Shown: positions 1-64,000 of the stretch, piece after piece | Position numbering within the stretch: position 1 is the first letter of the stretch | Layout: every line of letters starts with the position of its first letter | Virus record (IMG/VR): IMGVR_UViG_3300042261_000976 | Span: 4,627 to 68,626 of that record | From: a virus | Direction: 5' to 3' (one strand) | DNA length: 64,000 nucleotides | Program-made: the position numbers and the translations under genes | Notes under the pieces: generated by a model | Database searches by the model: none | What the model was told of the DNA's origin: nothing | The model's input: the letters and a program-made list of their open reading frames with translations, nothing else

Positions 1-1
1 A

Positions 2-183
2 ATAAATATCAGTCATCCAGTAACATCACACAAAAAGGATCTTTTGGAATTCATAGAAGATGAATTCGATTATATTGATAATATTAAATATCACCTTCCA
101 TACAGTAATGCACGTATAGATCAGAATAGAGAAAAATTCAAAAAAGATCTCTTAAAATTCAAGTCAGACTTGGTTTCTAAATA
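2..183 (+). CDS. 3'-partial CDS (C-terminal ~60 aa of upstream gene), hypothetical
   Basis: frame 2 open from window edge to TAA at 181-183; K/E/D-rich coding-like composition. Confidence 0.35.
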
Positions 184-247
184 ATTTTTAAATTTTTTTA
201 TAAGGTAAACTTTCGTTAATTTTGTATCTAAATTAAAAAGAAATCGT

Positions 248-682
248 ATGCCGAAAAACCTCTCTACAAAATATGAAGATTTCGTGAACGAAAACCTTCC
301 AATGAAGAAGAAACCTACCAAACAAGAAATTAAAAATCAAGTTTTTGAATGCTTAACAAAATCTGATAAGAAATTATCATTACATGAAATTAGCACTCAA
401 ACATGTCAAAAAACAGACAATGTTTACGTTGCAATAATAGGAATAAAAGAAGTAAAATCCAAAAAAATTGGAGATATAAACTATTGGTATATTAATGAAA
501 ATCAAAAAGATCCAATAGTAGTAAAAAAAGTTTCTGCACAAAAAACAGATCCTATGTTGGAGCGTTGGTTGAAGGAAGATGATCCTAATAATAGAAAGAT
601 ATTCAGGAATCACGAAGATTACATGCAATATGTTAATCCTGAAAGACCTTTGAAAAAGGTAAGAAAATCCAAAAAGAAATAA
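248..682 (+). CDS. hypothetical basic protein (144 aa)
   Basis: ATG ORF, Lys-rich; no recognisable domain. Confidence 0.5.
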   Translation: MPKNLSTKYEDFVNENLPMKKKPTKQEIKNQVFECLTKSDKKLSLHEISTQTCQKTDNVYVAIIGIKEVKSKKIGDINYWYINENQKDPIVVKKVSAQKTDPMLERWLKEDDPNNRKIFRNHEDYMQYVNPERPLKKVRKSKKK

Positions 683-683
683 T

Positions 684-1124
684 ATGACAACTGTACATGA
701 ATTAATACCAGTATTACAGACAGCTATCGGTCCTATGATTCTTATATCTGGGATTGGATTGTTAATGTTATCAATGTCAAATAGACTTGGGAGAATTATT
801 GATAGGTCTAGGGTTTTATCTAATGATTTACTTACAGATCAAGATAAGATTGAAAAGGAATTAGCCATTCTTTGGAAAAGAGCTAAGACTTTAAGAAAAT
901 CTATAGCTTTACTTTTATCCAGTGCCCTTTGTGCCGCTATTCTTATTATTATGATATTTTTTACGGCTTTGTTTCAGTTAGAAACTGCATGGTTATTAGT
1001 AACTCTTTTTACTATTGGTATGTGCTGTGTTATAACTTCTCTTTCTCTTTATATCTATGATATTAATATGTCTTTGGCAGCTATAAAATTAGAAATGCCT
1101 GCAAATATAATTAGAAAGAAGTAA
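684..1124 (+). CDS. small polytopic membrane protein (DUF2721-like)
   Basis: ATG 2 nt after previous stop; 3-4 hydrophobic helices. Confidence 0.5.
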   Translation: MTTVHELIPVLQTAIGPMILISGIGLLMLSMSNRLGRIIDRSRVLSNDLLTDQDKIEKELAILWKRAKTLRKSIALLLSSALCAAILIIMIFFTALFQLETAWLLVTLFTIGMCCVITSLSLYIYDINMSLAAIKLEMPANIIRKK

Positions 1125-1416
1125 TATACTTACTTTCATTGAGAAAACTCTCGAATTTTTTCATTATATTCTTTGTTCCACCTATAGCTATTTGATAAGC
1201 ATATTTTGTTGGAGGCCATTCTAGTTCTATGCCAATTTTTTTCATAGTTTCTGTAAGATTCACTCCCATTGCTTCCGGTCCTGTGGATACTACACATTCT
1301 GGATGATCTTTTTCAAATTTCAAGATCTCTTTCTTTAATTGTGACCTGGCTGTTCCCTGCCAATACAATACACATCTTTTTTGATAATCAGTCCAATCTG
1401 GGTGTTTTATTCCCAT
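1111..1416 (-). CDS. hypothetical protein; frame stays open upstream to ~1588 without ATG (possible frame break)
   Basis: track ORF; same frame open ~57 codons further up; ATG at 1600 is in another frame. Confidence 0.4.
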   Translation of the reverse strand: MGIKHPDWTDYQKRCVLYWQGTARSQLKKEILKFEKDHPECVVSTGPEAMGVNLTETMKKIGIELEWPPTKYAYQIAIGGTKNIMKKFESFLNESKYITSF

Positions 1417-1624
1417 TTTTTTTATATGTTCTCCTATATCAAACTTATTCCATATTATATAAAGAGGTTTATCAATTTTGAAATAATCTTCTAATTTAGG
1501 AAGACCTGGAGGACATTTATCTTTTCCCCAATTTGGACAACCTTTTGGAAGGTTTTCTACAAAGACCTCTAACTGAATAATCTATAACTGGATCAACTTT
1601 AGTGTACATATATTTTTATATATT

Positions 1625-1646
1625 AAAAATTAATATATAAAAATAT
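1625..1646 (+). promoter_or_regulatory. putative promoter TTAATATATAAAAATAT
   Basis: motif immediately upstream of ATG 1647. Confidence 0.3.
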
Positions 1647-2291
1647 ATGAAGACATTCTCTAATATAATTAAAGAAGCTAAATATTTTGAAGGAACACAA
1701 ATAGTTCAAATGACAAAAGAGCTATGTGCTAAATATTTGAACGATATTAAAGAACTTAATATAAGAGAAAGAGAATTAAACGAATATGAATGGCATTTAT
1801 GGTCAGATAAAGATATAATGATGGATCTTCCTATGAAATGGGAAATGAGTTATTTAATATTACTTGGGGATAAATTTATAGGATCACAAATCAATACTCA
1901 AAAAGAAACAAAAGATGGAGAAAAATTCATTCATACTAATAGAGTTATAATAGATAAAGATTATAGAAATTTTAAATTGTTATGGGAACTTTATCAGAAA
2001 TTATATGATAATTGTAAAAAACATGGTTTTAAATATTGCACTTGTTTCACACCATCCTTCAAAGTAAAAGAATTAAATACAAATATTCTTGGAATGGAAT
2101 TAATTAAAAACGGTGATATAGTAAGCCATTTCATAACATCTATAAAATGGCTATCAATGGATAATGATGGTAAACTTCATTACGAAGACGGTGATATGGG
2201 ATGGTATTTCATGATAAAAACCTTTCATGGAAATTTTCCAAAATTAGAAAAATCAAAAAAGACATTCATAGATAAGTCCCCATATTTATAA
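1647..2291 (+). CDS. hypothetical protein with CTS-like N-terminus MKTFSNIIKE
   Basis: ATG ORF preceded by TTAATATATAAAAATAT motif. Confidence 0.5.
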   Translation: MKTFSNIIKEAKYFEGTQIVQMTKELCAKYLNDIKELNIRERELNEYEWHLWSDKDIMMDLPMKWEMSYLILLGDKFIGSQINTQKETKDGEKFIHTNRVIIDKDYRNFKLLWELYQKLYDNCKKHGFKYCTCFTPSFKVKELNTNILGMELIKNGDIVSHFITSIKWLSMDNDGKLHYEDGDMGWYFMIKTFHGNFPKLEKSKKTFIDKSPYL

Positions 2292-3911
2292 TTACTTTAG
2301 ATATTTAATCGCATCTAAAAAATATTTAGGCATCATCTTCCTATTGTATCTTAATATATCATCAAAAGAACTATCTAATATAAAAGTGTGACTCCAGTCA
2401 GTATCACTTCTGGTAGATCTACCATACGCTTGAACTATATCTACAATAGTTCTCCAAGCATACCAATCCTTTTTTGATTTCTGTCTAGCTTTAACCTTAT
2501 TACTCGAAATGTTTGGATAAGGAACTTTCAACAATATCTGAAATCTACTTAAATCATCATCCATAGAAATTCCAGAAACCATTGATGGTGAAACTATTAC
2601 ACCATTCTTTTTCTTCTTCATTTTATCAAGTTGTTTCTCTCTATCTTCTGTTTCGTGGAATATAAGACGTTTATCGTCTATTGCATTTTCTAACCATTTA
2701 GCAATTTCATAATTGGTTGTATGTATGATTCCTCTATTATCTTTATATTTTGCTAATATTTTATTTATTACTTTTAATTGTTCTTTGAAGGTAGCTTCCT
2801 TTTTTTCATAAGTCATTTTCCCAGCTTGGTAATAATATAAAGGGCGATTTTTGACAGGAAATGTAGAATCTACTTCAAAATAGTCAGTTAAATCTTCATC
2901 AAATCCATTAAGATAAGAAAATATATTTTTGTCTAAAATAGAACCACTCATAAATATCACATGGTCATATTTGCTCCAAATAAAATCATCAAGATAAACA
3001 TGTCCCCATATTGGTTGTAAATTAAGTTCTATTTCATTCAGTTTGCTCTTTGTAATATCAAGAGTCCAATTATATTCATTCTTTTCAAAATCTTTTAATA
3101 ATCCTTCGAAATTCTTTTCTGCACTATCAATATTAACAATATAATTAGCGTGAGCGGCTTTTAATTTTTCATTTGGAACATCAGAAAGAGTATCTATGAA
3201 ATGTTGTTTTAATTCTGCCAGATACGGTATGAAATCTCTTTCTAAGAAACTTATAAATCCACCCGGAGTTTTTATTCCAGCAAACTTACGAATATACGAA
3301 TCAACCACTTGATCTTCAACTCCATATAGTTTTAGAGCTCTTGGGCTTAATTTTACTGAAATAAAATCGCAGAAAACAGATTCAAAGTCGTGAGCTTCAT
3401 CCACTATTAAAACGTTAGCAGATCTTTTTTGCATTGTTTCTGGAACGAAAAATGCAAAGCTATTGAATAGATGGAAATTTGTTAAAGACATTGTTCCTTC
3501 TGTCCAAGCTTCTTTTGCTGCGTCATATTGACAACTGGCGCATGGCATAAGTTTAGATGCTCTATTTAATTCTTTACCTGTATGACAATCCGTTTTGTGT
3601 CTAATACACTTATAATTAGATTGTCCTCTAAGGTCGTTTATGGAGTCGAATTCCTTTTTATATTGTTGTTGTAGTATTTTGCTATTAGTAATAATATCAA
3701 ATTTTGCTGATGTGTTTATGTAATTTTTATACCAATTCATAAACATCATAGCAAAATAGGATTTTCCAGAACCTGTTGGGGCATTCAATAAAATGAATTT
3801 CTTACCATTATTTATTGAATGTTTAGTGAGATTGAATATCTCAATTTGTTGTTCTCTTGGTTTATATTTTAATGGAAAATATATCTTTAATTCATCGTCT
3901 ATAGAAATCAT
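2292..3911 (-). CDS. DinG/XPD (Rad3)-family ATP-dependent DNA helicase with FeS cluster
   Basis: PREQQ, APTGSGKS Walker A, DEAH box, 4-Cys cluster CIRHKTDCH..CASC, C-terminal AYGRSTRSDTD motif. Confidence 0.8.
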   Translation of the reverse strand: MISIDDELKIYFPLKYKPREQQIEIFNLTKHSINNGKKFILLNAPTGSGKSYFAMMFMNWYKNYINTSAKFDIITNSKILQQQYKKEFDSINDLRGQSNYKCIRHKTDCHTGKELNRASKLMPCASCQYDAAKEAWTEGTMSLTNFHLFNSFAFFVPETMQKRSANVLIVDEAHDFESVFCDFISVKLSPRALKLYGVEDQVVDSYIRKFAGIKTPGGFISFLERDFIPYLAELKQHFIDTLSDVPNEKLKAAHANYIVNIDSAEKNFEGLLKDFEKNEYNWTLDITKSKLNEIELNLQPIWGHVYLDDFIWSKYDHVIFMSGSILDKNIFSYLNGFDEDLTDYFEVDSTFPVKNRPLYYYQAGKMTYEKKEATFKEQLKVINKILAKYKDNRGIIHTTNYEIAKWLENAIDDKRLIFHETEDREKQLDKMKKKKNGVIVSPSMVSGISMDDDLSRFQILLKVPYPNISSNKVKARQKSKKDWYAWRTIVDIVQAYGRSTRSDTDWSHTFILDSSFDDILRYNRKMMPKYFLDAIKYLK

Positions 3912-3961
3912 AAACCATATATTAAGAAAAAGAAATAATGTTTTAGTAAAAAATTTAAAAC

Positions 3962-3988
3962 AAAAAACCCAGTTTTCACTGGGTTTTA
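3962..3988 (-). terminator. intrinsic terminator hairpin (cccagt-tttc-actggg) flanked by A-run/T-run
   Basis: perfect 6-bp stem plus T-run on minus strand immediately 3' of gene 3994..4227. Confidence 0.5.
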
Positions 3989-3993
3989 GTTTC

Positions 3994-4227
3994 TTAAGAT
4001 TCTTTAATTTCCTTTTTCTTTACGACCATCACTATTAAAGCTATGATAGCAAGGATGTCAAAAATGAAAAGACCGCTACCATACACGTCAACAGTGCCAC
4101 CAGACATACCAACGCTATATCCTATGATCATACCAATAAGCACTGCTGCTCCAACAGGAATCAGGGAAAGCCATTTCCACCCGTTTCTCCAAGCGAAAAT
4201 TGTTAAAATAATTTCGATTAATAACAT
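3994..4227 (-). CDS. small membrane protein (2 TM)
   Basis: ORF with two hydrophobic helices, followed by terminator. Confidence 0.4.
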   Translation of the reverse strand: MLLIEIILTIFAWRNGWKWLSLIPVGAAVLIGMIIGYSVGMSGGTVDVYGSGLFIFDILAIIALIVMVVKKKEIKES

Positions 4228-4299
4228 AGTTTAAGTTTTAAATTGTTAATATTAAAAGTTATATTTTCAAAAATACTAAAAGTTTTTTGTTAAAAAAAA

Positions 4300-4334
4300 T
4301 TAATATATAAATATTATAAAATAAACTCAATATA
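4300..4334 (+). promoter_or_regulatory. putative promoter, TTAATATATAAATATTATAAAAT motif
   Basis: shared TTAATATATA core 25-35 nt upstream of many ATGs. Confidence 0.3.
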
Positions 4335-4499
4335 ATGATCAAGAAATATAATGATTTTATAAACGTTTCAATAAACGAACAATATTATGATTACAGTCAG
4401 GATAGAAAATTCAAAGTGCCCGTTAGATTAAATAATGATGATGAACCATATCGAATAGTAGCAAGACAATTAGACGATTTACAAAGAGCCGAAATATGA
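4335..4499 (+). CDS. small ORF (54 aa) MIKKYNDFINVS..., CTS-like leader
   Basis: ATG ORF below track cutoff; ATGA overlap with next gene; promoter motif upstream. Confidence 0.3.
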   Translation: MIKKYNDFINVSINEQYYDYSQDRKFKVPVRLNNDDEPYRIVARQLDDLQRAEI

Positions 4500-4780
4500 G
4501 TAAAAACGATAAAATAATAAAAAAATTTAGTATCTTTGAGAATAAAATCTTTGGATTTAAATCTTTAGATTATGTTGATAGTTTTGCAGAACTCTTTACC
4601 GTTATATCTGAAATGAAAAGAAAAAAGATAATAGACGGTGAAGGGAATTTATTAATTGATCCATATGAAATAGGGCATAAAGTTCCAGGGTTTGATGATT
4701 TATTCGAAGAGACAGAAGATTATTTTGCAACTTTAGCTATAGTTAAAGATATACTAGATAAGTATTATAAAGTTATATGA
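4496..4780 (+). CDS. hypothetical protein
   Basis: track ORF, ATGA-coupled to neighbours. Confidence 0.45.
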   Translation: MSKNDKIIKKFSIFENKIFGFKSLDYVDSFAELFTVISEMKRKKIIDGEGNLLIDPYEIGHKVPGFDDLFEETEDYFATLAIVKDILDKYYKVI

Positions 4781-5358
4781 TAAAGACATTTGAAGAATAT
4801 GATTACGTTCACGATAATAGTTTAGTTTGGGTAGTTGGAATCCCAAGCGGTGAGGCTTTACAAATACCACACGAGAACCTAAATCCTCTTTACGCTGAAA
4901 AATTAATATGGTACGATAATAAATATACTGGCGTTGGATTCTACGCCTTTAATGATGACGACATTTCCTTAGTTAAAAGATATATATCCCCTCCTAAAAA
5001 ATCTAAAGATTTAAAAGTTGTTCCACCAAAAATGAAAACAACTAATGGTCCTGATATAATGATATATAATCATCATTTTGATGATGCTTTGATAGATACA
5101 ATTGTTGGTATTATGCACGATTATCCAACAGAAATAGAACTTTATGTCCAAGACGAATGTATGGGCATAACATATGGTGATTATTATATCGAAATAGATT
5201 TAGAAGAAGGAAGAAGCCCTAGATATAGATTGGTAAAAAGACGTAATCTTTCATTCTCTTCTATAGGAATGGGAACAGGTTCCGATATTCTAGACAAATA
5301 CGGAGTATCTACTGATAGACAATTAATAGATAGAATAGAAACGGAATTATACACTTAA
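4777..5358 (+). CDS. hypothetical protein, N-term MIKTFEEYDY
   Basis: track ORF; CTS-like leader. Confidence 0.5.
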   Translation: MIKTFEEYDYVHDNSLVWVVGIPSGEALQIPHENLNPLYAEKLIWYDNKYTGVGFYAFNDDDISLVKRYISPPKKSKDLKVVPPKMKTTNGPDIMIYNHHFDDALIDTIVGIMHDYPTEIELYVQDECMGITYGDYYIEIDLEEGRSPRYRLVKRRNLSFSSIGMGTGSDILDKYGVSTDRQLIDRIETELYT

Positions 5359-6027
5359 CCCCTGTAACATCTCAATCATCTCCGGCATTGGAAACATATC
5401 AGACTTATCACTTCTGTAACTAACATGTGTCCATATTCCTGGTTGACCTCCAATAGCATTCTTACTAACATCCCACATATCTTCATTATAAGTTTTTGGA
5501 ATATTCCATTTATCACAAAGATAAGTTACTAAACTAGCTACTGAATTTATTTGTTGTGGAGTGTATTTTTCAAAATACAAATAATCTCTAAATGGTTCTT
5601 CAAACGTCAAAACATTATCATCAGGAATAGTTACTTTAGTTGTCCCTGCTGGATGGTACCCATTATCATCCACAGATAATCCTCCCCAATTACATATCTC
5701 AATAGCAATAGAAGACTTATTCAATAATAAGTTTCTAGACCCATAATCCGCAAATCCTAATTTTTGTAGAAATGTAGATTTTATTCCCAAATGATGGGCC
5801 CAAAACTTCGAAGAATATAATTGATATATTGTTCCGTCTCCTTGTACAACAAATTGTGTCGCAACCTTTTGTGGATCTTGATTCCACCAATCAATAACTC
5901 CTTGTGCTTTTGAACCGGATACTGTATGATGTAAAACTATTTGATTTTTAGGAGTTTCCTCTTTATAATATTGATTTTCAGAAAAATTTACTTGAACTAT
6001 TGTTGATAAATCTAGTGGTGTTGCCAT
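5347..6027 (-). CDS. N-acetylmuramoyl-L-alanine amidase (Amidase_2/PGRP/T7-lysozyme fold), endolysin-like
   Basis: IVLHHTVSGS, AHHLG, IAIEICNWGG, GIWTHVSYR, DKSDMFP zinc-amidase motifs. Confidence 0.75.
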   Translation of the reverse strand: MATPLDLSTIVQVNFSENQYYKEETPKNQIVLHHTVSGSKAQGVIDWWNQDPQKVATQFVVQGDGTIYQLYSSKFWAHHLGIKSTFLQKLGFADYGSRNLLLNKSSIAIEICNWGGLSVDDNGYHPAGTTKVTIPDDNVLTFEEPFRDYLYFEKYTPQQINSVASLVTYLCDKWNIPKTYNEDMWDVSKNAIGGQPGIWTHVSYRSDKSDMFPMPEMIEMLQGLSV

Positions 6028-6031
6028 GGTT

Positions 6032-6538
6032 TTAATATTTATTTTTGTAAGGGTTAATATCCATTTTTGCCATATTTTCCCTCATTTCTCTGTGTTTATC
6101 CACAAATTCTCTTTGTGGCAGATTCTTATCCATTCTAAATTCTATATCTTCTTCAAGATTTTGATCTAGATTTATTGGTTGAATTCTTTCTTCTAAAATA
6201 TCATCTAATATATTTGATAGAAATTGTCTGGTATCTCCAGTTGTTTTATAACAAAAGTCGTATTGTTTATCTTCGTCGTAAATAGAAAAGTTATCTATTG
6301 GAATAGAATTATCTAAATAAAAATTAAGAGTTCCTATATTTCCATCTTTTACTATATAATTTCCTTTTTCAAGGCTATATCTTTTAACGAAAGGATCTTT
6401 AATTTTAATAACTATTTGACCAGGACCTTTATTTCCTTCTTTTTGTGCTTCATTTGTTTTAGAAATACCAAAATCTTTCTTATATTCTTTGATAGTTCTA
6501 AACTTACGCATTGTTATACTAGACGCTACAACTTCCAT
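6032..6538 (-). CDS. hypothetical protein
   Basis: track ORF; internal Met MRKFRTIKEYKK has CTS-like pattern. Confidence 0.45.
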   Translation of the reverse strand: MEVVASSITMRKFRTIKEYKKDFGISKTNEAQKEGNKGPGQIVIKIKDPFVKRYSLEKGNYIVKDGNIGTLNFYLDNSIPIDNFSIYDEDKQYDFCYKTTGDTRQFLSNILDDILEERIQPINLDQNLEEDIEFRMDKNLPQREFVDKHREMRENMAKMDINPYKNKY

Positions 6539-6581
6539 TTAGAATGTTTTTATTGTATATATAAATTGATTGAAGGTCTAA

Positions 6582-7007
6582 CTAATATTTTTTAACATGG
6601 TGTGGATCAGCTGCTAATATTCCACCACCATCATCAAATCTTATTCTATATTTACCATCTTCTCTTATTGATAAAAATATTCCAGTTTCTCCGTCATGGT
6701 GATTACCTGGATTTTCATACATGATTTTATCTCCATTATTAAATTCAATTTCTGTTTGATGTCTTTGACGTAATCTACGTTGGAATTCATCATCCTCTTC
6801 TCTTCTCCTTTTTCTCCTATCTTCGTCATCTTGTTCCCTTCTTCTTCTTTGTTGTTCAAACCCGTTTGGATTTATTGGATTAAGAGGACTCATTGGATTT
6901 GACGGATTTATAGGATTTAGCGGGCTTATAGGATTCATTGGATTAAGAGGATTGGAAGGATCCATAAAATTCCATTCTTCAAATGTTCTTAAATTATTCA
7001 TGTTCAT
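6582..7007 (-). CDS. hypothetical protein with NPxSPLNP tandem repeats and R/E-rich segment
   Basis: N-term MNMNNLRTFEEWNFMDP; repeats at nt ~6860-6960. Confidence 0.5.
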   Translation of the reverse strand: MNMNNLRTFEEWNFMDPSNPLNPMNPISPLNPINPSNPMSPLNPINPNGFEQQRRRREQDDEDRRKRRREEDDEFQRRLRQRHQTEIEFNNGDKIMYENPGNHHDGETGIFLSIREDGKYRIRFDDGGGILAADPHHVKKY

Positions 7008-7015
7008 ATTTTTTT

Positions 7016-7630
7016 TTAAAATGCTGGGGCTGCTTGAGATCCTCCTGCTGGTTGTGGAAACGCTGGTGCTTGTTGTGCTGGTGGTATCGCTTGAGCGGGT
7101 GGTGGCATTCCTCCTTGTGCTGGTGGCATTCCTCCTTGTGCTGGTGGCATTCCACCGGGAGCGCCTGGTTGTTGTGGTTGTTGTGCTTCCTTTTCTTTAG
7201 GAGTTTCTATTTTATTTTCATCTGGATTTTCTTTTGTGTTATCGTCTGTTTCTGAAATCTTTTGAATAATAAAATCTTCTTTTATATCATCAATCTTAAC
7301 TTGTTTATCATTGGTTAATTGCAAAGTCCATACTGGTTGACCGCCGTTTGGTTCATCTATTTTAGAAGGATCGTATTTCTTTATAATGACATCACAGTTT
7401 TCTAAATCTTCTACTGAGAATCTAATTATCATTTGGAAATAAAATTCGGCGTCAGCAAAATTTGTTATAATAGATCTTTTAGAAGCTGGTGAACTTACGA
7501 CTTGATCAACTGGAGCAGAGCTCATTGAGAAAGAACCGTTTTGAAACCAGTATGTAATTCTTTCTTTCACTTTCTTGATTATTTGATCTAACTCATAATC
7601 TGCTTGCATGAACTCCTCGAACATTTTCAT
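7016..7630 (-). CDS. hypothetical protein with C-terminal (GGMPPAQ)x3 P/Q-rich tail
   Basis: N-term MKMFEEFMQ; 21-nt tandem repeats at ~7080-7150. Confidence 0.5.
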   Translation of the reverse strand: MKMFEEFMQADYELDQIIKKVKERITYWFQNGSFSMSSAPVDQVVSSPASKRSIITNFADAEFYFQMIIRFSVEDLENCDVIIKKYDPSKIDEPNGGQPVWTLQLTNDKQVKIDDIKEDFIIQKISETDDNTKENPDENKIETPKEKEAQQPQQPGAPGGMPPAQGGMPPAQGGMPPPAQAIPPAQQAPAFPQPAGGSQAAPAF

Positions 7631-7783
7631 ATTTGCGAATTTTTATTTTAATATATATATTAAAACTTAAAAACCGATTATGATTAAAAGATTTAATATT
7701 TTCGAACAACATGTTATAGACATGGAAAAATTAGAGAAGAAGATTGGGATGAAACAGATCTTAAAGTCGGCGATTATATAAAA

Positions 7784-7981
7784 TTGAAAGATAAACACAT
7801 GGCACAATATAAACAAGCTCCTCACTGGGGAAATTATCCTGAGGGATGGTTTAATGCTGACGATAGAATAGGAACAAATCTTGGTAGTATTATAAGATTT
7901 TCTCAATACGAAGGCATTGATAGTGTTGTAACATCAAATTTTAAAGCTTATAGAATTAGTTGTGTTAAAAAAATAAAATAA
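7784..7981 (+). CDS. hypothetical ORF (TTG start); may be 3' part of a gene starting at ATG 7680 broken at an A5 run
   Basis: 33-codon ATG ORF 7680-7781 (MIKRFNIFEQ) in another frame overlaps; this frame open from 7697. Confidence 0.3.
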   Translation: MKDKHMAQYKQAPHWGNYPEGWFNADDRIGTNLGSIIRFSQYEGIDSVVTSNFKAYRISCVKKIK

Positions 7982-7984
7982 AAT

Positions 7985-8296
7985 ATGAAAAAAGTAATAA
8001 CATTTAGTGAATATCTTATCTTAGAACAAGACGGTGGCGGAGGAGTTGGATTCGCTACACCAAATGCCGGTGGTATGGGAAATGTTGTTGCTCCTACAGT
8101 TGGGTCTGTACCAGGATCTACTTGGGGAAATGGTTCGGGAATGAAAGGAAGCGGTGATTCTTCTGCTTATGATACTGGTAAAAAATTTGGAATGAAAGTT
8201 CAGAAAGAAAAAAAACAAAAAAAAGTAAAAAAAACCAAAAAAAAAACTAAGGAGGAAGCTCCAAGATATTTTACGAAAGAATACATGCGTTTATGA
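7985..8296 (+). CDS. Gly-rich / Lys-rich small protein
   Basis: MKKVITFSEYLILEQDGGGG..; K-rich tail encoded by A-homopolymer runs. Confidence 0.45.
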   Translation: MKKVITFSEYLILEQDGGGGVGFATPNAGGMGNVVAPTVGSVPGSTWGNGSGMKGSGDSSAYDTGKKFGMKVQKEKKQKKVKKTKKKTKEEAPRYFTKEYMRL

Positions 8297-9066
8297 AGTT
8301 AAAAAGATTTAACGAAAACTGGGAAGGTGATCTTCAGGATAGGTTATCTAACCTTGAAAGTTATTATAAACAACAGGAAGAAGAAGAAAATCTTCCTGTT
8401 GAGAATTTTCAAATGTTTCCTAAAGAACCCCTCAGAGATGCTATAAAGAGAGCCAAGACATTGGCTATGAAAAAGGGTATAGTTGTAAAATTCAATTGTA
8501 ATGGAATTCCTATATCAGTAAATAAATCTTCCGATTCAAATAAAATAGAAGATGATTTCGTTGAAAAATATAATAATAAATATCCAAAATATAAAAAACC
8601 AAAAAAAGCACAAGAAAAAATATTCAAAGTTGAAAAAGACTCTGAATTTCGAAACGTAACACAAAAAGCTATAAATTATGCTAAAGAGAATGATATAGTG
8701 GTTTACGTTACATTTAACGGTATTAAAAAAGAAGTAAATAAAGATACAAACTTATTAGATTTGGAAAATGATTTTATTCTAGATATAGGAAGAAATCAAC
8801 TTTCACACATTCCAAATCCATTTAAGAGTAAAGTTGAATTTAATACAACACTACACGATGTTGTAGGTTTGCCTAGTGGTCAAATTTTATACATGACAAC
8901 AGAACAAATAACATGGATGAAAGCACGAAATTATGTTACTTTTAAAACTACCTGGAAGAGACCTATAAGCGGTGGCGGAATAAAGCCTGTAGAATTAAAT
9001 AAATACGTTTTTGAAGACGCTAAATATACAGAAATAATAGAAAAACTCGATATAATATGGCATTAA
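8293..9066 (+). CDS. hypothetical protein
   Basis: ATGA overlap with upstream gene. Confidence 0.5.
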   Translation: MKLKRFNENWEGDLQDRLSNLESYYKQQEEEENLPVENFQMFPKEPLRDAIKRAKTLAMKKGIVVKFNCNGIPISVNKSSDSNKIEDDFVEKYNNKYPKYKKPKKAQEKIFKVEKDSEFRNVTQKAINYAKENDIVVYVTFNGIKKEVNKDTNLLDLENDFILDIGRNQLSHIPNPFKSKVEFNTTLHDVVGLPSGQILYMTTEQITWMKARNYVTFKTTWKRPISGGGIKPVELNKYVFEDAKYTEIIEKLDIIWH

Positions 9067-10361
9067 TAACTAAATATAGATTATTCGAAAGAGGGGATGA
9101 AGATGAAATAGAACTCGGTCCAAAGATTAAAATGAAACTTGGTCCTGATGGAAAATATAGTATGATTTCACAAACACCTGATCCAACATTTGATTATGTT
9201 TTATCATTACCAAGCGGCGAAGTCTTATTAATAGACGATGTTGATGTATTTAAAAGAGTAACCGATAAAGGATTAGCATCTTACACATATTCATTTAAGG
9301 GTAAAGTTCTTAATTGTTATGTATGTAGAGATGATGAATTCGATAAAGTAAGAGAATACGTTGAGGAAATAACAAAGAATAGAAAAGTTGATGATAAAAC
9401 TATAGATGTATGTAAAGAATTCAGTAAAGAAATGAGTAAAATTCTTAAAAAGAAACATGTTATAGCATATATTGAGAATATTAATAACTTAAAGATGAAT
9501 TATTATTATCTTATAATTCCAGATTTAGAAATTAACAAATCTTATTATAAACAAAAAAACACAGATATGTTAACTGTTTTACAGAACATGAAAGCTAAAT
9601 ATCCAAATTCTGTTTTTGCTTACACTGAAAGATTGCATAGAAGTGATGTAAGATATTACGGACTTCCAGATAGATATGACCAAAAAGGAAATATTAAAAA
9701 AGAAGAACCAAAAAAAGAAACACTAAGACCAACTCTAAGGTCGTCATCTAAAAGAAAGAACCCTGCTGAGGTTTGTAATGAAATAAAAGATAAAGTTAGT
9801 AAAATAACTAAAAGAAATTACGATTTAGAACATTACTATAGAGAAGATGGAGATTTTAGTTATTTTAATATTCCACCAAAGGATATATCTTTCTTTGACA
9901 ATTTTGGAAAAACAAAAACAAATTTCCTTATTTATAAATTTAGTGAAGCTTATCCATACATGGAGATTGGATGGTTAAGTGATTCTAATTCCGCTAAAAA
10001 GTGGGAGAGTGGCATATTTGTAAGACCTAAAGAAATAAATATAGAAGAAAATAAACTAGAGATTTCAAGAGAAATCAAAGAAGAATTATCAAAATTAACC
10101 AAAAATCCTTATAAAGTTGGAGTAGGAACAAAAAGTAACACATATTATATAGTAGGCGATCGTACTTATTTACAAGGAGATGAACTAAATAAAATTTTAT
10201 CTGTCCTCAAACAAATGCAACAAAAATATCCAGACAAAAGATTTGAATGGATACATGGTCACTCAGGTCTTCAATTTATAAAAGACAGATGTGATGGTAA
10301 TGTTGATATTGTAGAAAAATTACCAGATGCATCAAGTGTGCTCCCTGGCGTCCCATTTTAA
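9057..10361 (+). CDS. hypothetical protein (434 aa)
   Basis: track ORF overlapping previous by 10 nt. Confidence 0.5.
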   Translation: MALITKYRLFERGDEDEIELGPKIKMKLGPDGKYSMISQTPDPTFDYVLSLPSGEVLLIDDVDVFKRVTDKGLASYTYSFKGKVLNCYVCRDDEFDKVREYVEEITKNRKVDDKTIDVCKEFSKEMSKILKKKHVIAYIENINNLKMNYYYLIIPDLEINKSYYKQKNTDMLTVLQNMKAKYPNSVFAYTERLHRSDVRYYGLPDRYDQKGNIKKEEPKKETLRPTLRSSSKRKNPAEVCNEIKDKVSKITKRNYDLEHYYREDGDFSYFNIPPKDISFFDNFGKTKTNFLIYKFSEAYPYMEIGWLSDSNSAKKWESGIFVRPKEINIEENKLEISREIKEELSKLTKNPYKVGVGTKSNTYYIVGDRTYLQGDELNKILSVLKQMQQKYPDKRFEWIHGHSGLQFIKDRCDGNVDIVEKLPDASSVLPGVPF

Positions 10362-11083
10362 GTCCCGGCTGTTCCGAAAGCTTTACCGTCAAGTAATGTT
10401 GGATCCTTCTTAAACTCATCAATTATCTTATTCCATTTTCTTTGATCAAAGATAACTAAATCATTTGGCTTAGCTTCTATTTGTTCTTGCGGATTTTTAG
10501 TGTCTTCTAATTTTTGTTGTTCGTTTATTTCTTTATGTTCGTACTCATCCCTCAATTCCTTATAGAAAGCTTTCATTTTACTTAAAAGTTCACTCATTTT
10601 CATTGAACTTTCTCTTATTTCTTTATTGTGTGTACTTACAGCAACATGCATATCAGGATCGTTCGCTCCAGCATCAATTTGTTTCATTGCGTTGATAAGA
10701 GCCATTTTAGCACAAGACAAGGAAAATTTAATATCACTAATTGTTTCAGCATCTAATTTTATTATACTTCTAACGCTTCTTCTACTCATTTCTTCGTCTT
10801 TTAAATATAAACTGGATATACATTCAAGAGTCTCCTTAGCGTCTTCCTTTATAGTCTCCATATCCCTCTCGTAATCGTGTTTGGTATATTCAAAATCGAG
10901 ACCAGGAAGTAAGTCTTTAGGCGGAACTAAATCTTGAGGCAAAGTATCTATCTCACTTAACATCGAATTTATCTCATCTTGGAGATTTGAAATACTTCCT
11001 AATTTTTTATTAATATAATCTTTATCTTTTGGTTCCTCATCTTTCTTTTTCTTTGAACCTTTTGGACGACCTCTTGTTGTCAT
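10358..11083 (-). CDS. hypothetical protein with N-terminal AT-hook (RGRPKGSKKKK)
   Basis: RGRP AT-hook DNA-binding motif; coiled-coil rest. Confidence 0.5.
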   Translation of the reverse strand: MTTRGRPKGSKKKKDEEPKDKDYINKKLGSISNLQDEINSMLSEIDTLPQDLVPPKDLLPGLDFEYTKHDYERDMETIKEDAKETLECISSLYLKDEEMSRRSVRSIIKLDAETISDIKFSLSCAKMALINAMKQIDAGANDPDMHVAVSTHNKEIRESSMKMSELLSKMKAFYKELRDEYEHKEINEQQKLEDTKNPQEQIEAKPNDLVIFDQRKWNKIIDEFKKDPTLLDGKAFGTAGT

Positions 11084-11169
11084 ATTCTTATTTTATTTTT
11101 TTGAATAAGTATATATCAAAAATTAAAAAGCATTTTTTAATATATAGCATATACGAAAGAAATCATAAT

Positions 11170-12918
11170 ATGTTTAATATTTTAACCTTTAATGAATTAT
11201 TAGAACAACAAAACATAGGTAGTTATAAAATACCAATGCCTGTAGTATATCCAAGTACAAATTATGCTGGAAAATGGACAGAACAGAATTATGATGATAT
11301 AGTTGGGCAATTAGTATCTTTTGACGGTCAAGAAAAAGAAATTCAAGATATTTATTCAGATAATGGAGAAATATTTTTTGTAGATAAAGACACTAATGTA
11401 TTTGACGTGAAAGGTAAATCAGTTGAAATAAAAAATAGAGTTCCTAGAGTTTATAATAAATTAGATCCTTACGGTGAAGAAGTATGGGAAGCATATCATA
11501 AATCACAAGGAAAATTAAACGGTAAATACATAAGATTTATTTTTGATATAGAAGACGAAAATAATAGGATAGCAGTTAGAAAAAATGTTCCTTATGAAAT
11601 ATCTTATTTCAATGGTGTTGATTATGTAATTAGAGCTGAACATGGAAATTTTGAAGTAGATCCTTTCTATGTTGAAGGTGAAGATTTTTTAGTAGTGACT
11701 CAAAAGGAACTTGATGAAAGAAGAAAATTGTGGGCGGAAAAACATCCATATGATCCTTATGGAGAAGAAATATGGGAAGGTATGAAAAATTATACAGAAT
11801 TTGTAAACGAAGCTAGAGCTTATCATATAAAGAAAGAAGATTACGTTCAATGTGGTGGAAATTTTGGATGTTATACAGTTGGTGGTAAAACTATAAAAGC
11901 AATGGTTCTTTGTAAAGGTAAATATGCCAAAGTATTAAATTCCAGATATAAAATGGATAATCACTATGAATTCGAGTTGGAATTCGAAGAACCTGTAGAT
12001 ACAAAGGACGAGAATAAACAAAAAATAAAAATTAAAACTTTTTATATAAATCAGAATCAGGTTGCAAATTTAAGAATTATAAAGAATAAAGATTTTTTAA
12101 GATGGAAAGCTGGATTCACTTTACCATATAAGGCGACATCAACATTTGATAAATGTATTAATAGATATGGTATGCAATTTCCTTATAAATATTATGATGT
12201 ATCTTATTTTGATGTGGACGCCGAAAAAAATGATATTGTATCTTTCTTACCAGCAAATAAGTCTAATCTAGTTGTAGATGAGAACGGCAACAATTTACCA
12301 GGAGAAAACGCTTATACTTCTAAATTTAGACAAAGTACTAAAGTTGGTAGAGTTATTAGAAAGTTGAATGATCAATTAACAGATCAACAAATTGAAGAGT
12401 TTACAACTAAATATAAAGCTAATTGGAATTATTGGAATAAAACTGGAGCAACATTTATTGATGTTGTTACAGGAGATAAAATAGCATATTGGTATGACTC
12501 AACAAGATATGCTCCTGGAAATGGAACATTAAATAATTCTTGTATGAGAGATCCAAGTAAATCTTATAGAATACAAGATTTCTATGGAAAATATCCAGAT
12601 AAGATTGCACTTTGTATTCTAGTGGATGTAGAATCTCAAATGCTTCTAGGTAGAGCATTAATATGGAAATTGGATAAACCTGAGGGTGTTATATTTATGG
12701 ATAGAATTTATTATATAAAACCAGAACACGAAAAATTAATTGAGGATTACGCTAAGAAACAAGGCATGCAAACAAAATTATCCAATTATCACTTAAACAA
12801 TAGAATTGAAGTGCATATTGATTATAAACCAGGTACACGTAATGGAAGCAGTATAAGTTTACCGTATTTGGATACTTTCCAATATGATAGTAATAAAAAG
12901 AAGTTTATAAATAAATGA
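11170..12918 (+). CDS. paralog family member 1 (C-terminal GGG[TS]LNNSCMR domain), carries 2x DPYGEE-W
   Basis: start moved to ATG 11170 (MFNILTFNELLEQ) after promoter motif; C-terminal ~230 aa shared with 14059..15219 and 15274..16455. Confidence 0.6.
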   Translation: MFNILTFNELLEQQNIGSYKIPMPVVYPSTNYAGKWTEQNYDDIVGQLVSFDGQEKEIQDIYSDNGEIFFVDKDTNVFDVKGKSVEIKNRVPRVYNKLDPYGEEVWEAYHKSQGKLNGKYIRFIFDIEDENNRIAVRKNVPYEISYFNGVDYVIRAEHGNFEVDPFYVEGEDFLVVTQKELDERRKLWAEKHPYDPYGEEIWEGMKNYTEFVNEARAYHIKKEDYVQCGGNFGCYTVGGKTIKAMVLCKGKYAKVLNSRYKMDNHYEFELEFEEPVDTKDENKQKIKIKTFYINQNQVANLRIIKNKDFLRWKAGFTLPYKATSTFDKCINRYGMQFPYKYYDVSYFDVDAEKNDIVSFLPANKSNLVVDENGNNLPGENAYTSKFRQSTKVGRVIRKLNDQLTDQQIEEFTTKYKANWNYWNKTGATFIDVVTGDKIAYWYDSTRYAPGNGTLNNSCMRDPSKSYRIQDFYGKYPDKIALCILVDVESQMLLGRALIWKLDKPEGVIFMDRIYYIKPEHEKLIEDYAKKQGMQTKLSNYHLNNRIEVHIDYKPGTRNGSSISLPYLDTFQYDSNKKKFINK

Positions 12919-13751
12919 TAACGACTTTTTTAAAATATAAACTGAATGAAGCATGGCAAGGAGATAAATCTATTTTATCACTTTTATTTTCAAGCTTTGG
13001 AAATCAATTTAAACCAGATTATATTGAAAACTATATAAATACATTAACTGTAGCCAATGATGAAATGATTGTTCAACAATCTGTTAATAATTTTAAGGAG
13101 TATGTTAAGACCGATCCTAAAATATTAAATAAACAGGAAGTTTATAATAAAATAGATAATACTCCTATCGTGTGGAGAAAGAATGATGCTCTATGTTATA
13201 AATTATATCAAGAAGTAAAAATGAAACATCCATGCACATCAAATCCATCTTGTTGGTGTTCAACTCTTTCTAATGGACAGAGTGTAATATTTTTAGCAAG
13301 AGATGCTTCACATAATTCTATATTACATGAATTATCCCATGCTATAGAACCTGTAGTTAAGATAGATCCTAAATTATTAGAAAACTTTAATTTTTCATAT
13401 AGTAAAAATCAAGTTGACTTTTTATTTAAGGCTATTACTGATTTCAGTTTGGAATTAAGAACAGATTTAACAAGAGAAAAAGAATATTTAAGTGATCCAA
13501 GTGAAGTTTGGGCAAGATTAAATAATTTAAAGATGTTTTTATATAAAAAGAATTTTTTAAGAATTCCAAATGCCGATGTTGATCAGTCTATAATTACTAA
13601 AATAATGACAGGTGAGGTATATAAATCATTGGATGATAAAGGTAAGAAAGAAATGTCTGACTCTGATTTTATGCAAATATTAGTTTTTCTAAATGTAAAT
13701 AAATTCCCACAAGTAAAACAATTTGTGGAGAATTCAACAAAAAATCAATAA
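12915..13751 (+). CDS. hypothetical protein with HExxH (ILHELSHAIE) motif, possible Zn-metallopeptidase
   Basis: single HExxH motif only. Confidence 0.45.
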   Translation: MITTFLKYKLNEAWQGDKSILSLLFSSFGNQFKPDYIENYINTLTVANDEMIVQQSVNNFKEYVKTDPKILNKQEVYNKIDNTPIVWRKNDALCYKLYQEVKMKHPCTSNPSCWCSTLSNGQSVIFLARDASHNSILHELSHAIEPVVKIDPKLLENFNFSYSKNQVDFLFKAITDFSLELRTDLTREKEYLSDPSEVWARLNNLKMFLYKKNFLRIPNADVDQSIITKIMTGEVYKSLDDKGKKEMSDSDFMQILVFLNVNKFPQVKQFVENSTKNQ

Positions 13752-13753
13752 AT

Positions 13754-14062
13754 ATGGACGGTTGTATGCAAGGCGGAATTAATGTAAGAATTATAGATAG
13801 TGATCCTTTATCTATAATAAATGATTTTGCCAGTAACGTAAATATTGTATATAATGGAGAAAAGAAGAATCAAAATCAACTCCTAAATGAATTATATTAT
13901 AAAGATTATAACAAATATAATAGAAATACAGGACCTTCAATGCCTCCACAAAATCCATTATTAAAAAAGCATGTCGATATTCCAGATGAGCCAAAACCAA
14001 TTGAACCAGGACAAGTTGATCCTGCCGCATTTTTTGGAAGTAGTTTGAAAGGGTTGTTTTAA
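13754..14062 (+). CDS. hypothetical small protein
   Basis: track ORF. Confidence 0.3.
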   Translation: MDGCMQGGINVRIIDSDPLSIINDFASNVNIVYNGEKKNQNQLLNELYYKDYNKYNRNTGPSMPPQNPLLKKHVDIPDEPKPIEPGQVDPAAFFGSSLKGLF

Positions 14063-15219
14063 TAATTACACACAAAAGGAGTACTATATAATCCAGTTTT
14101 TTTATCCTTTTTATAATTTTTGCTATAGTTGTAGTAATTAGGTATAACATGAAATGAATCTGTGTATGGCAAATTGAAATTTTTTGGATCGTTCGTTGGT
14201 GATACTAGAGTAACTATGAGTTTTTCGTGTGGATATTTTTTCCCAATATTTTTATACATCAACATATTATTTTTATTGGCATAATTTTCTAATTGGACTC
14301 TAGCAGCACCATCTGATGAATAAATCCTATCCATATAAACTCTACCATCGTCCAACCTCCATATTAATGCCCTTGCTAATAATTTATTTTTCTTAATATA
14401 TGTGGCCATTGCTATTTGATCTGGATATAGATCATAGAATTTTACTCTATATTGGGTGGAATCATATCTCATACAAGAATTATTGAGTGTTCCTCCTCCT
14501 TTTTTATATCTTTTTTCTTGATACCAATAGGATATATCATCTCCTGTAACAACTCTCAATTCTCCGCCTTTTTGATTGGCTTCATATTCAGCTTTATATT
14601 TATTTGAAAATTCTTCTATTTCAGGATCTTTAAGATCTGGATTTAATTTTCTAAGGAGTCTTCCAACTTTAGTTTGTTGACGAAATTTTTCAATATCTTC
14701 ATATGATTTATCAGCCAAAGCGACTTTTTTTGCTGGAACAAAAGATATATTATCTGCACTGTCTTTAACAATATCGAAATATGAAACGTCGAAGTATTCT
14801 CCCTTTTTTTTGAATTTTATCTCTTTTAGAATTTTTAAAAAATCTTTTGTAGCTTGAAATTTATATAGTTCACCAGCATTTAATTTTCTTTCAAGTTCAT
14901 CTTCTTTGGCTGCTTTTTCCGCGTTCTGTTTTTTCCATTCTTCTAATTTTTCGTCAGTAAATATTTCAACATTTTTTAATTGATATTTAGACAACTTTAC
15001 TTTCCCCTTTTTAATATAATATGATTTAGGAGCATCTTCAACTTCAAATACTATTACTTCTTTTTTTATGTCTATTACAGTGCCAATTTTACCGTCTAAC
15101 TTTACTTTATCTGCGCCATATCTAGAAAGGTCATATTTACCATTGAATAAGACTTTTGATCCTATTTCAAAATCTCCTATTTTTGCCTCATTTATAAAAT
15201 TTGAATAATCTAAAAACAT
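14059..15219 (-). CDS. paralog family member 2 (GGGTLNNSCMRY domain)
   Basis: FRQQTKVGRLLRKLNP..VTGDDISYWY..GGGTLNNSCMR..LLARALIWRLDDGRVYMDRIYS. Confidence 0.6.
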   Translation of the reverse strand: MFLDYSNFINEAKIGDFEIGSKVLFNGKYDLSRYGADKVKLDGKIGTVIDIKKEVIVFEVEDAPKSYYIKKGKVKLSKYQLKNVEIFTDEKLEEWKKQNAEKAAKEDELERKLNAGELYKFQATKDFLKILKEIKFKKKGEYFDVSYFDIVKDSADNISFVPAKKVALADKSYEDIEKFRQQTKVGRLLRKLNPDLKDPEIEEFSNKYKAEYEANQKGGELRVVTGDDISYWYQEKRYKKGGGTLNNSCMRYDSTQYRVKFYDLYPDQIAMATYIKKNKLLARALIWRLDDGRVYMDRIYSSDGAARVQLENYANKNNMLMYKNIGKKYPHEKLIVTLVSPTNDPKNFNLPYTDSFHVIPNYYNYSKNYKKDKKTGLYSTPFVCNY

Positions 15220-15273
15220 AAATTTAATTTATTTTAACCGTAAATTATTTTAAATTTATTTGATTTCAATTTA

Positions 15274-16455
15274 TCAATTTGATAATTGTAAACCTGGAAT
15301 CGCCTGATTTGAAAGAACTAAATCACCATCTTTTCTATAAACATGTATAAATGTATCAAAATACGGACGATAAGCATTATCTTTTGTTTTTAATGTAACT
15401 ACCATTTTGCCTTTACCTTGTTGTGTATCTCTTCTTGTTATCATATTAAATTTTTTAGCATAATTTTCCAATTGAACTGATGCTTCTGCTTTAACTGAAT
15501 ATATTCTATCCATATAAACTCTACCATCATCCAATCTCCAAATTAATGCCCTTCCCCACAATCTATCATTTTTAATATAAACTGCCAGTGCGACTTTATC
15601 TGGAAATTTATCGTAAAATTTAACTTGTGTTTGTGCAAATTCTCCTCTCATACAAGAATTATTAAGAGAACCACCACCTTTTTGATAATGTTTTTCATGA
15701 TACCAATAAGATATATCTTTTCCAGTTACAACTTGTATGTCTGGAACAGTGAATAAAGTTTCAACATACGCTCTAAAATTAGCAACATATTCTTCTATTT
15801 CTTGGTCATTTAATTTAGGATTTAATTTCCTAAGAATTCTACCAACTCTAGTTTCTTGTCTGAATTTTTCAGGATCTATTGGTTTTTCTGGTTTCTTTCC
15901 TTTTTCTGTATTTATTTTCTTAGATGGAATGAAACTTACCATATCTGTTTTTCCACTAACTACATCAAAGAAAGAAGAATCAAAATATTCACCAATTTTT
16001 TTGAATTTTATATCTTTCAAAACAAGATTAAAATCTCTTGTTGCTTTGAATTTATATACTTCACCGGCTTTAATTTTTCTTTGTAATTCTTCGTATTCTG
16101 GAGTAAGAACTATAAAATCTTTGAAATAATAATTTTCTACTTTTATTTCTGTAAGTTCATAATCTATTTGAATATCTACCTTAAAACCATTTCTTGTGAA
16201 TAAATCTATTTTATATTTTATTGGTTCATCTAAAGTGAAAGTTATAAAAGTAGATTTACCATAAGAACGTTGTGATTTCTCCTTAGTTATTTCTTTTACT
16301 GTTCCAGTTTTATCTAATAAATTTACTTGTTGTCCATACTTCGGTTCATTATAATAAGACATTCCTGGTCCTTTAAATACAACCTTTGAACCTACTTGAA
16401 AATCAAATATTTTAGAAGCAACTTCATTCAATAGGTCATTAAATCCATAAATCAT
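15274..16455 (-). CDS. paralog family member 3 (GGGSLNNSCMRG domain)
   Basis: same C-terminal domain and similar N-terminal half as 14059..15219. Confidence 0.6.
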   Translation of the reverse strand: MIYGFNDLLNEVASKIFDFQVGSKVVFKGPGMSYYNEPKYGQQVNLLDKTGTVKEITKEKSQRSYGKSTFITFTLDEPIKYKIDLFTRNGFKVDIQIDYELTEIKVENYYFKDFIVLTPEYEELQRKIKAGEVYKFKATRDFNLVLKDIKFKKIGEYFDSSFFDVVSGKTDMVSFIPSKKINTEKGKKPEKPIDPEKFRQETRVGRILRKLNPKLNDQEIEEYVANFRAYVETLFTVPDIQVVTGKDISYWYHEKHYQKGGGSLNNSCMRGEFAQTQVKFYDKFPDKVALAVYIKNDRLWGRALIWRLDDGRVYMDRIYSVKAEASVQLENYAKKFNMITRRDTQQGKGKMVVTLKTKDNAYRPYFDTFIHVYRKDGDLVLSNQAIPGLQLSN

Positions 16456-16488
16456 CAGATAGAGTTTTTTCTTCTATATATAATTATT

Positions 16489-16908
16489 TTATCGTGGAAA
16501 ATCTTTGCCTCTTTCAGCAAAATGAACCTCGTATGTTTTTGATTCAAATTGATTTATTAAATAATTTTTAATTTCTTCTGTTTCGAAATATTTGCAAGAA
16601 AATATATCTATAAAAACATAATTTTTCTTTGGAAATGTATGGATGGAACAATGCGACTCTGCAATTATAACAATCCCTGTTATGCCTTCATCTTCTGGCA
16701 CTAAACCGCTATACGGGAACACGTAGGGTTGTGTTATTTTAGTCATTCCTATCATATCTGGGATGTTGTATAGGAGTTCATAAATGAACTTGTAATCGTT
16801 TAGTTTTTCAACATTACACTCATTTAAATCAAACATTAAATGAGGACCAAAACTCGTGTTTTTCATCTCTTCATACTTATTATTTTTTAACTTAGTCCAT
16901 AAGAACAT
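16489..16908 (-). CDS. speH: S-adenosylmethionine decarboxylase proenzyme, prokaryotic SpeH/SpeD type
   Basis: GPHLMFDL..IIAESHCSIHTFPKKNYVFIDIFSC matches the pyruvoyl-AdoMetDC processing region. Confidence 0.7.
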   Translation of the reverse strand: MFLWTKLKNNKYEEMKNTSFGPHLMFDLNECNVEKLNDYKFIYELLYNIPDMIGMTKITQPYVFPYSGLVPEDEGITGIVIIAESHCSIHTFPKKNYVFIDIFSCKYFETEEIKNYLINQFESKTYEVHFAERGKDFPR

Positions 16909-17000
16909 CGGATTATTTTTTATTTGAAAATGATATATATTTTCGTTATTTTTTCATTTTTTTCTAAAAATGAAAATCCTCACTGGATATGATATTAAAC

Positions 17001-17035
17001 AAAAAAACCATCTGTTATTTCAGATGGTTTTTTTA
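17001..17035 (-). terminator. intrinsic terminator hairpin (accatctg / cagatggt) with flanking A/T runs
   Basis: 8-bp stem, 6-nt loop, T-run on minus strand 3' of gene 17042..19330. Confidence 0.45.
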
Positions 17036-17041
17036 ATATTA

Positions 17042-19330
17042 TTACCAACTTCCACCTGCTCCACCGCCTCCGCAAGATCCACCGCCGAATCCTCCGAAAC
17101 TTGATGAACTATCTCTCCTTCTCCTATCCTCTTCCTCTTCTTCCTCACGTTTACGTCTTCTTTCTTCTTCTCTTCTTCTTTCTTCTTCTCTTCTTTCTTC
17201 TTCTCTTCTTCTTTCTTCTTCTCTTCTTCTTTCTTCTTCTCTTCTTTCTTCTTCTCTTCTTCTTTCTTCTTCCTCCTCATTTCCTCTACCCACTCCAATT
17301 ATTTTATCAAGAGCGGCCAAAGTTGTACCAAGAAGAATAGAAACTCTCATAACATCTTTCATTGGAATATTATCATCCCATGCTTCTTCTCCATAAGGAT
17401 CTTCCTTGGCATGTCCGCCAGCTCCTTTATCCTTATTATATTGAGCTATAATAGCCTGGGCTTTTTGCGCAGAACCTCTATCAAGATAGCCGTTTTGAAT
17501 ATATGAATTTATATCTTCTAGTTTTTTATTCAATGTGGTAGGTCCAGCATCAACATATTTTTTAGCCTGCATTATATCATTGAATCTTTGAACAGGTTTT
17601 TCCATTTCAGTACCTAAGGCATGAGCTTTTCCAGCATATTGTGTTAATAACTGCATTCCCTTTGTTAAATCTGTCATGTAAATGGCACCTATTTGATCTA
17701 CAAAATTCTTCAAAGATTCTATATCGCCATCTTTCACATTAACTTGAGTGTCATATCCCATTTCTATTACTTTACCAGTATATTCTTTAGCTTTTGCTAA
17801 TTTAGCCATAAGAGCTCTTTTTACTGCATCGAATCCTTCAATATTGGATTTTATTCTTTGGAAATCTTGATCCATTTCTTTATACTGATTATAGTATGCG
17901 GTTACTCTTCCTAATAATTTTTGATATTTACCCAAAGATTCGTTAGAAACATCAATGTTTTCGAATTTCAATTCATTCATTATTCCTAAACATGTATTAG
18001 CAACATCTTTCATTTGAGTAGGAGCATCTTCATAACCTTTCAATTGATTAAATGTGTTAGTTACTGAATTTTTAGTTTTAATTATGCCTTGCTCAATTCT
18101 TTTTATATTTTCTAATGTTGCTATGTATCCATTAAGTAAAGTTGATACTTCCGTTAATCTTTGTTCATTGCTGATTTTTTTCTTTTGTAGTTCAGCGACA
18201 GCTTGTTTCATAGAATTAAGAACTTCATTGTCGTTAAAAATAGGATCTCCAGTGTCTATAAGATCTGCTATATTTAAGTCTAAAGCAGCCAAATCATCTT
18301 TTGTTCCTTTTATTTTTCTAGATAATTCTTTTCTTTTCTTATACGATGATGCTATTAGATAACCCACTAAACCTAATACTAAAGCTAATAAAAGGAATTC
18401 CCCAGCTCCAATAAAGAAACTTTTAACATTTTCTTTATGAATTTGTTCATATTTTTTATCTAGTTCTTTCTTTCTCTCTATTGGAATATTACCAAATTCT
18501 TGTTTCATTTTTCCTATTAATTCAGAAAATCCTTTTTCATAATTGCCTTCTTTAAAGTTTGATACAAGATAGTTTTCACCATATCTTTTACAAAGAGCGT
18601 CAGGCAATATATCTTCCATTCCATAACCTGTAGCAATCCACCATTTTCTATCGCCCATACTAGCCAATATAAGAATGCCATTATTGGCTCCTTTTTTACC
18701 TATTCCCCATCTATTGAAAGTTTTTGTTGCTAAATCTGAAGCATCTTGATCTTGTAACGAAGGTAAAGTGAGGACTGCTATTTCAACACCAGTAAGTTTC
18801 TCGTATTTGAACAATACCTGATTTAATGAGTCCTCGAATGTGGGTCTCATAAAATCCCCATAATCACTTATTAAAGCTATTCCATTACCATACTTGGCTG
18901 GTTGGACTTTTGTAACATCCATACTAACGGCAGAATTGGATGGTGGAGTAAAACTCCATTTATAATGAGTTGATTTATTGCTGGTATAACTGTCACATTT
19001 TAGATATGTTTTTACCATATTATAATTCAAATTAGTACCATTTAATTTGTTGAATTCCTGTAACTTTTTAATTATTTCTTCTTGATCATCATCACTAACA
19101 TCGGTATCTCTTGTTAAAGTCGCCGCGAATTTAGCCAAATCTATAGTTCCTTGTGGAACTTTTTGAGCCCATTCTATTTTAGTATTAAGATCAGCCGCTT
19201 GTACTTTAGGTGGTACTATACCTAAATTTAAGAGCATCATGAAGGTTGCCAACCAAGTTTTCCAACCTTCTTCTTCGTTTAACATGTCTGTAGTCAGATA
19301 TTTTTCGTATGATAATATAAATTCTGCCAT
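17042..19330 (-). CDS. TPM (TLP18.3/Psb32/MOLO-1) phosphatase-domain membrane protein with coiled coil, DPYGEEAW, (EEERR)n and Gly-rich C-tail
   Basis: GVEIAVLTLPSL..WGIGKKGANNGILILASMGDRKWWIATGYGMEDILPD; TM helix; C-term SFGGFGGGSCGGGGAGGSW like bacterial YgcG-type proteins. Confidence 0.7.
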   Translation of the reverse strand: MAEFILSYEKYLTTDMLNEEEGWKTWLATFMMLLNLGIVPPKVQAADLNTKIEWAQKVPQGTIDLAKFAATLTRDTDVSDDDQEEIIKKLQEFNKLNGTNLNYNMVKTYLKCDSYTSNKSTHYKWSFTPPSNSAVSMDVTKVQPAKYGNGIALISDYGDFMRPTFEDSLNQVLFKYEKLTGVEIAVLTLPSLQDQDASDLATKTFNRWGIGKKGANNGILILASMGDRKWWIATGYGMEDILPDALCKRYGENYLVSNFKEGNYEKGFSELIGKMKQEFGNIPIERKKELDKKYEQIHKENVKSFFIGAGEFLLLALVLGLVGYLIASSYKKRKELSRKIKGTKDDLAALDLNIADLIDTGDPIFNDNEVLNSMKQAVAELQKKKISNEQRLTEVSTLLNGYIATLENIKRIEQGIIKTKNSVTNTFNQLKGYEDAPTQMKDVANTCLGIMNELKFENIDVSNESLGKYQKLLGRVTAYYNQYKEMDQDFQRIKSNIEGFDAVKRALMAKLAKAKEYTGKVIEMGYDTQVNVKDGDIESLKNFVDQIGAIYMTDLTKGMQLLTQYAGKAHALGTEMEKPVQRFNDIMQAKKYVDAGPTTLNKKLEDINSYIQNGYLDRGSAQKAQAIIAQYNKDKGAGGHAKEDPYGEEAWDDNIPMKDVMRVSILLGTTLAALDKIIGVGRGNEEEEERRREEERREEERRREEERRREEERREEERRREEERRRKREEEEEEDRRRRDSSSSFGGFGGGSCGGGGAGGSW
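17110..17285. repeat. 15-nt tandem repeat (tcttcttctcttctt..) encoding (EEERR)n
   Basis: visible periodic repeat; generates spurious overlapping ORFs 17020..17298 and 17101..17340. Confidence 0.8.
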
Positions 19331-19337
19331 TTTATTT

Positions 19338-19679
19338 TTATTTTTTTTCTTTATTTTTCATAAATTCTACTGATTTGAGTAAAGATTCATATCTATATTT
19401 AGACAATTCATATTTTGATTTTTCCCTAGATACTGGGACATTTGACACTTTTTCATATTTATGTACTCTTGTAAATCTTTCTAATCCGTCTGGAACCATA
19501 TTTTCTTCTATAGCTTTATTTTTAGCCTCATCTTCTGATCTAGCACATAAATAACCAACAACATCAAAATCTCTTCCAATTCCTATTTGATATATAGAAT
19601 ATTCATCATTCCAATCTTCTTCACCATATGGATCTACAACTTTTTTTTGTTCAAATATTTTAAATTTCTGTATGTTCAT
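19338..19679 (-). CDS. hypothetical protein, N-term MNIQKFKIFEQKKVVDPYGEEDW
   Basis: ATG at 19679 overlaps the stop of the upstream gene (ATGA); track start 19694 is TTG. Confidence 0.5.
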   Translation of the reverse strand: MNIQKFKIFEQKKVVDPYGEEDWNDEYSIYQIGIGRDFDVVGYLCARSEDEAKNKAIEENMVPDGLERFTRVHKYEKVSNVPVSREKSKYELSKYRYESLLKSVEFMKNKEKK

Positions 19680-20251
19680 TTCTCCTCCTCCCAATCTTCT
19701 TCGCCATATGGATCTCTCTCTTTTAAGACTTTTTCTCTTTGTCTTAATATTTCTTTTTCTTCTTCTGTTGGTTTAAATGTATCTGGTAAAGATGATCTAT
19801 ATTTTAATTTATCAGCCAATACGTCCATTTTATTAACACAATTAGCTACAGATTTTCTATTTCCATCTTTTACAGCCTGATATATTGTAACTTTTATATC
19901 TTGTAATTGTTCTTCTATATCTGGGTTCTCTTCTAATAATTCTTTGGCTTTACGATATTTTCTATCAGTCTTAATTAGATGGGATCTATTACTTTTTATA
20001 TTTATATAAAGATCTCTGAATAAACCTCTATACCAAGCTATTCCTGTTGGTAATATAAAAAGAGATCCTAAAATATAAATTAATATATGCCATCACATAT
20101 CCATACTCATTAGATTAAATAATTGACCTAAAGCTCCAATAGAAAAGAAAAAAGCTATAGCTTGAGCATCATCATTTTTAAGTTTTCTCATCATAAAATC
20201 ATGATATACACTTTCATTTAGATATTCGTTATATGTTTGTATATTGTTCAT
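19676..20251 (-). pseudogene. tandem paralog of 20248..20853 interrupted by in-frame TGA (20093-20095); ends DPYGEEDWEEEK
   Basis: MNNIQTYNEYLNESVY.. then TGA then WHILIYILGSLF.. continues in the same frame for 139 codons; aligns to neighbour paralog. Confidence 0.5.
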
Positions 20252-20853
20252 CTTTTCTCCCACCAATTTTCATTTTTAGGTTCATCCTCCAATTTTTCTT
20301 CCCCGTATGGGTCGTAGGCTTTCTTGGCTTTAATTCTGGCTTTCTCTTCTTCAGTGTATGCAAATAATTCACCAAGAGATTGTTTTTTCTTCAATTGTTT
20401 TGATAATTTATAAATATCATGAACACAAAGAGATATATTTTCTTTGTTTTCATTTTCTATAGCATCTCTCATTCTATTTTTTATATCATTCAACCTATCC
20501 TCTATTTCTGGATATTCTTCAATCATATCCATCATTTTTTTGTATTTTTTATTTGTGCTTCTCAATAACGTTCTTACTCTCAAAGAATCGTATGGATTTC
20601 TAAAAATGGCTCTGAGAATTAAAACAAAAGCAGGAATCGATAAAAAACCACCAATTAAAATGACTATTAAATGTCTCAAAGGAGTAACTATATCATCAGT
20701 ATCAAAAGGTAAATGTGCTCCTTGACAAAGACCAGCTAAAACAACCATAATTAATGTTATCATTCCCTCTTTATTATCTATATCGAAACGTTTATTTATC
20801 CAATCATAGAAACCTTCATTTAAATAATCGTCATAATATTTTAGATTGTTCAT
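20248..20853 (-). CDS. membrane protein (2 TM) with C-terminal DPYGEEKL; paralog of 19676..20251
   Basis: likely start MNNLKYYDDYLNEG at 20853; ATGA-coupled to next gene. Confidence 0.55.
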   Translation of the reverse strand: MNNLKYYDDYLNEGFYDWINKRFDIDNKEGMITLIMVVLAGLCQGAHLPFDTDDIVTPLRHLIVILIGGFLSIPAFVLILRAIFRNPYDSLRVRTLLRSTNKKYKKMMDMIEEYPEIEDRLNDIKNRMRDAIENENKENISLCVHDIYKLSKQLKKKQSLGELFAYTEEEKARIKAKKAYDPYGEEKLEDEPKNENWWEKR

Positions 20854-21153
20854 AATTTTGCGTATTTTTTTTGCATTATTATTGCTATATATTAAATAAT
20901 AAAAACAAAAAATCAAAAGAGGTTAATCGGGATTTTTGGAAAAGGTGATTCGTTACAAACAGAATATTATTAACAATTTCTAATTAGATATAGACTTGTT
21001 ATAGTTGCCATAGTAAAACTAATATAAATAGAGAAAATTGGCAAACTTTTTTCGATAATATTATAAAAGAAAGATATGACAAATTGACATACGATATAAT
21101 TGGCATAGAAATTGATAAATAAAAATAAAATTAATGTAAAAGAAAGGAAAAAA

Positions 21154-21176
21154 TATGAAAGGAAAATGTATTGGGA
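21154..21176 (+). CDS. dnaK: DnaK (Hsp70) exon 1: MKGKCIGI(D)
   Basis: encodes the canonical DnaK N-terminus MGKIIGIDLGTT.. when joined to 21432. Confidence 0.65.
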
Positions 21177-21431
21177 TTAAATAGATCGGTCCCCTTATTC
21201 AGTAATGAATAATGATAAAGGCTTAAACTGCTGGAATCCCCTTAGAGCTTTTTTAACTACAACATAATTTGAAAAAATAAGTGTGAAAGTTTAAAAATAA
21301 AAAAGATTGGGCAATCAGCATCCAAACATCGTATAGATGGAGGTTCAGAGACTATAATAGCCAATCCTTAAAGGATTATTGTATAGTCCAGACTACAAAA
21401 GAAATTGCTTATGAAAGTAAGTGTAGTAAAG
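21177..21431 (+). other. group I self-splicing intron (255 nt, no ORF) interrupting dnaK
   Basis: exon ends in U pairing with G of internal guide GGTCCC (P1: gggaU/Gtccc); intron ends in G; P7-like GTTCAGAGACTATAA (21343-57) and GTATAGTCC (21381-89) resemble the Tetrahymena P7 strands. Confidence 0.65.
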
Positions 21432-23277
21432 TGATTTAGGGACTACGTTCTCGGCAGTTGCAGTTATGGAAAATGGAGTACCTACAATTATTGTAAATAG
21501 TGAAGGAGAAAGAACAACTCCTTCTGTTGTCGCTTTCCTTGATAAAGGAGAGCGAAAAATTGGTAATCCAGCTCGTAGACAGGCTGTTACAAATAGTAAT
21601 AAAACTGTTCATTCCATTAAGAGGTTTATGGGAGAACATTATGATAGACTAACAAATGAAATTGATCGTTATGCTTATAAGGTAGTTAAGAAACATGATA
21701 TGCCTTATATTGAAATTGATAAAAAGGAATACTCTCCACAGGAAATTAGTGCAGTTATTCTTCAAAAGATGAAAAAAACTGCCGAAGACTATCTTGGTCA
21801 AAAAGTTGAAAGTGCTGTTATTACTGTTCCAGCATGGTTTAATAACGATCAACGTCAAGCTACAAAGGAAGCAGGTGAAATTGCTGGATTTAAAGTAGAA
21901 CGTATTATTAATGAACCTACTGCTGCAGCTTTGGCTTATGGGCTTGATAAGTTGAAGAAAGATATGAAGATTGTGGTTTTCGACTTTGGAGGTGGAACAT
22001 TTGACGTTTCTGTTCTTGATTCGGGTGATGGTGTATTTGAGGTTAAATCTACATGTGGAGATGTCCACTTAGGAGGTAACGATGTTGACGACGTTATCGT
22101 TGACTGGTTAGTAGATGAATTCAAGAAAGACAACGGAATAGATTTGAGAAAAGATCCAATGGCTTATCAAAGATTGAAAGATGCAGCTGAAAAGGCAAAG
22201 ATTGAACTTTCTTCTAATACAGAAACAGAAATAAATCTTCCTTATATCACTGCCATAGATGGCATGCCAAAGCATATGGTATCTAAATTGAGTATAAGTA
22301 AATTCGAACAAATTGCTGACAGTGTATTTAAGAGACTTATTCCAATTAGTGAAAAAGCTCTTAGGGATTCAGGAATAGAAAGAGATAAAATTGATGAGGT
22401 TATTCTTGTTGGTGGTTCAACTCGTATTCCAGCAGTTCAGAAAATAGTAAAAAGTATTTTTGGAAAAGAACCTAATAGAAGTATTAATCCTGACGAAGCA
22501 GTTGCTTGTGGAGCAGCAATTCAAGGTGGAATTATTAGTGGTGAAGTAACAGATATTCTTCTTCTTGATGTTACTCCTCTTTCACTCGGTATTGAAACAA
22601 TGGGTGGAGTAATGACAAGATTAGTAGAAGCTAATACTACAATTCCAACAGAGAAATCACAAATATTCTCTACCGCTTCTGATAATCAGCCATCTGTAGA
22701 AATTCATGTTCTTCAGGGTGAAAGACCAATGGCGAGTCAGAATAAGACTTTAGGTAGGTTTCATTTGGATGGTATTCCACCAGCTATGAGAGGTATTCCA
22801 CAAATTGAAGTAAAATTTGACATCAACGCTAATGGTATTCTTGAAGTTATAGCTATTGATAAAGCAACAGGAAAGAAACAGAACATTAGAATTGAGAATT
22901 CTTCAACTCTTCCTAAAGAAGAAATCGAGAGAATGAAGAATGAGGCAAAAGAAAATGAGGAAAACGATAGAAAAGAAAAGGAAAAGATAGATAAGCTCAA
23001 CCAAGCAGATTCGATGATTTTCCAGACCGAAAAACAAATCAAAGATTTCGGAGACAAATTGACAAACGAAGATAAGAACAATTTGAACGAATCTCTTGAT
23101 AAATTGAGAACAGCACACAAGGGTCAAAATTTAACAGATATTGACAATTGTATGAAAGAATTAAATGAAAAATGGAATTTGATTTCAACTCGAATGTATC
23201 AACAAACATCTTCACAACAACAGGGACCAAAAGAAGAACAACCTGTAGAAGATGTAGAATTTCAAGAGGTTAAGTAA
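21432..23277 (+). CDS. dnaK: DnaK (Hsp70) exon 2, bacterial DnaK type
   Basis: [54 protein letters not shown]-terminal EDVEFQEVK; near-collinear with E. coli DnaK. Confidence 0.9.
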
Positions 23278-23310
23278 AAAAAAGAGGGACTTAAGTCCCT
23301 CTTTTTTTTA
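23278..23310 (+). terminator. intrinsic terminator hairpin agagggac-ttaa-gtccctct + T8
   Basis: perfect palindrome immediately after dnaK stop; also serves the convergent minus gene. Confidence 0.55.
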
Positions 23311-24999
23311 TGTCCCATATGATATATCTGATGCTCCTCCAATATTCCACGTTGGACCTTTATAATCTTCATCTACCATAATTTTTCCTTCTCCACTACA
23401 ATCGTCACATTCTCCTCCCGTGCTTTTTCTGCCCCAACCTTTACAAGAAGGACATTCTATTTGTTTATAATGTTTTATTTTAGCTTTAGATTTTGGTTTT
23501 ACAACATCGTCAAATTGTTTATAAAAATCGTTTTCAATATTTGATTTTGGTTTTGATTTTGTTTTACTGGCTAAAAATGTACTTATTTCTTGTTCCTTTG
23601 ATTTTGATGATTTTACATTTTTAGATAGTTTTTCATCACTTGCACTCAAAGTGCCTGGTTCTACATACAATCTTAAAGTTTTCTCATCTTCATAATCTCC
23701 TCCGTGAAAAACTATCATCCATTTACCGTCTGTTTTTCTAACACCATCAAACTGTCCGATTTTACCATTATACTTACTACCTGGAAGATTATATTTAACG
23801 CGTTGTCCTTGTCGAAATGGTGAAGTAACTTTTTTACCAACAGGTTCCCATTTTCCTCCGCTATAATCACCATAATCTGAAGCTTTCTTAAAATCCCACC
23901 AATTATCATCATATGATTTATCGGTATCTACATATGGAGATATTTTCTTCTTTGGTTTCTCTACAACACCTAAACCTTGACAATGCTTACACGGTACTGG
24001 TAAAAGTAAGTCGTTCACATGATGTTGTGATGTTAAAGTATAACCTCTACCGTTACAATATTCACATTCATCGTATTTCGACGGATCTGGATTTCTTTTT
24101 TTCTTATTGTCGCCGTATGGCGATTTTTTCTTTTTTAATTGTGTTTCATTTGGTATAACTCCTTCGCCTCCACATTCATCACAAGGATCATCGTAAGTCG
24201 ACATAACAACACCGCTTCCCCCACATTCTTCGCATTCTGATCCGTCATTTAATTCTCCTTCTCCATCACATTCATCACAAGGATCTTCAGTTTCGATTTC
24301 TAAGGTTCCTGCCCCGTGGCAAATTGGACATTCTATGTCATCTTTATCTTCGTCTTCGTTTTCTTCTTCTTTGTCTAGTTTAAGAGCACGTAACATTTCT
24401 TCCTTTGAAATTTGTGGTAAATCTCGTCTCGCTCCGAAATCTGATATTTTCACCTTAAACGGTTCCGTTTGTTTTGGTTTTTCTTTTGGTTTAGTTGTAC
24501 CAACAACATCAACTATGCCTACTTTTCTAGCTATACTCCTTTCTCTCTCATCTTCTTCCCATGATTCTTCACCATAAGGATCTAAATCCTTCATAGCTTT
24601 TTCTTTCATATTATGTAGAATATAAGCACATTTATCTATCATGAAATCAAGAGTTTCCTTATGTTGTTCTCTTTTTGTTACTTTTATTCTTCTTTCATAA
24701 GTTTCTTGATTAAGATTATCTTTCGCTGTAAGTATATAAGTTATAACATCATCTACATCTACAATCTTCTTTATTGTAAATGTAAAATATTTCTCTACAC
24801 ACTTAGCTTCTTTCTCGTTACTATCTACTTCAAAATCATCATGTTTTAACATTCTTATTTCCTCTTCAGAGAATAAGTCAGCTGGACGTTTTTCTATTCT
24901 TTCGCGCTCTTCATCGTCGCGATGGTATTTTAGTTTACCAGAACTAAGTTTTCTTTTCAATTCTTCGTTTATCTTATTATATCTTTGAATATAATCCAT
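23308..24999 (-). CDS. DnaJ-type zinc-finger (7x CxxCxGxG) protein, no J domain; contains DPYGEESW
   Basis: CPICHGAG, CDECDGEG, CEECGGSG, CDECGGEG, CEYCNGRG, CKHCQGLG, CPSCKGWG, CDDCSGEG. Confidence 0.6.
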   Translation of the reverse strand: MDYIQRYNKINEELKRKLSSGKLKYHRDDEERERIEKRPADLFSEEEIRMLKHDDFEVDSNEKEAKCVEKYFTFTIKKIVDVDDVITYILTAKDNLNQETYERRIKVTKREQHKETLDFMIDKCAYILHNMKEKAMKDLDPYGEESWEEDERERSIARKVGIVDVVGTTKPKEKPKQTEPFKVKISDFGARRDLPQISKEEMLRALKLDKEEENEDEDKDDIECPICHGAGTLEIETEDPCDECDGEGELNDGSECEECGGSGVVMSTYDDPCDECGGEGVIPNETQLKKKKSPYGDNKKKRNPDPSKYDECEYCNGRGYTLTSQHHVNDLLLPVPCKHCQGLGVVEKPKKKISPYVDTDKSYDDNWWDFKKASDYGDYSGGKWEPVGKKVTSPFRQGQRVKYNLPGSKYNGKIGQFDGVRKTDGKWMIVFHGGDYEDEKTLRLYVEPGTLSASDEKLSKNVKSSKSKEQEISTFLASKTKSKPKSNIENDFYKQFDDVVKPKSKAKIKHYKQIECPSCKGWGRKSTGGECDDCSGEGKIMVDEDYKGPTWNIGGASDISYGT

Positions 25000-25082
25000 G
25001 TTTTTTAAGTTTACGATTTAATGCTATATATTATTTTTTTTAGACAGTTCTTTTTAATATCTTTGTAAAAATAAAACTGTAA

Positions 25083-25277
25083 ATGTGCATATTTGATCAT
25101 CAACCGCATAGTGATAGATTCACTTTGATAGGAATACCAAGTGGAGAGGTTCTTGAAGTAAACGGAATACAATTTTATAATTTATATGAGAATGATTTAG
25201 TGAATTTTAATTGGGAAAAAGAATTTTGGTTCATTCTTGATGAAAATATGAATAAAATAAGATTGAAATTAAAGTGA
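25083..25277 (+). CDS. hypothetical small protein
   Basis: track ORF. Confidence 0.3.
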   Translation: MCIFDHQPHSDRFTLIGIPSGEVLEVNGIQFYNLYENDLVNFNWEKEFWFILDENMNKIRLKLK

Positions 25278-25483
25278 CGGATTTGTTTATGCCAATGACA
25301 ATCGAAGTAGAATTGACCGGATTTCCTAGTGGTCAAGTTATTAATGTGTATTCTGCCTTTATACAGACACTATACACATATGGTTATATTTTAAAACATC
25401 CCAAATATGGATGGACATTCACAGACGATAATTATCATAAAATTATAAAAATAATTAACAAAAGAGATTTAACTTTAATATAA
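25274..25483 (+). CDS. hypothetical small protein (GTG start)
   Basis: track ORF overlapping previous stop. Confidence 0.3.
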   Translation: MTDLFMPMTIEVELTGFPSGQVINVYSAFIQTLYTYGYILKHPKYGWTFTDDNYHKIIKIINKRDLTLI

Positions 25484-25490
25484 AAAGATT

Positions 25491-26045
25491 ATGGATATAT
25501 TTAGACCTAAAATAGAAGATGAGGGTAAATCATTTATAATTAGACCTTTACTAAATGCTAAAGGTTTGAAAAATAAAGAACCACATATAGTTCATTATGA
25601 TATAGGATTAAGAGGATTTATGAATGTGCCAATACAGGGGTATTTATGTTTTGCTCTTGTCGATGATGAATTAAAAATCATCAGATTTGGAAAAGTCATG
25701 TTAGATTTTATTAAAAGTAATAGTGAACATGGTGCAGACTTTCTTTTCATGAATAATGATAAGGCTATTAAAATGAATGTATCAGTAAAAAGAATTAATA
25801 ACGATCGTGAAAAAGCAGCTTTTTTTAACCCTTCTTATGAAATTGTTCAAGATAATAAATATAGGTTTGATGATACTCCTGAAAAAAGAAAATACATAAG
25901 CGATCTATTAATGAATACAGAACTCGACTTAAATGACGCCTTAAAAGAAGAAATAGAAAAAGTCGCAAAACTTAAAGAGAAAGAAGAACAAAGACTGAAA
26001 TTCGCCGACGTTGATCCTTACGGTGAAGAAGATTGGGGATTCTAA
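25491..26045 (+). CDS. hypothetical protein ending ..DVDPYGEEDWGF
   Basis: track ORF; C-terminal motif. Confidence 0.5.
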   Translation: MDIFRPKIEDEGKSFIIRPLLNAKGLKNKEPHIVHYDIGLRGFMNVPIQGYLCFALVDDELKIIRFGKVMLDFIKSNSEHGADFLFMNNDKAIKMNVSVKRINNDREKAAFFNPSYEIVQDNKYRFDDTPEKRKYISDLLMNTELDLNDALKEEIEKVAKLKEKEEQRLKFADVDPYGEEDWGF

Positions 26046-26058
26046 AAAAAATATAAAA

Positions 26059-26244
26059 ATGGAAAAATCAAAAGAATTACATCACGAAATAGAAGAGATG
26101 GAAAAGAAAATCATGGCTGATAGTAAAGCTATGGAGGAACATGTTAGAGAACATGAAGAAGAAATGATGAACGAAATAGAAGACGAAATTAAAGTATTAG
26201 AAAAAGCACACAAAGAAAGCAAACATCATTATTTAGGCTTGTGA
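26059..26244 (+). CDS. small acidic His-rich helical protein (61 aa)
   Basis: ATG at 26059 inside track ORF 26011..26244. Confidence 0.35.
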   Translation: MEKSKELHHEIEEMEKKIMADSKAMEEHVREHEEEMMNEIEDEIKVLEKAHKESKHHYLGL

Positions 26245-26604
26245 ATCGCCTTTGGATAATTCTAATAACTTATCATAAATTATTTCTCCATATTTACTAC
26301 CTACTTCTATGCTTTCTGTGGTAATATTACCCATTTTGCTTAAGTAGGCTTGCCCTATAGGAGTTTTATAAAATTCTATAATTCCAAGAATTTCTTCATT
26401 GGAGAAATACTTATCATATATTGGAATAATTTGCTTCTGTATTTCTTCTATTATATCTTTTATATTATCAGGGTTAACTTTTTCTTGTTTGAAATCAGGA
26501 ACTAAATGTGCCATAGCACTTATTATAGCTTTTGCACTATTTTCATTGGACTTTTCTCCACCATTTAATTTTAGTAAAGTTCTTATATTTTCTATTTTAT
26601 CCAT
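26233..26604 (-). CDS. DUF2059-like protein
   Basis: YDKYFSNEEILGIIEFYKTPIGQAYLSKMGNITTES resembles the DUF2059 core. Confidence 0.4.
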   Translation of the reverse strand: MDKIENIRTLLKLNGGEKSNENSAKAIISAMAHLVPDFKQEKVNPDNIKDIIEEIQKQIIPIYDKYFSNEEILGIIEFYKTPIGQAYLSKMGNITTESIEVGSKYGEIIYDKLLELSKGDSQA

Positions 26605-26614
26605 TCATATATTT

Positions 26615-26917
26615 TTATTTTTTTGGAATTCTTTCGCAGTCCTCTTTACCGCAACCTTCTATCTTTTCCCAACTTATAAGAAAATAAGGATAAGCATCGT
26701 CTATTTTGAAGCCTTCAGCAATCAAAATTTGTTTTACTTGTTCTTTATTCATAGCATCTCTATAATCCCATCTTACAGTATAATGCCCTTGTTTAGATGC
26801 GCTCTCTATTGAATCGCTCACACGATTCATGTCTTTTGTTAAATGTCTAGCTTTTTTAATCTCGAATTTCTCTTGATTTATAGTAGATATTCTGCTTGCT
26901 TCCTCTGCATTAATCAT
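26615..26917 (-). CDS. hypothetical protein
   Basis: track ORF. Confidence 0.4.
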   Translation of the reverse strand: MINAEEASRISTINQEKFEIKKARHLTKDMNRVSDSIESASKQGHYTVRWDYRDAMNKEQVKQILIAEGFKIDDAYPYFLISWEKIEGCGKEDCERIPKK

Positions 26918-26921
26918 ATTA

Positions 26922-27494
26922 TTACTTCTTATTTTTTAGTAAATCTTTTATTGCTTTAATTCCATTGTCATTTATTTCTCTGGTTCCTACTCCAGCAAAA
27001 TTTTCTGTTAATTTAGGTAGAAAGATAGAATCTTTATTTGTAAGAAATGTTCCCCTATCATTATTATCTTGATCTTTTATCAAAGAATATACAAACCAAT
27101 AACCTTTTTCTTGGTCGAAAACGTAAAGTGGTTTATTACTATCTATTGCCATCTGAACAGCCCATCCTGTTCCGCCATTTACAATATTCCAATTTTCTTT
27201 CTGTATAACTCCAATAGCAAAAACAGCATCTGAATTTTTCACTTGAAACCAATTTCTTGATAATAAATTCTTCACGTATGGACTTAAAAAATTAACATTT
27301 CTTTTAAGTGTCTGATTAGCTATTACGGCATGTTCCCATCCTTCTTTAAGTTCTTCTTGTGTTAATATCTTTCTAAATTTTGAATCTGTGTGATGATTAG
27401 CAAAACTCCATGCTATTATTTCTATTCCATTATCAACACACTCTTTTTCGAACACCATATCTGATCCTGGTGCTCCGCCACTATTACAAATCAT
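26922..27494 (-). CDS. SLOG/DprA-like Rossmann-fold protein (GGAPGSD motif)
   Basis: N-terminal SGGAPGSDM glycine-rich nucleotide-binding motif typical of the Smf/DprA-LOG (SLOG) superfamily. Confidence 0.4.
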   Translation of the reverse strand: MICNSGGAPGSDMVFEKECVDNGIEIIAWSFANHHTDSKFRKILTQEELKEGWEHAVIANQTLKRNVNFLSPYVKNLLSRNWFQVKNSDAVFAIGVIQKENWNIVNGGTGWAVQMAIDSNKPLYVFDQEKGYWFVYSLIKDQDNNDRGTFLTNKDSIFLPKLTENFAGVGTREINDNGIKAIKDLLKNKK

Positions 27495-27503
27495 ATTCTA
27501 ATT

Positions 27504-27749
27504 TTATTTTTCTGGTAACTCGTGTATTATTACTTTTCTTTCCGATGGTACTTCTACCACATCGTTACAATATCTTTTAGCTTCATCCAGTGTGCCAAAA
27601 ACACTTCCTATATTATACCAATCCGGATTTTTATCTTCCGGTCCCATACTGTGACTTAAAATATATCCTTCTCTTATAGTATCCTTTTTAACTTGAGGGA
27701 TAAACATATGCACACTTAAGAAAACTTCTTCTTTTATTCTCAATTTCAT
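27504..27749 (-). CDS. hypothetical small protein
   Basis: track ORF; 25-codon micro-ORF ATGA-coupled upstream. Confidence 0.4.
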   Translation of the reverse strand: MKLRIKEEVFLSVHMFIPQVKKDTIREGYILSHSMGPEDKNPDWYNIGSVFGTLDEAKRYCNDVVEVPSERKVIIHELPEK

Positions 27750-27906
27750 TTTGTTCTATCTTTATATTCTATTAGTTTTGGAATTATCTTATTTAATAAT
27801 TCTTTATATTCTATTTCATTCATCATTCCTTTGAATGAATTTATAGCAAAACAGGAAAGAACAACATTATTTTTAGTATCCTTTATTAAAAGGAAAATAA
27901 TGGTTT

Positions 27907-28344
27907 TTATATCTTTGTGCTGCCGAAACCACCTTCTCCTCTTACTGTATTAGATAATTCTTCTGTTAATTTAAAATTGACTTTATCATGATTAGTAATA
28001 ATCATTTGTGCTATTCTATCACCATTATAAATCTTAAAAGGTTCTTTACCTAGATTTATAAGAATTACACATACTTCACCTCTATAATCTGAATCTATAG
28101 TTCCTGGAGTATTTAATATAGTTATTCCATATTTTATAGCCAAACCGCTTCTCGGTCTAATTTGTGCTTCTAACCCTTTAGGTATTTCTAAAAATAATCC
28201 TGTTGGAATCAATGCTCTTTCCATTGGATCTAATGTAATAGCCCCTTCAATAATATGGGCTCTAAGATCTACACCAGCTGCTCCTTCAGTTGCATATTCT
28301 GGAGTATCATTATTTGATTTGTTTATTGTTTTTATATCTATCAT
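27907..28344 (-). CDS. dut: dUTP diphosphatase (dUTPase)
   Basis: GAAGVDLRA, IPTGL, PRSGLAIKYGI, GTIDSDYRGEV, RIAQMII motifs 1-5. Confidence 0.85.
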   Translation of the reverse strand: MIDIKTINKSNNDTPEYATEGAAGVDLRAHIIEGAITLDPMERALIPTGLFLEIPKGLEAQIRPRSGLAIKYGITILNTPGTIDSDYRGEVCVILINLGKEPFKIYNGDRIAQMIITNHDKVNFKLTEELSNTVRGEGGFGSTKI

Positions 28345-28649
28345 ATATTATGTATTTTTTCTTCAATAATACCACTTGGATTTTTATCTCTCATTTTTCT
28401 TTTTTCAACCGCAGATTGAGCTTCATCTATAGTATTAAAACCTTTATTAAACATTATTTGATGCGAACCAATTCCTTGCCACGTAATACCAAATTTTTCA
28501 TTCTCACTATATTTAACTTCAGCAAAATACTCTATTCTCCCGTCATCGAACTTCACTTCTCTTATTCTATATTCTGGAGGAAAATCCCCTACCGGATATA
28601 AATCTCCAGCAACTTTTTTTTCTTTTTTCTTTTTCCAAAAAATTCCCAT
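28341..28649 (-). CDS. hypothetical protein
   Basis: ATGA-coupled to dut. Confidence 0.4.
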   Translation of the reverse strand: MGIFWKKKKEKKVAGDLYPVGDFPPEYRIREVKFDDGRIEYFAEVKYSENEKFGITWQGIGSHQIMFNKGFNTIDEAQSAVEKRKMRDKNPSGIIEEKIHNI

Positions 28650-28713
28650 AATTATTCAATTTTTAATTAAATATCGTTACTTATTTTATCTTAAAAAGAA
28701 TTTTAAGTTTAAT

Positions 28714-28740
28714 AAAAAAAGGGAGCCAATTTTGGCTCCC
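28714..28740 (-). terminator. intrinsic terminator hairpin gggagcca-attt-tggctccc
   Basis: A7 run on plus = T-run on minus, 3' of minus gene 28767..29657. Confidence 0.45.
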
Positions 28741-28766
28741 TTACAGGTTTCCCGATAAGGAGTGGT

Positions 28767-38687: not shown

Positions 38688-39326
38688 ATGGTAAACTCTT
38701 ATTCCCGTATAATTATAATTATGATTAAACTGCACTCCAGTCAATTTACAACTATCTTTATATGCTTGTCTTAACATCTTTACTGGATAATTTCCATTAA
38801 GTACAAAAGATTCTGATTTCCCGTGGCCATCTGAAGACCAGTCACCAATTAAAATAATAAATTTATGATCCTTTATAACGGGTTCATCGTCTACTTCCTC
38901 TTCATCTCCGAACTCGCCTTTATCATGCCATTTAATAATAGATTCATTGAATTTATAAAAACTTTTCAAATGTTTCATTGATTCATCAGTGCTCCAATCT
39001 TCTTCACCGTAAGGATCTTCGGGTGATACTATTTTTTTCCTTTCTTTATAATATACTATCATGTTAGTTGTTTCATCTACAATACTACTTGATGTTCCAA
39101 CTTGCATAACAGCCCCATGTCTAACTGGTTCGGAATTTCCCTCATAAATAAATTCCAATCCGCCATTATAGGAATATCTGGGCCAATATTTTACTCCTAA
39201 TATTCTAACTTCTTTTTTACCAAGATGTGTCCACAAAACATTATTCTCTATAAGTTCATTCAAATAATTTGAAGATTCTTCAAATCCCATAGATGATATT
39301 AAATCTTTGATGATTATTTTATCCAT
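38625..39326 (-). CDS. hypothetical protein with internal DPYGEEDW; candidate tail-assembly-chaperone-like (G) ORF directly upstream of the giant repeat protein
   Basis: position and overlapping -1 ORF mirror the lambda G/GT arrangement. Confidence 0.5.
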   Translation of the reverse strand: MDKIIIKDLISSMGFEESSNYLNELIENNVLWTHLGKKEVRILGVKYWPRYSYNGGLEFIYEGNSEPVRHGAVMQVGTSSSIVDETTNMIVYYKERKKIVSPEDPYGEEDWSTDESMKHLKSFYKFNESIIKWHDKGEFGDEEEVDDEPVIKDHKFIILIGDWSSDGHGKSESFVLNGNYPVKMLRQAYKDSCKLTGVQFNHNYNYTGIRVYHLKKDMKKLKKDKFVLNMTMV

Positions 39327-39339
39327 TATTGATATTTAT

Positions 39340-39786
39340 TTACCATATCTCCTCGCCATAAGGATCGTTTTTTAAGTATAAAAGGTCATTTTCACGAGCA
39401 TCATCTATTATATCTTCTATGTTTGATAACACTTCTATGGTTTTTTGGATTATAGATTCTATTTTATCTGGACTAATTTTAGCCATCCTTATAGAATTTC
39501 TAGCAAACTCTTCAATTTTATCAGTAACAGATATAGTCGATGGCCATATAGGATCTGGAATCTTTTTAAAATCTGATTTTTCTATATCTTCTATCCCTGT
39601 TTTTATCGACCCGTCTGAATTTTTATATATTCCACCACCAGCTGCATTAAAGACTGTTCCTTTTTTTATATTTATTTTTCTTCTATTAAAAACATCACTA
39701 ACATCTGTATCTTTTGTGGCTACATAATAAGAGTGATAATCTGACCAATCTTGATCTTCTTTTATGTAATTATAAAAACTTATCAT
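39340..39786 (-). CDS. hypothetical protein ending ..NDPYGEEIW
   Basis: C-terminal motif immediately before stop. Confidence 0.5.
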   Translation of the reverse strand: MISFYNYIKEDQDWSDYHSYYVATKDTDVSDVFNRRKINIKKGTVFNAAGGGIYKNSDGSIKTGIEDIEKSDFKKIPDPIWPSTISVTDKIEEFARNSIRMAKISPDKIESIIQKTIEVLSNIEDIIDDARENDLLYLKNDPYGEEIW

Positions 39787-40205
39787 TGATATTTATTCTT
39801 GTTTCTAGTGATCTCACCCTGAAGATTCAATATCTCTTTATTCAAAACATCTAGTTTTTGTTTTTGAATATTTATCTTTTCTTGTTGTTGTTTTGTAAAA
39901 TCTTGTTGATTTTTAGCATTATTTGGATCTCCAGGATTATTTGGCATTAAATCTCTTAAAGAATTTTGTAAATTTACAATCTCCTGACTACATAGTTGTT
40001 TTTGTTTACCCAATTCTGTTATTCTACCTTGAATATCTGTAACTTTTAAATTTAGAGATTTTTGTAAACCTTTATCTTGTTGTTGATTTTGTTGTGATTT
40101 TGCTGGATTTTGAGCATCTCCTTTTTCTATATTTAGATTAAGGTTATTCTGCATATCTGTAGATGTAACCAATTCATTAATAAATTCATTAAATTTTTTT
40201 ATCAT
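39783..40205 (-). CDS. Q/N-rich coiled-coil protein, N-term MIKKFNEFINE
   Basis: ATGA-coupled; CTS-like leader. Confidence 0.45.
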   Translation of the reverse strand: MIKKFNEFINELVTSTDMQNNLNLNIEKGDAQNPAKSQQNQQQDKGLQKSLNLKVTDIQGRITELGKQKQLCSQEIVNLQNSLRDLMPNNPGDPNNAKNQQDFTKQQQEKINIQKQKLDVLNKEILNLQGEITRNKNKYQ

Positions 40206-41110
40206 TAGAATGTGGTTTCATTTTTGATAGATAATTCTTTAACAGCAATAGAATTTTTAGAAATAAGCCATTTATTTCCATTTGAATCGAAATGTGCTAC
40301 TTTTATAGTATCACCAACTTTAACTTGTTCATCAAATTTATAGTTACCACCATTGGGTTTTCTGATCATCCATTTATTATTGTCTTCAGATTTAACTTTA
40401 TTCAATAATTGTTTAATATTTGAATATGGGGTATTATTTTGGATTAATCCCCATTTTAAAAAATTTCCTATAGCTACCCAAACATCTTTAGCAACTCCTC
40501 CCAATTTAAGATTATTTTGACCTATCGGAGTTTCATCTCTTTCCATATTTGTTAAAGCCGCTTTTATTGAACTAGCAATAGTTTCATCTTTTATTTGATT
40601 TGGTTTAGATTGTGCAATCATAGCCAATTTATCTAGTGTTGGTTTTATAGTATTAAATTGTTCTTTAGGTACATAAATAAATTGATCCTTAAATCCTGCT
40701 TTAGAAAAAGAATAATAAGGAACTCTAGCTCCCTCATCTGCTCCAATATAATTAAAATTATATGTATAAGCATTGTCTTTTATTGTAAAATCAACATCTT
40801 TTACTAATTTAACGGAAGCCACATTACCTGGATGTTGTTGCTGTTGTTTATTTGGATCCGTTGTTGTTCCTCTTTTACCAGCAATTTTCTTTTGAAGAGC
40901 GAGAATATTGTTTTCCAACTCTCTTAAGTGTGGCAATTTTTCTGAAACAGGAGGATCATTTTTTCTTTCTGTATTAGTCAGTTGAACATTTCTTTGTTCT
41001 TGATTCGGTACTTCTCTAGCAACTCTTTTTTGTGGTGTTACAACAGGCGTTGCAGTGGCAGCTCCTTGTTCGTATATTTTATTATTAGTAAATTCTGAAA
41101 ATCTTAACAT
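40205..41110 (-). CDS. hypothetical protein (301 aa), N-term MLRFSEFTNN
   Basis: track ORF. Confidence 0.5.
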   Translation of the reverse strand: MLRFSEFTNNKIYEQGAATATPVVTPQKRVAREVPNQEQRNVQLTNTERKNDPPVSEKLPHLRELENNILALQKKIAGKRGTTTDPNKQQQQHPGNVASVKLVKDVDFTIKDNAYTYNFNYIGADEGARVPYYSFSKAGFKDQFIYVPKEQFNTIKPTLDKLAMIAQSKPNQIKDETIASSIKAALTNMERDETPIGQNNLKLGGVAKDVWVAIGNFLKWGLIQNNTPYSNIKQLLNKVKSEDNNKWMIRKPNGGNYKFDEQVKVGDTIKVAHFDSNGNKWLISKNSIAVKELSIKNETTF

Positions 41111-41123
41111 AATACTATATATA

Positions 41124-43313
41124 TTATTTTAAACTCAATATTCCATTCAATCTTTTACCTGTTCCGCAGTCTATTGGTGTTTGTGCCTTATTAGCACTTG
41201 CGAATATTTGATTACGCATTCCAGGGAAATAATTATCAATCCAATCTGTAGATTCGAATGTATAAAAACATCCTACAGCTGAAGGAATTTTTGGAGGAAG
41301 AACTAACAATTGATTTAAACTTTGTTTCTTCAAAGCTCCTTTATCATAAGCTAACAATCTAAAATCAGCAGCAGCAACTTGTGCGTTGGCTTGTAATTCA
41401 TCAAAAGGCGAAGAGTTCTTTAATTTGTTATTTCTAACATACATATAAAACATTCTTGTATTCTTAGTAGTTAAGACACCAGATTGAGATGGGTTTATTC
41501 TATTAAAATTAGTAGATGCTATATAAACGCCATTTAATAAATAACTTTGTTCACCAGGCACATATCTTATATCACCTTTGAAAAATTCATCATTAAATTT
41601 CTTATCTCCTTTTTGTTTGAAAGCCAAATTATTTATATCGAATATACAACTGGAATAATTTCTAGCCTCTTTTGGGAAATTTGGATCTTTTTGTTTATCA
41701 TCCTTTTTAATTCTCTCTATATCTATGTTACCTACATATTTATAAATAGATTCACCGCCAGAATTATGTAATTGTAAAACTGGATAATAAATCTGGCCTC
41801 CAATACTATATTGCATTACAAATAATCCTCTTTCTTGTTTCCATTCCTTTTCTTTGAAGAGTTTTAATCCAAAACCACCTTCTTCTATTTTTTGAGTAGT
41901 ATCTATAGGAATAGTATTGTTATTCATTCTTTTATAATAATCTTCTAACATAGGATCTCTTTTTCTATAAGCGTCTTGTAAATTCATAACTCTAAAAGGA
42001 TCAATAATATCTACATTTAGAAAATATGTCCATTGTCCTTTGACAGCATCAACTTTTCTTTCCCATACACTTCTTAAAGCTGAATCCTCATTAAAATCAA
42101 CTGCACCACCGACAGGAGGAGTCATTCCTTTGTAAGTTGGAGTTTGTTTAGTATGAAATATCATTCTTGCAGCAGCGTATTGTATTTTTCGAACACCTTC
42201 TACTGTTACCATTTTTGTTGCTCCTTCTTTGAATTCGGGATGTTTGCTCCACAATTCAGCACATCTTCCAAAGTCAATTTCGTCAACACTATTTATTCCT
42301 ATTGATTTAAGATATTCATAAGGTTTAACTTTTCCTGTGGTTGAACCACTAGTGCCACCAGGAACAGTATTTAATGTGTCACCAAGAACTTGCATTATTG
42401 GAACTTTAGGATTTAATTTACTTGTTATTTCTTCTAATAAAAATCCTTCAAATTCGCCTTGATAATCTTCTTGTGTTGGTTGTTCAGGTTCTGGTTGTGC
42501 TGGTGCTGGAGGATTTTCAGAGATTAAATTATTAATTTCTTGACATTTAGTTTTAATGGGTTCATTTTTACTAGTTATTAAAACATTAATAATTTTTTTC
42601 TCATTTTCTGTTAAATGATAATCTTTACAAGCTTTAGCGTCGCCATTTAAAAACGCTATTACTTGATCCAGTAAATCTATAATTATCTTTTCTTTTTCAG
42701 GATCGAATTGTTGCTCACTGTGGGTACAATATGGTTGTAATACAGCGAAAACATCTTTATTAATTTTCAATTTTATCTCTCCATATTTAACAGCCAATTC
42801 AGCTTGCTCTAACATTTCTTTCAATTCCTTCATGTCTTCTTCTTCTATATCGCCTTCATTCATTTGATTTCTTATAGTAGCTACAAATTCTTTGAATTTA
42901 CTTATAGTTTGTGCTAGAACATTCAAATTATCTTCAGAATAATCCATGTGCATAACTTCACAAATAAATGGATATTCCACATCATCATTTTGTTGTTGTG
43001 CAGGAGTTACATCAGCGTTAGCTTCTCCTTCTTTTTGAACCGCTTTTTCAACCATAGTACCATCTTTAATATTGATTTGTTTAATAGCACAAAATCTTAG
43101 CCAACCAGCAAAATATTCATTTTCTAGTTTTCTTTTAAGGTATTCTAATCTACCGATATCTATTCCTTGTTTGAAATATCTTAATATGCTAAATAAACCT
43201 CTACCAACCAAAGATTGAGAGAATTTTGTAGCATTTGAGAATTCATCCGGAATAGATGCCTCTTCTAATAATTTTTTAAATTTTTCAAAAGGTACTATAT
43301 TATCAAGTTCCAT
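41124..43313 (-). CDS. hypothetical large protein (729 aa), possible structural protein
   Basis: track ORF; no recognisable motifs. Confidence 0.55.
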   Translation of the reverse strand: MELDNIVPFEKFKKLLEEASIPDEFSNATKFSQSLVGRGLFSILRYFKQGIDIGRLEYLKRKLENEYFAGWLRFCAIKQINIKDGTMVEKAVQKEGEANADVTPAQQQNDDVEYPFICEVMHMDYSEDNLNVLAQTISKFKEFVATIRNQMNEGDIEEEDMKELKEMLEQAELAVKYGEIKLKINKDVFAVLQPYCTHSEQQFDPEKEKIIIDLLDQVIAFLNGDAKACKDYHLTENEKKIINVLITSKNEPIKTKCQEINNLISENPPAPAQPEPEQPTQEDYQGEFEGFLLEEITSKLNPKVPIMQVLGDTLNTVPGGTSGSTTGKVKPYEYLKSIGINSVDEIDFGRCAELWSKHPEFKEGATKMVTVEGVRKIQYAAARMIFHTKQTPTYKGMTPPVGGAVDFNEDSALRSVWERKVDAVKGQWTYFLNVDIIDPFRVMNLQDAYRKRDPMLEDYYKRMNNNTIPIDTTQKIEEGGFGLKLFKEKEWKQERGLFVMQYSIGGQIYYPVLQLHNSGGESIYKYVGNIDIERIKKDDKQKDPNFPKEARNYSSCIFDINNLAFKQKGDKKFNDEFFKGDIRYVPGEQSYLLNGVYIASTNFNRINPSQSGVLTTKNTRMFYMYVRNNKLKNSSPFDELQANAQVAAADFRLLAYDKGALKKQSLNQLLVLPPKIPSAVGCFYTFESTDWIDNYFPGMRNQIFASANKAQTPIDCGTGKRLNGILSLK

Positions 43314-43411
43314 ATATTTCTTTTATTTTTAACGCTGAATTTCTTTAATATATATTAAAAAATAAAATCCGTTTTTCAGTTTTAATATATACTGAAAAAT
43401 ATTGAAATTGC

Positions 43412-44218
43412 GTGATAACCAAATTTGAACAATATACTTCAGAATCCAGATTAGTTGAATATATCAAAAAGTCTGAGCATGACCAAATGATCAGAGAATC
43501 TTCAGAATTCAACCAATACCAACTTGGCATTGATAATGCTGTTAGTTCTTTTGGTCCTGGTTATGGTTTCGCAACTGACCCAGGTTTATCAATATATTCA
43601 CCAGATTCAAATCCTTACGTTGATATGTACGCACGTACAGCAGGCACAACTAGCAAATTAATGCAAATTATCAAACAAGTTTCCAAAGAGATGATGGATG
43701 ACCATATATTTGCTAGAAAATCAGATAGATTCTTGGAAGATATAGATGAATATAAAAACCTAAAGATATTAAGAATATTCAATAATGAGAACTTAAAATT
43801 AAACATTTATATATCTTTCGATTTTATGGATCAAGAGTTTTTTGGAGTATTTAGGAATTTTAATGCAAATAATACAAAACCAACTTTTGATACCGAATTA
43901 TTAAGTGACCCTAAATTTAATTATATAGACAAAGAGTATTATCTTAAATTAAACCAATATATTTATAAGCTTGTTTATAATTGGTTCATTCCAAAAGCAG
44001 GAATGTATAAAAATTTGAAAGAAGATTGTCCAATAAAAGATGAAATGGGACAATTGAAATATCTTAAAGAAGGTAAAATTGTAGAAGTAATGGGATATAA
44101 TACAGATGAAAACAATGATCCCTTTGTTGTTTTAGAAATAGAAGGAAGAAAATTCAGTATAACAGGAAATAATTATTTCTGGTTTAACTATTGGTTTGAA
44201 CCAGTAACAATAAAATAA
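43412..44218 (+). CDS. hypothetical protein (GTG start) MITKFEQYTSE
   Basis: two TTAATATATA motifs upstream. Confidence 0.5.
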   Translation: MITKFEQYTSESRLVEYIKKSEHDQMIRESSEFNQYQLGIDNAVSSFGPGYGFATDPGLSIYSPDSNPYVDMYARTAGTTSKLMQIIKQVSKEMMDDHIFARKSDRFLEDIDEYKNLKILRIFNNENLKLNIYISFDFMDQEFFGVFRNFNANNTKPTFDTELLSDPKFNYIDKEYYLKLNQYIYKLVYNWFIPKAGMYKNLKEDCPIKDEMGQLKYLKEGKIVEVMGYNTDENNDPFVVLEIEGRKFSITGNNYFWFNYWFEPVTIK

Positions 44219-44225
44219 AATTATA

Positions 44226-44498
44226 ATGAACAATTTAAGAGCTTTTGAAGAATTTAATAATGTGGATCCATACGGTGAAGAAAAATGGAACGATGTGAAA
44301 GAAGAGACTTTAGATGGAGTTTTTTCTGTTATAAGTCAACATTATGAAGGGTATGCACCAACACTAGTAATTGCGGATTCCAAAGAAGAAGCTTTTCAAA
44401 AATATAACGATTGGGTTGATACTGAGCCACATGGAATCTATACTCCCAGACAATGTGAAGATATCGATCACGTTTTCGAAGCAAAAGCATTAAAATAA
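44226..44498 (+). CDS. small protein MNNLRAFEEFNNVDPYGEEKW..
   Basis: CTS-like leader directly followed by DPYGEE-W. Confidence 0.5.
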   Translation: MNNLRAFEEFNNVDPYGEEKWNDVKEETLDGVFSVISQHYEGYAPTLVIADSKEEAFQKYNDWVDTEPHGIYTPRQCEDIDHVFEAKALK

Positions 44499-44508
44499 AG
44501 ATTATTAA

Positions 44509-45051
44509 ATGGTAAGAACTTTTGAAGAATATAGATATATTAATTTCGGAATGTTTGATGGTGCTGGTAGTAAAAAAGATCCCAACGAACCATTTTTTCT
44601 TGCAAAAAAACATAAATATTTTCAAGATCAAAGAGATGAAGCAAGAAGACAAGAAAGAGAAGCAAGAAGACAACGAGATGATATTAACTATATCAATGGT
44701 CTGGAAGCGTCTAGAAACCAACTACCTTTAATAAATAGGTGTATAGATATAATAGAAAAAGATCCAGATTCTATTGTTAGAACTAAATATGAAGAATCAG
44801 ATTATGGTAGTGGAATATATGGAATTCTTTTAAAAAATAAAACAGTAATAGTAACTAGAATAGACGGGAGCGATAGAGTCTCTTACTTGAAAATAAATAA
44901 AGTACTAATGTCAAGCACTAAAGAAAAGAAAATAAATAAAGACGTTGATGTGTATGGTGAAGAAAATTGGGAAGACGATAATATAACACCGTATGAAAAA
45001 TTATCACGTTTAGTTAAAGATTACGTCGAACAAAATGAAATTATATTCTAA
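44509..45051 (+). CDS. hypothetical protein with DVYGEENW variant motif
   Basis: MVRTFEEYRY leader; ATGA-coupled to next gene. Confidence 0.5.
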   Translation: MVRTFEEYRYINFGMFDGAGSKKDPNEPFFLAKKHKYFQDQRDEARRQEREARRQRDDINYINGLEASRNQLPLINRCIDIIEKDPDSIVRTKYEESDYGSGIYGILLKNKTVIVTRIDGSDRVSYLKINKVLMSSTKEKKINKDVDVYGEENWEDDNITPYEKLSRLVKDYVEQNEIIF

Positions 45052-45968
45052 TGACAACTAAAGAATTACAAGATAGAATAGCACAATCATTCGAAATATT
45101 TGGGGATACTCCATTCGATGAAAGAATGGACGATATTCAAAAAGAATATTTTCACTTTATTAGATATAGAGACCCTAAAAATCTTAAAGAAGAAGTTGGA
45201 GATTTAGTTTCTAGTTTAATACAATTATGTAACGAAAAAGGTTGGGAATTAGATGATGTTATTGGTAATACTCTAAATAAAATAGATAGAAGAAAGGATC
45301 AATACGGATCTCTTGGTAGAAGAGTTCAAGTCGCAATATTAGGAGGAGCTTTCGATCCTATTCATAACGGACATATACAATTAGCACAACACGTATTAAA
45401 TTTAAGTGGCGTAATAGATGAAGTATGGCTAATGCCACCAGCATCACACATGTATGGTAAAAAAATGGAATCTGCTCAAGACAGATTAAATATGTGTAGA
45501 TTGGCAGCTGAAAGAGATAGAAGAATCAGAGTATTTAATTATGAAGTAGAACATAAATTAGCTGGAGAAACATATTTCTTTTTCAAGAAATTACTTGGAG
45601 AAAAGGAACTTAATGAAAAATATGAATTTTCAATGATAATTGGATTGGATAATGCTAATTTTTTTGATAAATGGGTTAATTATAAATATCTTGAAAGAAT
45701 GGTTAGATTTATCGTAGTTCCAAGAAAAGGAGTAACAAGAGATCCAAAAGTCGATTGGTACTTAAGACCGCCTCATGTTTTTATGAATGAAGAAACAGAG
45801 ATCATGGAAATATCATCAACTCAGGTGAGAAAGATGTTACAAGAAAATGATCCAAATATAACTAAATATTTAGATCCAAAAGTAGTTGATTATATAAAAG
45901 AAAATCATCTTTATGGTGTTGGCGGAGTTGTTGAAAAATATAATAATTTCGTAAAAAAATTAAAATAA
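45051..45968 (+). CDS. MazG-like NTP pyrophosphohydrolase fused to nicotinate/nicotinamide mononucleotide adenylyltransferase (NadD-like)
   Basis: N-term EEVGDLVSSLIQL MazG helix; then ILGGAFDPIHNGH (HxGH nucleotidyltransferase motif) and SxxxxR-like C-terminal region. Confidence 0.7.
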   Translation: MTTKELQDRIAQSFEIFGDTPFDERMDDIQKEYFHFIRYRDPKNLKEEVGDLVSSLIQLCNEKGWELDDVIGNTLNKIDRRKDQYGSLGRRVQVAILGGAFDPIHNGHIQLAQHVLNLSGVIDEVWLMPPASHMYGKKMESAQDRLNMCRLAAERDRRIRVFNYEVEHKLAGETYFFFKKLLGEKELNEKYEFSMIIGLDNANFFDKWVNYKYLERMVRFIVVPRKGVTRDPKVDWYLRPPHVFMNEETEIMEISSTQVRKMLQENDPNITKYLDPKVVDYIKENHLYGVGGVVEKYNNFVKKLK

Positions 45969-46298
45969 TTAATATTTAACTACTATTTCAATATTGTCTG
46001 TTCCATCAAAATATTCTCTAAAATGATCACTTTTTATTTCAAAATGAAATGGTGACACTTTTTTAATTTTATAATTAAAATCAAATTTATTTAATCTTAT
46101 ACTTTTAATTTCATTTATAGATTTAAACCACGCTCTATCATTTGAATATCTTCTGAATCCATATGTTGATAAAGGTTCCCATGTGTTCAAATCTAAATTT
46201 TGTTCCCAATGTGTCTTTAAAGTTCTAAAAATATTATCTTCTGTATCAAATTCTACTAAATCTATATTTAGATAACTATAACTTAAAAATGTGCTCAT
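45969..46298 (-). CDS. hypothetical protein
   Basis: track ORF. Confidence 0.4.
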   Translation of the reverse strand: MSTFLSYSYLNIDLVEFDTEDNIFRTLKTHWEQNLDLNTWEPLSTYGFRRYSNDRAWFKSINEIKSIRLNKFDFNYKIKKVSPFHFEIKSDHFREYFDGTDNIEIVVKY

Positions 46299-46300
46299 AT

Positions 46301-46714
46301 TTATGAATTTATTTTTTCAGAATCTTCATATCCTGTTTTTCTTAAACTTTTTAATGTATGATCTTGCCCATCTACTTTTACAACTAATCTATCTTCTAAA
46401 GTATTATTAAAAAACTCTTTAGGATTTACTTGAGCGACTTCTCTATACATTTGCATAAATAATATAATTGGTATTTTACTACCATCATTTAAATAATAAA
46501 AAGTATCATCTTGTCTTTTAATTTTGACACTATATGTAGGATCTGTTTTTAGTTCATAAACTTTATCAACAAATCCCATTCTATTATCATCAAGATATTT
46601 ATTTATACATCCTTCAATAAAAGAACTTTTATTTATATTTTTTTCATCAGCCATTTGTTCAAAAGCTTCATAAACTTTCTGGTCAACTGAATAGGTTTTC
46701 GTTATCTTTGCCAT
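46301..46714 (-). CDS. ribbon-helix-helix (CopG/Arc-like) domain protein
   Basis: start moved to MAKITKTYSVDQKVYEAFEQMADEKNINKSSFIEGCINKYL (RHH pattern). Confidence 0.4.
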   Translation of the reverse strand: MAKITKTYSVDQKVYEAFEQMADEKNINKSSFIEGCINKYLDDNRMGFVDKVYELKTDPTYSVKIKRQDDTFYYLNDGSKIPIILFMQMYREVAQVNPKEFFNNTLEDRLVVKVDGQDHTLKSLRKTGYEDSEKINS

Positions 46715-46733
46715 TTCTTCTATTATTATTTTT

Positions 46734-47057
46734 TTACATATAAGCACCTGGAGGACAATTCACTGGTTTGCTTCTTAAAAGAACACAATCGTGTCCATAA
46801 TCAATACCTTCTAATGTGAAAGGCAGTTTTTCACCACCATTTTTTAAGATTATATCATATGGTTTTTGAAATTCATAAGTTTCTATTTCAAGATATTTAT
46901 TATTTGAATCGTAATAATGTGGAATATCATTAGCTAATAAATCTATTGTCATGTTAATTAAATCTTGTTCATTGGCTCTGTAATATCCACACATTTTCAT
47001 ATCATACGGATTAATATCCTCATTTAATCTTTTAAAATCATCCCATTTGCTTATCAT
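46734..47057 (-). CDS. hypothetical protein MISKWDDFKRLNEDINPYD
   Basis: track ORF. Confidence 0.4.
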   Translation of the reverse strand: MISKWDDFKRLNEDINPYDMKMCGYYRANEQDLINMTIDLLANDIPHYYDSNNKYLEIETYEFQKPYDIILKNGGEKLPFTLEGIDYGHDCVLLRSKPVNCPPGAYM

Positions 47058-47058
47058 A

Positions 47059-47328
47059 TTAACTATTTACTTTTTCAGAATTACTCTTATCCCACATAGC
47101 TCCACTATTTTCAATCTTCGGTCCCTCCATATCCTTTCTCTTTTCAAATTCTCTTACAGTATCATATTCTTTCCACCCATTACTTGTTGTTATTGTTAAA
47201 CCTCTTGGTATCTCTTCTAACATTTTTATTTCAACACTAATATATTTATAATGATCTCCATACATTTCAACAAGTTTATCATAAAACTCATTTCTTAATT
47301 TATCTATATCATTTGCGTATTTTTCCAT
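47059..47328 (-). CDS. hypothetical small protein
   Basis: promoter motif TTTAATATATACGAATAAAAAT upstream. Confidence 0.4.
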   Translation of the reverse strand: MEKYANDIDKLRNEFYDKLVEMYGDHYKYISVEIKMLEEIPRGLTITTSNGWKEYDTVREFEKRKDMEGPKIENSGAMWDKSNSEKVNS

Positions 47329-47343
47329 AACATATTTTTATTC

Positions 47344-47366
47344 GTATATATTAAATAAAAAATGTC
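47344..47366 (-). promoter_or_regulatory. putative promoter (TTTAATATATACGAAT on minus strand)
   Basis: same TTAATATATA core ~20 nt upstream of ATG 47328. Confidence 0.3.
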
Positions 47367-47396
47367 AAAAATGTCATTTTTGATAAAATTTTTAAA

Positions 47397-48281
47397 TTAT
47401 TTCATTAATTTGCTAAAGAGGAATAATTTAAAATTGGTTTGTCCAAGTACTATTTTTGTATTCAAAAGTTCTTTACCAATTAAAGTTTTGATAACTTTAT
47501 ATGTTCCTATTAATCTTTGTCCTTCGTAAACTTTAGCGACTCTTCCTTCAGTGCCAGCCGCCCCTAGAACAGCCAACCAATCTTGACCTATAACTGTTCT
47601 CATTATTGTTATTCTTGTATCGTCTATTCTATTTCTATCTAATAATTTATTTGAGAATGGATCTCTTAAATTGAGTTCTGATCCTGCTGATCGAATATCT
47701 ATTCTAACGACTCTATTTATATCTGAAGTAACTTTTTGTTCTTCTTCCATTTCAATCTTTCCTTCATTTAAAAGATTTTGTTGATTCTTTCTAATAAGAT
47801 TAAAATCTGCTTGAGCTACAATTCTTTCTGTCATAGCCCTATCATTAAGTCTATATCCTTTAGGTGGTAGGCGATAAAAATCTCCTGTAAACATCATTGA
47901 TACAATATTAACTGTTTTAAATAAACGCCAGACTTTTTCTACATTTCTTTTTTCTTTAACACTCCATCCATTAAGATGCCAACCTCTAAGTAACATATTT
48001 CCTGTGTTTCTATTAACACCAAGGGTCATTGGATATATAACACGTTCACGACCTCCTCTATATTCATCTTGATCTCCACGATAATTTATAAGAATAATCA
48101 TACCATACTGTATAGCTTTAACTAGTAATCCTTCATTAAAATGCAATGGTTTATTAACAGGGAATCCAGGTACTAGATCGTTATCCCCAGCGGCTTCTCT
48201 AATAAGTCTTCCATTCTTTGTGTTATATCTGACTTTAGGAATAAAATATAAATCTTCTGTATTGTTGTACTTATCTGTCAT
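47397..48281 (-). CDS. hypothetical protein (294 aa)
   Basis: track ORF. Confidence 0.5.
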   Translation of the reverse strand: MTDKYNNTEDLYFIPKVRYNTKNGRLIREAAGDNDLVPGFPVNKPLHFNEGLLVKAIQYGMIILINYRGDQDEYRGGRERVIYPMTLGVNRNTGNMLLRGWHLNGWSVKEKRNVEKVWRLFKTVNIVSMMFTGDFYRLPPKGYRLNDRAMTERIVAQADFNLIRKNQQNLLNEGKIEMEEEQKVTSDINRVVRIDIRSAGSELNLRDPFSNKLLDRNRIDDTRITIMRTVIGQDWLAVLGAAGTEGRVAKVYEGQRLIGTYKVIKTLIGKELLNTKIVLGQTNFKLFLFSKLMK

Positions 48282-48590
48282 TTAATCTTCTAATTTTCCA
48301 TCTTCAAACCATCTAACATCATCTTCTGGAGCTTTTTCATAGGCAACATTGAGTCTACTGGTACGTATCCTAATATATTCATTTTCATCGTCGAATAAAA
48401 AAGCATTATTTCCTTCTAATTCAATTATTTCGTATTGAACACTTGGATTTAAGTTATATTGTCTTCCACAAACATATGGGTCAACATATACCATATCTCC
48501 AATTTTAAATGATTCTCCTTCGTCGAACTCTGGTTTAGATCTTATTTTACCGTCACCAAATTGTTCAAATAAAATTAAATGGTTTAACAT
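48282..48590 (-). CDS. hypothetical small protein MLNHLILFEQF..VDPYVCG
   Basis: track ORF; promoter motif upstream. Confidence 0.4.
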   Translation of the reverse strand: MLNHLILFEQFGDGKIRSKPEFDEGESFKIGDMVYVDPYVCGRQYNLNPSVQYEIIELEGNNAFLFDDENEYIRIRTSRLNVAYEKAPEDDVRWFEDGKLED

Positions 48591-48632
48591 TTTTAATTTT
48601 TTTCTTTATATATTAATTTTATGAAATGATTT

Positions 48633-49319
48633 TTACATCATAAGCGTCTTCATTATAAAAAAACTATCTATGATGTCATCCCATGGCTTAGGAACATTTT
48701 TCAATTTTAAGAGATCACATTTATATTTTTCTAAAACTTTGGATAATTTATCTTCACCATTTAATTCTATTAGAGCTTTCATCATATCCTTTTTGTCAAA
48801 ATCTCCGCCAGCGACTCCTTCTTTATTTTTATTTATTTTTTTGTTTTTGGCTTTTGGACTCAATTCGAATCCATAAACCAATTCTGCTGTTTTAGATTTA
48901 ACAGTCATAGGAGATATGATTATTAATTTATCCAATCTAGGGAGTTGTAAAATCTTCAATCTTAATAGAGTACTGAAGGTAACAATATCAATTATAGAAT
49001 TTGTATTTTTTAATCTATAATTATAACCTTCTATCGCTATGATAGTTTTCTCCTTTTTGTTAATATTTCCCTTTATTTTTTCATAAATTAAGTCTGTCAC
49101 ATGATCAAACTCTCTTAGTTTCATTATCTCACTTTCAGTATAATTGTCAATATCTTTATATGTATAATTTATAAATTCATAATCAATAGCCTCCATTGTC
49201 TTTTTAATCCAACCGGCATTTCTCTTTTGAACTGTAAAATTTAAAAATATAACTTCATCATCTCTGAAAATAGACATACCAGTCGAATCTATTGAAATAT
49301 CTATACCTATTAAGTTCAT
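48633..49319 (-). CDS. RuvC-like (poxvirus A22/phage type) Holliday junction resolvase
   Basis: MNLIGIDISIDSTGMS N-terminal RNase H-fold motif; acidic residues IAIEGY and ..D.. Confidence 0.5.
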   Translation of the reverse strand: MNLIGIDISIDSTGMSIFRDDEVIFLNFTVQKRNAGWIKKTMEAIDYEFINYTYKDIDNYTESEIMKLREFDHVTDLIYEKIKGNINKKEKTIIAIEGYNYRLKNTNSIIDIVTFSTLLRLKILQLPRLDKLIIISPMTVKSKTAELVYGFELSPKAKNKKINKNKEGVAGGDFDKKDMMKALIELNGEDKLSKVLEKYKCDLLKLKNVPKPWDDIIDSFFIMKTLMM

Positions 49320-49378
49320 TAACTTTAATTATTTTTTATCTTACTTTTTTTATATATAGATAAAAAGTGGATCGAATT

Positions 49379-52312
49379 ATGATTAAATTGTTAGTTATTG
49401 AAGATCACCCAAGTATGATTTCCGGTTTAGAATGTTTATTAAAAGGAGATGTGGAAGTGACATTTTCATCTAATGATATGGATAATGCCTTGAATTTCGA
49501 TCATACTAAATTCGATATAATATTATTAGATTTATTATTACCAGAGACAAACCCTATAAATAATGTTAAGAGATTAAAAGAAATTTATCCAAACCCCATT
49601 GTTATATTTACTTGTGAAGATTCTAATTTATGGAAGAAAAAGATGTTTGATATTGGTGTCATGGGTTATTTAATCAAAACATCTAATAAGGAAAAAATAG
49701 TAACTACTTTACATCAAGTTTTAAAAGAGTTTAAAAGAGATAAAGAATTGCAATATCCAAACTTGAAAATATGTAATCTAGATTTTTTTAATTTTTTAGA
49801 TGATATGTTTTTTGTTTTAGACTTAAAGGGAAACATTATAGAGTATAATACAAGTGTAACAAGAAAACTTAGATATTTAAAAGAAGATTTGATTGGTAAA
49901 AATATACAAAAATTTTTCAATAGTGATGTATCTTCTATTTTTACTGGTGAATATTCTAATAAAAGAATTCCAATTTTAAATTCAGATGGAAATAGTTTAT
50001 TCGTAGAAATACGAAGTTTAAAAATACACGCTAGATGTAGCTTAGAAGATTATTTATTAATAGTAGCGAAAGATATAGAAGCAGAGGAGAAATATAAAAA
50101 TATTTTTGATAATTCTACTCAAGGAATTTTTCAATCTACAATGGATGGGAAGTATATTACAGTAAATCCGGCTTTTGCTCAATTATGTGGATATGAAAGT
50201 CCTGAAGAATTATCTACTAGTGTTAAAAATATTTCAGATCAAATATACGCAAATAAAAGCGATAGAGATCAATTTCTAGATACATTATTAAAATATGGTA
50301 AAGTAAAAAATGCCGAAGGACAAATCAAAAGAAAAGACGGCGATAAAATATGGGTTTCTTGTAGTGCTAAATTAATAAAAAATAAAGACGGAACACCATT
50401 ATACATAGATGGTATAATAGATAATATCACAGATAAAAAAGATACAATAGAAAATTATATTTCTTTATTGAAAGCTATTCCGGATATGATGGTCAGAGTG
50501 AGAAAAGACGGTCTTATTATGGATATAAAACCAGGTGAAGGAACATATTCTGAATTAGGACAATCTACTCATTACATAGGTGGAAATATAGGGAATTTAC
50601 CGTTTGGTGATGTAATAACGACTAAATTTAAAAATATTATAAAAGAGGTTATTGAAAAAGAAGAACCTATTGAATTTTGTTATGCTATTTTTATTAAAGG
50701 AATTGAAAGGAATTATTATTCAAGAACTGTAAAGAATGGTGAAAGTGAAGTTATAGTAATAGTCAGAGAAATAACAGAAGAAATAAATATAAGAAATGAT
50801 TTAACATATTCCAGAGATTATTCTGAAAATATAATCAATACAGCAAATGCCATGATTATAGAATTAGATAATAGTGGCAATATAATCACTTTCAATAAGG
50901 CAGCTGAAGAGGTTACTGGATATAAAAAAGAAGAACTTTTTGGTAAAAATTGGTTCGAAACATTATGTCCCAAAGATAGATTCCCTCATGTGTGGGAAGA
51001 ATTCAATGGATTGATGAAACAAAAAATAGAGGCTAAAGACTTTGAAAATCCAATTCTTACAAAGAGCGGGGAAGAGAGATATATTGTTTGGAAAAACAAT
51101 GAAGTAAAATCTAATAATAAAGTCGTGGGTGTAATATCTTTCGGTCTTGATATAACAGAAATGAAAAAGACATCGGAGGAATTAAAAATAGCCAAGGAAA
51201 AAGCAGAGCAATCAGATAAAATGAAATTAGAATATCTTTCTAACATGAGTCACGATCTTCGTACCCCAATGAATGCTATTATAGGATTTACAGATTTATT
51301 AAGAGCTAATAATCTAACCAAAAACGAAAAACACGATTATATTAATACTATTATAAATAACGGTAAATATTTGATGGCTCTTATAGACGATATTATTGAC
51401 ATTTCTAAAATTGACGCTGGAAGTCTTAAAGTAGAAAATAGAGATTTTGAAATAAATAAACTCATGGAAGAACTTCGTCTTTCATATATAAAACAAATTA
51501 AAGATAAAAATATAGAAATTATAATAGATATAGATGTTAATAAAAATATTATAATACAATCTGATAAATATAGACTAAGACAAATTATGGCAAATCTTAT
51601 AGGAAACGCTATAAAATTTACAAACGATGGTTATGTCAAATTCGGATATAAAATACTGAATAATAGAATGTTAGAAATATATGTTGAAGATACAGGTCCA
51701 GGTATAGAGAAACAAAATCAGAAAATAATTTTTGAAAGATTTAAGCAATTAAATGATACCAATAAATATAAAGGAGCTGGACTTGGTTTGTCTATAAGTA
51801 AATCTTTGGTTGAACTATTAGGATTTAAAGAAATAAAATTAGTATCTGAATTTGGTAATGGTAGTAGATTTTATTTTAATGTGCCTTACGATGTGAAAAA
51901 TTTTACTTATATGTCTGATATTAAAGAAAGAAAACATAAGAAAATAAATTTTGCTGGAAAAAATATTCTTTTAGTAGAAGATAATAGAGATAGTAGAACA
52001 ATTATGAAATCTTATCTACAAGATACAAAAGCCAATGTTATAGAAATGAAAGATGGTATTGGTATATTAGATGTTATAAAAGAAAAAGAAATAGATTTAG
52101 TTTTATTGGATATTGGTCTTCCTGGAGGTAAAAATGGTTATGTAATATTAGAAGAAATAAAAAATTATGATAACAGATTACCAGTTATTATAGAATCAGC
52201 TTTAGCTATGCCGGATCAAAAAAATAAGGCATATGATTTAGGATGTGATGATTTTATATCCAAACCTTTCAATAGGGAAGATTTTCTAAACAAAATAGAT
52301 AACTTACTATAA
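49379..52312 (+). CDS. hybrid sensor histidine kinase: REC - 3x PAS - HisKA - HATPase_c - REC
   Basis: start at ATG 49379 (MIKLLVIEDH); ILLDLLLP Asp pocket; MSHDLRTPMNAI H-box; NLIGNAIKFT / DTGPGI / GAGLGLSISK N,G boxes; C-terminal ILLVEDN..LVLLDIGLPG receiver. Confidence 0.8.
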   Translation: MIKLLVIEDHPSMISGLECLLKGDVEVTFSSNDMDNALNFDHTKFDIILLDLLLPETNPINNVKRLKEIYPNPIVIFTCEDSNLWKKKMFDIGVMGYLIKTSNKEKIVTTLHQVLKEFKRDKELQYPNLKICNLDFFNFLDDMFFVLDLKGNIIEYNTSVTRKLRYLKEDLIGKNIQKFFNSDVSSIFTGEYSNKRIPILNSDGNSLFVEIRSLKIHARCSLEDYLLIVAKDIEAEEKYKNIFDNSTQGIFQSTMDGKYITVNPAFAQLCGYESPEELSTSVKNISDQIYANKSDRDQFLDTLLKYGKVKNAEGQIKRKDGDKIWVSCSAKLIKNKDGTPLYIDGIIDNITDKKDTIENYISLLKAIPDMMVRVRKDGLIMDIKPGEGTYSELGQSTHYIGGNIGNLPFGDVITTKFKNIIKEVIEKEEPIEFCYAIFIKGIERNYYSRTVKNGESEVIVIVREITEEINIRNDLTYSRDYSENIINTANAMIIELDNSGNIITFNKAAEEVTGYKKEELFGKNWFETLCPKDRFPHVWEEFNGLMKQKIEAKDFENPILTKSGEERYIVWKNNEVKSNNKVVGVISFGLDITEMKKTSEELKIAKEKAEQSDKMKLEYLSNMSHDLRTPMNAIIGFTDLLRANNLTKNEKHDYINTIINNGKYLMALIDDIIDISKIDAGSLKVENRDFEINKLMEELRLSYIKQIKDKNIEIIIDIDVNKNIIIQSDKYRLRQIMANLIGNAIKFTNDGYVKFGYKILNNRMLEIYVEDTGPGIEKQNQKIIFERFKQLNDTNKYKGAGLGLSISKSLVELLGFKEIKLVSEFGNGSRFYFNVPYDVKNFTYMSDIKERKHKKINFAGKNILLVEDNRDSRTIMKSYLQDTKANVIEMKDGIGILDVIKEKEIDLVLLDIGLPGGKNGYVILEEIKNYDNRLPVIIESALAMPDQKNKAYDLGCDDFISKPFNREDFLNKIDNLL

Positions 52313-52329
52313 ATATAAAAAATAAATAC

Positions 52330-52617
52330 TTGATTATGAATTATGCAGTAATGGAATTAAGAAGAAAGCAGATTAATGATTATATGTCTTCAATAGAATT
52401 GAACGAGAGTTCTATAAGTGTTAGTCAAATTAAAAGTGATTTGCAAAATATTCTAGGTGAAAAACCAGGAATAGAACTAAAATACAAATCCGACGCAGTA
52501 ATGATGGAAGGCAAAGAAAAGAAAAGAAAAAAAGGAATACTAGAATCTATTACTATTTTCTATACATACGAAGAATCTGATGGTCCTCATTTTGATAGGG
52601 TTTCTTATTTTATCTAA
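52330..52617 (+). CDS. hypothetical small protein
   Basis: track ORF; followed in the same frame by TAA, 4 codons, TAA, then 82 stop-free codons. Confidence 0.35.
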   Translation: MIMNYAVMELRRKQINDYMSSIELNESSISVSQIKSDLQNILGEKPGIELKYKSDAVMMEGKEKKRKKGILESITIFYTYEESDGPHFDRVSYFI

Positions 52618-53107
52618 AAAATAATAATTTAAATTGATACTAATAAAGATCATCAAGGACTTAAGAAAATAGAAAATCTGATTAAAAAATCACCAGTTGG
52701 TAATATAGAAGGAAGAGACGAATTTAAGGCAGAAAGACAAATTCTTGATGCTTTGAAACCTTATAGATATAAGGAAATAGGAGACAAACTTCTCAATAAA
52801 ATAAAAAATCATTTTTTAGAAAATGATAAATATACTGAATCAAATTACGAATTCCATCCTGATGATAATTCCAAATGAATCTTTTATAGAAGGAATTGGA
52901 AGTTTTAAAGAAACTAAAAAAATAGTAAGATTAAAAAAAGGTGGTCCCGCCGTCGTAAAAGAACTTAAAAAATTTTCTTTTCCGTTTCCTTTATTTTATT
53001 TTCTGTATTCTCTATACATCTTTAGAGATATCAAAATCTTCCTTCATCGTTAAATTGTCTAAATAATCGTAATCTTAGGTATTATCACTAAAAAATAATT
53101 TTTTAAT

Positions 53108-53166
53108 TTTAATATATAAAAATATAAATTTAATATATAAAAATATATAAAAATAAATTTAATCTT
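53108..53166 (+). promoter_or_regulatory. putative promoter region with 3 tandem copies of TTAATATATAAAAATAT
   Basis: direct repeats immediately upstream of ATG 53167. Confidence 0.3.
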
Positions 53167-53625
53167 ATGAATAACTTAATAAACTTTGAACAATATAACG
53201 AAGGTATAGTATCGTCATTAAATAAGAGATTTAATAAAAATCAAAATGACGAAACCATAGAATCTTATCTAAAAGATATTAAAAGAAATTTTTATGATCA
53301 TAAATTGTTCTATGGTAATCAATGGAACAGCGATAAGTTAATTATAACACCTGGAAACGAACAGATTCTATGGTTTTCTTATATTCTTGATACAAATATG
53401 ATAAACTTTGGAAAGTTACATCAAAAGAAAAAAATCGATATTTCATTCGATAGAAGATTAAATAAGTATATGATATTCTTAGACGGTAGCGATATAACAA
53501 AAGGTACAAATCAATATGTAATTAAAGATGTTTTTGATTTCTTTTGGTCAAGATATTTTCCAAAAGAAAAATTACCAAAAGTATCCAGTAATCCTGCGAT
53601 TGAATGGAATACCCCACCTAGATAA
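53167..53625 (+). CDS. hypothetical protein MNNLINFEQYNEG
   Basis: track ORF. Confidence 0.45.
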   Translation: MNNLINFEQYNEGIVSSLNKRFNKNQNDETIESYLKDIKRNFYDHKLFYGNQWNSDKLIITPGNEQILWFSYILDTNMINFGKLHQKKKIDISFDRRLNKYMIFLDGSDITKGTNQYVIKDVFDFFWSRYFPKEKLPKVSSNPAIEWNTPPR

Positions 53626-53740
53626 GATTATACGATATAGAAGTTTCGCATTATCATTATATAGATATGAAATTTTTTGTAACATAGTGTTCATATTTTC
53701 TTCTCGACAAATTTCCAGATTTCGTAAACATTTTGTTCAT

Positions 53741-54112
53741 TCATTTTCTTATTTCTTTATGAAAAGGATCGTGATATTTTTCTATCATTAATTTTCTTGT
53801 TTTCATTGAGGGATCTTTTTCGTAAATTGGAATATCTTCGTATTTTAATGGAACGCTTTCTTCAATTTGATCAGGATGACGATTCACATTAACATAAACA
53901 TTACTTATTGGATTTACAATCTGTTTATTGTTCATAATATATCTAAAGTCATAAAGACTATTGGTATGCCAATCAATGCATTCATCCGCTAATTTGTTTT
54001 GATATTTTGAAAGATCTTCAATTGGAATTTCTTCAGGACATATAGTACCACTGTGAGGTATGATCACAAGAACATCACTTAGTAATTCATATTTTTTAAA
54101 GTCCTTTATCAC
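53741..54112 (-). CDS. hypothetical protein MIKDFKKYELL
   Basis: track ORF. Confidence 0.4.
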   Translation of the reverse strand: MIKDFKKYELLSDVLVIIPHSGTICPEEIPIEDLSKYQNKLADECIDWHTNSLYDFRYIMNNKQIVNPISNVYVNVNRHPDQIEESVPLKYEDIPIYEKDPSMKTRKLMIEKYHDPFHKEIRK

Positions 54113-54356
54113 CTTTCTTTAGTTTTTTATTAATTTTATGTCTAACATAATGTTTTACATATTTGTATATTTCTCTTAGATGTGTGAGATCAACTCCGTA
54201 GTTGGTGAATAAATAACCAATCATGAAATCTACTATATGCTCTTCGTTAGCGTGTTTATGTATAGCATTTAAGTATTTTTTAGCTTCTTCAAAGGCTATA
54301 TCCATTTTAGATTTATTCAAGAGTCTCTCGTTTACAAATTGATCATATTTTTTCAT
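54096..54356 (-). CDS. hypothetical small protein MKKYDQFVNE
   Basis: track ORF. Confidence 0.4.
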   Translation of the reverse strand: MKKYDQFVNERLLNKSKMDIAFEEAKKYLNAIHKHANEEHIVDFMIGYLFTNYGVDLTHLREIYKYVKHYVRHKINKKLKKGDKGL

Positions 54357-54700
54357 AATTTTATAGTTATTTCATTATCTCCTATTATAATTGGGTATCT
54401 AGTATCCAGTGTATAATAATCATCTCTATCATTACCCATAACAATATATCCATCTTCATCTAAATATATATTATTTACAGTTTCACCAATTACTTTTTTA
54501 TATTTATAAGAAACATACATTGAACTTGAAATAAATAAAATGAAATTAAATTTTATGACTTTATTTAAAATCAACTCTTTTAATTTTTCTATTTTTTCAT
54601 CAATTTCCATTTCAGACAAATCATATTCAGTATTCCAATTCTCTTCACCGTATGGATCTATATCTATTGATTCTAATATGTATTCTTTGAATCTTTTCAT
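54353..54700 (-). CDS. hypothetical protein MKRFKEYILESIDIDPYGEENW..
   Basis: leader + motif at N-terminus. Confidence 0.45.
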   Translation of the reverse strand: MKRFKEYILESIDIDPYGEENWNTEYDLSEMEIDEKIEKLKELILNKVIKFNFILFISSSMYVSYKYKKVIGETVNNIYLDEDGYIVMGNDRDDYYTLDTRYPIIIGDNEITIKL

Positions 54701-55029
54701 AATGAATGTGTTAATTCCGGTCTATCATCTGTCCAACCGTTTTCCGTGCTAAATCCATTATTTTTTAATGTCAAATAACCACTAATCAATATATTATTCC
54801 TATCCGTTTCGTTTTGATCATATTGTAATACAATATTTTTAAGCATATTATTTTTCGTAAATGGTTTTTGAAATTCTGTACAACCAGATATTCTGATGTC
54901 TTTACTTTCATAGAGATCATAAGTTAATGCACAATAAGCATTTTCTTCATAAAAAATTGTACTTGTTTGTGAATAAAATTGCACTGTTGTAATTTTCAAA
55001 TAATTTCCTTGTTCGTTTACTAATGCCAT
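54697..55029 (-). CDS. hypothetical protein
   Basis: ATGA-coupled. Confidence 0.4.
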   Translation of the reverse strand: MALVNEQGNYLKITTVQFYSQTSTIFYEENAYCALTYDLYESKDIRISGCTEFQKPFTKNNMLKNIVLQYDQNETDRNNILISGYLTLKNNGFSTENGWTDDRPELTHSL

Positions 55030-55031
55030 TT

Positions 55032-55847
55032 TTATATTTTTATTTTTTTCTTAGTTTTTCTAGACGTATCGAAAACATAATATTCTATTGGTTCGTCTAA
55101 AGATTTTTCTCCGCTTAAAAATTCTATTACATCATCTACTGTTCTTTTTCTATCATCTGAGAATCCAACTTTCGCTGGAAGACCTAATTTTTTGCTTGAT
55201 TTTCTTATTTTATTTATGAATCTTTTTATCACCAAAGATTTTCCATATCCTACTAATTGACTTATTTTCATTTCTGGAACTTCAAAAGTTTTTTTGAAAT
55301 AACTACTCATAACTCCAACATAATCACATCTATCCAAATAATGTTCTATTATATTTTCTGGCTCCTCATCGAACAATTTATGAAAACGTTTGAGATTTTT
55401 TTGCATTTCTATTTTTTGTTCCTTTGAAAGATAATTCTCTATTATCCACTCCACGGCTTTTCTTATAGATTCTGGTTCGTGTCCTCTTGCAGTTATAATT
55501 AAAAATATTCTTCCATCAATCAATGAATAAATAAAGTCATCCCAAGATGGACCAAAGTCACCTAATCTTATAGCTTTTTTAGTATCTAATAGAAAAGCTT
55601 TTGGTCCTCTCGGTCCAAGATCCATTTGCTCTTCAAAAGTTTCATTGTAATTATTATTTCTCATTCTAGTCTTATTGGTAGCTATAACTTCATGAAATTC
55701 TGAAGCTGGAACATCAATAGGCACCCATTCGTCTCTTACTAATTTATCTAGATGAACTATTGAAGGCATATAGAGTAAATTGTCGTCCCAGTCGAAAATA
55801 CTATAAGATAATGTTTTAGGATTATATTCATTATATTTCTTTATCAT
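55032..55847 (-). CDS. HAD-superfamily phosphatase-like protein
   Basis: IFDWDDNLL (DxDx motif I), ITARG (motif II), later K and DD motifs. Confidence 0.4.
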   Translation of the reverse strand: MIKKYNEYNPKTLSYSIFDWDDNLLYMPSIVHLDKLVRDEWVPIDVPASEFHEVIATNKTRMRNNNYNETFEEQMDLGPRGPKAFLLDTKKAIRLGDFGPSWDDFIYSLIDGRIFLIITARGHEPESIRKAVEWIIENYLSKEQKIEMQKNLKRFHKLFDEEPENIIEHYLDRCDYVGVMSSYFKKTFEVPEMKISQLVGYGKSLVIKRFINKIRKSSKKLGLPAKVGFSDDRKRTVDDVIEFLSGEKSLDEPIEYYVFDTSRKTKKKIKI

Positions 55848-55949
55848 ATCACTATATATATTATTTTTTTAATCAAAAATAAAATAAGATATATTTTATT
55901 TGAATGGGACTTATCGTATTTTATATATAAATAAAAAAAAGATCATCAA

Positions 55950-56846
55950 ATGATACTTGATAAATTTGTAAAAATAAAGATTCATTCTACGAACTATAAG
56001 TGGTACATGGAAAAGGGATATGGCCCTTTTCATAAAAAGGACATTATAGATGTTGATATAAAAGATTTGATTAAAAGTAGTACTGTAAAGATAAATTCAA
56101 AATGTGATATTTGTGGAGAAAAAAAATACTTAAAATATTATATTTATGTTAAGAGTATTAAAAACAAGGGAATTTATACATGTTCTAAATGTAAGACATA
56201 TAAATCTGAAATAACAAACATGGAAAAATATGGATGTAAGTATGTATTACAATCTAAAGAAATTAAAGATAAATCTAAAAACACGTGTATAAAAAAATAT
56301 GGAGTGGATAATATATCTAAAGTATCTTTTATTAGAGATGACAGAAGAAATAATTTTAAAAATGATAATTTTAAAAATAAAAGTAAAGAAACTTGGATAA
56401 ATAAATATGGGTTTGATAATCCATCGAAATCTAATATTATTAAAAATAAAAAGATAGAGACCACATTAAAACATTATGGTGTCGAAAATCCTACACAATC
56501 GTATGAATTATTTGAAAAATCCCAAATAACAGGCAAAAGAATAAGAGTCCACGAACAAACTGGATTAAAATATAGAGGAACTTATGAAAAAGATTTCCTC
56601 GATTATTGTTTTAAAAACAATATAGAAGTGGAAAAGGGCCCAACTATAGTTTATTATTATAAAAATAAAAAAAGATATTACCATTCTGATTTTTTCATAT
56701 CAAATAAGAATTTAATATGTGAAATTAAATCTGATTATTATCTAAATAAATATAAAGATATTAATGAATCCAAAAAAGAATATACTATTAAGAATGGTTA
56801 TGATTTTATCTTCGTGATTAATAAAGATTATTCGAAAATCCTTTAA
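55950..56846 (+). CDS. putative nuclease: N-terminal zinc ribbon, KYG[VF]xN repeats, C-terminal PD-(D/E)xK-like motif (homing-endonuclease-like)
   Basis: CDICGEKK..CSKC; 4x K[YH]G[VFC].N repeats; HSDFFIS..LICEIKSDYY. Confidence 0.45.
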   Translation: MILDKFVKIKIHSTNYKWYMEKGYGPFHKKDIIDVDIKDLIKSSTVKINSKCDICGEKKYLKYYIYVKSIKNKGIYTCSKCKTYKSEITNMEKYGCKYVLQSKEIKDKSKNTCIKKYGVDNISKVSFIRDDRRNNFKNDNFKNKSKETWINKYGFDNPSKSNIIKNKKIETTLKHYGVENPTQSYELFEKSQITGKRIRVHEQTGLKYRGTYEKDFLDYCFKNNIEVEKGPTIVYYYKNKKRYYHSDFFISNKNLICEIKSDYYLNKYKDINESKKEYTIKNGYDFIFVINKDYSKIL

Positions 56847-57208
56847 TCATACCATCTAACTCCTTCATTTAATGCTACTCTAAATAAATCAGCAATTAAA
56901 CATTCTAGATGACAATTATATCTTGTTTTTGTTCCTCCTTCTGGTGTATTATAAAAATAATATCTTGCTTGATCTTCAAGTAAATCGAATATTTTTTTAT
57001 AAACTTCTCTGAACGTTTTTGTATATTCATCATTAGTATATTCATTCAATTTTTTGAATTTATATTCATTAAAAACTTTCAGAATAACTTGTTTTTCTTT
57101 TTCTTCATCTTCTGGACGTAGTTCTAAACCAAACTCATTTTTACTTCTTTCAATATTAGAGTTTATTATATCAAGCAAACTATTATATTTTTTATATTCC
57201 TTAATCAT
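56843..57208 (-). CDS. hypothetical protein MIKEYKKYNS
   Basis: track ORF. Confidence 0.4.
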   Translation of the reverse strand: MIKEYKKYNSLLDIINSNIERSKNEFGLELRPEDEEKEKQVILKVFNEYKFKKLNEYTNDEYTKTFREVYKKIFDLLEDQARYYFYNTPEGGTKTRYNCHLECLIADLFRVALNEGVRWYD

Positions 57209-57518
57209 AACTTATTTCAGTCCATTCTTCTTCGCCATATGGATCTATATCCATATGTTCTATATAATCTTTTTCTCTTATTTTCTCCATTTTTTTTAAG
57301 AAATCTGGGTCTGCTGGAATGAATCTACTCAAGAACCATCCTTCATCACCATCTACTGCACACATCGTATCAGTGCCATCGAACCAAACTCCAGTCAATG
57401 TATAGACTTTATCTTTGACCAGAGCTCCATTAGGTTTAACACAAATAACTTTATCCCCGGCACGAAGATTTAGAAGATTTCTATTTTCATTTATATATGT
57501 TAAATAATTTTTAATCAT
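57201..57518 (-). CDS. hypothetical protein MIKNYLTYINENR.. ending MDIDPYGEEEWTEISYD
   Basis: start moved to internal ATG 57518 (CTS-like leader, removes overlap); track start 57554. Confidence 0.4.
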   Translation of the reverse strand: MIKNYLTYINENRNLLNLRAGDKVICVKPNGALVKDKVYTLTGVWFDGTDTMCAVDGDEGWFLSRFIPADPDFLKKMEKIREKDYIEHMDIDPYGEEEWTEISYD

Positions 57519-57900
57519 TATTCCAGTCCTCCTCACCGTATGGATCAGCTTCAAGATTGACTATTGGATTTCTCTCTTGTAATATTACAATTTTATCTTC
57601 TGGTCCTGGTGCTATTTTATATGAATTTATATTATTAGGATCTTCGGCAAAATACAAATACCAAGTATTATTATTTCTTATATCACTTGTTGTCAAAACA
57701 ACATCTATTCTTCTAACATTAATTGTATATACACGTTTATTATCATAATATAAATATATTCTTATTCTTTTCCCCATGTATTTTTCACGAAGAAAAACTA
57801 AAATTAATTTGGCATCTATTTTCTCAAATCCTCCATTTTTTTCTATTATCTCAGCAACTGTTGTTGGATCTATTTCTTCATATTTTTCCTTAAATTTCAT
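57511..57900 (-). CDS. hypothetical protein ending ..EADPYGEEDWNND
   Basis: C-terminal motif. Confidence 0.45.
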   Translation of the reverse strand: MKFKEKYEEIDPTTVAEIIEKNGGFEKIDAKLILVFLREKYMGKRIRIYLYYDNKRVYTINVRRIDVVLTTSDIRNNNTWYLYFAEDPNNINSYKIAPGPEDKIVILQERNPIVNLEADPYGEEDWNND

Positions 57901-57996
57901 GATTAATTTTAGATTTACTCTATATATAAAAAAACGAATATAAACTTTTCGACCCTTTGTCTATATAAAAAAGAACTAAAAAATAATTACATATGA

Positions 57997-58962
57997 ATGA
58001 TTAAATTTGATTTACTAATTGATGGAAATTATCTTCTACAAAAATCAGTACATATACTTCACAAAAATAAAATACTAGCTTCTGAATTATACAACGTAAT
58101 AGAAAGAGACTACATTACACTTACAAAATTATATCCCTTCGACAAAATATACTTTATATCTGATAGTTTTAAAAACTGGAGAAAAGAATTTTTCAATGAT
58201 TATAAAGGAACAAGAAAACGCGATGATAAAATAGATTGGGAATTTGTATATAGTGAATTCTCCAAACTAAAAGAATATCTCAAATCGAAAAGGAATTGCA
58301 TTCAATATCAAATTGAAAGTCTTGAAGGCGATGATATAATAGCGTATTTAACTAATACATTGAACAATAAAGGACATTCTGTTTTCATTATGTCTAATGA
58401 TAGTGACTTATTTCAACTAATACACTATGACACAGATAAGAGATATATTAATATGATGTATAACTCTAAAATGACAGATGATAAAATATACATACCACAA
58501 CACTACACTATATTTACGAAATATATTAAAGACACATATGTTGATGATATGTTTGAAGATAACAACGAAATAGAATTCTTAGAATTTCTTAATAATTTTA
58601 CGAGAACAAGAAAAATATCTTATATTGACTCTGAAATGGAACTTTTCCAAAAAATAATGGGACATAATAAAGATAACATAAAGTCTGTTTATATGAGAGG
58701 AGATCGTGGTATTGGAAAGAATGGTATAGATAAGATATATAAAATGTATAAAGATACTTATCCAGAACCAATTGATTTTAATTCTGAAATTTTCAAACAA
58801 AGAATAATAGATCATATAAAACTATATAAAAGATTAAAAGATAGCTCTATGGATGATTCTATGAATGAGAGATTGAAAAGGAATATGAAACTTGTCAAAT
58901 TGGATAAAGATTCTATGCCTGAATATCTTTATAAAAATATGGTAAAGGAGATTAAACTATGA
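57997..58962 (+). CDS. rnh: T4-type RNase H / 5'-3' flap exonuclease (FEN family)
   Basis: LLIDGNYLLQKS; ISDS..WRKEFFNDYKGTRK; GDDIIAYL; SNDSDLFQL collinear with T4 rnh motifs. Confidence 0.75.
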   Translation: MIKFDLLIDGNYLLQKSVHILHKNKILASELYNVIERDYITLTKLYPFDKIYFISDSFKNWRKEFFNDYKGTRKRDDKIDWEFVYSEFSKLKEYLKSKRNCIQYQIESLEGDDIIAYLTNTLNNKGHSVFIMSNDSDLFQLIHYDTDKRYINMMYNSKMTDDKIYIPQHYTIFTKYIKDTYVDDMFEDNNEIEFLEFLNNFTRTRKISYIDSEMELFQKIMGHNKDNIKSVYMRGDRGIGKNGIDKIYKMYKDTYPEPIDFNSEIFKQRIIDHIKLYKRLKDSSMDDSMNERLKRNMKLVKLDKDSMPEYLYKNMVKEIKL

Positions 58963-59378
58963 CTCTTAAAGAATGGATAAAAAAAGTAGTATATGGTATA
59001 GAGCCTGTGGTTGACATACCAAACATCGAACCTATTGTTCAAGGAAATGTTAGAAGATATGTGATTCCAGTTGGCGGAATGACAAGAAAGGAAGCAGAAC
59101 GCCAAATAGTGGAGTTGATGAACACATACAACGATGATGTTAAATGGGACGAAAACAACGGAGAATTAAATATAAATGGAAATACACAAATTCCATTTCA
59201 AAAGGATTATTGGTTTCCTCAAGAAAATTGGTCAAAAACATATAAGAAATTTGTGAAATCTTTTACACCAGAACAGCAAAAGATGATGGAAGAATCTAGA
59301 TTAATTTATAATAGGTGTGGACCACATCACCCAAGAAGAGTATTTACTATACCAATAGGCAAGAAAAAAGAGGACTAA
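58959..59378 (+). CDS. hypothetical protein
   Basis: ATGA-coupled to rnh. Confidence 0.4.
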   Translation: MTLKEWIKKVVYGIEPVVDIPNIEPIVQGNVRRYVIPVGGMTRKEAERQIVELMNTYNDDVKWDENNGELNINGNTQIPFQKDYWFPQENWSKTYKKFVKSFTPEQQKMMEESRLIYNRCGPHHPRRVFTIPIGKKKED

Positions 59379-59392
59379 GTCCTCTTTTTTAT
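59366..59392 (+). terminator. hairpin gaggac-taa-gtcctc + T6
   Basis: right after stop of 58959..59378. Confidence 0.45.
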
Positions 59393-59724
59393 ATCTGTAT
59401 TTTTTTAATACAAGTTCTTTTATCGTCTGTTATTCTCATCAAATACAATCCCTTAGATAGTTTTTTATTAATAATATCTTCTTTATTTATTTGCTCGTCT
59501 ATGACTTTCATTCCCAATATATCATATATTGTATATTGAATTGGTTCGTCAGTCTTTATAAAAAAATCAACACTATCATTGTTTGATTTTATATATACTT
59601 CAACTTTATAACTTTCAGTCGTAACACTTGTCCATTTTTCATTAGAATTTAATGAAAAAGATCTTTGTATTCCACCCAAAAACATTAAGATAGAAAATAC
59701 AAATAATAATAAAATTCTTTTCAT
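59389..59724 (-). CDS. secreted protein with signal peptide and Por/T9SS C-terminal sorting domain
   Basis: start at MKRILLLFVFSILMFLGG (59724); C-term YTIYDILGMKVIDEQ..KLSKGLYLMRITDDKRTCIKKIQI matches T9SS CTD pattern. Confidence 0.55.
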   Translation of the reverse strand: MKRILLLFVFSILMFLGGIQRSFSLNSNEKWTSVTTESYKVEVYIKSNNDSVDFFIKTDEPIQYTIYDILGMKVIDEQINKEDIINKKLSKGLYLMRITDDKRTCIKKIQI

Positions 59725-59760
59725 AAGCAATTTATTTTTTTTTAATCCATATATATAAAA

Positions 59761-59792
59761 AACAAAATCCGTCTTTTCAGACGGATTTTGTA
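59761..59792 (-). terminator. hairpin aaatccgtct-tttc-agacggattt
   Basis: 10-bp stem 3' of gene 59798..60316. Confidence 0.45.
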
Positions 59793-59797
59793 ATTTA

Positions 59798-60316
59798 TTA
59801 ATTATCATACTCTTTTGTTCCTTCAAGTCGGCTTTTGAATTCTTCCAGAACTATTTGCAAGCTAGATGTTATATTGCCTAAAATTTCTTTTTCCATTTTA
59901 TCTCTATCTTCTTTAACTTTATCATCAAACATTCTGCTCATTTTTGATGATGTTTTTTCTGGTAGATCAATATCATATCTATATTGGTGATTTACTATAG
60001 TTAATTTACCGCTTTCGAGAATAAGAAATGTGTTTATTTCGTTATTTATAACATATTGTTTGCTAACGATATATTTCTTATATGACATTCCAACATTCAA
60101 ATATCTTATATTATTTTCGTCATTCAAAGATATTTTGAATATGTCAAAAGCTAATTTTTGAACTGGGTTCAAAACATCGTCTTTATCTATTTTTTTCCAG
60201 ATGTTTTGAAATGTTCTGGATAATAGATTTTTTCTTTTTATAGAGGACGTATCGTCCTCCATTCTTACTGGTTTTTCCATCTTAATTTTGTTTAACAGGA
60301 TAAATTCTAACATCAC
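59798..60316 (-). CDS. hypothetical protein
   Basis: track ORF. Confidence 0.45.
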   Translation of the reverse strand: MMLEFILLNKIKMEKPVRMEDDTSSIKRKNLLSRTFQNIWKKIDKDDVLNPVQKLAFDIFKISLNDENNIRYLNVGMSYKKYIVSKQYVINNEINTFLILESGKLTIVNHQYRYDIDLPEKTSSKMSRMFDDKVKEDRDKMEKEILGNITSSLQIVLEEFKSRLEGTKEYDN

Positions 60317-60509
60317 ATCCCATATCAGGATACTTCAATTTAAGAACCTCATGGGCTGTTCTGTAGGCCAATCTCATAGAGAAATCTTTGATTTCAAAGG
60401 CGTCGACTATTTTATCTCCGCCTTTGTTATCGTCTATGTAAGCCATACATTTATAATTCTTCCTGTAGCGGATAATTTTGTTAAAAATTTCAGATACAAA
60501 ATTTTCCAT
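60282..60509 (-). CDS. hypothetical small protein
   Basis: track ORF overlapping previous. Confidence 0.3.
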   Translation of the reverse strand: MENFVSEIFNKIIRYRKNYKCMAYIDDNKGGDKIVDAFEIKDFSMRLAYRTAHEVLKLKYPDMGCDVRIYPVKQN

Positions 60510-60555
60510 ATATCTTTATTATTTTTCTTATTATATTATAATAAGATTCAAAAGT

Positions 60556-61074
60556 TTACTTTTTTGGATTTATCATAACCCAAAGTCTTTTCCCGTCCAT
60601 CTTCGGTAAAGATTCAGCCTTACCATATTCCGATAATGCATCAATGAACTTAAGCAATAAGATATTACCAATATCCGTATAGTTATTCTCTCTTCCAGAG
60701 AAGAAAACTGAAGCCTTTACTTTATCTCCTTCCTGGAGAAAACTAATAGCATGTCTCAACTTAAAGTTGAAGTCGTGATCTCCGGTGTTATAAGTAAATC
60801 TTAATTCTTTAACTTTAACTTTTTTATTATTTTGTTTTTGAAGCTTGTCTTTTTGTTTCCTTTCATATAAAAGTTTACCATAATCAACTATCTTACATAT
60901 AGGAGGTTTTGCATTCGGTGAAATTTCTACTAAATCTAACCCCATTTCATCGGCAACCTTTAATGCCTCTTGGATGCTAACTACTTTAGTTTCAATTCCT
61001 TCACCGACGATTCTTACTTCGTCTACTCCTCTAATCTGTTTGTTGATTCTTTCTGTTGCTTCTTTTTTGTTCAT
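60556..61074 (-). CDS. infC: translation initiation factor IF-3
   Basis: VVSIQEALKVADEMGLDLVEISPNAKPPICKIVDYGKLLYE..VKELRF..GDHDF..KLRHAISFL collinear with bacterial IF-3; no rpmI/rplT downstream. Confidence 0.8.
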   Translation of the reverse strand: MNKKEATERINKQIRGVDEVRIVGEGIETKVVSIQEALKVADEMGLDLVEISPNAKPPICKIVDYGKLLYERKQKDKLQKQNNKKVKVKELRFTYNTGDHDFNFKLRHAISFLQEGDKVKASVFFSGRENNYTDIGNILLLKFIDALSEYGKAESLPKMDGKRLWVMINPKK

Positions 61075-61100
61075 TTTTTCCTTTTTTTTTTGTTTTTTTT

Positions 61101-61385
61101 TTAATAAAGTCCGTCAACTCTAAAAATTATATCGTCTTCTATATCTTGACGATTAAGACCTTTCCTTGTAGAAACCATTACTCTATAAGGATCGTATTCT
61201 GGATTCTCCCACTCGGGAAGAGGCCATTCTTTTCCATCCATCTCTTTTACTACTATTCTAAATCTCATATCCAAACCAGACATTAACATTATATCTACAA
61301 CTTCTCCTAGAGAATTTGTGATTAAAAAATCAAAACTTGGCGGATCTGTACTAACTGGATATTTGTAAGGATATACATATTTCAT
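61101..61385 (-). CDS. hypothetical protein
   Basis: track ORF. Confidence 0.4.
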   Translation of the reverse strand: MKYVYPYKYPVSTDPPSFDFLITNSLGEVVDIMLMSGLDMRFRIVVKEMDGKEWPLPEWENPEYDPYRVMVSTRKGLNRQDIEDDIIFRVDGLY

Positions 61386-61789
61386 ACTAATTCCGGATTA
61401 TGTTTTAAGAAATTACGTACATAACTTCTAATATTAGCAGCCCCAATATTGTTGAAGGAATGAACCATTATAGTTGGAAATTTTTCATTATTATCCAAAC
61501 AATAATCACACAACCACTTGGCACACTCATACCCTGTTTTTTCTTTATAAGAGAAGTAATCAATAACTCCATCTACAGACCAAAGCATATCATCTCTACC
61601 ATAATGTTCATCAGCTAAATCATGATCGAAAGAAACAAGACTGGGGACTCCTTCATTCTGAATAATCTTGACGAAATTTTCATAATTTCTAACTATGATC
61701 CATTCTAGCTTAGAATATCTTGTGTCTCTCATATAATTGAAGGCATCAAGCGGGACACGTATATCATCAAGAAATAAATTGTAATTCAT
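61382..61789 (-). CDS. hypothetical protein
   Basis: ATGA-coupled. Confidence 0.45.
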   Translation of the reverse strand: MNYNLFLDDIRVPLDAFNYMRDTRYSKLEWIIVRNYENFVKIIQNEGVPSLVSFDHDLADEHYGRDDMLWSVDGVIDYFSYKEKTGYECAKWLCDYCLDNNEKFPTIMVHSFNNIGAANIRSYVRNFLKHNPELV

Positions 61790-61851
61790 TTAATAATTTT
61801 CTATTAATAATGTTACAAAATTACACATTTGTTCTGAAATAAAAAAATATT

Positions 61852-62007
61852 AAGCAACTTCTTTTTGATTATACAATTTAGTTGTATCCTCTTGGGCTAG
61901 AGTCTCTAATACTTCTCTTTCATCTTTTGTTAACTCATATCCCTTTGATAATTCCTCAATAAAGTTTTGTAATACAACAGTAATTTTGTTTTCTTTATTA
62001 TCCATTA
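61852..62007 (-). CDS. small ORF (51 aa) MDNKENKITVVLQNFIEELSKGYELTKDE..
   Basis: ATG ORF below track cutoff in otherwise empty gap. Confidence 0.25.
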
Positions 62008-62149
62008 TTATTTTAACTTATTTTTTGTTCTTTGTTTGAAAAATAATTGAATGATTAAATGCCTAAATATAAATAAGTTAAATGAAAGCTTACAATTTTA
62101 TAATTTTCGTTATATATCGATATTTTATATCAGATATTTTCTATTTTGC

Positions 62150-63259
62150 TTAAAATTCCTTTTTATCAATGCTTTTATAGAAGTTTTCTGAATTATAATA
62201 TTTTTTATATACTTCGATAACCTTGTCTAATGTTATATCGTTAATGTTCTTTTCAATTGACCAACTTTCTGGTTTTATATAAGTTTCCACATTACTATGT
62301 CTATTTATCTCTACTGTATCTATTTTATTCAATATGGAGTTTTTTACTTGATTGAATTTATCTTCTGTTAAAAAAGAAGTATAATCATCTAGAGTTTCGT
62401 CTAATTTGTCCATTAGATTATATACCTTATAATCATCAGTTTCAGTAGATATTATATTAACTCCGGAATAATCACTCAATCTATCTAGAGTACATCTTAT
62501 GTAATAAGACATGCCTGATTTTTTTCTTATATTCTTATATAATGGAGAGTTCAATCCATTTGATAATAGATAATTTATAAAAAACGCTGCCGCCCAGTCG
62601 CTTTCAACTATAGTTGAAAAATATATTATTGAAGACTTATTAAGAAGAGTTTTATATTTCTCTATATATATATTTCCTGTAATGTTGTATTGAACATGGT
62701 AATCGTTCTTAAAATCATTGAATTTTATTTCGTCTTCAAAATCATTATTCTTAGAAACATTTATTATTTTTGAAGGTGTTTTATAGTATTTATTGAAATA
62801 CTCTATACAATCTGATATTTTTATATTTTCCAGATCTTTTTTGTTTCCAATGGAGTTATAGGTATTAAACAATTTTCTATATAGATTCAATAGATGTGAA
62901 GAACTTTGAATATTAAAAATACCAGTGTATTCTTCCAAAAGAGAATCCTTTACTATTTGAAAATCTTTATCTGAAATGTTTATATAAGACAATCTATGTA
63001 AGAATTGTTTTTTGTATTTTGATACATATTTATCAAGTCCATTTAAATAGAATACTATATTTGTTGGAGATGTATAAGCATTCCAAGATAAACCGTTGTT
63101 TTGAAATTCTTCTACGATGTTATCTTCGAAGTTATGACTTATTATGTGTTCTATTAGGTGAGATATTCCATGAGTTCCTTCTACTTCATTTATGGCGGTC
63201 CTATTATATACGACGTAGAATCCTGACAATTCTGTTTGACTCTTTATGTTTAGAATCAT
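62150..63259 (-). CDS. M16 (pitrilysin/insulinase) family peptidase-like protein
   Basis: inverted zinc motif HxxEH (GISHLIEHII) near N-terminus. Confidence 0.55.
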   Translation of the reverse strand: MILNIKSQTELSGFYVVYNRTAINEVEGTHGISHLIEHIISHNFEDNIVEEFQNNGLSWNAYTSPTNIVFYLNGLDKYVSKYKKQFLHRLSYINISDKDFQIVKDSLLEEYTGIFNIQSSSHLLNLYRKLFNTYNSIGNKKDLENIKISDCIEYFNKYYKTPSKIINVSKNNDFEDEIKFNDFKNDYHVQYNITGNIYIEKYKTLLNKSSIIYFSTIVESDWAAAFFINYLLSNGLNSPLYKNIRKKSGMSYYIRCTLDRLSDYSGVNIISTETDDYKVYNLMDKLDETLDDYTSFLTEDKFNQVKNSILNKIDTVEINRHSNVETYIKPESWSIEKNINDITLDKVIEVYKKYYNSENFYKSIDKKEF

Positions 63260-63353
63260 TACACAAGGTTTTTATTTTTATATATTTATTTTTGTTACTG
63301 ACTTTTTGATAAAAGTTTTTTTATATATAGAACAAAAAGTTTTTATTAATAAT

Positions 63354-64000
63354 GTGGGTTAAAGATTCAAACACTTGGGTACTAAAGGATAGGAAATTAT
63401 ATTTGTCATCAGATAATAGTACAGTAACCACCGGTATAACAATCGGAGTTGAATCCGAAACTGGAATTACATTCAATCCGTGTGTTGATAATAGATGTGT
63501 GGCTTGGTATGATTTTTCTAATCCATTGAACTTAAGTGTAGATAATAATTTCAAAGTAAGTAAGGTTTCAGATAAAGTAAATAATTATGATTTGACTCAA
63601 TCGAATGCTCTTTATAGACCATTATATACCACAGATGGAGTTAAATTTGATGGTATTGAGACATATATGACAAATAGAGATATAGATAAACCCCAACCAA
63701 CAACATATTATATTGTTGCAAGATATATGGGTTCTTCTGACGGTATGATATTCGATGCCATGGATTATGTTAGAAACGCTTTCTATGTCGATGATGGAAA
63801 TTATTCTATGTATGCCACTGGATGGGGAACCACATCAATACCGGTTAATAATGACTTATCCATATATGTAGTGATTTTCAATTTTGAAAGTTCTACGACT
63901 ACTGTCGGTGATACGACCGCAGGTGTAAATTTGACTTCATCACAAGCCAATTTAAGTGGAATAACAATTGGAACAAATTATTTAGACAATGATTATTTTG
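63354..64000 (+). CDS. 5'-partial CDS, hypothetical S/T/N-rich (possibly structural/fibre) protein
   Basis: ATG 63354, frame open 215 codons to window end. Confidence 0.45.

Follow-up and report, generated by a model that had tools for sequence, protein, structure and literature searches.

The 64,000-nt stretch of DNA analyzed here (the window) carries on its plus strand a dnaK gene divided into two exons by a short intervening sequence, with a Shine-Dalgarno-like element and a palindromic hairpin, both read from the sequence, at its borders:

21143..21148, plus strand: Shine-Dalgarno-like AAAGGA, 6 nt 5′ of the dnaK start codon
21155..21177, plus strand: dnaK exon 1, ATG AAA GGA AAA TGT ATT GGG AT
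21178..21431, plus strand: putative group I intron, 254 nt, no ORF, opening with U and closing with the terminal G (omega G) at 21431
21182..21184, plus strand: in-frame UAG stop, the second codon within the intron
21432..23277, plus strand: dnaK exon 2, its opening base finishing the Ile codon; stop codon at 23275-23277
23283..23310, unstranded: GC-rich palindromic hairpin AGAGGGAC-UUAA-GUCCCUCU, bordered by runs of A and T

Exon 1 comprises 23 bases from the start codon to the 5′ splice site, ends in U and codes for MKGKCIG plus the two leading bases of an Ile codon, while AAAGGA presumably acts as its ribosome-binding site. The upstream exon encoding MKGKCIGI had been recognized in an earlier note on this DNA and is real, but its ATG lies at 21155, not at 21154 as given there. 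Likewise, the intervening sequence placed at 21177-21431 (255 nt) is present but was set one base off, the boundary consistent with group I rules falling within the Ile codon (21177/21178 and 21431/21432). At the other end of the gene, the hairpin sits between the convergent dnaK and DnaJ-zinc-finger genes; it probably represents a bidirectional terminator and is absent from the output of a consensus terminator scan.

When read unspliced, MKGKCIGI is encoded by 21155-21178 and the next codons are K and then TAG, so that translation from 21155 would stop after MKGKCIGIK (9 residues). The long dnaK ORF, on the other side, is preceded immediately by stops; after the last of them, its frame has no ATG, GTG or TTG until position 21466, where an ATG provides the earliest start. 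The view that this ORF opens within the ATP-binding motif and has no in-frame start further upstream thus holds, and the alternative start that might have overturned the split-gene reading does not exist in this interval. Accordingly, unspliced RNA could give only MKGKCIGIK or a DnaK starting at Met-20 and devoid of the phosphate loop. Joining exon 1 and exon 2 in frame yields a DnaK of 622 aa, with the predicted junction formed by the exon 1 end ...ATTGGGAT and the exon 2 start TGATTTAGGG.... This spliced product matches the Pfam HSP70 profile at positions 2-599 with 815 bits, compared to positions 16-599 and 783 bits for the unspliced ORF, which lacks the GIDLGTT phosphate loop; hence, joining restores profile positions 2-15 and adds 32 bits. 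As placed by the predicted junction, the insertion point is inside the Ile codon of this phosphate-binding motif. The product publicly annotated at the locus is a "molecular chaperone DnaK" of 603 aa without the ATP-binding loop, and an exact look-up of the spliced 622-aa protein in a collection of 15 billion proteins, made as a check on splicing, did not find it. Stop-codon recoding was considered as well and is ruled out as an explanation for the gap, since the 254 nt contain each of the stop codons UAG, UAA and UGA in frame.

The intervening sequence can be folded into the following predicted elements, all on the plus strand:

21182..21188: P10 intron strand UAGAUCG, pairing with exon 2 UGAUUUA (21432-21438)
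21189..21193: internal guide sequence GUCCC, the P1 3′ strand, pairing with exon GGGAU (21173-21177)
21195..21212: P2 hairpin, 7-bp stem UUAUUCA/UGAAUAA with GUAA tetraloop at 21202-21205
21220..21223: P3 5′ strand GGCU, pairing with AGCC (21359-21362)
21229..21234: P4 5′ strand UGCUGG, pairing with UCAGCA (21315-21320)
21239-21241: P5 strand CCC, pairing with GGG (21309-21311)
21248..21305: P5 extension, consisting of P5a, a 2-bp continuation and P5b
21322..21343: P6, CC/GG closing pairs and CAUC/GAUG stem with the conserved AAA / GA internal loop between them
21348..21356: P7 5′ strand GAGACUAUA, pairing with UAUAGUCC at 21382-21389
21359..21362: P3 3′ strand AGCC, forming the P3/P7 pseudoknot together with P7
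21363..21377: P8 hairpin, AAUCCU / AGGAUU with loop UAA
21393..21426: P9, outer stem CUACA/UGUAG and inner hairpin CUUAU-GAAA-GUAAG with the GAAA loop at 21413-21416

The last five nucleotides of exon 1, GGGAU (21173-21177), make up the 5′ strand of P1, and U21177 as the last exon base forms with G21189 the U·G wobble at the 5′ splice site. This pairing, proposed already from the motif GGTCCC that indeed starts 11 nt into the intron, is present in all 14 distinct introns found at the same site in other dnaK genes (see below), in which the guide GUCCC is invariant and exon 1 likewise ends with GGGAT within the same architecture. The intron terminates in G21431, again as predicted, and all 14 same-site introns end in G. 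P10 comprises seven consecutive pairs in the window intron versus three to six in the others. An in-frame stop follows two to three codons into the intron in 10 of these 14 sequences and at intron codons 4-12 in the remaining four (L171, L224, L228 and L236). GNRA loops cap P2, P5b (GAAA at 21271-21274) and P9, whereas the P5 extension shows an 8-bp P5a (21248-21255 with 21298-21305) and an A-rich 3′ bulge, UUAAAAA, at 21291-21297. The two motifs for which similarity to the P7 strands of the Tetrahymena intron had been claimed are present as GTTCAGAGACTATAA at 21343-21357 and GTATAGTCC at 21381-21389, with P7 laid out as G21348-C21389, then the bulged A21349, then G21350-C21388. The latter would be the guanosine-binding pair by analogy with the corresponding Tetrahymena arrangement, C262-G312 / A263 / G264-C311. 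No ORF lies inside the intron, as also noted before, with stops in all three forward frames; the lone ORF of at least 30 aa overlapping it is a 35-aa TTG-initiated one on the minus strand.

Group I identity was assessed with two covariance models. A check with the Rfam model Intron_gpI (RF00028), as suggested in the earlier note, gave for a 421-nt stretch a match running end to end over model positions 1-253 (34.1 bits, E = 3.7e-7, corresponding to about 6e-5 when scaled arithmetically to 64 kb), but with a score below the curated gathering score of 50. Due to threshold and filter effects, the intron match was not reported in either of the whole-window Rfam scans (by gathering threshold and by E-value). 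Model R1, built from nine related phage introns with the window excluded, hits 21217-21389 with 170 bits (E = 2.8e-31), and each of its 42 pairs is canonical there. With filters switched off, the dnaK intron is the sole significant hit of R1 in the 64 kb (next best E = 0.17), hence no second intron of the same family was found in the window, and scanning the latter for further introns with the P7 motif gave chance-level matches only.

Among 94 distinct family members, 93.5% of the cells pair, versus 37-43% in slid controls, and changes on both sides of a pair, i.e., compensatory ones, are found in 40 of the 42 pairs. Similarly, 92.3% pair in the 14 full-length dnaK-site introns versus about 40% in slid controls, with covariation in P2 (7/7 pairs), P3 (4/4) and P5a (6/8), the latter rising to 8/8 pairs across the whole family. 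In P9, covariation is seen at the pair closing the inner hairpin (U·G, U-A, G-C, C-G), while the rest of this element was fixed by the search pattern. P1, P7, with a pairing unchanged in every homologue, and most of P9 are invariant in the alignments, which is partly due to exon constraint and our own search patterns, and these elements consequently provide no covariation support. In several sequences, the MAFFT alignments placed P6 and P8 one column off, and this misalignment explains the low P8 pairing of 67% in the MAFFT-based 14-intron set versus 94% in the model-based alignment. The minimum-free-energy fold of the intron is not more stable than that of shuffled sequence (z = -0.81), single-sequence folding being uninformative for an RNA at 32% G+C. 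Taken together, the intervening sequence is supported as a group I intron by the computational tests applied, and the Rfam and R1 matches, covariation, P1, P10, terminal G and empty sites (see below) bear out what had been proposed for this dnaK gene.

The closest dnaK relatives, L001 (84.6% aa identity), L006 (83.9%) and L007 (79.9%), are all uninterrupted, and the L007 DNA reads ATTGGGAT|TGATTTAGG at the site, identical to the spliced junction predicted for the window. Hence, the expectation that the junction falls exactly between GI and DLGTT in intron-less homologues is borne out by a precise empty site. On the other hand, at least 16 further metagenomic contigs from different datasets bear an intron at the same site, the 14 distinct ones all being 254-278 nt in length. 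Those of L215, L231, L226 and L219 are 87.5-89.9% identical to the window intron, calculated as whole-length global identity over 254 nt with loops and P5 extension included, whereas identity is no more than 64-73% over the 420 nt of exon 2 next to the intron. The discrepancy is illustrated by L215, combining 89% intron identity with about 51% aa identity in DnaK and 64% nt identity in the exon. In L220, L230 and L227, however, intron (75-77%) and exon (70-72%) have diverged to a similar extent. Intron similarity not tracking exon similarity suggests lateral spread without an intron-encoded endonuclease, the intron having apparently passed from one to another of the divergent phage dnaK genes at a single conserved site. 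The patchy distribution and an intron history conflicting with that of the host gene are in line with a mobile intron. An intron-encoded homing endonuclease is not compatible with the stops in all frames and the small size of the same-site introns. Moreover, neither GIY-YIG nor LAGLIDADG motifs were detected by regular-expression search in window ORFs of at least 60 aa, nor did Pfam reveal an endonuclease domain in the 28 window ORFs scanned, which included 18 neighbors of dnaK. Searching 185,579 cellular species representatives with a narrow 3′-junction pattern resulted in 13 hits, none followed by a DnaK N-terminus and none matching model R1. The 21-mer covering P7-P3′ of the window gave no exact match in the IMG/VR collection searched, which therefore does not include the window.

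We consider it very probable that 21178-21431 is an ORF-less group I intron splitting a huge-phage dnaK at GIDLGTT, this being the best explanation including the splicing and spread proposed here. A splicing-dead, decayed remnant, leaving dnaK as a pseudogene or with an N-terminally truncated product from ATG 21466, would agree with the public gene calls giving precisely the truncated 603-aa protein and with the Rfam score under the gathering threshold. Nevertheless, such decay is very unlikely, as all core helices are intact with zero non-canonical pairs against R1, exon 1, Shine-Dalgarno-like sequence, U·G pair, terminal G and P10 are all kept, and 14 distinct introns retain the same architecture with compensatory changes. 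Besides, the truncated DnaK would lack the phosphate-1 loop and HSP70 profile positions 1-15, and the remainder of the gene matches HSP70 over its full length and with a high score. Another type of insertion, for instance a miniature transposable element, a group II intron or some further kind of intron, combined with translational bypassing or production of two polypeptides, would be compatible with the shortness and AT-richness of the gap and with the in-frame stop after the junction. This alternative is highly improbable in view of the full-length matches of both group I models and the covariation backing the group I structure; in addition, bypassing 254 nt would far exceed the roughly 50-nt gap bypassed in translation of T4 gene 60, and an 8-residue N-terminal peptide cannot provide the beta strand and phosphate loop in trans. 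The metagenomic source might give reason to suspect an assembly artefact or chimera in which an intron-like fragment was put ahead of dnaK. However, one JGI and one Logan contig, from two further, independent public assemblies, match the intron region with 100% identity, and the gene-intron architecture is shared with sixteen contigs of different datasets, making such an error scarcely credible.

With respect to the spread only, vertical inheritance from an intron-bearing ancestral dnaK, with precise losses in several lineages and no lateral transfer, would fit the everywhere identical insertion site and the similar divergence of intron and exon in L220, L230 and L227. This is less probable than lateral transfer though still to be reckoned with, as intron identity exceeds exon identity in L215 and likewise in L231, L226 and L219, and the three closest dnaK genes are intron-less. 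Strong purifying selection acting on the ribozyme might raise the identity of the introns, but the whole-length figures cover also loops and P5 extension.

Following the canonical group I pathway, from which the individual steps are deduced, a single RNA would be transcribed from dnaK and its intron would fold into the P3-P9 and P4-P6 domains, with the GNRA loops on P2, P5b and P9 as stabilizing elements. The guide GUCCC would then pair with the exon 1 end GGGAU, thereby presenting the U·G wobble at the 5′ splice site for attack by a free guanosine held in P7. Subsequently, the terminal G at 21431 would take the place of the guanosine in the binding site, exon 2 would be aligned by the 7-bp P10 and the exons would be ligated, giving an mRNA for the full-length 622-aa DnaK. 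The intron itself is a member of a widespread phage intron family and appears to have spread laterally among dnaK genes. More speculatively, and with a low probability in our estimation, the intron might be more than a passenger, serving as a chaperone gate or as an element spreading endonuclease-free between co-infecting huge phages. With just 23 nt between start codon and 5′ splice site, and with the P1 and P10 strands overlapping the stretch, in-frame stop included, that would be occupied by a ribosome during initiation, splicing and, hence, DnaK synthesis could vary with translation load, GTP level or temperature. At the invariant GIDLGTT codons, endonuclease-free spread might proceed by reverse splicing or by exon-homology recombination.

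The novelty lies in dnaK as the host gene, the intron family being already common in large phages. No report of a group I intron in dnaK or hsp70 was found in the searchable literature, and a chaperone gene now joins the list of phage genes invaded by these elements. Recognizing the intron restores a 622-aa DnaK in place of the 603-aa annotation, a correction extending to at least 16 further metagenomic dnaK genes, and one ORF-less lineage at one invariant site with a history at odds with the host gene offers a dataset for endonuclease-free mobility. Otherwise, knowledge of group I introns and huge phages is unchanged.

The earlier note had called the intron unusual, which is overstated, as its family also splits endolysin and RNA polymerase genes of cultured Staphylococcus phages. 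Same-family introns were identified by covariance model in the split endolysin gene of Staphylococcus phage phiSA_BS2 (104 bits) and in the vRNAP gene (joined exons) of phage MarsHill (88.7 bits). These introns from Twort-like Herelleviridae and from vRNAP beta of the jumbo phage MarsHill show a BLASTN core identity of 75-79% and interrupt conserved protein-coding genes as well, albeit endolysin or RNA polymerase instead of dnaK. Their carriers are Firmicutes phages of 135-270 kb, whereas the window derives from an AT-rich relative of a 735-kb uncultured phage. Some staphylococcal introns carry endonuclease ORFs, unlike the dnaK intron. For Twort, self-splicing of the nrdE and orf142 introns has reportedly been demonstrated by Landthaler and colleagues in 2002. 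The Twort intron work (Landthaler et al., 2002) is cited in PMC4124061.

Many ORF-less group I introns are known from large phages, across varied kinds of genes (PMC12880540, PMC7886860). Jug jumbo gut phages carry compact ones (mean about 206 nt, about 18 per genome) in essential genes such as terL and nrdD, and crAss-like (Delta/Zeta) phages have up to 14 introns per genome (PMC7886860). The 64-kb window, in comparison, contains just one intron of the family defined by R1, and dnaK is not among the host genes given in the main text of the Jug and crAss-like intron papers. The commonest group I subtype of viruses is IA2 (PMC11835236). Like the T4 td, nrdB and nrdD introns and Twort orf142-I2, which belong to this subtype, the dnaK intron is phage-borne, sits in highly conserved codons of a protein gene, shows an early stop after the 5′ splice site and is predicted to share their self-splicing; the T4 introns, however, carry endonuclease ORFs. 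IA2 introns have P7.1/P7.2 between P7 and P3′. Here, just AU (21357-21358) separates the P7 strand ending at 21356 from P3′ starting at 21359, leaving no space for these elements, and the dnaK intron is consequently not IA2-like.

Regarding mobility, a cyanophage psbA intron described by Zeng, Bonocora and Shub in 2009 is said to undergo "collaborative homing" with a free-standing homing endonuclease. This intron is also ORF-less and spreads among phage alleles at one conserved site, but no neighboring endonuclease gene was found near the dnaK intron, and psbA-type collaborative homing is put forward here as a hypothetical parallel. Structurally, the LSU rRNA intron (IC1) of Tetrahymena thermophila, has a near-identical J6/7-P7, with GUUCAGAGACUAUA against GUUCACAGACUAAAU, and further common traits are P7′ UAUAGUC, a CAGCAGCCAAG-type sequence at the P4/P6 junction, an A bulged ahead of the G-C guanosine-binding pair and a P5 extension with GAAA L5b loop and A-rich bulge. 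The covarying P5a/P5b extension of the dnaK intron, with its GAAA loop and UUAAAAA bulge, may correspond to the P5a/P5b part of the P5abc-type extension of IC1/IC2 introns. In contrast to the 413-nt Tetrahymena intron, which resides in nuclear rRNA and possesses P2.1 and P9.1/P9.2, the dnaK intron achieves its predicted fold in 254 nt without these elements and within a phage protein gene.

Upstream of its open stretch, the HSP70 reading frame at the dnaK locus is directly closed by stops, the first in-frame start codon being ATG 21466. The resulting unspliced ORF of 603 aa matches Pfam HSP70 at positions 16-599 only (783 bits), without the phosphate-binding GIDLGTT loop. Joining 21155-21177 and 21432-23277, however, gives an in-frame 622-aa protein beginning with MKGKCIGI and matching HSP70 at positions 2-599 (815 bits). 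Read without splicing, exon 1 belongs to a short ORF starting at 21155 (ATG AAA GGA AAA TGT ATT GGG ATT AAA TAG, MKGKCIGIK*). The first of the intervening 254 nt (21178-21431) is U and the last is G. The sequence features from which the earlier note had deduced a group I intron splitting dnaK are all present, albeit with coordinates one base off. The public annotation of the locus is a truncated DnaK, as the gene (21466-23277, + strand; P0001) is listed in JGI/IMG and Logan as 603-aa "molecular chaperone DnaK" from Met-20, with exon 1 missed; the longest contig bearing it comprises 114,058 nt. A one-off misassembly is ruled out, since the dnaK region is found at 100% identity in one JGI and one Logan contig.

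The nearest record, the 735-kb uncultured phage LR756501/LR756503 (74.7% nucleotide identity across half of 20000-26000), possesses an uninterrupted dnaK (84.6% aa identity), as do two IMG/VR relatives (83.9 and 79.9%). In one of the latter, the DNA reads ATTGGGAT directly followed by TGATTTAGG, exactly the predicted ligated junction, corroborating the exon boundary against intron-less homologues. By searching with a 3'-junction pattern, an intron at the identical site, within the Ile codon of the GIDLGTT motif, was found in sixteen contigs (2 viral, 14 metagenomic), while this narrow pattern did not reveal it in any of the representative genomes, which cover 185,579 species. The 14 distinct complete copies all have a short exon 1 (M..IGI) ending in GGGAT, followed by an intron of 254-278 nt with U as its first and G as its last base. 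Chance matches in bacterial coding sequence translating to DLGLKEPFTGQVP... (contigs L246, L248, L250, L256, L257, L213, L218, L238, and L241), which have no intron core, show that the pattern by itself is non-specific.

Scanning the whole window with Rfam, either at gathering thresholds or by E-value, reported nothing. When only 21100-21520 was compared with RF00028 (Intron_gpI), the full model (positions 1-253) aligned to 21168-21411 with 34.1 bits (E 3.7e-7), short of the curated threshold of 50 bits. As an independent test, IMG/VR phage introns with a shared P7 motif were gathered and the nearest ones chosen; nine of these, the window excluded, yielded a family covariance model for the P3-P8 core (178 positions, 42 pairs). 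This model gives a single match in the window at 21217-21389 (170 bits, E 2.8e-31), covering the full model with zero non-canonical pairs; with filters off, the next best match in the 64 kb has an E-value of 0.17. Among 94 distinct family members in a model-fitted alignment, which favours its own structure and has its P7 strands set by the search pattern, standard pairs occupy 93.5% of cells, compared to 37-43% after sliding the 3' partners by 1-3 columns, and both sides change at 40 of the 42 pairs. Despite this caveat, little doubt remains about the group I fold, given the slid controls and how many types of pair occur. Likewise, in the 14 full-length dnaK-site introns 92.3% of cells pair (slid controls about 40%), with covariation at 7/7 pairs of P2, 4/4 of P3 and 6/8 of P5a, whereas no variation is seen in P1, P7, and the greater part of P9, in part owing to the way the set was built. 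The following elements are assigned.

21173-21177 with 21189-21193: P1, exon GGGAU with guide GUCCC, U21177·G21189 at the splice site
21182-21188 with 21432-21438: P10, UAGAUCG with exon 2 UGAUUUA, 7 bp
21195-21212: P2, 7-bp stem with GUAA loop
21220-21223 with 21359-21362: P3
21229-21234 with 21315-21320: P4
21239-21241 with 21309-21311: P5
21248-21305: P5a/P5b extension with GAAA loop and A-rich bulge
21322-21343: P6
21348-21356 with 21382-21389: P7, bulged A ahead of a G-C pair
21363-21377: P8
21393-21426: P9 with GAAA loop
21431: terminal G

By analogy with the Tetrahymena intron, the G-C pair following the bulged A of P7 should bind guanosine. P7 and P3' lie just two bases apart, and therefore the P7.1/P7.2 hairpins, a feature of subgroup IA2, are missing; judged from its sequence, the core looks more IC-like. 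No ORF was found within the intron.

The observed anatomy, covariation, empty sites, and restored reading frame can be read along the pathway established for group I introns. An exogenous guanosine occupying P7 would attack the phosphodiester after U21177 held in P1, whereupon terminal G21431 would take the binding site and exon 2, aligned by P10, would be ligated to exon 1. The UAG at 21182-21184 would free ribosomes on unspliced RNA ahead of the guide sequence, a reading supported by early in-frame stops, 2-3 codons into the intron, in 10 of 14 distinct copies (codons 4-12 in the remaining four). Comparable stops are known from other phage introns.

Intron similarity is decoupled from exon similarity. 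In contigs L215, L231, L226, and L219, introns are 87.5-89.9% identical to that of the window, whereas the first 420 nt of exon 2 reach only 64-73%, and DnaK of L215 shares about 51% aa identity. In L220, L230, and L227, exons are equally similar (70-72%) but introns only 75-77% identical. Purely vertical descent would have to explain intron-less genes by losses; as intron and exon identities conflict and the three closest dnaK genes are intron-less, it appears rather improbable, and the sequence comparison favours lateral transfer to one invariant site. An endonuclease gene was found neither in the intron nor in neighbouring ORFs.

The motif TGGCATAGAAATTGA (21101-21115, + strand), located some 40 nt ahead of the dnaK start, fits TGGYAY-N5-TTGA and shares its GG-N10 spacing with sigma-54 type -24/-12 promoters, albeit with GA replacing GC. 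It is kept upstream of intron-less and intron-bearing dnaK genes (L001, L006, L007, L171, L215, L219, L220, L227, and L231). With just 3 matches of TGGYAY-N5-TTGA, it is not a general promoter in the window. Downstream, dnaK converges with a zinc-finger gene, a pair also present on JGI contig L205. A J domain was not detected in the zinc-finger protein, which may serve DnaK as a phage-specific partner. Between both genes lies the perfect palindrome AGAGGGAC-TTAA-GTCCCTCT (23283-23310), with an A run on one side and a T run on the other. It probably terminates transcription in both directions; a consensus terminator scan did not pick it up. The window is AT-rich (25-36% G+C), is devoid of tRNA genes and encodes phage-type functions (dUTPase, phage metallopeptidase, helicase, 5'-3' exonuclease, and MazG) besides several unusual cargo genes, among them a vault domain family unusual for a phage-like genome and a sensor kinase residing in phage-like DNA.

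16489-16908, - strand: S-adenosylmethionine decarboxylase (PF02675, 1.4e-28), adjoining the TPM-domain gene
17042-19330, - strand: 762-aa TPM-domain protein (PF04536, 1.9e-36)
23308-24999, - strand: 563-aa protein with at least three DnaJ-type CXXCXGXG zinc-finger repeats (PF00684, 6.3e-15)
30785-33202, - strand: 805-aa protein with Major Vault Protein shoulder (PF11978, 1.6e-27) and vault repeat (PF17795, 2.4e-12)
49367-52312, + strand: 981-aa hybrid sensor histidine kinase with several PAS-family matches, HisKA, HATPase_c, and two receiver-domain stretches (Pfam)

Several viral contigs carry many closely packed cores of the same intron family. In L110 (IMGVR_UViG_3300042691_033386, 777-3477, - strand), 8 core matches lie within about 2.7 kb, some starting about 270-300 nt apart and leaving space for only very short exons, while Tandem Repeats Finder detected no tandem repeat; L101 and L135 show 7 matches each, L117 and L119 6 each. 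By the family model, the same RNA family is found between two endolysin CDSs of Staphylococcus phage phiSA_BS2 (104 bits); phage MarsHill has a member in its joined-exon vRNAP beta gene (88.7 bits). Staphylococcal phages are well-documented carriers of group I introns (PMC4124061 and works cited there), and compact ones are reported at high density in Jug jumbo phages, at about 18 per genome and with metatranscriptomic support for splicing (PMC12880540), as well as in crAss-like phages (PMC7886860). No dnaK or hsp70 gene split by a group I intron was found in the literature searched. Since relatives are documented in phages but none for dnaK or hsp70, the kind of intron is already known, while its host gene is new.

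What the first reader, a model, noticed from the sequence alone, without database searches (positions are those of the whole stretch)
45051..45968. MazG-NMNAT fusion protein
A single ORF joins a MazG-type all-alpha NTP pyrophosphohydrolase domain (EEVGDLVSSLIQL) to a NadD-like nicotinate/nicotinamide mononucleotide adenylyltransferase (GGAFDPIHNGH).

This may link alarmone or nucleotide pool clearance to NAD+ regeneration. That is relevant to countering NAD-depleting host defences such as Thoeris, TIR and SIR2 systems. As far as I know, this fusion is not a standard architecture.
Basis: partly seen in the sequence, partly recalled or inferred. Interest (0 to 1): 0.5.

Follow-up and report, generated by a model that had tools for sequence, protein, structure and literature searches.

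The report
MazG–NadD fusion enzyme, huge phage
A huge bacteriophage encodes one protein joining a small MazG-type nucleotide pyrophosphatase to a normal-looking NAD-synthesis enzyme (NadD); the fusion is real, widespread and undescribed, and relatives place it in a phage pathway that rebuilds NAD+ from nicotinamide, but what the MazG half does is unknown.

Summary
Window 45051..45968 (+) is one uninterrupted 305-aa ORF. Residues 1-88 form a four-helix MazG-type domain and residues 92-289 a NadD-type adenylyltransferase with both catalytic motifs intact.

The window comes from an AT-rich huge phage that is syntenic with the 735-kb phage LR756501. The fusion is not a one-off: more than 100 protein clusters share it, on contigs up to 735 kb. 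Both domains are under purifying selection.

In one sub-clade the fusion sits inside an island with nicotinamidase PncA, PncB, NadE, NadR, a Macro domain, and in some loci PnuC. LR756501 carries the same island about 400 kb from its fusion gene, contrary to a published statement.

The NadD half is therefore most likely the NaMN adenylyltransferase step of a phage-encoded Preiss-Handler pathway. This MazG subtype occurs almost only fused to NAD enzymes, including MazG-NadD-NAD kinase proteins on Planctomycetota chromosomes, so it is an NAD-pathway accessory module. Its substrate is unknown.

My best guess is proofreading or regulation, by analogy with NadD-YqeK and NadM-Nudix. The alarmone idea has no support. 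I rate this a new variant of a known kind, of moderate interest.

The parts
45051..45968 (+). Complete ORF (305 aa plus stop) encoding the MazG-NadD fusion. Its ATG overlaps the TAA stop of the upstream 180-aa ORF (TAATG).
   Evidence: ORF and sequence; domains; identical protein P0001 on a 114-kb contig, plus more than 100 homologous clusters
45051..45314 (+). N-terminal MazG-type all-alpha NTP pyrophosphohydrolase domain (aa 1-88), four helices: 3-17, 22-37, 42-63, 67-88.
   Evidence: Pfam PF03819 33.6 bits, above gathering cut-off 22. The domain profile hits the active C-terminal domain of E. coli MazG, 3cra, E 6.7e-6. AF2 models have pLDDT about 93. Foldseek top hits are 3cra, 5ie9, 2gta and 7ody with TMq 0.71-0.77.
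45144..45155 (+). First metal-binding motif of the MazG domain, E32-x-x-H35. It aligns to E172-x-x-E175 of E. coli MazG. Position 35 is His in the window's clade and Glu in most relatives.
   Evidence: alignment; residue census (E32 in 105/106; position 35 is E in 83 and H in 21)
45189..45203 (+). Second metal-binding motif of the MazG domain, E47-E48-V-G-D51 (the canonical EExGD).
   Evidence: E47 in 106/106, E48 in 105/106, D51 in 105/106
45315..45323 (+). End of the inter-domain linker (aa 89-91, G89-R90 invariant). In the model, low confidence spans roughly aa 81-90.
   Evidence: pLDDT 58 for the block aa 81-90; Q84, Y85, G89, R90 invariant in 106 sequences
45324..45917 (+). C-terminal NadD-type nicotinate (nicotinamide) mononucleotide adenylyltransferase domain (aa 92-289), Rossmann-like HIGH nucleotidyltransferase fold.
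   Evidence: TIGR00482 118.4 bits, above cut-off 112.45. PDB NadD matches at E 1e-19 to 1e-20. Foldseek matches B. anthracis, E. faecium and B. subtilis NadD with TMt 0.82-0.89.
45342..45374 (+). ATP-binding signature G-G-A-F-D-P-I-H-N-G-H, the (H/T)xGH motif, aa 98-108.
   Evidence: (G98, P103, H108 in 106/106; position 105 is H in 64 and T in 42, both canonical)
45810..45830 (+). Second NadD signature I-S-S-T-Q-V-R (ISSTxxR), aa 254-260.
   Evidence: S255 and S256 in 106/106, T257 in 104/106, R260 in 100/106
43412..45051 (+). Three co-directional upstream ORFs: 43412-44218 (268 aa), 44226-44498 (90 aa) and 44509-45051 (180 aa). They form one + strand block with the fusion gene, flanked by minus-strand genes. 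None has a family match. Only the 268-aa ORF is conserved next to the fusion in LR756501 and L016.

Best explanation
The ORF encodes a bifunctional enzyme of a huge phage whose host is probably a Bacteroidota bacterium.

NadD half: it adenylylates nicotinate mononucleotide (NaMN + ATP -> NaAD + PPi). This supplies the third step of a phage-encoded Preiss-Handler route: nicotinamide -> PncA -> nicotinate -> PncB -> NaMN -> NadD -> NaAD -> NadE -> NAD+. The route keeps up or rebuilds the NAD+ pool during infection, and a NadR nicotinamide-riboside branch runs alongside it. The remaining genes lie elsewhere in the genome of this lineage.

MazG half: it is a small metal-dependent pyrophosphohydrolase module that has become a dedicated accessory of NAD(P)-synthesis enzymes. 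It most likely polices the nucleotides handled by the adenylyltransferase. It could destroy non-cognate (d)NTP donors or mis-made or excess pyridine dinucleotides, as the HD domain does in NadD-YqeK and the Nudix domain in NadM-Nudix.

Shown: the fusion, the domain identities, motif conservation, purifying selection, the pathway context in relatives, and the exclusive association of this MazG subtype with NAD enzymes.

Inferred: NaMN preference, catalytic activity of either domain, the MazG substrate, and any anti-defence benefit.
For: - Domain identity and intact motifs.
- Conservation across 106 homologs: MazG acidic ligands E32, E/H35, E47, E48, D51 and basic K77, R81; NadD H/T105, H108, S255, S256, T257, R260. 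Mean column entropy is 1.13 bits for the MazG domain against 1.03 for NadD.
- Pairwise dN/dS is below 1 for both domains. Window vs LR756501 gives 0.31 and 0.10; L021 vs L026 gives 0.09 and 0.20.
- Phage origin: synteny with LR756503 and huge viral contigs, plus phage genes in the window.
- Pathway context: in L018, L019, L027 and L031 the fusion lies within a few kb of Isochorismatase/nicotinamidase (4 loci), NAPRTase with NAPRTase_N (3), NAD synthase (3), AAA_28/NadR (2), PnuC (1) and Macro. The nicotinamidase is confirmed by PDB 2wt9, E 1e-31.
- LR756501 has PncA-like, NadR (8x7f, E 4e-39), NadE (2e18, E 3e-41) and PncB (55% identity) clustered at about 423-431 kb.
- MazG subtype specificity: the profile finds only 97 representatives at E<=1e-10 among 1.84 billion proteins. 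Nearly all sit at the N-terminus of NadD-containing proteins. Some are MazG-NadD-NTase-NAD kinase or MazG-NTase-NAD kinase proteins of Planctomycetota.
- The short 'stand-alone' hits with roughly 45-55% identity to the domain that I inspected are truncations still carrying the start of NadD.
- Precedent: the YqeK HD domain fused to NadD hydrolyses NaAD analogues made from wrong NTPs, 8-oxo-GTP and Ap4A (bioRxiv 10.1101/2021.12.01.470718). A Nudix domain is fused to phage and bacterial NadM (PMC9503650 and PMC7824862).
Against: - No partner gene lies in this 64-kb window, so pathway membership for this particular phage is extrapolated from relatives.
- In the window's clade one canonical MazG metal ligand is His instead of Glu.
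- About 60 of roughly 330 family sequences, including the Planctomycetota kinase fusions, have lost E32 and other acidic ligands. This shows the domain can be retained without the canonical catalytic set and weakens the hydrolase/proofreading reading.
- The AF2 inter-domain arrangement is uncertain (pTM 0.67, flexible linker), so no active-site juxtaposition can be claimed.
- No biochemical data exist for any member.
- NaMN versus NMN preference cannot be read from sequence.
Confidence: 0.55

Rival explanations
1. The MazG-like domain is non-catalytic. It serves as a dimerisation scaffold or as a nucleotide or pyridine-nucleotide sensing regulatory domain for the attached NAD enzymes, and the NadD half does all the chemistry.
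For: Many family members, including the Planctomycetota MazG-NadD-NadK proteins, have Q/R at position 32 and have lost position 35 and often 48. They still keep the subfamily-specific residues R25, D28, E62, W65, K/R77, R81, Y85 and R90. The window's own clade has H35. Single-domain MazG proteins are obligate dimers or tetramers (established knowledge), so the domain would in any case oligomerise the fusion.
Against: In the phage lineages the full acidic set is kept: EEEED in 182 sequences and EHEED in 24. K77 and R81 align to the triphosphate-binding K/R of E. coli MazG. The domain is as conserved as NadD. A His can still ligate Mn2+ or Zn2+.
Confidence: 0.2
2. These are two unrelated activities fused for convenience. 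The MazG half would be an ordinary phage 'house-cleaning' or dNTP-pool-shaping pyrophosphatase, for example removing particular dNTPs as cyanophage MazG or S-2L MazZ do, with no functional tie to NAD synthesis.
For: Stand-alone MazG genes are common in phages (PMC7824862). The structural neighbours include cyanophage S-2L MazZ, 7ody. The window also encodes dUTPase, and relatives encode dCMP deaminase.
Against: This MazG subtype is almost never found outside NAD enzymes. The fusion persists from 45% to 85% identity. It recurs with NAD kinase in Planctomycetota, even without a recognisable NadD (P0210, P0245). The apparent stand-alone copies closest to the fusion, those I inspected, are truncated fusions.
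Confidence: 0.12
3. One reading: the MazG half clears alarmones such as (p)ppGpp or immune signalling nucleotides, while the NadD half works with a NadV/NAMPT partner as a NARP2-like counter-defence against Thoeris, TIR or SIR2 NAD+ depletion.
For: Phage NAD+ reconstitution is an established counter-defence: NARP1 and NARP2 (bioRxiv 10.1101/2024.02.11.579819) and NARP3 (PMC13464706). Macro-domain and NAD-salvage genes flank the fusion in relatives.
Against: No NAMPT was found. The phosphoribosyltransferase partner carries NAPRTase_N and is PncB-type, and it is accompanied by nicotinamidase and NadE. The adenylyltransferase is NadD-type, not NadM-Nudix. Homologous fusions are housekeeping genes on Planctomycetota chromosomes. 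No data link this MazG subtype to ppGpp or to cyclic or ADPR-derived signals.
Confidence: 0.08
4. The MazG half is an NAD+/NaAD pyrophosphatase that limits or buffers dinucleotide levels, creating a regulated futile cycle. This is what has been proposed for the Nudix domain of NadM.
For: Published proposals for NadM-Nudix (PMC9503650 and PMC7824862). NARP2 expression overproduces NAD+ and is toxic in E. coli, so a brake could be useful. The invariant E62 and W65 could form a pyridinium-binding pocket, which is speculation on my part.
Against: Known MazG enzymes cleave the alpha-beta bond of nucleoside triphosphates. NAD+ hydrolysis by MazG proteins is asserted only in review-level text (PMC12143786). 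There is no structural evidence for a dinucleotide pocket.
Confidence: 0.05

Closest known systems
NadD-YqeK fusion (NaMN adenylyltransferase + HD-domain hydrolase) of Mycoplasma and the nadD-yqeK operon of Firmicutes
   Same: A NadD-family adenylyltransferase is covalently joined to a small metal-dependent nucleotide pyrophosphohydrolase. The hydrolase was shown to cleave NaAD analogues made from wrong NTPs, 8-oxo-GTP and Ap4A, which amounts to proofreading or sanitising. NCBIfam NF005519, the model for that fusion, matches only the NadD half here.
   Different: The hydrolase here is an all-alpha MazG-type domain, not an HD domain. It is N-terminal rather than C-terminal. It occurs in huge phages and Planctomycetota rather than Firmicutes and Mollicutes. 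No biochemistry exists.
NadM-Nudix / KVP40 NatV (NMN adenylyltransferase + Nudix ADP-ribose pyrophosphatase), the Nmnat of phage pathway NARP2
   Same: It is a phage-encoded pyridine-mononucleotide adenylyltransferase fused to a pyrophosphohydrolase and embedded in a phage NAD+ salvage gene set.
   Different: The adenylyltransferase subfamily differs (NadD, TIGR00482, rather than NadM). The hydrolase fold differs (MazG rather than Nudix). The pathway partners differ: PncA, PncB and NadE on the deamidated route rather than Nampt. PHROG 3462 for phage NMNAT matches only weakly, E 0.03.
Canonical MazG / YpjD / cyanophage MazG and S-2L MazZ (single-domain all-alpha NTP pyrophosphohydrolases)
   Same: The four-helix fold, the EExGD motif and the K...R motif are shared. 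The Pfam MazG gathering score is passed, and these are the top structural neighbours.
   Different: Sequence identity is only 18-26%. The first motif is ExxH in this clade. Subfamily-specific invariants R25, D28, E62, W65 and Y85 are present. The domain is fused to NAD enzymes instead of standing alone or occurring in tandem.
Phage-encoded Preiss-Handler clusters in 'NAD-jumbo phages' (pncB-nadD-nadE, e.g. Kuafu_71; Microbiome 2024, PMC11662467)
   Same: These are jumbo or huge phages carrying pncB, nadD and nadE. That paper lists the nadD of the 735-kb phage, which is 73% identical to the window's protein.
   Different: The paper does not mention the MazG domain. It states that the 735-kb phage has only nadD, whereas I find PncA, PncB, NadE and NadR clustered at about 423-431 kb of LR756501.

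Membership tests
NadD (nicotinate-nucleotide adenylyltransferase, TIGR00482 / EC 2.7.7.18) | Profile score above the curated equivalog cut-off | tested here: met
   118.4 bits against a cut-off of 112.45, aa 96-288 covering model positions 1-194 of 194
NadD (nicotinate-nucleotide adenylyltransferase, TIGR00482 / EC 2.7.7.18) | GxFxPx(H/T)xGH ATP-binding motif and ISSTxxR motif | tested here: met
   GGAFDPIHNGH at aa 98-108 and ISSTQVR at aa 254-260. H108, S255 and S256 are invariant in 106 homologs.
NadD (nicotinate-nucleotide adenylyltransferase, TIGR00482 / EC 2.7.7.18) | NadD-type Rossmann fold | tested here: met
   AF2 model with pLDDT 88.5. Foldseek matches 2qtm, 3e27, 8aih and 1kaq with TMt 0.82-0.89 and E about 1e-15.
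NadD (nicotinate-nucleotide adenylyltransferase, TIGR00482 / EC 2.7.7.18) | Genomic association with the other Preiss-Handler genes (pncB, nadE) | tested here: inconclusive
   Met in relatives L018, L019, L027 and L031, and in LR756501 at a distance. Not met within this 64-kb window. The rest of this phage's genome is not available.
NadD (nicotinate-nucleotide adenylyltransferase, TIGR00482 / EC 2.7.7.18) | Catalytic activity and preference for NaMN over NMN | not testable with these tools
   Requires an enzyme assay. G172, E173, T174 and W208 align with the NaMN-site region of Bacillus NadD, which rests on my own knowledge plus the alignments, but this does not fix specificity.
MazG (PF03819, all-alpha NTP pyrophosphohydrolase superfamily) | Profile score above the Pfam gathering threshold | tested here: met
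   33.6 bits against 22, aa 31-83. The family profile against the PDB hits E. coli MazG at E 6.7e-6.
MazG (PF03819, all-alpha NTP pyrophosphohydrolase superfamily) | Four-helix all-alpha fold | tested here: met
   The N-domain model has pLDDT 93.3. The top Foldseek hits are all MazG, YpjD, MazZ and then HisE, with TMq 0.71-0.77 and probability 1.00.
MazG (PF03819, all-alpha NTP pyrophosphohydrolase superfamily) | ExxE(12-28)ExxD metal-binding signature | tested here: inconclusive
   The window has E32-x-x-H35, then 12 residues, then E48-x-x-D51, so three of four acidic ligands are present and the fourth is His. Eighty-three of 106 relatives have Glu at position 35. A Q32 sub-lineage has lost the first motif.
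MazG (PF03819, all-alpha NTP pyrophosphohydrolase superfamily) | Conserved Lys/Arg on helix 4 for triphosphate binding | tested here: met
   K77 and R81 align to the K...R of the E. coli MazG C-terminal domain. K77 is present in 105/106 and R81 in 106/106.
MazG (PF03819, all-alpha NTP pyrophosphohydrolase superfamily) | Dimer/tetramer assembly and NTP -> NMP + PPi activity | not testable with these tools
   No multimer modelling or assay is available.
NARP2 (phage Nampt + Nmnat NAD+ reconstitution pathway) | Nampt (NadV) partner making NMN from nicotinamide + PRPP | tested here: not met
   No NAPRTase-family gene lies in the window. In relatives the phosphoribosyltransferase carries NAPRTase_N and is about 400 aa, which is PncB-type, and a nicotinamidase and NadE accompany it. 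A dedicated NAMPT search of LR756501 was not done.
NARP2 (phage Nampt + Nmnat NAD+ reconstitution pathway) | NadM/NatV-type Nmnat, usually fused to Nudix | tested here: not met
   The adenylyltransferase scores as NadD. The NadM/NadR models TIGR01526, NF002243 and NF003791 give E 0.001-0.03, far below their cut-offs. There is no Nudix domain.
NadD-YqeK bifunctional enzyme (NF005519) | C-terminal HD-domain (YqeK) hydrolase | tested here: not met
   NF005519 matches only model positions 2-184 of 361, at 115 bits against a cut-off of 315. There is no HD domain. The resemblance is functional analogy only.

The most novel reading that the evidence does not exclude
The MazG-like domain would be a previously unrecognised, dedicated 'NAD-pathway' module. 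It would be a third, independently evolved way, after Nudix and HD/YqeK, of coupling a pyridine-nucleotide adenylyltransferase (and NAD kinase) to a pyrophosphohydrolase or sensor that proofreads or gates dinucleotide synthesis.

In huge phages it would belong to a nicotinamidase-initiated Preiss-Handler NAD+ reconstitution pathway (PncA-PncB-MazG/NadD-NadE, effectively a 'NARP4') that rebuilds NAD+ from the nicotinamide released by TIR and SIR2 defences.
Probability: 0.3. Interest if true: 0.65.

Novelty: new variant of a known kind. Interest (0 to 1): 0.5.

Why it matters
Phage NAD+ reconstitution is a current topic, with NARP1, NARP2 and NARP3 described between 2024 and 2026. A deamidated, nicotinamidase-initiated route in huge phages has only been catalogued, not tested. 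The MazG add-on gives a concrete question that can be answered with a few enzyme assays: why do NMN/NaMN adenylyltransferases repeatedly acquire a nucleotide pyrophosphohydrolase (Nudix, HD and now MazG)?

The same module sits on the housekeeping NadD/NadK of Planctomycetota. This points to a general metabolic role, either fidelity or regulation of NAD(P) synthesis, rather than a phage-only trick.

The work also corrects the literature: the largest published phage genome (735 kb) encodes a complete Preiss-Handler pathway plus NadR, not nadD alone.

Tried and rejected
- Frameshift or stop between the domains: rejected.
- Chance or assembly artefact: rejected, because of more than 100 independent clusters.
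- NAD partner genes in the window: Pfam scans of all ORFs of at least 120 aa (except four of 121-129 aa) and tblastn with the L027 island proteins found none.
- A universally conserved neighbour: clustering of ORFs from 31 loci found none. There are only sub-clade-specific neighbours: the NAD island, cREC, YqeY and bactofilin.
- Stand-alone ancestors of this MazG subtype: the short hits with roughly 45-55% identity to the domain that I inspected are frameshifted or truncated fusions. A few more distant proteins of about 100 aa (P0203, P0214, P0222) may be genuine stand-alone MazGs, but I did not pursue them.
- Cellular origin of the window: rejected. Only 5 loci turned up in 185,579 species genomes. 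They are an AT-rich contig in a Methanothrix MAG that is probably a mis-binned phage, one Planctomycetota locus with bacterial context and a frameshift between the domains, and three Spirochaetales stand-alone NadDs at 46-49% identity.
- Regulatory signals: promoter-like sites occur at chance level, and there are no terminators or Rfam hits, including NAD+ riboswitches.
- Literature: no paper in the library combines MazG with NadD or NMNAT as a fusion. The NARP3 paper is about PnuC + NadR.
- The afdb50 fold library was unavailable. BFVD contains no two-domain match.
- dN/dS values are only rough, because dS is near saturation at 0.6-1.4.
Full report
**1. Observation**

Window 45051..45968 (+) is one uninterrupted ATG-to-TAA ORF of 305 aa. 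Its start codon overlaps the stop of the upstream 180-aa ORF (TAATG).

- Pfam finds MazG (PF03819, aa 31-83, 33.6 bits, gathering cut-off 22) and CTP_transf_like (PF01467, aa 96-261, 64.7 bits).
- NCBIfam's NadD equivalog TIGR00482 matches aa 96-288 end to end at 118.4 bits, above its curated cut-off of 112.45.
- The best solved-structure relatives by sequence are NadD enzymes: E. faecium 8aih and B. subtilis 1kam, E about 1e-19 to 1e-20. The GGxFxPxHxGH and ISSTxxR motifs are aligned in these matches.

**2. What genome this is**

The window is 29% G+C with no tRNA genes. The nearest record is the 735,411-bp 'uncultured phage' LR756501/LR756503, 73% identical over the full length. Gene order around the fusion is shared with that phage: a very large ORF upstream, and a PAS/HisKA/receiver hybrid kinase downstream.

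The window also encodes the following:
- typical phage functions: a lysin amidase, a phage metallopeptidase, a T4-portal-like fragment, dUTPase and a 5'-3' exonuclease;
- huge-phage 'cellular' genes: Hsp70, a DnaJ-type zinc-finger protein, IF3, AdoMet decarboxylase and an MVP-shoulder/SPFH protein.

A type IX secretion sorting domain hints at a Bacteroidota host.

**3. The fusion is a conserved family**

A search of 5.8 billion proteins gave 506 hits. The best 120 are all 55-85% identical proteins of about 290-310 aa, nearly all precomputed as PF03819+PF01467. They sit on contigs up to 735, 669, 501, 400 and 323 kb that look like, or are classified as, huge phages.

Residue conservation across 106 homologs:

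| Domain | Residue | Conservation |
|---|---|---|
| MazG | E32 | 105/106 |
| MazG | position 35 | E in 83, H in 21 (window clade) |
| MazG | E47 | 106/106 |
| MazG | E48 | 105/106 |
| MazG | D51 | 105/106 |
| MazG | K77 | 105/106 |
| MazG | R81 | 106/106 |
| NadD | position 105 | H in 64, T in 42 |
| NadD | H108 | 106/106 |
| NadD | S255, S256 | 106/106 |
| NadD | T257 | 104/106 |
| NadD | R260 | 100/106 |

Mean column entropy is similar for the two halves, 1.13 against 1.03 bits. Pairwise dN/dS is below 1 for both halves, although dS is near saturation.

The short 'stand-alone MazG' hits with roughly 45-55% identity to the domain that I inspected still carry the first residues of NadD (…AILGGAFNP…). 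They are frameshifted or truncated fusions, so the fusion is ancestral in this clade.

**4. Structure**

AlphaFold2 on the 106-sequence alignment gives pLDDT 88.5 and pTM 0.67. The model has a four-helix N-domain, a low-confidence linker around aa 81-90 and a Rossmann-type C-domain.
- The C-domain superposes on B. anthracis, E. faecium and B. subtilis NadD with TMt 0.82-0.89.
- The N-domain modelled alone (pLDDT 93.3) has as top PDB neighbours E. coli MazG (3cra), Bacillus MazG (5ie9), YpjD (2gta) and cyanophage S-2L MazZ (7ody), followed by HisE. TMq is 0.71-0.77.

A profile of the N-domain aligns to the catalytically active C-terminal domain of E. coli MazG. E32 pairs with E172, position 35 with E175, EExGD with EEMGD, and K77/R81 with the K…R pair. 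No predicted viral structure in BFVD matches both domains.

**5. Pathway context**

No NAD gene other than the fusion is in the 64-kb window. No neighbour is conserved across the whole family.

In one sub-clade (L018, L019, L027, L031) the fusion is embedded in an NAD island. The families and the number of loci carrying each are:
- Isochorismatase: 4
- NAPRTase with NAPRTase_N: 3
- NAD_synthase: 3
- CN_hydrolase: 2
- AAA_28: 2
- NMN_transporter: 1
- a Macro domain and an HD_4 protein

The gene map of L027 is:

| Coordinates in L027 | Gene |
|---|---|
| 1234-2118 | NadE |
| 3173-3892 | nicotinamidase (PDB 2wt9, E 1e-31) |
| 7540-8736 | PncB |
| 9962-10858 | MazG-NadD fusion |
| 11135-13090 | TonB-dependent receptor |
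| 13290-13766 | Macro |
| 15000-16031 | NadR-like |

Using these proteins as probes, I found the same island in LR756501 at about 423-431 kb, roughly 400 kb from its fusion gene. It contains a PncA-like gene, NadR (8x7f, E 4e-39), a TonB-dependent receptor, NadE (2e18, E 3e-41) and PncB (55% identity). This contradicts the statement in PMC11662467 that the 735-kb phage carries only nadD.

The partners are thus those of the deamidated Preiss-Handler route plus a NadR branch, not NadV/NAMPT. This fits the NadD (NaMN-type) identity of the adenylyltransferase.

**6. The MazG subtype is tied to NAD enzymes beyond phages**

An exhaustive profile search of 1.84 billion representative proteins finds only 237 hits at E<=1e-3 and 97 at E<=1e-10. 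Most are N-terminal domains of proteins of about 300 aa. Longer hits have these architectures:
- MazG-NadD-(second nucleotidyltransferase-like domain)-NAD kinase: P0171, P0181, P0184
- MazG-(nucleotidyltransferase-like)-NAD kinase: P0210, P0245
- N-extension-MazG-NadD: P0165

The kinase fusions are chromosomal genes of Rubripirellula/Pirellulales (Planctomycetota). They lie in housekeeping neighbourhoods with glmS, leuCD and ECF sigma factors. A two-domain version, frameshifted between the domains, lies next to mutS in another Planctomycetota MAG.

A motif census shows two forms:
- an intact form: EEEED in 182 sequences and EHEED in 24, the latter including the window;
- a degenerate 'Q32' form that has lost several acidic ligands and includes the Planctomycetota proteins.

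All forms keep the subfamily-specific residues R25, D28, E62, W65, K/R77, R81, Y85 and R90.

**7. Mechanism**

*Well supported:* the C-terminal half is a functional NadD that supplies the NaMN-to-NaAD step of a phage-encoded NAD+ salvage pathway.

*Inferred:* the MazG half is an accessory of NAD(P) synthesis. The best analogies are two known fusions.
- NadD-YqeK: the fused HD hydrolase cleaves NaAD analogues made with wrong NTPs, 8-oxo-GTP and Ap4A.
- NadM-Nudix of phages and bacteria.

I therefore favour a proofreading, sanitising or level-control role. In the phage lineages this would be carried out by a catalytically competent domain. The degenerate Q32 forms, and the E-to-H change in the window's clade, keep a non-catalytic scaffold or sensor role as a serious rival.

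Nothing supports alarmone hydrolysis. An anti-defence benefit against TIR, SIR2 or Thoeris NAD+ depletion is plausible by analogy with NARP1-3 and from the adjacent Macro and nicotinamidase genes, but it is untested. The cellular homologs show that the fusion itself is not a defence-specific invention.

**8. Novelty and verdict**

The nadD of the 735-kb phage has been listed in the literature. Phage Preiss-Handler clusters have also been catalogued. Surveys of viral NAD systems describe only NadV, NadM-Nudix and NadR. I found no description of the MazG-NadD architecture or of this NAD-dedicated MazG subtype.

I classify it as a new variant of a known kind: an NMN/NaMN adenylyltransferase fused to a pyrophosphohydrolase. 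Interest is moderate at 0.5. However, the NadD function is conventional and the role of the MazG half remains conjecture.

Noticed in passing
LR756501.1 423,000-431,500 (locus L033: 5002-13475, minus strand): The 735-kb huge phage carries a clustered NAD island of nicotinamidase, NadR, a TonB-dependent receptor, NadE and PncB. This contradicts the statement in PMC11662467 that nadD is its only NAD-synthesis gene. A TonB-dependent outer-membrane receptor is conserved inside the island (also in L027 and L018), which suggests phage-directed uptake of a vitamin B3 compound.
   Followed up: partly
Proteins P0171, P0181, P0184, P0210, P0245; locus L032 8001-10292: Planctomycetota (Rubripirellula/Pirellulales) chromosomes encode proteins of 556-763 aa that combine this MazG subtype with NadD, a second HIGH-like nucleotidyltransferase domain with a degenerate motif (…FDPPT/S…), and NAD kinase. 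The MazG acidic motif is degenerate in them (QKESD).
   Followed up: partly
window 21466-23277 (+) and 23308-24999 (-): A full-length Hsp70/DnaK (E 1.6e-235) lies next to a 563-aa protein with repeated DnaJ-type CxxCxGxG zinc fingers, so the phage encodes its own chaperone pair.
   Followed up: no
window 30785-33202 (-): An 805-aa protein has Major Vault Protein shoulder and Vault_3 repeat domains plus a weak SPFH/Band 7 match. This is unusual in a phage.
   Followed up: no
window 49367-52312 (+): A 981-aa hybrid sensor histidine kinase has three PAS domains, HisKA, HATPase and two receiver stretches. It is conserved downstream of the fusion gene in LR756503 and L016.
   Followed up: no
window 59389-59826 (-), 60556-61074 (-), 16489-16908 (-), 17042-19330 (-): These ORFs encode a type IX secretion C-terminal sorting domain (a hint of a Bacteroidota host), translation initiation factor IF3, S-adenosylmethionine decarboxylase, and a 762-aa TPM-domain protein.
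   Followed up: no
window 61382-61789 (-); L014 710-1102; L021, L022, L023, L026 upstream of the fusion: A cREC (cyclic-phosphate-processing receiver) domain gene recurs 0.4-4 kb upstream of the fusion in one sub-clade and lies about 15 kb away in the window. A YqeY-like gene also recurs upstream in L004, L021, L022 and L026. cREC is linked in the literature to RNA-repair and NAD-ADPr systems that also include MazG (PMC9503650).
   Followed up: partly
window 34329-38336 (-) and 41124-43313 (-): Very large ORFs of 1335 aa and 729 aa have no family match. Their homologs (1691 aa and 688 aa) are syntenic in LR756503.
   Followed up: no
Loci L010-L012 (Spirochaetales MAGs, e.g. L010 7941-8612): The closest stand-alone cellular NadD (223 aa, 46-49% identical to the phage NadD domain) lies in a bacterial context in three Spirochaetales MAGs. 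It is a possible donor or recipient lineage for the NadD half.
   Followed up: partly
Protein P0165 (445 aa, 367-kb contig): This variant has an extra N-terminal domain of about 150 aa (MKLGLDLHGVID…, possibly HAD-like) ahead of MazG-NadD, and its MazG motif is degenerate (QSEKD).
   Followed up: no
window 58959-59378 (+): A 139-aa ORF matches only positions 207-264 of the T4 portal protein (Gp20) profile. It may be a portal fragment or a split gene.
   Followed up: no

What the first reader, a model, noticed from the sequence alone, without database searches (positions are those of the whole stretch)
49379..52312. Bacterial-type hybrid sensor kinase (REC-PAS3-HisKA-HATPase-REC) encoded among phage-like genes
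All catalytic motifs are intact: the H-box MSHDLRTPMNAI, the N and G boxes, and two receiver domains with conserved Asp. Three PAS-like segments lie between the first receiver and the kinase core.

A phosphorelay sensor of this complexity is unexpected on a virus-like element. It suggests sensing of host physiological state, or hijacking of a host two-component pathway.

The start should be the ATG at 49379 (MIKLLVIEDH), not the track's GTG at 49367.
Basis: partly seen in the sequence, partly recalled or inferred. Interest (0 to 1): 0.6.

Follow-up and report, generated by a model that had tools for sequence, protein, structure and literature searches.

The report
Sensor kinase conserved in huge phages
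A complete bacterial-type sensor kinase with intact catalytic motifs sits in a relative of the largest known phage genome. It has been kept under purifying selection across that phage lineage, so these giant phages probably do some of their own sensing of the infected cell.

Summary
The ORF at 49379-52312 (+) encodes a 977-aa soluble hybrid histidine kinase: REC, four PAS-like domains (not three), HisKA, HATPase_c, REC. All catalytic residues are intact. An ortholog has an in-frame stop directly before its ATG, which supports the ATG at 49379 as the start.

The context is phage. The whole window is collinear with a 735,411-bp 'uncultured phage' record, and the kinase sits in the same slot there. 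It also sits there in every related viral locus long enough to show its neighbours.

The gene is not a recent host capture. The best cellular hits are 27-45% identical, almost all Bacteroidales, whereas phage copies are 42-72% identical. The phage copies are monophyletic in an unbootstrapped NJ tree, with dN/dS of 0.07-0.2. A phage promoter-like motif lies 12-18 nt upstream in most loci.

The complete 735-kb relative encodes one such kinase, no Hpt, no DNA-binding response regulator, and one conserved stand-alone receiver. That receiver is a candidate phage-encoded partner.

The protein is an ordinary member of a known family. The conserved megaphage context is the interesting part. Signal and output remain inferred.

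The parts
49349..49366 (+). Promoter-like motif TTTATATATAGATAAAAA, ending 12 nt before the ATG
   Evidence: In the window there are 18 matches with up to 3 mismatches, against 2.67 expected. The motif lies 12-18 nt upstream of the kinase start with 0-3 mismatches in 9 of 13 loci checked: 8 of 12 orthologous loci plus the window. In LR756501, 24 of 34 hits are followed within 40 nt by an ORF, against 12% for random positions. Promoter function is inferred.
49379..52312 (+). Hybrid sensor histidine kinase CDS (977 aa plus stop)
   Evidence: ORF. Pfam domains. Start supported by the in-frame TAA in the ortholog. Intact in 12 loci, dN/dS 0.07-0.4.
49385..49723 (+). N-terminal receiver domain (aa 3-115; E8, D9, D51, T78, K100), with a 'VIEDHP' start that resembles NarL/FixJ receivers
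   Evidence: Second Response_reg stretch in Pfam. Local REC HMM, i-E 2.7e-23. Residue positions. Present only in some clade members: the window, P0002, P0004, L013 and L118. The NarL/FixJ resemblance is recalled from memory and was not tested.
49799..50077 (+). PAS-A (aa ~141-233)
   Evidence: Pfam PAS_9 at 3.6e-8 on the subsegment aa 121-244.
50123..50434 (+). PAS-B (aa 249-352)
   Evidence: Best stretch of Pfam PAS_9.
50450..50788 (+). PAS-C (aa 358-470): divergent PAS fold, the most conserved sensor segment of the phage clade
   Evidence: No Pfam hit and no PDB sequence hit. AF2 model pLDDT 81.9. Foldseek matches BvgS PAS, HTR-like PAS, LOV, PYP and FixL PAS with probability 1.0 and TM about 0.6. 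Mean column identity 71%.
50825..51154 (+). PAS-D (aa 483-592)
   Evidence: Best stretches of Pfam PAS (PF00989), PAS_3 and PAS_4.
51224..51421 (+). HisKA dimerisation and phospho-acceptor domain (aa 616-681); H625 codon at 51251-51253; the H-D-L-R-T sequence fits the HisKA phosphatase motif
   Evidence: Pfam HisKA 4.7e-18. H625 invariant in 13 sequences. Position. The phosphatase motif H-[E/D]-x-x-[T/N] is general knowledge, not tested here.
51563..51889 (+). HATPase_c catalytic domain (aa 729-837) with N, G1, F and G2 boxes
   Evidence: Pfam 3e-22. N739, N743, D771, G773, G775, F785, G799, G801 and G803 are invariant.
51965..52297 (+). C-terminal receiver domain (aa 863-973); D911 codon at 52109-52111
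   Evidence: Best stretch of Pfam Response_reg. E867, D868, D911, S940 and K962 are invariant.
52336..52617 (+). Conserved 93-aa gene directly downstream on the same strand, possibly co-transcribed; a functional link to the kinase is uncertain
   Evidence: Found directly downstream of the kinase in 13 of the 15 IMG/VR and ENA loci searched and in LR756501, at 37-81% identity. Single copy in LR756501. No Pfam or PHROG match. AF2 model alpha2-beta3, pLDDT 79, with no PDB fold match and not Hpt-like. In a more distant relative it follows an AAA ATPase instead, so it may simply be a backbone gene.

Best explanation
This is a functional, soluble, PAS-sensing hybrid histidine kinase encoded by a huge phage that probably infects Bacteroidota. 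The window is a relative of the 735-kb 'uncultured phage' record LR756501.

Origin. The gene appears to have been acquired once, long ago, from a Bacteroidales-type hybrid kinase. It was inserted between a RuvC-like gene and a small backbone gene, and has since been inherited vertically under purifying selection. The core is fixed: divergent PAS-C, PAS-D, HisKA, HATPase and REC. The N-terminal input modules have been swapped, with or without a receiver and with two to five PAS domains in total.

Mechanism (inferred). The gene is expressed from a phage promoter-like element. The PAS array senses an intracellular cue in the infected cell. The kinase autophosphorylates on H625 and passes the phosphoryl group to its own D911, and possibly to a stand-alone receiver. 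The complete relative encodes no Hpt and no DNA-binding response regulator, so the output most likely runs one of two ways. Either it goes through the lineage's conserved about 122-aa stand-alone receiver, acting by protein-protein contact, or it goes through host Hpt and response-regulator proteins.

In variants like this window's, the N-terminal receiver adds a phosphorylation-dependent input, possibly from a host kinase.

Shown here: the domains, motifs, phage context, conservation, selection and partner inventory. Inferred: the cue, the phosphotransfer route and the physiological output.
For: Domains and motifs:
- Domain matches and catalytic residues are intact and invariant.
- The fourth PAS domain is shown by structure prediction and fold search.
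- No transmembrane segment.

Phage context:
- Window ORFs from 248 to 63259 hit LR756501 collinearly, from 723.6 kb across the record's ends to 53 kb. 58 of 79 ORFs of at least 100 aa have hits.
- The kinase lies between the RuvC-like gene and the 93-aa gene in LR756501, in ENA and JGI contigs, and in 13 of the 14 IMG/VR contigs (up to 243 kb) that carry a relative; the exception is a 4.4-kb contig.
- GC content over the gene (0.27) matches its flanks.

Not cellular:
- In 5.8 billion proteins, identity drops from 51% or more (12 clade members) to 36% or less.
- The GTDB scan's best hits are 27-45% identical, nearly all Bacteroidales or Bacteroidota.
- In an NJ tree of 195 kinase-core-plus-REC sequences, all 22 phage sequences form one clade with no cellular sequence inside. 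The sister is a Bacteroidales MAG.

Selection:
- All 12 loci examined have intact ORFs.
- dN/dS is 0.074 for the 87%-identical pair LR756501 versus L007, with dS 0.96. It is about 0.2 for the window against LR756501 or L002.

Expression signal:
- The upstream motif is conserved in 9 of 13 loci checked, and it is a genome-wide gene-upstream element.

Partner inventory in the complete 735-kb genome:
- One histidine kinase.
- No Hpt. The custom HMM found ArcB HPt, YPD1 and CheA P1 controls at 1e-9 to 1e-15.
- Exactly one further canonical receiver, a stand-alone one (Pfam Response_reg 1.2e-18).

The stand-alone receiver:
- It forms a family of 64 clusters at 55-100% identity, on contigs up to 194 kb.
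- It sits in a conserved slot.
- It co-occurs with the kinase in samples ERZ795026, 3300009692 and 3300025715.
Against: - No expression, phosphorylation or ligand data exist.
- The window covers only 64 kb of the phage, so the stand-alone receiver is shown for relatives, not for this genome.
- Kinase and receiver lie 314 kb apart in LR756501. Co-occurrence in a sample does not prove they share a genome.
- Hybrid kinases normally need an Hpt to reach a terminal response regulator. None was found, so the route to the stand-alone receiver would have to be direct His-to-Asp transfer, or go through a host Hpt.
- The phage identity of LR756501 rests on its database label, on its size matching the 735-kb genome of Al-Shayeb et al. 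(PMC7162821; the accession is not in the main text), and on IMG/VR classification. I did not independently find capsid or terminase genes.
- The NJ tree has no bootstrap values.
Confidence: 0.72

Rival explanations
1. Host-hijack only. The phage kinase exists to phosphorylate or dephosphorylate host Hpt and response-regulator proteins, rewiring host two-component signalling. The stand-alone receiver is unrelated to it.
For: No Hpt and no DNA-binding response regulator in the complete relative. The closest cellular kinases are Bacteroidales, the predicted host group, so cross-recognition is plausible. The H-D-L-R-T sequence after H625 fits the HisKA phosphatase motif (plus general knowledge). 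phiCDHM1 AgrC was likewise proposed to signal through a host regulator (PMC3901668).
Against: At most 45% identity to any cellular kinase suggests long independent evolution, which usually erodes partner specificity. The lineage also keeps its own canonical receiver, whose closest relatives among the receivers compared are the kinases' C-terminal receivers, at 55-60 bits.
Confidence: 0.3
2. The region is bacterial chromosomal DNA, or a misassembled or misbinned contig, and the kinase is an ordinary host gene.
For: The domain architecture is typical of bacteria. Many 'phage' database records with kinase hits are evidently bacterial contamination, for example Salmonella and Acinetobacter records of several hundred kb.
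Against: The full 64 kb is collinear with a 735-kb phage record. The same synteny appears on 13 IMG/VR contigs plus ENA and JGI contigs. No cellular ortholog was found. The gene shares GC content and an upstream motif with its phage neighbours.
Confidence: 0.03
3. A passenger gene. It was captured from a host and is carried neutrally or is decaying, with no role in the phage life cycle.
For: Large phages accumulate host-derived genes. The N-terminal part is variable in architecture.
Against: All catalytic residues are invariant across sequences 42-72% identical. dN/dS is 0.07-0.2. The position and upstream motif are conserved. The phage copies are monophyletic.
Confidence: 0.04
4. The kinase forms a dedicated two-gene module with the 93-aa downstream protein, which would be its direct target or regulator.
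For: The small gene lies directly downstream on the same strand in 13 of the 15 IMG/VR and ENA loci searched, in LR756501, and in L118. This holds even where it is only 37-45% identical. It is single copy in LR756501.
Against: In a more distant relative, its homolog follows an AAA ATPase in the same backbone region near the 5'-3' exonuclease. Its remote family has 134 representative clusters, nearly all stand-alone proteins of about 60-150 aa, with a single 1554-aa exception at E 3e-6, and none scanned for signalling domains. Its predicted fold matches no known signalling fold and is not an Hpt. L008 has a kinase and no detectable copy.
Confidence: 0.15

Closest known systems
Bacteroidales/Bacteroidota cytoplasmic PAS-containing hybrid histidine kinases (HisKA family)
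   Same: The PAS-HisKA-HATPase_c-REC core and all catalytic motifs are shared. They are the closest sequence relatives (27-45% identity) and the sister group in the NJ tree.
   Different: Encoded by a phage, with no cellular ortholog. The clade has its own divergent PAS-C domain that Pfam does not detect. It is driven by a phage upstream motif.
Unorthodox and hybrid kinases ArcB, TorS, BarA, LuxQ (NCBIfam equivalogs)
   Same: Best NCBIfam alignments over the kinase core plus receiver (TorS 8.5e-87, LuxQ 3.5e-86, BarA 2.1e-77, ArcB 4.2e-71).
   Different: Scores of 240-292 bits against cut-offs of 676-1200 bits, so it is not an equivalog. It has no transmembrane or periplasmic sensor and no Hpt domain.
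AgrC histidine kinase of Clostridioides difficile phage phiCDHM1 (PMC3901668)
   Same: A histidine kinase encoded in a phage genome, with no DNA-binding response regulator in the phage.
   Different: AgrC belongs to a peptide quorum-sensing cassette in a roughly 50-kb temperate phage and is closely related to host agr genes. It has no PAS or receiver domains. The protein here is a soluble hybrid kinase, deeply diverged from cellular genes, in a huge phage.
Hybrid histidine kinases of phaeoviruses such as EsV-1 (Delaroque et al. 2000/2001, cited in PMC12993054)
   Same: Virus-encoded hybrid histidine kinases in a large-genome virus, proposed to sense cues for the viral programme.
   Different: Those are eukaryote-infecting nucleocytoviruses. 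No relationship was tested here.
Phage VP882 VqmA-type PAS receptor
   Same: A phage-encoded PAS sensor used for a phage decision. VqmA PAS domains are among the structural matches of PAS-C, at E about 3e-4.
   Different: VqmA is a one-component PAS-HTH transcription factor with no kinase or phosphorelay. The comparison of function is from memory and is only a lead.
PHROG families phrog_20458, phrog_5982, phrog_10912
   Same: Strong full-length matches over the kinase core and receiver (3.8e-85, 4.2e-60, 2.8e-48). This shows that kinase-like proteins are already catalogued among phage and prophage proteins.
   Different: Those families are unannotated or labelled only 'kinase'. Their members' genomic reliability (phage versus prophage flank) was not examined.

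Membership tests
HisKA-type sensor histidine kinase | HisKA dimerisation domain with the conserved phospho-acceptor His in an H-box | tested here: met
   Pfam HisKA 4.7e-18 at aa 616-681. MSHDLRTPMN with H625, invariant in 13 sequences.
HisKA-type sensor histidine kinase | HATPase_c domain with N, G1, F and G2 nucleotide-binding boxes | tested here: met
   Pfam HATPase_c 3e-22. N739, N743, D771, G773, G775, F785, G799, G801 and G803 are invariant.
HisKA-type sensor histidine kinase | ATP-dependent autophosphorylation | not testable with these tools
   Needs purified protein and labelled ATP.
Hybrid histidine kinase | Receiver domain fused C-terminal to the kinase core, with the acidic pair, phospho-acceptor Asp, Ser/Thr and Lys | tested here: met
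   Response_reg at aa 863-973. E867, D868, D911, S940 and K962 are invariant.
Unorthodox kinase / multistep phosphorelay (ArcB, BarA, TorS type) | Hpt domain in the protein or encoded in the genome | tested here: not met
   No PF01627 in the protein. The custom Hpt HMM found nothing in the window, in the whole of LR756501 or in the viral loci (best E 0.15), while positive controls scored 1e-9 to 1e-15.
NCBIfam equivalogs TorS, LuxQ, BarA, ArcB | Score above the curated equivalog cut-off | tested here: not met
   240-292 bits against cut-offs of 676-1200 bits.
PAS sensor domains | PAS fold: five-stranded antiparallel sheet with flanking helices | tested here: met
   Three domains by Pfam. The fourth (aa 358-470) only by predicted structure and Foldseek. 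No LOV or heme-type motif was found, so any cofactor or ligand is unknown.
Bacteroides hybrid two-component system (HTCS) | Periplasmic sensor, transmembrane segments and a fused AraC-type DNA-binding domain | tested here: not met
   No transmembrane segment. No HTH domain in Pfam.
Phage-encoded gene of the 735-kb huge-phage lineage (Mahaphage clade of Al-Shayeb et al., by inference) | Located in conserved synteny within phage genomes and absent as an ortholog from cellular genomes | tested here: met
   for synteny. for the lack of a cellular ortholog.
Phage-encoded gene of the 735-kb huge-phage lineage (Mahaphage clade of Al-Shayeb et al., by inference) | Virion hallmark genes (capsid, portal, terminase) on the same replicon | not tested
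   I relied on the record's label, on PMC7162821 and on IMG/VR classification. The large window proteins tested had no PHROG structural match.
Cognate two-component pair (kinase plus response regulator) | A receiver-containing partner encoded in the same genome | tested here: inconclusive
   The complete relative LR756501 has one stand-alone receiver at 350284-350658. The window itself has no second canonical receiver, only a cREC domain at 61382-61789, a type reported never to occur in kinase systems. The rest of this phage's genome was not available.
Cognate two-component pair (kinase plus response regulator) | Specific phosphotransfer between the two | not testable with these tools
   Needs in vitro phosphotransfer profiling.

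The most novel reading that the evidence does not exclude
This huge-phage lineage carries its own minimal two-component circuit: a soluble PAS hybrid kinase plus a conserved stand-alone receiver, with no Hpt and no DNA-binding output. It is expressed from a phage promoter. The phage would use it to read the metabolic or redox state of the infected Bacteroidota cell and steer a long infection programme by protein-protein signalling. That would make it a virus-owned sensory pathway rather than a hijacked host one.
Probability: 0.3. Interest if true: 0.7.

Novelty: new member of a known kind. Interest (0 to 1): 0.5.

Why it matters
Phage decision-making through dedicated sensors, such as arbitrium peptides or phage VqmA, is an active field, but the known cases are one-component or peptide systems.

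Here a full ATP-driven sensor kinase has been kept for a long evolutionary time in the lineage that includes the largest published phage genome. A stand-alone receiver is conserved alongside it. Together these suggest that the very largest phages run part of the signal transduction normally left to cells.

The finding gives concrete, clonable proteins to test: the kinase core, the stand-alone receiver and the divergent PAS-C domain. It also adds host-range evidence, because both the Bacteroidales affinity of the kinase and a T9SS sorting domain on a nearby gene point to Bacteroidota.

The limits are that the protein family itself is ordinary and that the phages are uncultivated.

Tried and rejected
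- Looking up the exact window protein in the contig index found nothing on record, so the rest of the 114-kb source contig could not be read.
- The IMG/VR scan with the single protein found nothing. It worked only with the clade alignment.
- PHROG scans of the large neighbouring proteins (805, 1335, 729, 762 aa and others) gave no structural-gene match, so there is no independent capsid or terminase evidence from the window.
- An Hpt was sought in the kinase, the window, the whole 735-kb relative and all viral loci. None was found, and the HMM was validated on remembered ArcB, YPD1 and CheA P1 sequences.
- The 93-aa downstream ORF was tested as a possible Hpt or partner. It has no Pfam, PHROG or PADLOC hit, a predicted alpha2-beta3 fold and no PDB match. 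A remote homolog lies next to an AAA ATPase instead. The dedicated-partner idea was therefore downgraded.
- The cREC protein at 61382-61789 was considered as the partner and rejected. My REC HMM does not detect it, and its describers say it never occurs in histidine-kinase systems.
- The fusion idea, that the window's N-terminal receiver is the stand-alone receiver fused on, is not supported. The N-terminal receivers form their own family, and the stand-alone receiver is closer to the C-terminal receivers.
- The sigma-70 promoter and terminator scan was uninformative, with fewer hits than the shuffles.
- The PDB sequence search with the PAS-C profile found nothing.
- LOV and heme motif searches in the PAS region found nothing.
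- The PADLOC defence-system scan gave only a generic receiver match.
- There are no tRNAs in the window.
- Literature searches for 'megaphage' with 'sensor histidine kinase', and for kinase or two-component terms in Al-Shayeb et al., found no prior description.
Full report
**1. The observation**

The ORF at 49367..52312 (+) is real. Read from the ATG at 49379 it gives 977 aa.

Pfam finds Response_reg (1.5e-37, two stretches), three PAS stretches (PAS_9 at 3.8e-32, PAS at 2.3e-28), HisKA (4.7e-18, aa 616-681) and HATPase_c (3e-22, aa 729-837). All are well above the curated cut-offs.

The catalytic residues are where they should be:
- H625 in MSHDLRTPMN
- N739 and N743
- D771, G773, G775
- F785
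- G799, G801, G803
- C-terminal receiver: E867, D868, D911, S940, K962
- N-terminal receiver: E8, D9, D51, T78, K100

Those in the kinase core and the C-terminal receiver are invariant in an alignment of 13 relatives.

NCBIfam's best alignments are to TorS, LuxQ, BarA and ArcB, but at 240-292 bits against cut-offs of 676-1200 bits. The protein is therefore a generic hybrid kinase, not an ortholog of any named one. There is no transmembrane segment.

**2. Two corrections to the anatomy**

There are four PAS-like domains, not three. The segment at aa 353-476 has no Pfam match and no PDB sequence match. Yet it is the best-conserved sensor segment of the family, with 71% mean column identity. An AlphaFold model (pLDDT 82) matches PAS, LOV, PYP and FixL domains with probability 1.0 and TM about 0.6.

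The start is the ATG at 49379. In ortholog locus L002 the codon before the ATG is TAA, and the position of the window's GTG reads TAG. Orthologs with the N-terminal receiver start MIKLL... or MIELL....

**3. Context: phage, not chromosome**

By tblastn, window ORFs from 248 to 63259 match the 735,411-bp record LR756501.1 ('uncultured phage'). The matches are collinear, running from 723.6 kb across the record's ends to 53 kb, at roughly 45-85% amino-acid identity. 58 of 79 ORFs of at least 100 aa have hits.

The record's size and label match the 735-kb genome of Al-Shayeb et al. 2020, which is in the Mahaphage clade with a predicted Bacteroidetes host (PMC7162821). The accession does not appear in that paper's main text, so this identification is an inference. 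The paper mentions neither kinases nor two-component systems.

In LR756501 a 737-aa ortholog lies in the same slot, between a divergent RuvC-like gene and a small conserved gene. The same arrangement is seen:
- on ENA and JGI contigs of 47-63 kb
- on 13 of the 14 IMG/VR viral contigs (up to 243 kb) that carry a relative; the exception is a 4.4-kb contig
- on a Logan contig

The gene's GC content (0.27) matches its surroundings.

The window also carries:
- a phage-family helicase (phrog_2488 at 2.7e-94)
- a RuvC-like resolvase (phrog_159)
- an amidase
- a cREC protein (phrog_1479)
- IF3, DnaK and other genes typical of huge phages

I did not find capsid or terminase genes myself.

**4.

A search of 5.8 billion proteins gave 12 relatives at 50-72% identity, all metagenomic. 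It then dropped sharply to 36% or less.

A motif-seeded scan of one genome from each of 185,579 prokaryotic species found only 27-45% identity. Almost all of these hits were in Bacteroidales or Bacteroidota.

In a neighbour-joining tree of 195 kinase-core-plus-receiver sequences, the 22 distinct phage sequences form one clade with no cellular member. Their sister is a Bacteroidales MAG. One 4.4-kb IMG/VR contig (L018) falls among the bacteria and is not part of the clade.

So no host ortholog with conserved synteny exists in these collections. The pattern fits a single old acquisition from a Bacteroidales-like host. A Por_Secre_tail (T9SS) domain on a nearby gene independently points to a Bacteroidota host.

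**5. Evidence that the gene is used**

All 12 orthologous loci examined have intact ORFs. dN/dS is 0.074 for the least saturated pair (LR756501 versus L007, dS 0.96). It is about 0.2 for the window against LR756501 or L002, where dS is saturated.

The N-terminal region is modular. It comes with or without a receiver, with different first PAS domains, and with an extra PAS inserted in three members. From PAS-C onward the protein is fixed.

An 18-nt motif, TTTATATATAGATAAAAA, ends 12 nt before the ATG. It is present 12-18 nt upstream of the kinase start, with 0-3 mismatches, in 9 of 13 loci checked, despite 45-70% protein identity. The motif family is over-represented in the window, with 18 matches against 2.67 expected. 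In LR756501, 24 of 34 occurrences are followed within 40 nt by an ORF, against 12% for random positions. I read it as a phage promoter-like element. That reading is inferred.

**6. Partners**

I fetched the entire 735-kb relative. It contains:
- exactly one histidine kinase, the ortholog
- exactly one more canonical receiver, a stand-alone protein of about 122 aa at 350284-350658 (-)

Pfam confirms the receiver (Response_reg 1.2e-18). It has the acidic residues, the Asp, the Thr and the Lys. There is thus no receiver fused to a DNA-binding domain.

The stand-alone receiver is itself a conserved family:
- 64 clusters at 55-100% identity, on contigs up to 194 kb
- a conserved slot next to an RNase H-like exonuclease and a DUF4842 gene
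- found in the same samples as the kinase: ERZ795026, 3300009692 and 3300025715

Among 50,697 GenBank phage records, the kinase ortholog, the small downstream gene and this receiver each occur only in LR756501 and its duplicate LR756503.

Among the receivers compared, its closest relatives are the kinases' C-terminal receivers. The N-terminal receivers form a separate family, so a simple fusion or fission story is not supported.

The window contains no second canonical receiver. Its cREC protein at 61382-61789 is of a type reported never to occur in kinase systems.

**7. The 93-aa downstream gene**

It follows the kinase in 13 of the 15 IMG/VR and ENA loci searched and in LR756501, and it is single copy there. 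However:
- it has no recognisable domain
- its predicted fold is alpha2-beta3, with no PDB match, and is not an Hpt
- its remote family consists almost entirely of stand-alone small proteins
- in a more distant relative it follows an AAA ATPase

It is probably a backbone gene next to which the kinase was inserted. A functional link is possible but weak.

**8. Mechanism**

What is shown: a soluble, catalytically complete hybrid kinase with four PAS domains and, in this variant, an extra N-terminal receiver. It is encoded and conserved in a huge-phage lineage.

What is inferred. The PAS array senses an intracellular cue, of unknown nature because no cofactor motif was found. H625 is autophosphorylated. 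The phosphoryl group goes to D911, and then either to the phage's own stand-alone receiver by direct His-to-Asp transfer, or to host Hpt and response-regulator proteins. The H-D-L-R-T sequence fits the HisKA phosphatase motif, so a phosphatase or phosphate-sink role is also possible. The N-terminal receiver could take input from a host kinase.

I put about 0.7 on 'functional phage-owned sensor kinase'. Within that, I weight a phage-encoded receiver output and a host-directed output roughly equally.

**9. Comparison with known systems and novelty**

As a protein this is a regular member of the HisKA hybrid kinase family.

Virus-encoded histidine kinases have precedents:
- AgrC of phage phiCDHM1 (PMC3901668)
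- hybrid kinases of phaeoviruses (PMC12993054)
- several unannotated PHROG families that match this protein strongly

I found no description of a kinase or two-component system in huge phages or megaphages.

The call is therefore a new member of a known kind. The context is interesting: the gene is conserved in relatives of the largest known phage, is deeply diverged from cellular genes, and is accompanied by a conserved stand-alone receiver. Interest is about 0.5.

Noticed in passing
window-wide, e.g. 11029-12918 (twice), 17042-19330, 20248-20916, 23308-24999, 25491-26045, 38625-39326, 39340-39786, 44509-45051, 54353-54700, 57201-57554, 57511-57900; also throughout LR756501: A short linear motif D[PV]YGEE, consensus (L)DPYGEExW in an acidic context, occurs in 14 ORFs of the window. 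It occurs in 94 ORFs (109 occurrences) of the 735-kb relative, against 0 in 20 residue shuffles. It often lies near C-termini or between domains. A literature search found no phage-related mention. It could be a sorting, packaging or protease-processing signal shared by about 100 phage proteins. The kinase lacks it.
   Followed up: partly
window 30785-33202 (-): An 805-aa protein with major vault protein domains: MVP_shoulder at 1.6e-27, Vault_3 at 2.4e-12, and a weak Band_7/SPFH match. It is 83% identical to its counterpart in LR756501. A vault-shell-like protein in a huge phage is unusual.
   Followed up: no
window 61382-61789 (-), next to IF3 at 60556-61074 (-): A 135-aa protein with the cREC_REC domain (PF20274 at 4.8e-22; phrog_1479 at 4.5e-26). 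It is conserved beside the IF3 gene in relatives. Its describers link cREC to NAD/ADP-ribose and cyclic-phosphate processing, not to kinase signalling (PMC7824862).
   Followed up: partly
window 49349-49366 and about 17 further sites (e.g. 6548, 16467, 34286, 48599, 55920, 57913, 63320): The motif family TTTATATATAGATAAAAA has 18 hits against 2.67 expected. About half lie 8-15 nt upstream of start codons. In LR756501, 24 of 34 hits precede an ORF within 40 nt, with a median distance of 14 nt. It is probably a lineage-specific promoter or very short leader element.
   Followed up: partly
LR756501 350284-350658 (-) (locus L106 6284-6658); homologs in L114-L117: A stand-alone canonical receiver protein of about 122 aa, conserved in this phage lineage: 64 clusters at 55-100% identity. 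It sits beside an RNase H-like exonuclease and a DUF4842 gene. In LR756501 a CDF cation-efflux gene and a ClpB-like AAA ATPase are nearby.
   Followed up: yes
locus L017 4966-5319 (+): A second, unrelated stand-alone receiver (118 aa) lies 4.3 kb upstream of the kinase in one divergent IMG/VR contig.
   Followed up: no
window 59389-59826 (-): A small protein ending in a Por_Secre_tail (T9SS C-terminal sorting) domain, at 8.6e-7. This is a Bacteroidota-specific secretion signal carried by a phage gene, and supports the host assignment.
   Followed up: no
window 21466-23277 (+), 60556-61074 (-), 16489-16908 (-), 45051-45968 (+), 17042-19330 (-), 62150-63259 (-): Cell-like functions in the phage: a DnaK/Hsp70-like protein (84% identical to LR756501), IF3, AdoMet decarboxylase, a MazG-cytidylyltransferase fusion, a TPM-domain protein with a long Glu/Arg-rich tail, and an M16 peptidase.
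   Followed up: no
window 11029-12918 (+), 14059-15219 (-), 15274-16455 (-): Three paralogous proteins share a conserved C-terminal module (...GGGTLNNSCMR...YMDRIY...). They all hit the same region of LR756501. No Pfam domain was found for the 629-aa and 386-aa members.
   Followed up: no
phages collection, one search hit list: Many 'phage' records with kinase hits are evidently bacterial sequence. Examples are Salmonella assemblies of 500-690 kb and 'Acinetobacter phage MD-2021a' contigs annotated with arcB and barA. Raw counts of kinases in phage databases overstate true phage carriage.
   Followed up: no

What the first reader, a model, noticed from the sequence alone, without database searches (positions are those of the whole stretch)
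59389..59724. Por/T9SS C-terminal sorting domain protein: host clue
This small secreted protein has a signal peptide MKRILLLFVFSILMFLGG and a C-terminal beta-sandwich tail (..GLYLMRITDDKRTCIKKIQI) matching the type IX secretion sorting signal. That signal is restricted to Bacteroidota.

The surrounding genes are phage-like, so this points to a Bacteroidota host. It may be a phage-encoded protein displayed on the host surface, for example to block superinfection.
Basis: partly seen in the sequence, partly recalled or inferred. Interest (0 to 1): 0.5.

Follow-up and report, generated by a model that had tools for sequence, protein, structure and literature searches.

The report
Cargo-less T9SS-tagged miniprotein of huge phage
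A giant bacteriophage that infects Bacteroidota carries a small gene whose product is little more than an export signal plus the sorting tag of the host's type IX secretion system, so the tag itself, not any cargo, is probably what acts on the infected cell.

Summary
Window 59389-59724 (minus strand) is a real 111-aa gene. It encodes a Sec signal peptide, a linker of at most about 20 aa, and a complete type A T9SS sorting domain (CTD). TIGR04183 scores 35.2 bits against a cutoff of 23; PF18962 scores 30 against 27. The AlphaFold model superposes on the NucA CTD solved inside the F. johnsoniae SprA-PorV translocon.

The gene is the fastest-evolving member of a conserved block (M16 peptidase, cREC_REC, IF3, orf75, orf172, CTD, exonuclease) in Mahaphage-clade huge phages. 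The window is collinear with the 735-kb phage LR756501 (52 of 68 genes). Twelve family members (111-138 aa) were found, wherever context could be read on huge-phage contigs. It is the only C-terminal CTD in the window and in the whole 735-kb genome.

A Bacteroidota host is backed independently: no Shine-Dalgarno sites, A-rich leaders, Q-rule signal peptides in orthologues, and a published host prediction.

Function is inferred, not shown. The PorV-contact motifs are invariant, while the passenger is short, fast-evolving and half-deleted here. I therefore favour a tag-only protein that occupies host T9SS traffic over surface display. This is a moderately interesting new variant of a known kind.

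The parts
59389..59724 (-). Complete gene for the 111-aa pre-protein (stop codon 59389-59391 included)
   Evidence: ORF and translation. TIGR04183 and PF18962 score above their cutoffs. An identical protein is on record in JGI and Logan assemblies (P0001). Orthologues show dN/dS of 0.22-0.38.
59653..59724 (-). Sec (signal peptidase I type) signal peptide, aa 1 to 18-24. It has an MKR n-region and a 15-residue hydrophobic core (ILLLFVFSILMFLGG). Candidate cleavage sites are after G18 or after S24. There is no lipobox cysteine.
   Evidence: Read directly from the sequence. AlphaFold helix at aa 2-16. All 12 family members have an equivalent N-terminus. It is the only ORF in the window to pass a crude signal-peptide screen. 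No dedicated signal-peptide predictor was available.
59605..59652 (-). Vestigial passenger or linker, aa 25-40 (LNSNEKWTSVTTESYK). The expected PorU-type cleavage zone lies in or just before it.
   Evidence: Low-confidence, mostly unstructured region of the model (pLDDT about 57-72) with one short strand at aa 32-35. It aligns to the C-terminal half of the roughly 40-aa Cys-containing passenger of other members, with a gap of about 26 aa and loss of all cysteines. The cleavage distance rule comes from PMC11969387.
59392..59604 (-). Type A T9SS C-terminal sorting domain, aa 41-111: a seven-stranded beta-sandwich. It carries motif B (Y67-D68..G71), motif D (G92-x-Y94) and motif E (K107/K108).
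   Evidence: HMM matches. Model strands at 41-47, 52-58, 62-67, 73-79, 82-87, 93-99 and 104-110. Foldseek to 8glk_D, 8gl8_D, 7pq4 and 5ag8. Invariant family columns are K46, F54, K57, Y67, G71, L89, G92 and Y94.
59762..59791 (-). Strong terminator-like hairpin (13 bp stem followed by a T-run). It lies between the upstream gene (orf172) and the miniprotein gene.
   Evidence: Terminator scan. RNA fold of -21.2 kcal/mol, z = -8.5.
59364..59390 (.). Bidirectional terminator-like hairpin shared with the convergent gene 58959-59378. It overlaps the miniprotein stop codon.
   Evidence: RNA folds of -13.6 and -14.2 kcal/mol on the two strands, z = -4.5 and -5.5. The simple pattern scan did not list it.
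59798..60316 (-). Context: orf172, the conserved gene of unknown function that always lies immediately upstream of the miniprotein gene.
   Evidence: Syntenic in L002, L008, L009, L011 and L015. Identity is 38-83% among all genomes compared. No Pfam or PHROG family.
60556..61074 (-). Context: phage-encoded translation initiation factor IF-3, an anchor of the conserved block.
   Evidence: Pfam IF3_N and IF3_C. Identity to the orthologues is 78-83%.
57997..58962 (+). Context: 5'-3' exonuclease, the other anchor of the conserved block.
   Evidence: Pfam PF02739 and phrog_107. Identity is 71-76%.

Best explanation
**What it is (high confidence, about 0.85).** This is a genuine gene of a Mahaphage-clade huge phage that infects Bacteroidota. 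Its product is a Sec signal peptide, a linker of at most about 20 residues, and a complete type A T9SS sorting domain, with nothing else. It is the local, reduced member of a family of 111-138-aa proteins found here only on huge-phage contigs. The family keeps a fixed position between IF3/orf172 and the 5'-3' exonuclease.

**How it most likely works (inferred).**
1. In the infected cell the pre-protein is exported by Sec and its signal peptide is removed.
2. The folded CTD docks in the host SprA/Sov-PorV translocon pocket like any type A substrate and is handed to the PorV shuttle (T9SS engagement: about 0.65).
3. There is no passenger domain to deliver. The residues that contact PorV (motifs B, D, E) are among the few invariant or near-invariant positions of the family. 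The passenger is short, fast-evolving and half-deleted in this lineage. I therefore take the tag itself to be the working part.
4. On this reading it is a tag-only pseudo-substrate that occupies translocon, PorV or sortase capacity. It would thereby change what the infected cell places on its surface.
5. The plausible payoff is fewer T9SS-delivered adhesins and receptors, hence exclusion of superinfecting phages, less loss of progeny on debris, or arrest of gliding (this last layer: about 0.3-0.4).
For: **Shown**
- Domain identity sits above curated cutoffs in all 12 members.
- The fold is a 7-strand sandwich covering aa 41-110 and matches the CTDs solved in the translocon.
- Motifs B, D and E are present. 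Y67, G71, G92 and Y94 are invariant and the motif-E basic residue is kept as K or R (motif roles from PMC11969387, and PMC10994853).
- Synteny is conserved in at least 7 distinct phage genomes, including the complete 735-kb LR756501.
- Selection is purifying but relaxed. dN/dS is 0.22-0.38 against 0.05-0.17 for neighbours. The CTD part scores 0.16-0.21 and the passenger part 0.27-0.87.
- The window and P0002 lineage lost about 26 aa of passenger, and the window lost all its cysteines. The ORF and every CTD motif stay intact at only 34-43% identity to the other members.
- It is the only C-terminal CTD in the 64-kb window and in all 735 kb of LR756501. The phage therefore does not use the T9SS to export enzymes.
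- The genome-collection scan of 185,579 bacterial and archaeal species found no family member.
- Strong hairpins bracket the gene on both sides.

**Background**
- Loss of T9SS makes Flavobacterium phage-resistant, and T9SS-secreted adhesins are thought to be phage receptors (PMC9804748).
- Substrates can be trapped in the translocon (PMC10994853).
Against: - No experiment or expression data exist.
- Ten of 12 members keep a roughly 40-aa passenger with a conserved GYxK(I/V)FDCDKW motif and 3 cysteines. That argues the passenger matters in most lineages.
- Any true cargo also needs a conserved CTD, so CTD conservation alone does not separate the decoy reading from the cargo reading.
- The dN/dS values rest on 42-76 codons, with dS near saturation.
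- Whether one small protein could saturate a T9SS is unknown.
- The YPNP signature of strand beta-1, typical of the bacterial CTDs aligned here, is replaced by Y(I/M)KxN. Neither HMM alignment covers that strand.
- CTDs can be species-specific (PMC11285876), and the host and its T9SS are unidentified.
- The same phage clade uses a CTD-like domain internally in another secreted protein. The fold therefore need not always be a sorting signal.
Confidence: 0.4

Rival explanations
1. Mini-cargo display. The protein is a normal T9SS substrate. The CTD is only the address label. After PorU cleavage the short passenger is attached to surface glycan or LPS. That passenger is about 5-24 aa here and about 40 aa with 3 cysteines in most orthologues. 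Once attached, it would mask a receptor or mark the cell as infected.
For: The architecture satisfies every sequence requirement of a type A substrate. Most orthologues keep a conserved passenger motif, GYxK(I/V)FDCDKW, plus cysteines. The fast evolution of the passenger (dN/dS up to 0.87) fits a surface-exposed part in an arms race. Phage-encoded T9SS cargo has been proposed before (PMC7468147).
Against: In the window and P0002 lineage the conserved half of the passenger is deleted and the window has lost all its cysteines. The gene is nevertheless maintained. What remains is predicted to be unstructured. A peptide of 20 residues or fewer is a poor steric mask.
Confidence: 0.25
2. T9SS-independent beta-sandwich. 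The protein is a stand-alone periplasmic or outer-membrane-associated Ig-like domain, comparable to the Bacteroides DUF3244 proteins. It would bind a host envelope component, and the resemblance to sorting domains would reflect only common ancestry.
For: The best Foldseek E-value is to the DUF3244 protein BT_1867 (4g5a), with further hits to 3d33 and 3sd2. These are roughly 86-99-residue Bacteroides proteins of similar size. To my knowledge, Bacteroides lacks a T9SS. LR756501 carries a CTD-like domain in an internal position of another secreted protein, where it presumably cannot act as a C-terminal signal. The YPNP signature of strand beta-1 is lost.
Against: No family member hits the DUF3244 model even at E <= 1, whereas 12 of 12 hit TIGR04183 and PF18962. 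The fit to the NucA CTD (rmsd 1.9 A, 32% identity) is much closer than the fit to DUF3244 (rmsd 3.5-4.9 A, 10-15% identity). The domain ends exactly at the C-terminus, and the PorV-contact motifs B, D and E are conserved.
Confidence: 0.12
3. Secreted peptide signal. The T9SS is used only to carry a short phage-encoded peptide across the outer membrane. There it would act as a diffusible cue between infected cells, an arbitrium-like logic in a diderm host.
For: The architecture is signal peptide, then a short variable peptide, then a cleavable export tag. The passenger differs between phage lineages.
Against: No receptor or regulator candidate was identified. The AimP_fam hit (E = 0.13, 1 of 12 members) is noise. 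The conserved cysteine-containing motif in most members looks like a small folded module rather than a linear pheromone.
Confidence: 0.05
4. Decaying remnant. The gene is what is left of a host cargo gene captured by an ancestral phage. It would now have no function in this lineage.
For: It is the fastest-evolving gene of the block. The passenger is truncated. PHROGs gives no hit.
Against: The ORF is intact in 12 diverged lineages and at a fixed position. dN/dS is clearly below 1, and 0.16-0.21 in the CTD. All fold-defining and PorV-contact residues are retained in the window copy. Its own terminator hairpins are kept. Identical copies occur in independent samples.
Confidence: 0.05

Closest known systems
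[quoted passage not shown]
   Same: N-terminal Sec signal peptide. A C-terminal seven-stranded 3+4 beta-sandwich ending at the last residue. Motifs B (Y..G), D (GxY) and E (basic residue). Scores above the curated HMM cutoffs. Close structural superposition on the NucA CTD as bound in SprA-PorV.
   Different: There is no passenger domain: at most about 20 residues here and about 40 in the other members. The bacterial type A substrates met in this work carry several hundred to more than 1000 residues. The gene is encoded by a phage. The YPNP signature of strand beta-1 is replaced by Y(I/M)KxN. Secretion and cleavage have not been tested.
Phage-encoded T9SS cargo proteins of 'Cryophage' (Bellas et al. 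2020, PMC7468147), and uncultured-phage proteins annotated 'Secretion system C-terminal sorting domain' in BFVD
   Same: These are phage genes that carry a type A T9SS sorting domain and are presumed to hijack the host system. They are hypervariable between phage variants. BFVD holds further examples of 240-423 aa.
   Different: Those carry real passengers: endoglucanase, GH39, PA14 and a protease. This family has none. It is a fixed-position gene of Mahaphage-clade genomes rather than a flexible island gene.
DUF3244 stand-alone Ig-like proteins of Bacteroides (PDB 4g5a, 3d33, 3sd2)
   Same: Small secreted single-domain beta-sandwich proteins of Bacteroidota, of about the same size. They include the best-ranked Foldseek hit.
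   Different: No sequence-profile match. The structural fit is poorer than to true CTDs. Their function is also unknown.
PorU and PorZ, T9SS components that keep an uncleaved CTD
   Same: From my own knowledge of the P. gingivalis literature, these proteins have a CTD that is not removed and that tethers them to PorV or PorQ. Their CTD structures are listed in PMC11285876. They show that a CTD can act as a stable docking module rather than a disposable tag.
   Different: They are large enzymes or scaffolds encoded by the host. No homology exists beyond the CTD. The weak PorU N-terminal hit (NF052318, 20 bits against a cutoff of 40, 1 of 12 members) falls on the signal peptide and is not meaningful.
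Phage superinfection-exclusion envelope proteins (for example T4 Imm/Sp and T5 Llp; own knowledge)
   Same: Small, exported, phage-encoded proteins that act on the infected cell's envelope. The genomic setting among takeover and replication genes (IF3, exonuclease) would fit early expression, but that is inferred.
   Different: No sequence or structural relationship. The mechanism proposed here, occupation of a secretion pathway by a sorting tag, has no described precedent that I could find.

Membership tests
T9SS type A CTD-bearing substrate (TIGR04183 / PF18962) | Sequence-profile match above the curated cutoff | tested here: met
   TIGR04183 scores 35.2 bits against 23. PF18962 scores 30.0 against 27. 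All 12 family members match both models.
T9SS type A CTD-bearing substrate (TIGR04183 / PF18962) | The domain lies at the extreme C-terminus | tested here: met
   The last strand is aa 104-110 of 111, and the Pfam match runs to residue 111.
T9SS type A CTD-bearing substrate (TIGR04183 / PF18962) | N-terminal Sec signal peptide | tested here: met
   MKR followed by a 15-residue hydrophobic core. AlphaFold helix at aa 2-16. The feature is conserved in all 12 members. This was judged from sequence features; no SignalP-type tool was available.
T9SS type A CTD-bearing substrate (TIGR04183 / PF18962) | Seven-stranded 3+4 beta-sandwich fold | tested here: met
   The model has seven strands at aa 41-110 and pLDDT 83-93 over the domain. 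Foldseek hits are 8glk_D (rmsd 1.9 A), 8gl8_D, 7pq4 and 5ag8.
T9SS type A CTD-bearing substrate (TIGR04183 / PF18962) | Motifs B (Tyr..Gly in the beta3-beta4 loop), D (GxY) and E (conserved Lys/Arg near the C-terminus) | tested here: met
   Y67-D68..G71, G92-L-Y94 and K107/K108. The first two are invariant in the family and the third is K or R. Definitions are from PMC11969387 and PMC10994853.
T9SS type A CTD-bearing substrate (TIGR04183 / PF18962) | A passenger (functional) domain N-terminal to the CTD | tested here: not met
   Only aa 19/25-40 lie between the signal peptide and strand 1, and they are predicted to be largely unstructured. No other Pfam, NCBIfam or PHROG domain was found.
T9SS type A CTD-bearing substrate (TIGR04183 / PF18962) | T9SS-dependent export, and CTD removal by the PorU sortase | not testable with these tools
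   This needs expression in wild-type and T9SS-mutant hosts, plus mass spectrometry.
T9SS type A CTD-bearing substrate (TIGR04183 / PF18962) | The producing cell possesses a T9SS | not tested
   The host is inferred only to phylum level. No host genome was identified and no CRISPR-spacer search was possible.
DUF3244 (Bacteroides stand-alone Ig-like proteins) | Sequence-profile match to the Pfam DUF3244 model | tested here: not met
   None of the 12 members hits it at E <= 1. Only a structural resemblance exists (4g5a, TM 0.50-0.55, rmsd 4.3 A).
Mahaphage-clade huge phage genome (context of the gene) | Collinear gene content with a curated complete huge-phage genome | tested here: met
   52 of 68 window genes have LR756501 homologues. 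Nearly all run in one order, across the record's ends (723.6 kb, 735.4 kb, 1, 53 kb). The clade and its Bacteroidetes host prediction come from PMC7162821. No terminase or capsid phylogeny was done here.

The most novel reading that the evidence does not exclude
[quoted passage not shown] It would be a bare sorting tag that plugs or saturates the SprA/Sov-PorV-PorU route. The infected cell would then stop delivering adhesins and other T9SS-dependent receptors to its surface. The result would be superinfection exclusion and arrest of gliding. This would be the first phage effector known to target the T9SS, and a natural template for T9SS inhibitors.
Probability: 0.2. Interest if true: 0.75.

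Novelty: new variant of a known kind. Interest (0 to 1): 0.45.

Why it matters
As a host clue, the finding only confirms what is already published for the largest huge phages, namely Bacteroidota hosts.

The new element is the architecture. This is a conserved, fixed-position family of proteins that consist of a T9SS address label with little or nothing attached. It was found here only on huge-phage contigs. It is the only C-terminally T9SS-tagged product in a 735-kb genome.

If the tag itself is the effector, phages manipulate the T9SS from inside the cell. The T9SS is central to gliding, polymer degradation and virulence in Bacteroidota. The protein would then be a compact natural probe or inhibitor of CTD recognition by PorV and SprA.

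If the protein instead delivers a tiny peptide to the surface, it defines the minimal natural T9SS substrate. Either outcome is directly testable in F. johnsoniae.

Tried and rejected
- **PHROGs.** No family for the miniprotein or for orf172.
- **Megablast of 14 kb against phage records.** Only the histidine-kinase gene matched, at 78% to LR756501. Protein-level search was needed to see the synteny.
- **First word-based protein search.** It returned only the query itself. The exhaustive HMMER search and a profile search were needed to find the family.
- **tblastn of a canonical bacterial CTD against 50,697 phage records.** One hit only. This is a low-sensitivity test.
- **Bacteroidota -7 promoter motif TAnnTTTG.** Not enriched upstream of genes: 4 of 67 against about 5 expected.
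- **Sigma-70-like sites.** No more frequent than in shuffled sequence. No promoter was assigned.
- **Terminator pattern scan.** It missed the downstream hairpin, which was confirmed by folding instead.
- **Weak NCBIfam hits.** PorU N-terminus (20 bits against a cutoff of 40), AimP_fam (E = 0.13) and ChiA-type signal (below cutoff) were all judged noise or signal-peptide and CTD cross-talk.
- **First single-sequence AlphaFold model.** Mediocre, pLDDT 68, and superseded by the alignment-based model.
- **Foldseek against afdb50.** Unavailable. I could not survey how common stand-alone signal-peptide-plus-CTD proteins are in bacteria.
- **Literature search for "CTD only" with type IX secretion.** No papers found.
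- **My own initial error.** I first equated the YPNP signature with "motif B". PMC11969387 places motif B in the beta3-beta4 loop, and I corrected this.
- **Tests not possible here.** CRISPR-spacer and tetranucleotide host assignment.
Full report
**1. The observation**

The coordinates 59389-59724 hold an ORF on the minus strand, with its ATG at 59724 and its TAA stop at 59391-59389.

The proposed test was run and passed:
- NCBIfam TIGR04183 (T9SS type A sorting domain) scores 35.2 bits against a curated cutoff of 23 (E = 9e-9, aa 49-109).
- Pfam PF18962 scores 30.0 bits against a gathering score of 27.

A longer 139-aa gene call exists in public data (P0001). It starts inside the upstream terminator hairpin. 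The MKR... start, with its A-rich leader, is the credible one.

**2. Anatomy of the protein**

An AlphaFold2 model built on a 17-sequence alignment has mean pLDDT 80.7. It shows:
- a helix at aa 2-16, the hydrophobic core of the signal peptide;
- a low-confidence stretch at aa 17-40 with one short strand (aa 32-35);
- seven strands between aa 41 and 110.

Foldseek against the PDB places the model on type A CTDs solved inside the F. johnsoniae translocon and on the RgpB CTD. These are 8glk_D (NucA, rmsd 1.9 A, 32% identity), 8gl8_D (RemZ), and 7pq4 and 5ag8. A family profile finds 8glk_D and 8glj_D by sequence at E of about 7e-6.

The motifs that the literature places at the PorV-contacting end of the domain are all present:
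- motif B, Y67-D68..G71;
- motif D, G92-x-Y94;
- motif E, K107/K108.

Signal-peptidase cleavage is plausible after G18 or S24, from the sequence. Long CTDs are cut 69-82 residues from the C-terminus, which here means around residues 30-43. What would remain as "cargo" is therefore about 5-24 unstructured residues.

**3. Transcription context**

The gene is bracketed by two strong hairpins:
- upstream at 59762-59791, a 13-bp stem followed by a T-run, -21.2 kcal/mol, z = -8.5;
- downstream at 59364-59390, a bidirectional hairpin shared with the convergent gene, -13.6 and -14.2 kcal/mol.

No promoter could be assigned.

**4. What the window is**

The 64-kb window is 26-33% G+C, has no tRNA genes, and encodes the following:
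- DnaK and a DnaJ-like zinc-finger protein;
- a major-vault-protein-like protein;
- IF-3;
- a PAS hybrid histidine kinase;
- an M16 peptidase;
- a TPM-domain protein and helicases.

Of 68 genes, 52 have homologues in the complete 735-kb "uncultured phage" LR756501. Apart from a few best hits elsewhere in that genome, they follow one collinear path that crosses the ends of that record (723.6 kb, 735.4 kb, 1, 53 kb). Identities are typically 50-85%.

LR756501 has the length of the largest genome reported by Al-Shayeb et al. 2020 (735 kb). That paper places all genomes above 634 kb in the Mahaphage clade and predicts that they replicate in Bacteroidetes. The phage context is therefore solid.

**5. 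The gene family**

An exhaustive HMMER search, then a profile search, recovered 12 distinct proteins of 107-139 aa as called, or 111-138 aa with corrected starts. All have a signal peptide, a short passenger and the CTD. All hit TIGR04183 and PF18962, and none hits DUF3244.

Wherever context is available, the gene sits in the same block: M16 peptidase, cREC_REC, IF3, orf75, orf172, CTD gene, (0-2 small ORFs), 5'-3' exonuclease. This holds for L002, the P0004 contigs, LR756501/L008, L009, L011-L014, L015 and L016. One member, P0007, lies next to a Band_7 gene instead.

Other distribution results:
- A pattern scan of one genome for each of 185,579 bacterial and archaeal species found no family member. 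It found only ordinary large cargo proteins in Bacteroidia/Bacteroidota MAGs.
- The scans of IMG/VR and JGI metagenomes added only further copies of the same family and ordinary bacterial cargo proteins.
- With an HMM of bacterial and family CTDs, the miniprotein is the only CTD in the window. It is also the only C-terminal CTD in all 735 kb of LR756501.
- A second CTD-like domain in LR756501 is internal to a 451-aa secreted protein.

**6. Evolution**

The miniprotein is the fastest-evolving gene of its block.
- The window copy is 34-43% identical to the other members. The flanking genes are mostly 63-83% identical, with orf172 at 41-68% and orf75 at 49-65%.
- Among the other lineages it is 51-75% identical, against 63-91% for M16, cREC_REC, IF3 and the exonuclease.

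| Gene or region | dN/dS, Nei-Gojobori, three genome pairs |
|---|---|
| Miniprotein, whole gene | 0.22-0.38 |
| Neighbouring genes | 0.05-0.17 |
| Miniprotein, CTD portion | 0.16-0.21 |
| Miniprotein, passenger portion | 0.27-0.87 |

These samples are small and dS is near saturation.

Ten members carry a passenger of about 40 aa with a conserved GYxK(I/V)FDCDKW motif and three cysteines. The window and P0002 lineage has a gap of about 26 aa there, and the window copy has lost every cysteine. It nevertheless keeps all eight invariant family positions: K46, F54, K57, Y67, G71, L89, G92 and Y94. The constrained, indispensable part is therefore the sorting domain.

**7. Host**

Four lines besides the CTD itself point to Bacteroidota:
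- the published prediction for the clade;
- a Shine-Dalgarno-like motif upstream of only 2 of 67 genes (background 7.5%), together with 60-70% A at positions -19 to -10. I recognise this as the Bacteroidota initiation signature from my own knowledge;
- six orthologues with signal peptides ending in A/S|Q. This is the "Q-rule", described as specific to Bacteroidetes and not shared by the whole FCB group (PMC5837995);
- the only bacterial loci recovered by the genome-collection scan lying in Bacteroidia/Bacteroidota MAGs.

CRISPR-spacer and tetranucleotide assignments were not possible with these tools. I also did not establish that the host has a T9SS.

**8. Mechanism**

Shown: a signal peptide, a complete type A CTD, a negligible passenger, conservation under purifying selection, presence only on phage contigs in the collections searched, and uniqueness within the phage genome.

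Inferred: Sec export, docking of the folded CTD in the SprA/Sov-PorV pocket, and transfer to the PorV shuttle.

From there, two readings compete. I favour the first (about 0.4). In it the tag itself is the effector, a pseudo-substrate that occupies T9SS capacity and so changes the infected cell's surface. My reasons are:
- there is nothing to deliver in this lineage;
- the PorV-contact motifs are among the few invariant or near-invariant positions;
- the phage exports nothing else by this route.

Loss of T9SS function is known to make Flavobacterium resistant to many phages, and T9SS-delivered adhesins are thought to be receptors (PMC9804748). Phenocopying that state from inside the cell would exclude competitors and protect progeny.

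A tiny passenger is displayed or released. The conserved Cys motif in most orthologues speaks for it.

Less likely readings are:
- a T9SS-independent Ig-like envelope protein of the DUF3244 type (about 0.12);
- a secreted peptide signal (about 0.05);
- a decaying remnant (about 0.05).

**9. Comparison with what is known**

Phage-encoded T9SS-tagged proteins have been reported once in the literature I could search. "Cryophage" carries an endoglucanase, a GH39 enzyme and a PA14 protein with type A CTDs, described as a unique occurrence (PMC7468147). BFVD holds a few uncultured-phage proteins of 240-423 aa with the same annotation or fold.

What differs here is the absence of a passenger, the fixed syntenic position in Mahaphage-clade genomes, and the status as the sole C-terminal CTD of a 735-kb genome. 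A search for "CTD only" together with type IX secretion found no paper. I could not survey AlphaFold DB for bacterial stand-alone CTD proteins, so the uniqueness of the architecture is not established.

**10. Verdict**

The functional suggestion needs re-framing around a cargo-less tag. This is a new variant of a known kind, of moderate interest (0.45). There is roughly a 0.2 chance that it is a genuine viral T9SS blocker, which would be considerably more interesting.

Noticed in passing
window 11464, 11752, 17378, 19611, 19691, 24559, 26013, 38994, 39343, 44265, 54635, 57222, 57523 (start of each 24-nt motif); also L008:8126-10657: The 8-residue motif DP(Y/F)GEExW occurs 13 times, spread over about a dozen reading frames on both strands. 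It often lies at the extreme C-terminus or between domains. It recurs many times in an 843-aa ORF of LR756501 and in the small ORFs next to the miniprotein gene. This looks like a clade-wide short linear motif, perhaps a protease site or a docking or packaging tag. I know of no described meaning for it.
   Followed up: partly
window 60556-61074 (-): A full-length phage-encoded translation initiation factor IF-3 (IF3_N and IF3_C). It is 78-83% identical among the related phages and is a fixed anchor of the syntenic block. This is consistent with the translational takeover genes reported for huge phages.
   Followed up: partly
window 30785-33202 (-): An 805-aa protein with major-vault-protein domains (MVP_shoulder 1.6e-27, Vault_3 2.4e-12). 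It is 83% identical to an LR756501 ORF. A vault-like shell protein in a bacteriophage is unusual.
   Followed up: no
window 21466-23277 (+) and 23308-24999 (-): A phage-encoded DnaK (HSP70, 783 bits; 84% identical to the LR756501 copy). Next to it lies a 563-aa protein with DnaJ-type CXXCXGXG zinc fingers but no J-domain hit.
   Followed up: no
window 49367-52312 (+): A 981-aa hybrid sensor kinase: three PAS domains, HisKA, HATPase and a receiver domain. It is the only stretch with nucleotide-level similarity to a deposited phage (78% over 1.4 kb to LR756501). A sensory kinase on a phage genome is notable.
   Followed up: no
window 58959-59378 (+): A 139-aa ORF convergent with the miniprotein gene. 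It matches only a 58-residue piece of the T4 portal protein gp20 (PF07230 positions 207-264; phrog_213). Its best LR756501 hit is a 609-codon open frame at 71966-73792, presumably the real portal. The small ORF is conserved (108-173 aa) in the related phages, so it looks like a maintained partial duplicate of the portal gene.
   Followed up: partly
LR756501 653381-654733 (-) (within L035): A second secreted protein of the 735-kb phage. It has a Q-rule signal peptide (..SYA|Q), then an internal CTD-like domain with a canonical YPNP signature. About 290 C-terminal residues follow, which resemble the Fibrobacter succinogenes major paralogous (FISUMP) domain by eye. The sorting-domain fold is not at the C-terminus here.
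   Followed up: partly
window 14059-15219 (-) and 15274-16455 (-): Two adjacent paralogous genes of 386 and 393 aa. Both have their best match to the single LR756501 ORF at 3-1118 (50% and 45% identity). This indicates a tandem duplication in the window's lineage.
   Followed up: no
window 61382-61789 (-) and 62150-63259 (-): A cREC_REC (cyclic-phosphate-processing receiver) domain protein and an M16-family peptidase-like protein. Both are conserved members of the same block in all related phages. Their function in the phage is unknown.
   Followed up: no
whole window: There are no tRNA genes in 64 kb. A Shine-Dalgarno-like motif lies upstream of only 2 of 67 genes, and positions -19 to -10 are 60-70% A. 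The Bacteroidota -7 promoter motif TAnnTTTG is not enriched. The phage may therefore use its own promoters.
   Followed up: partly
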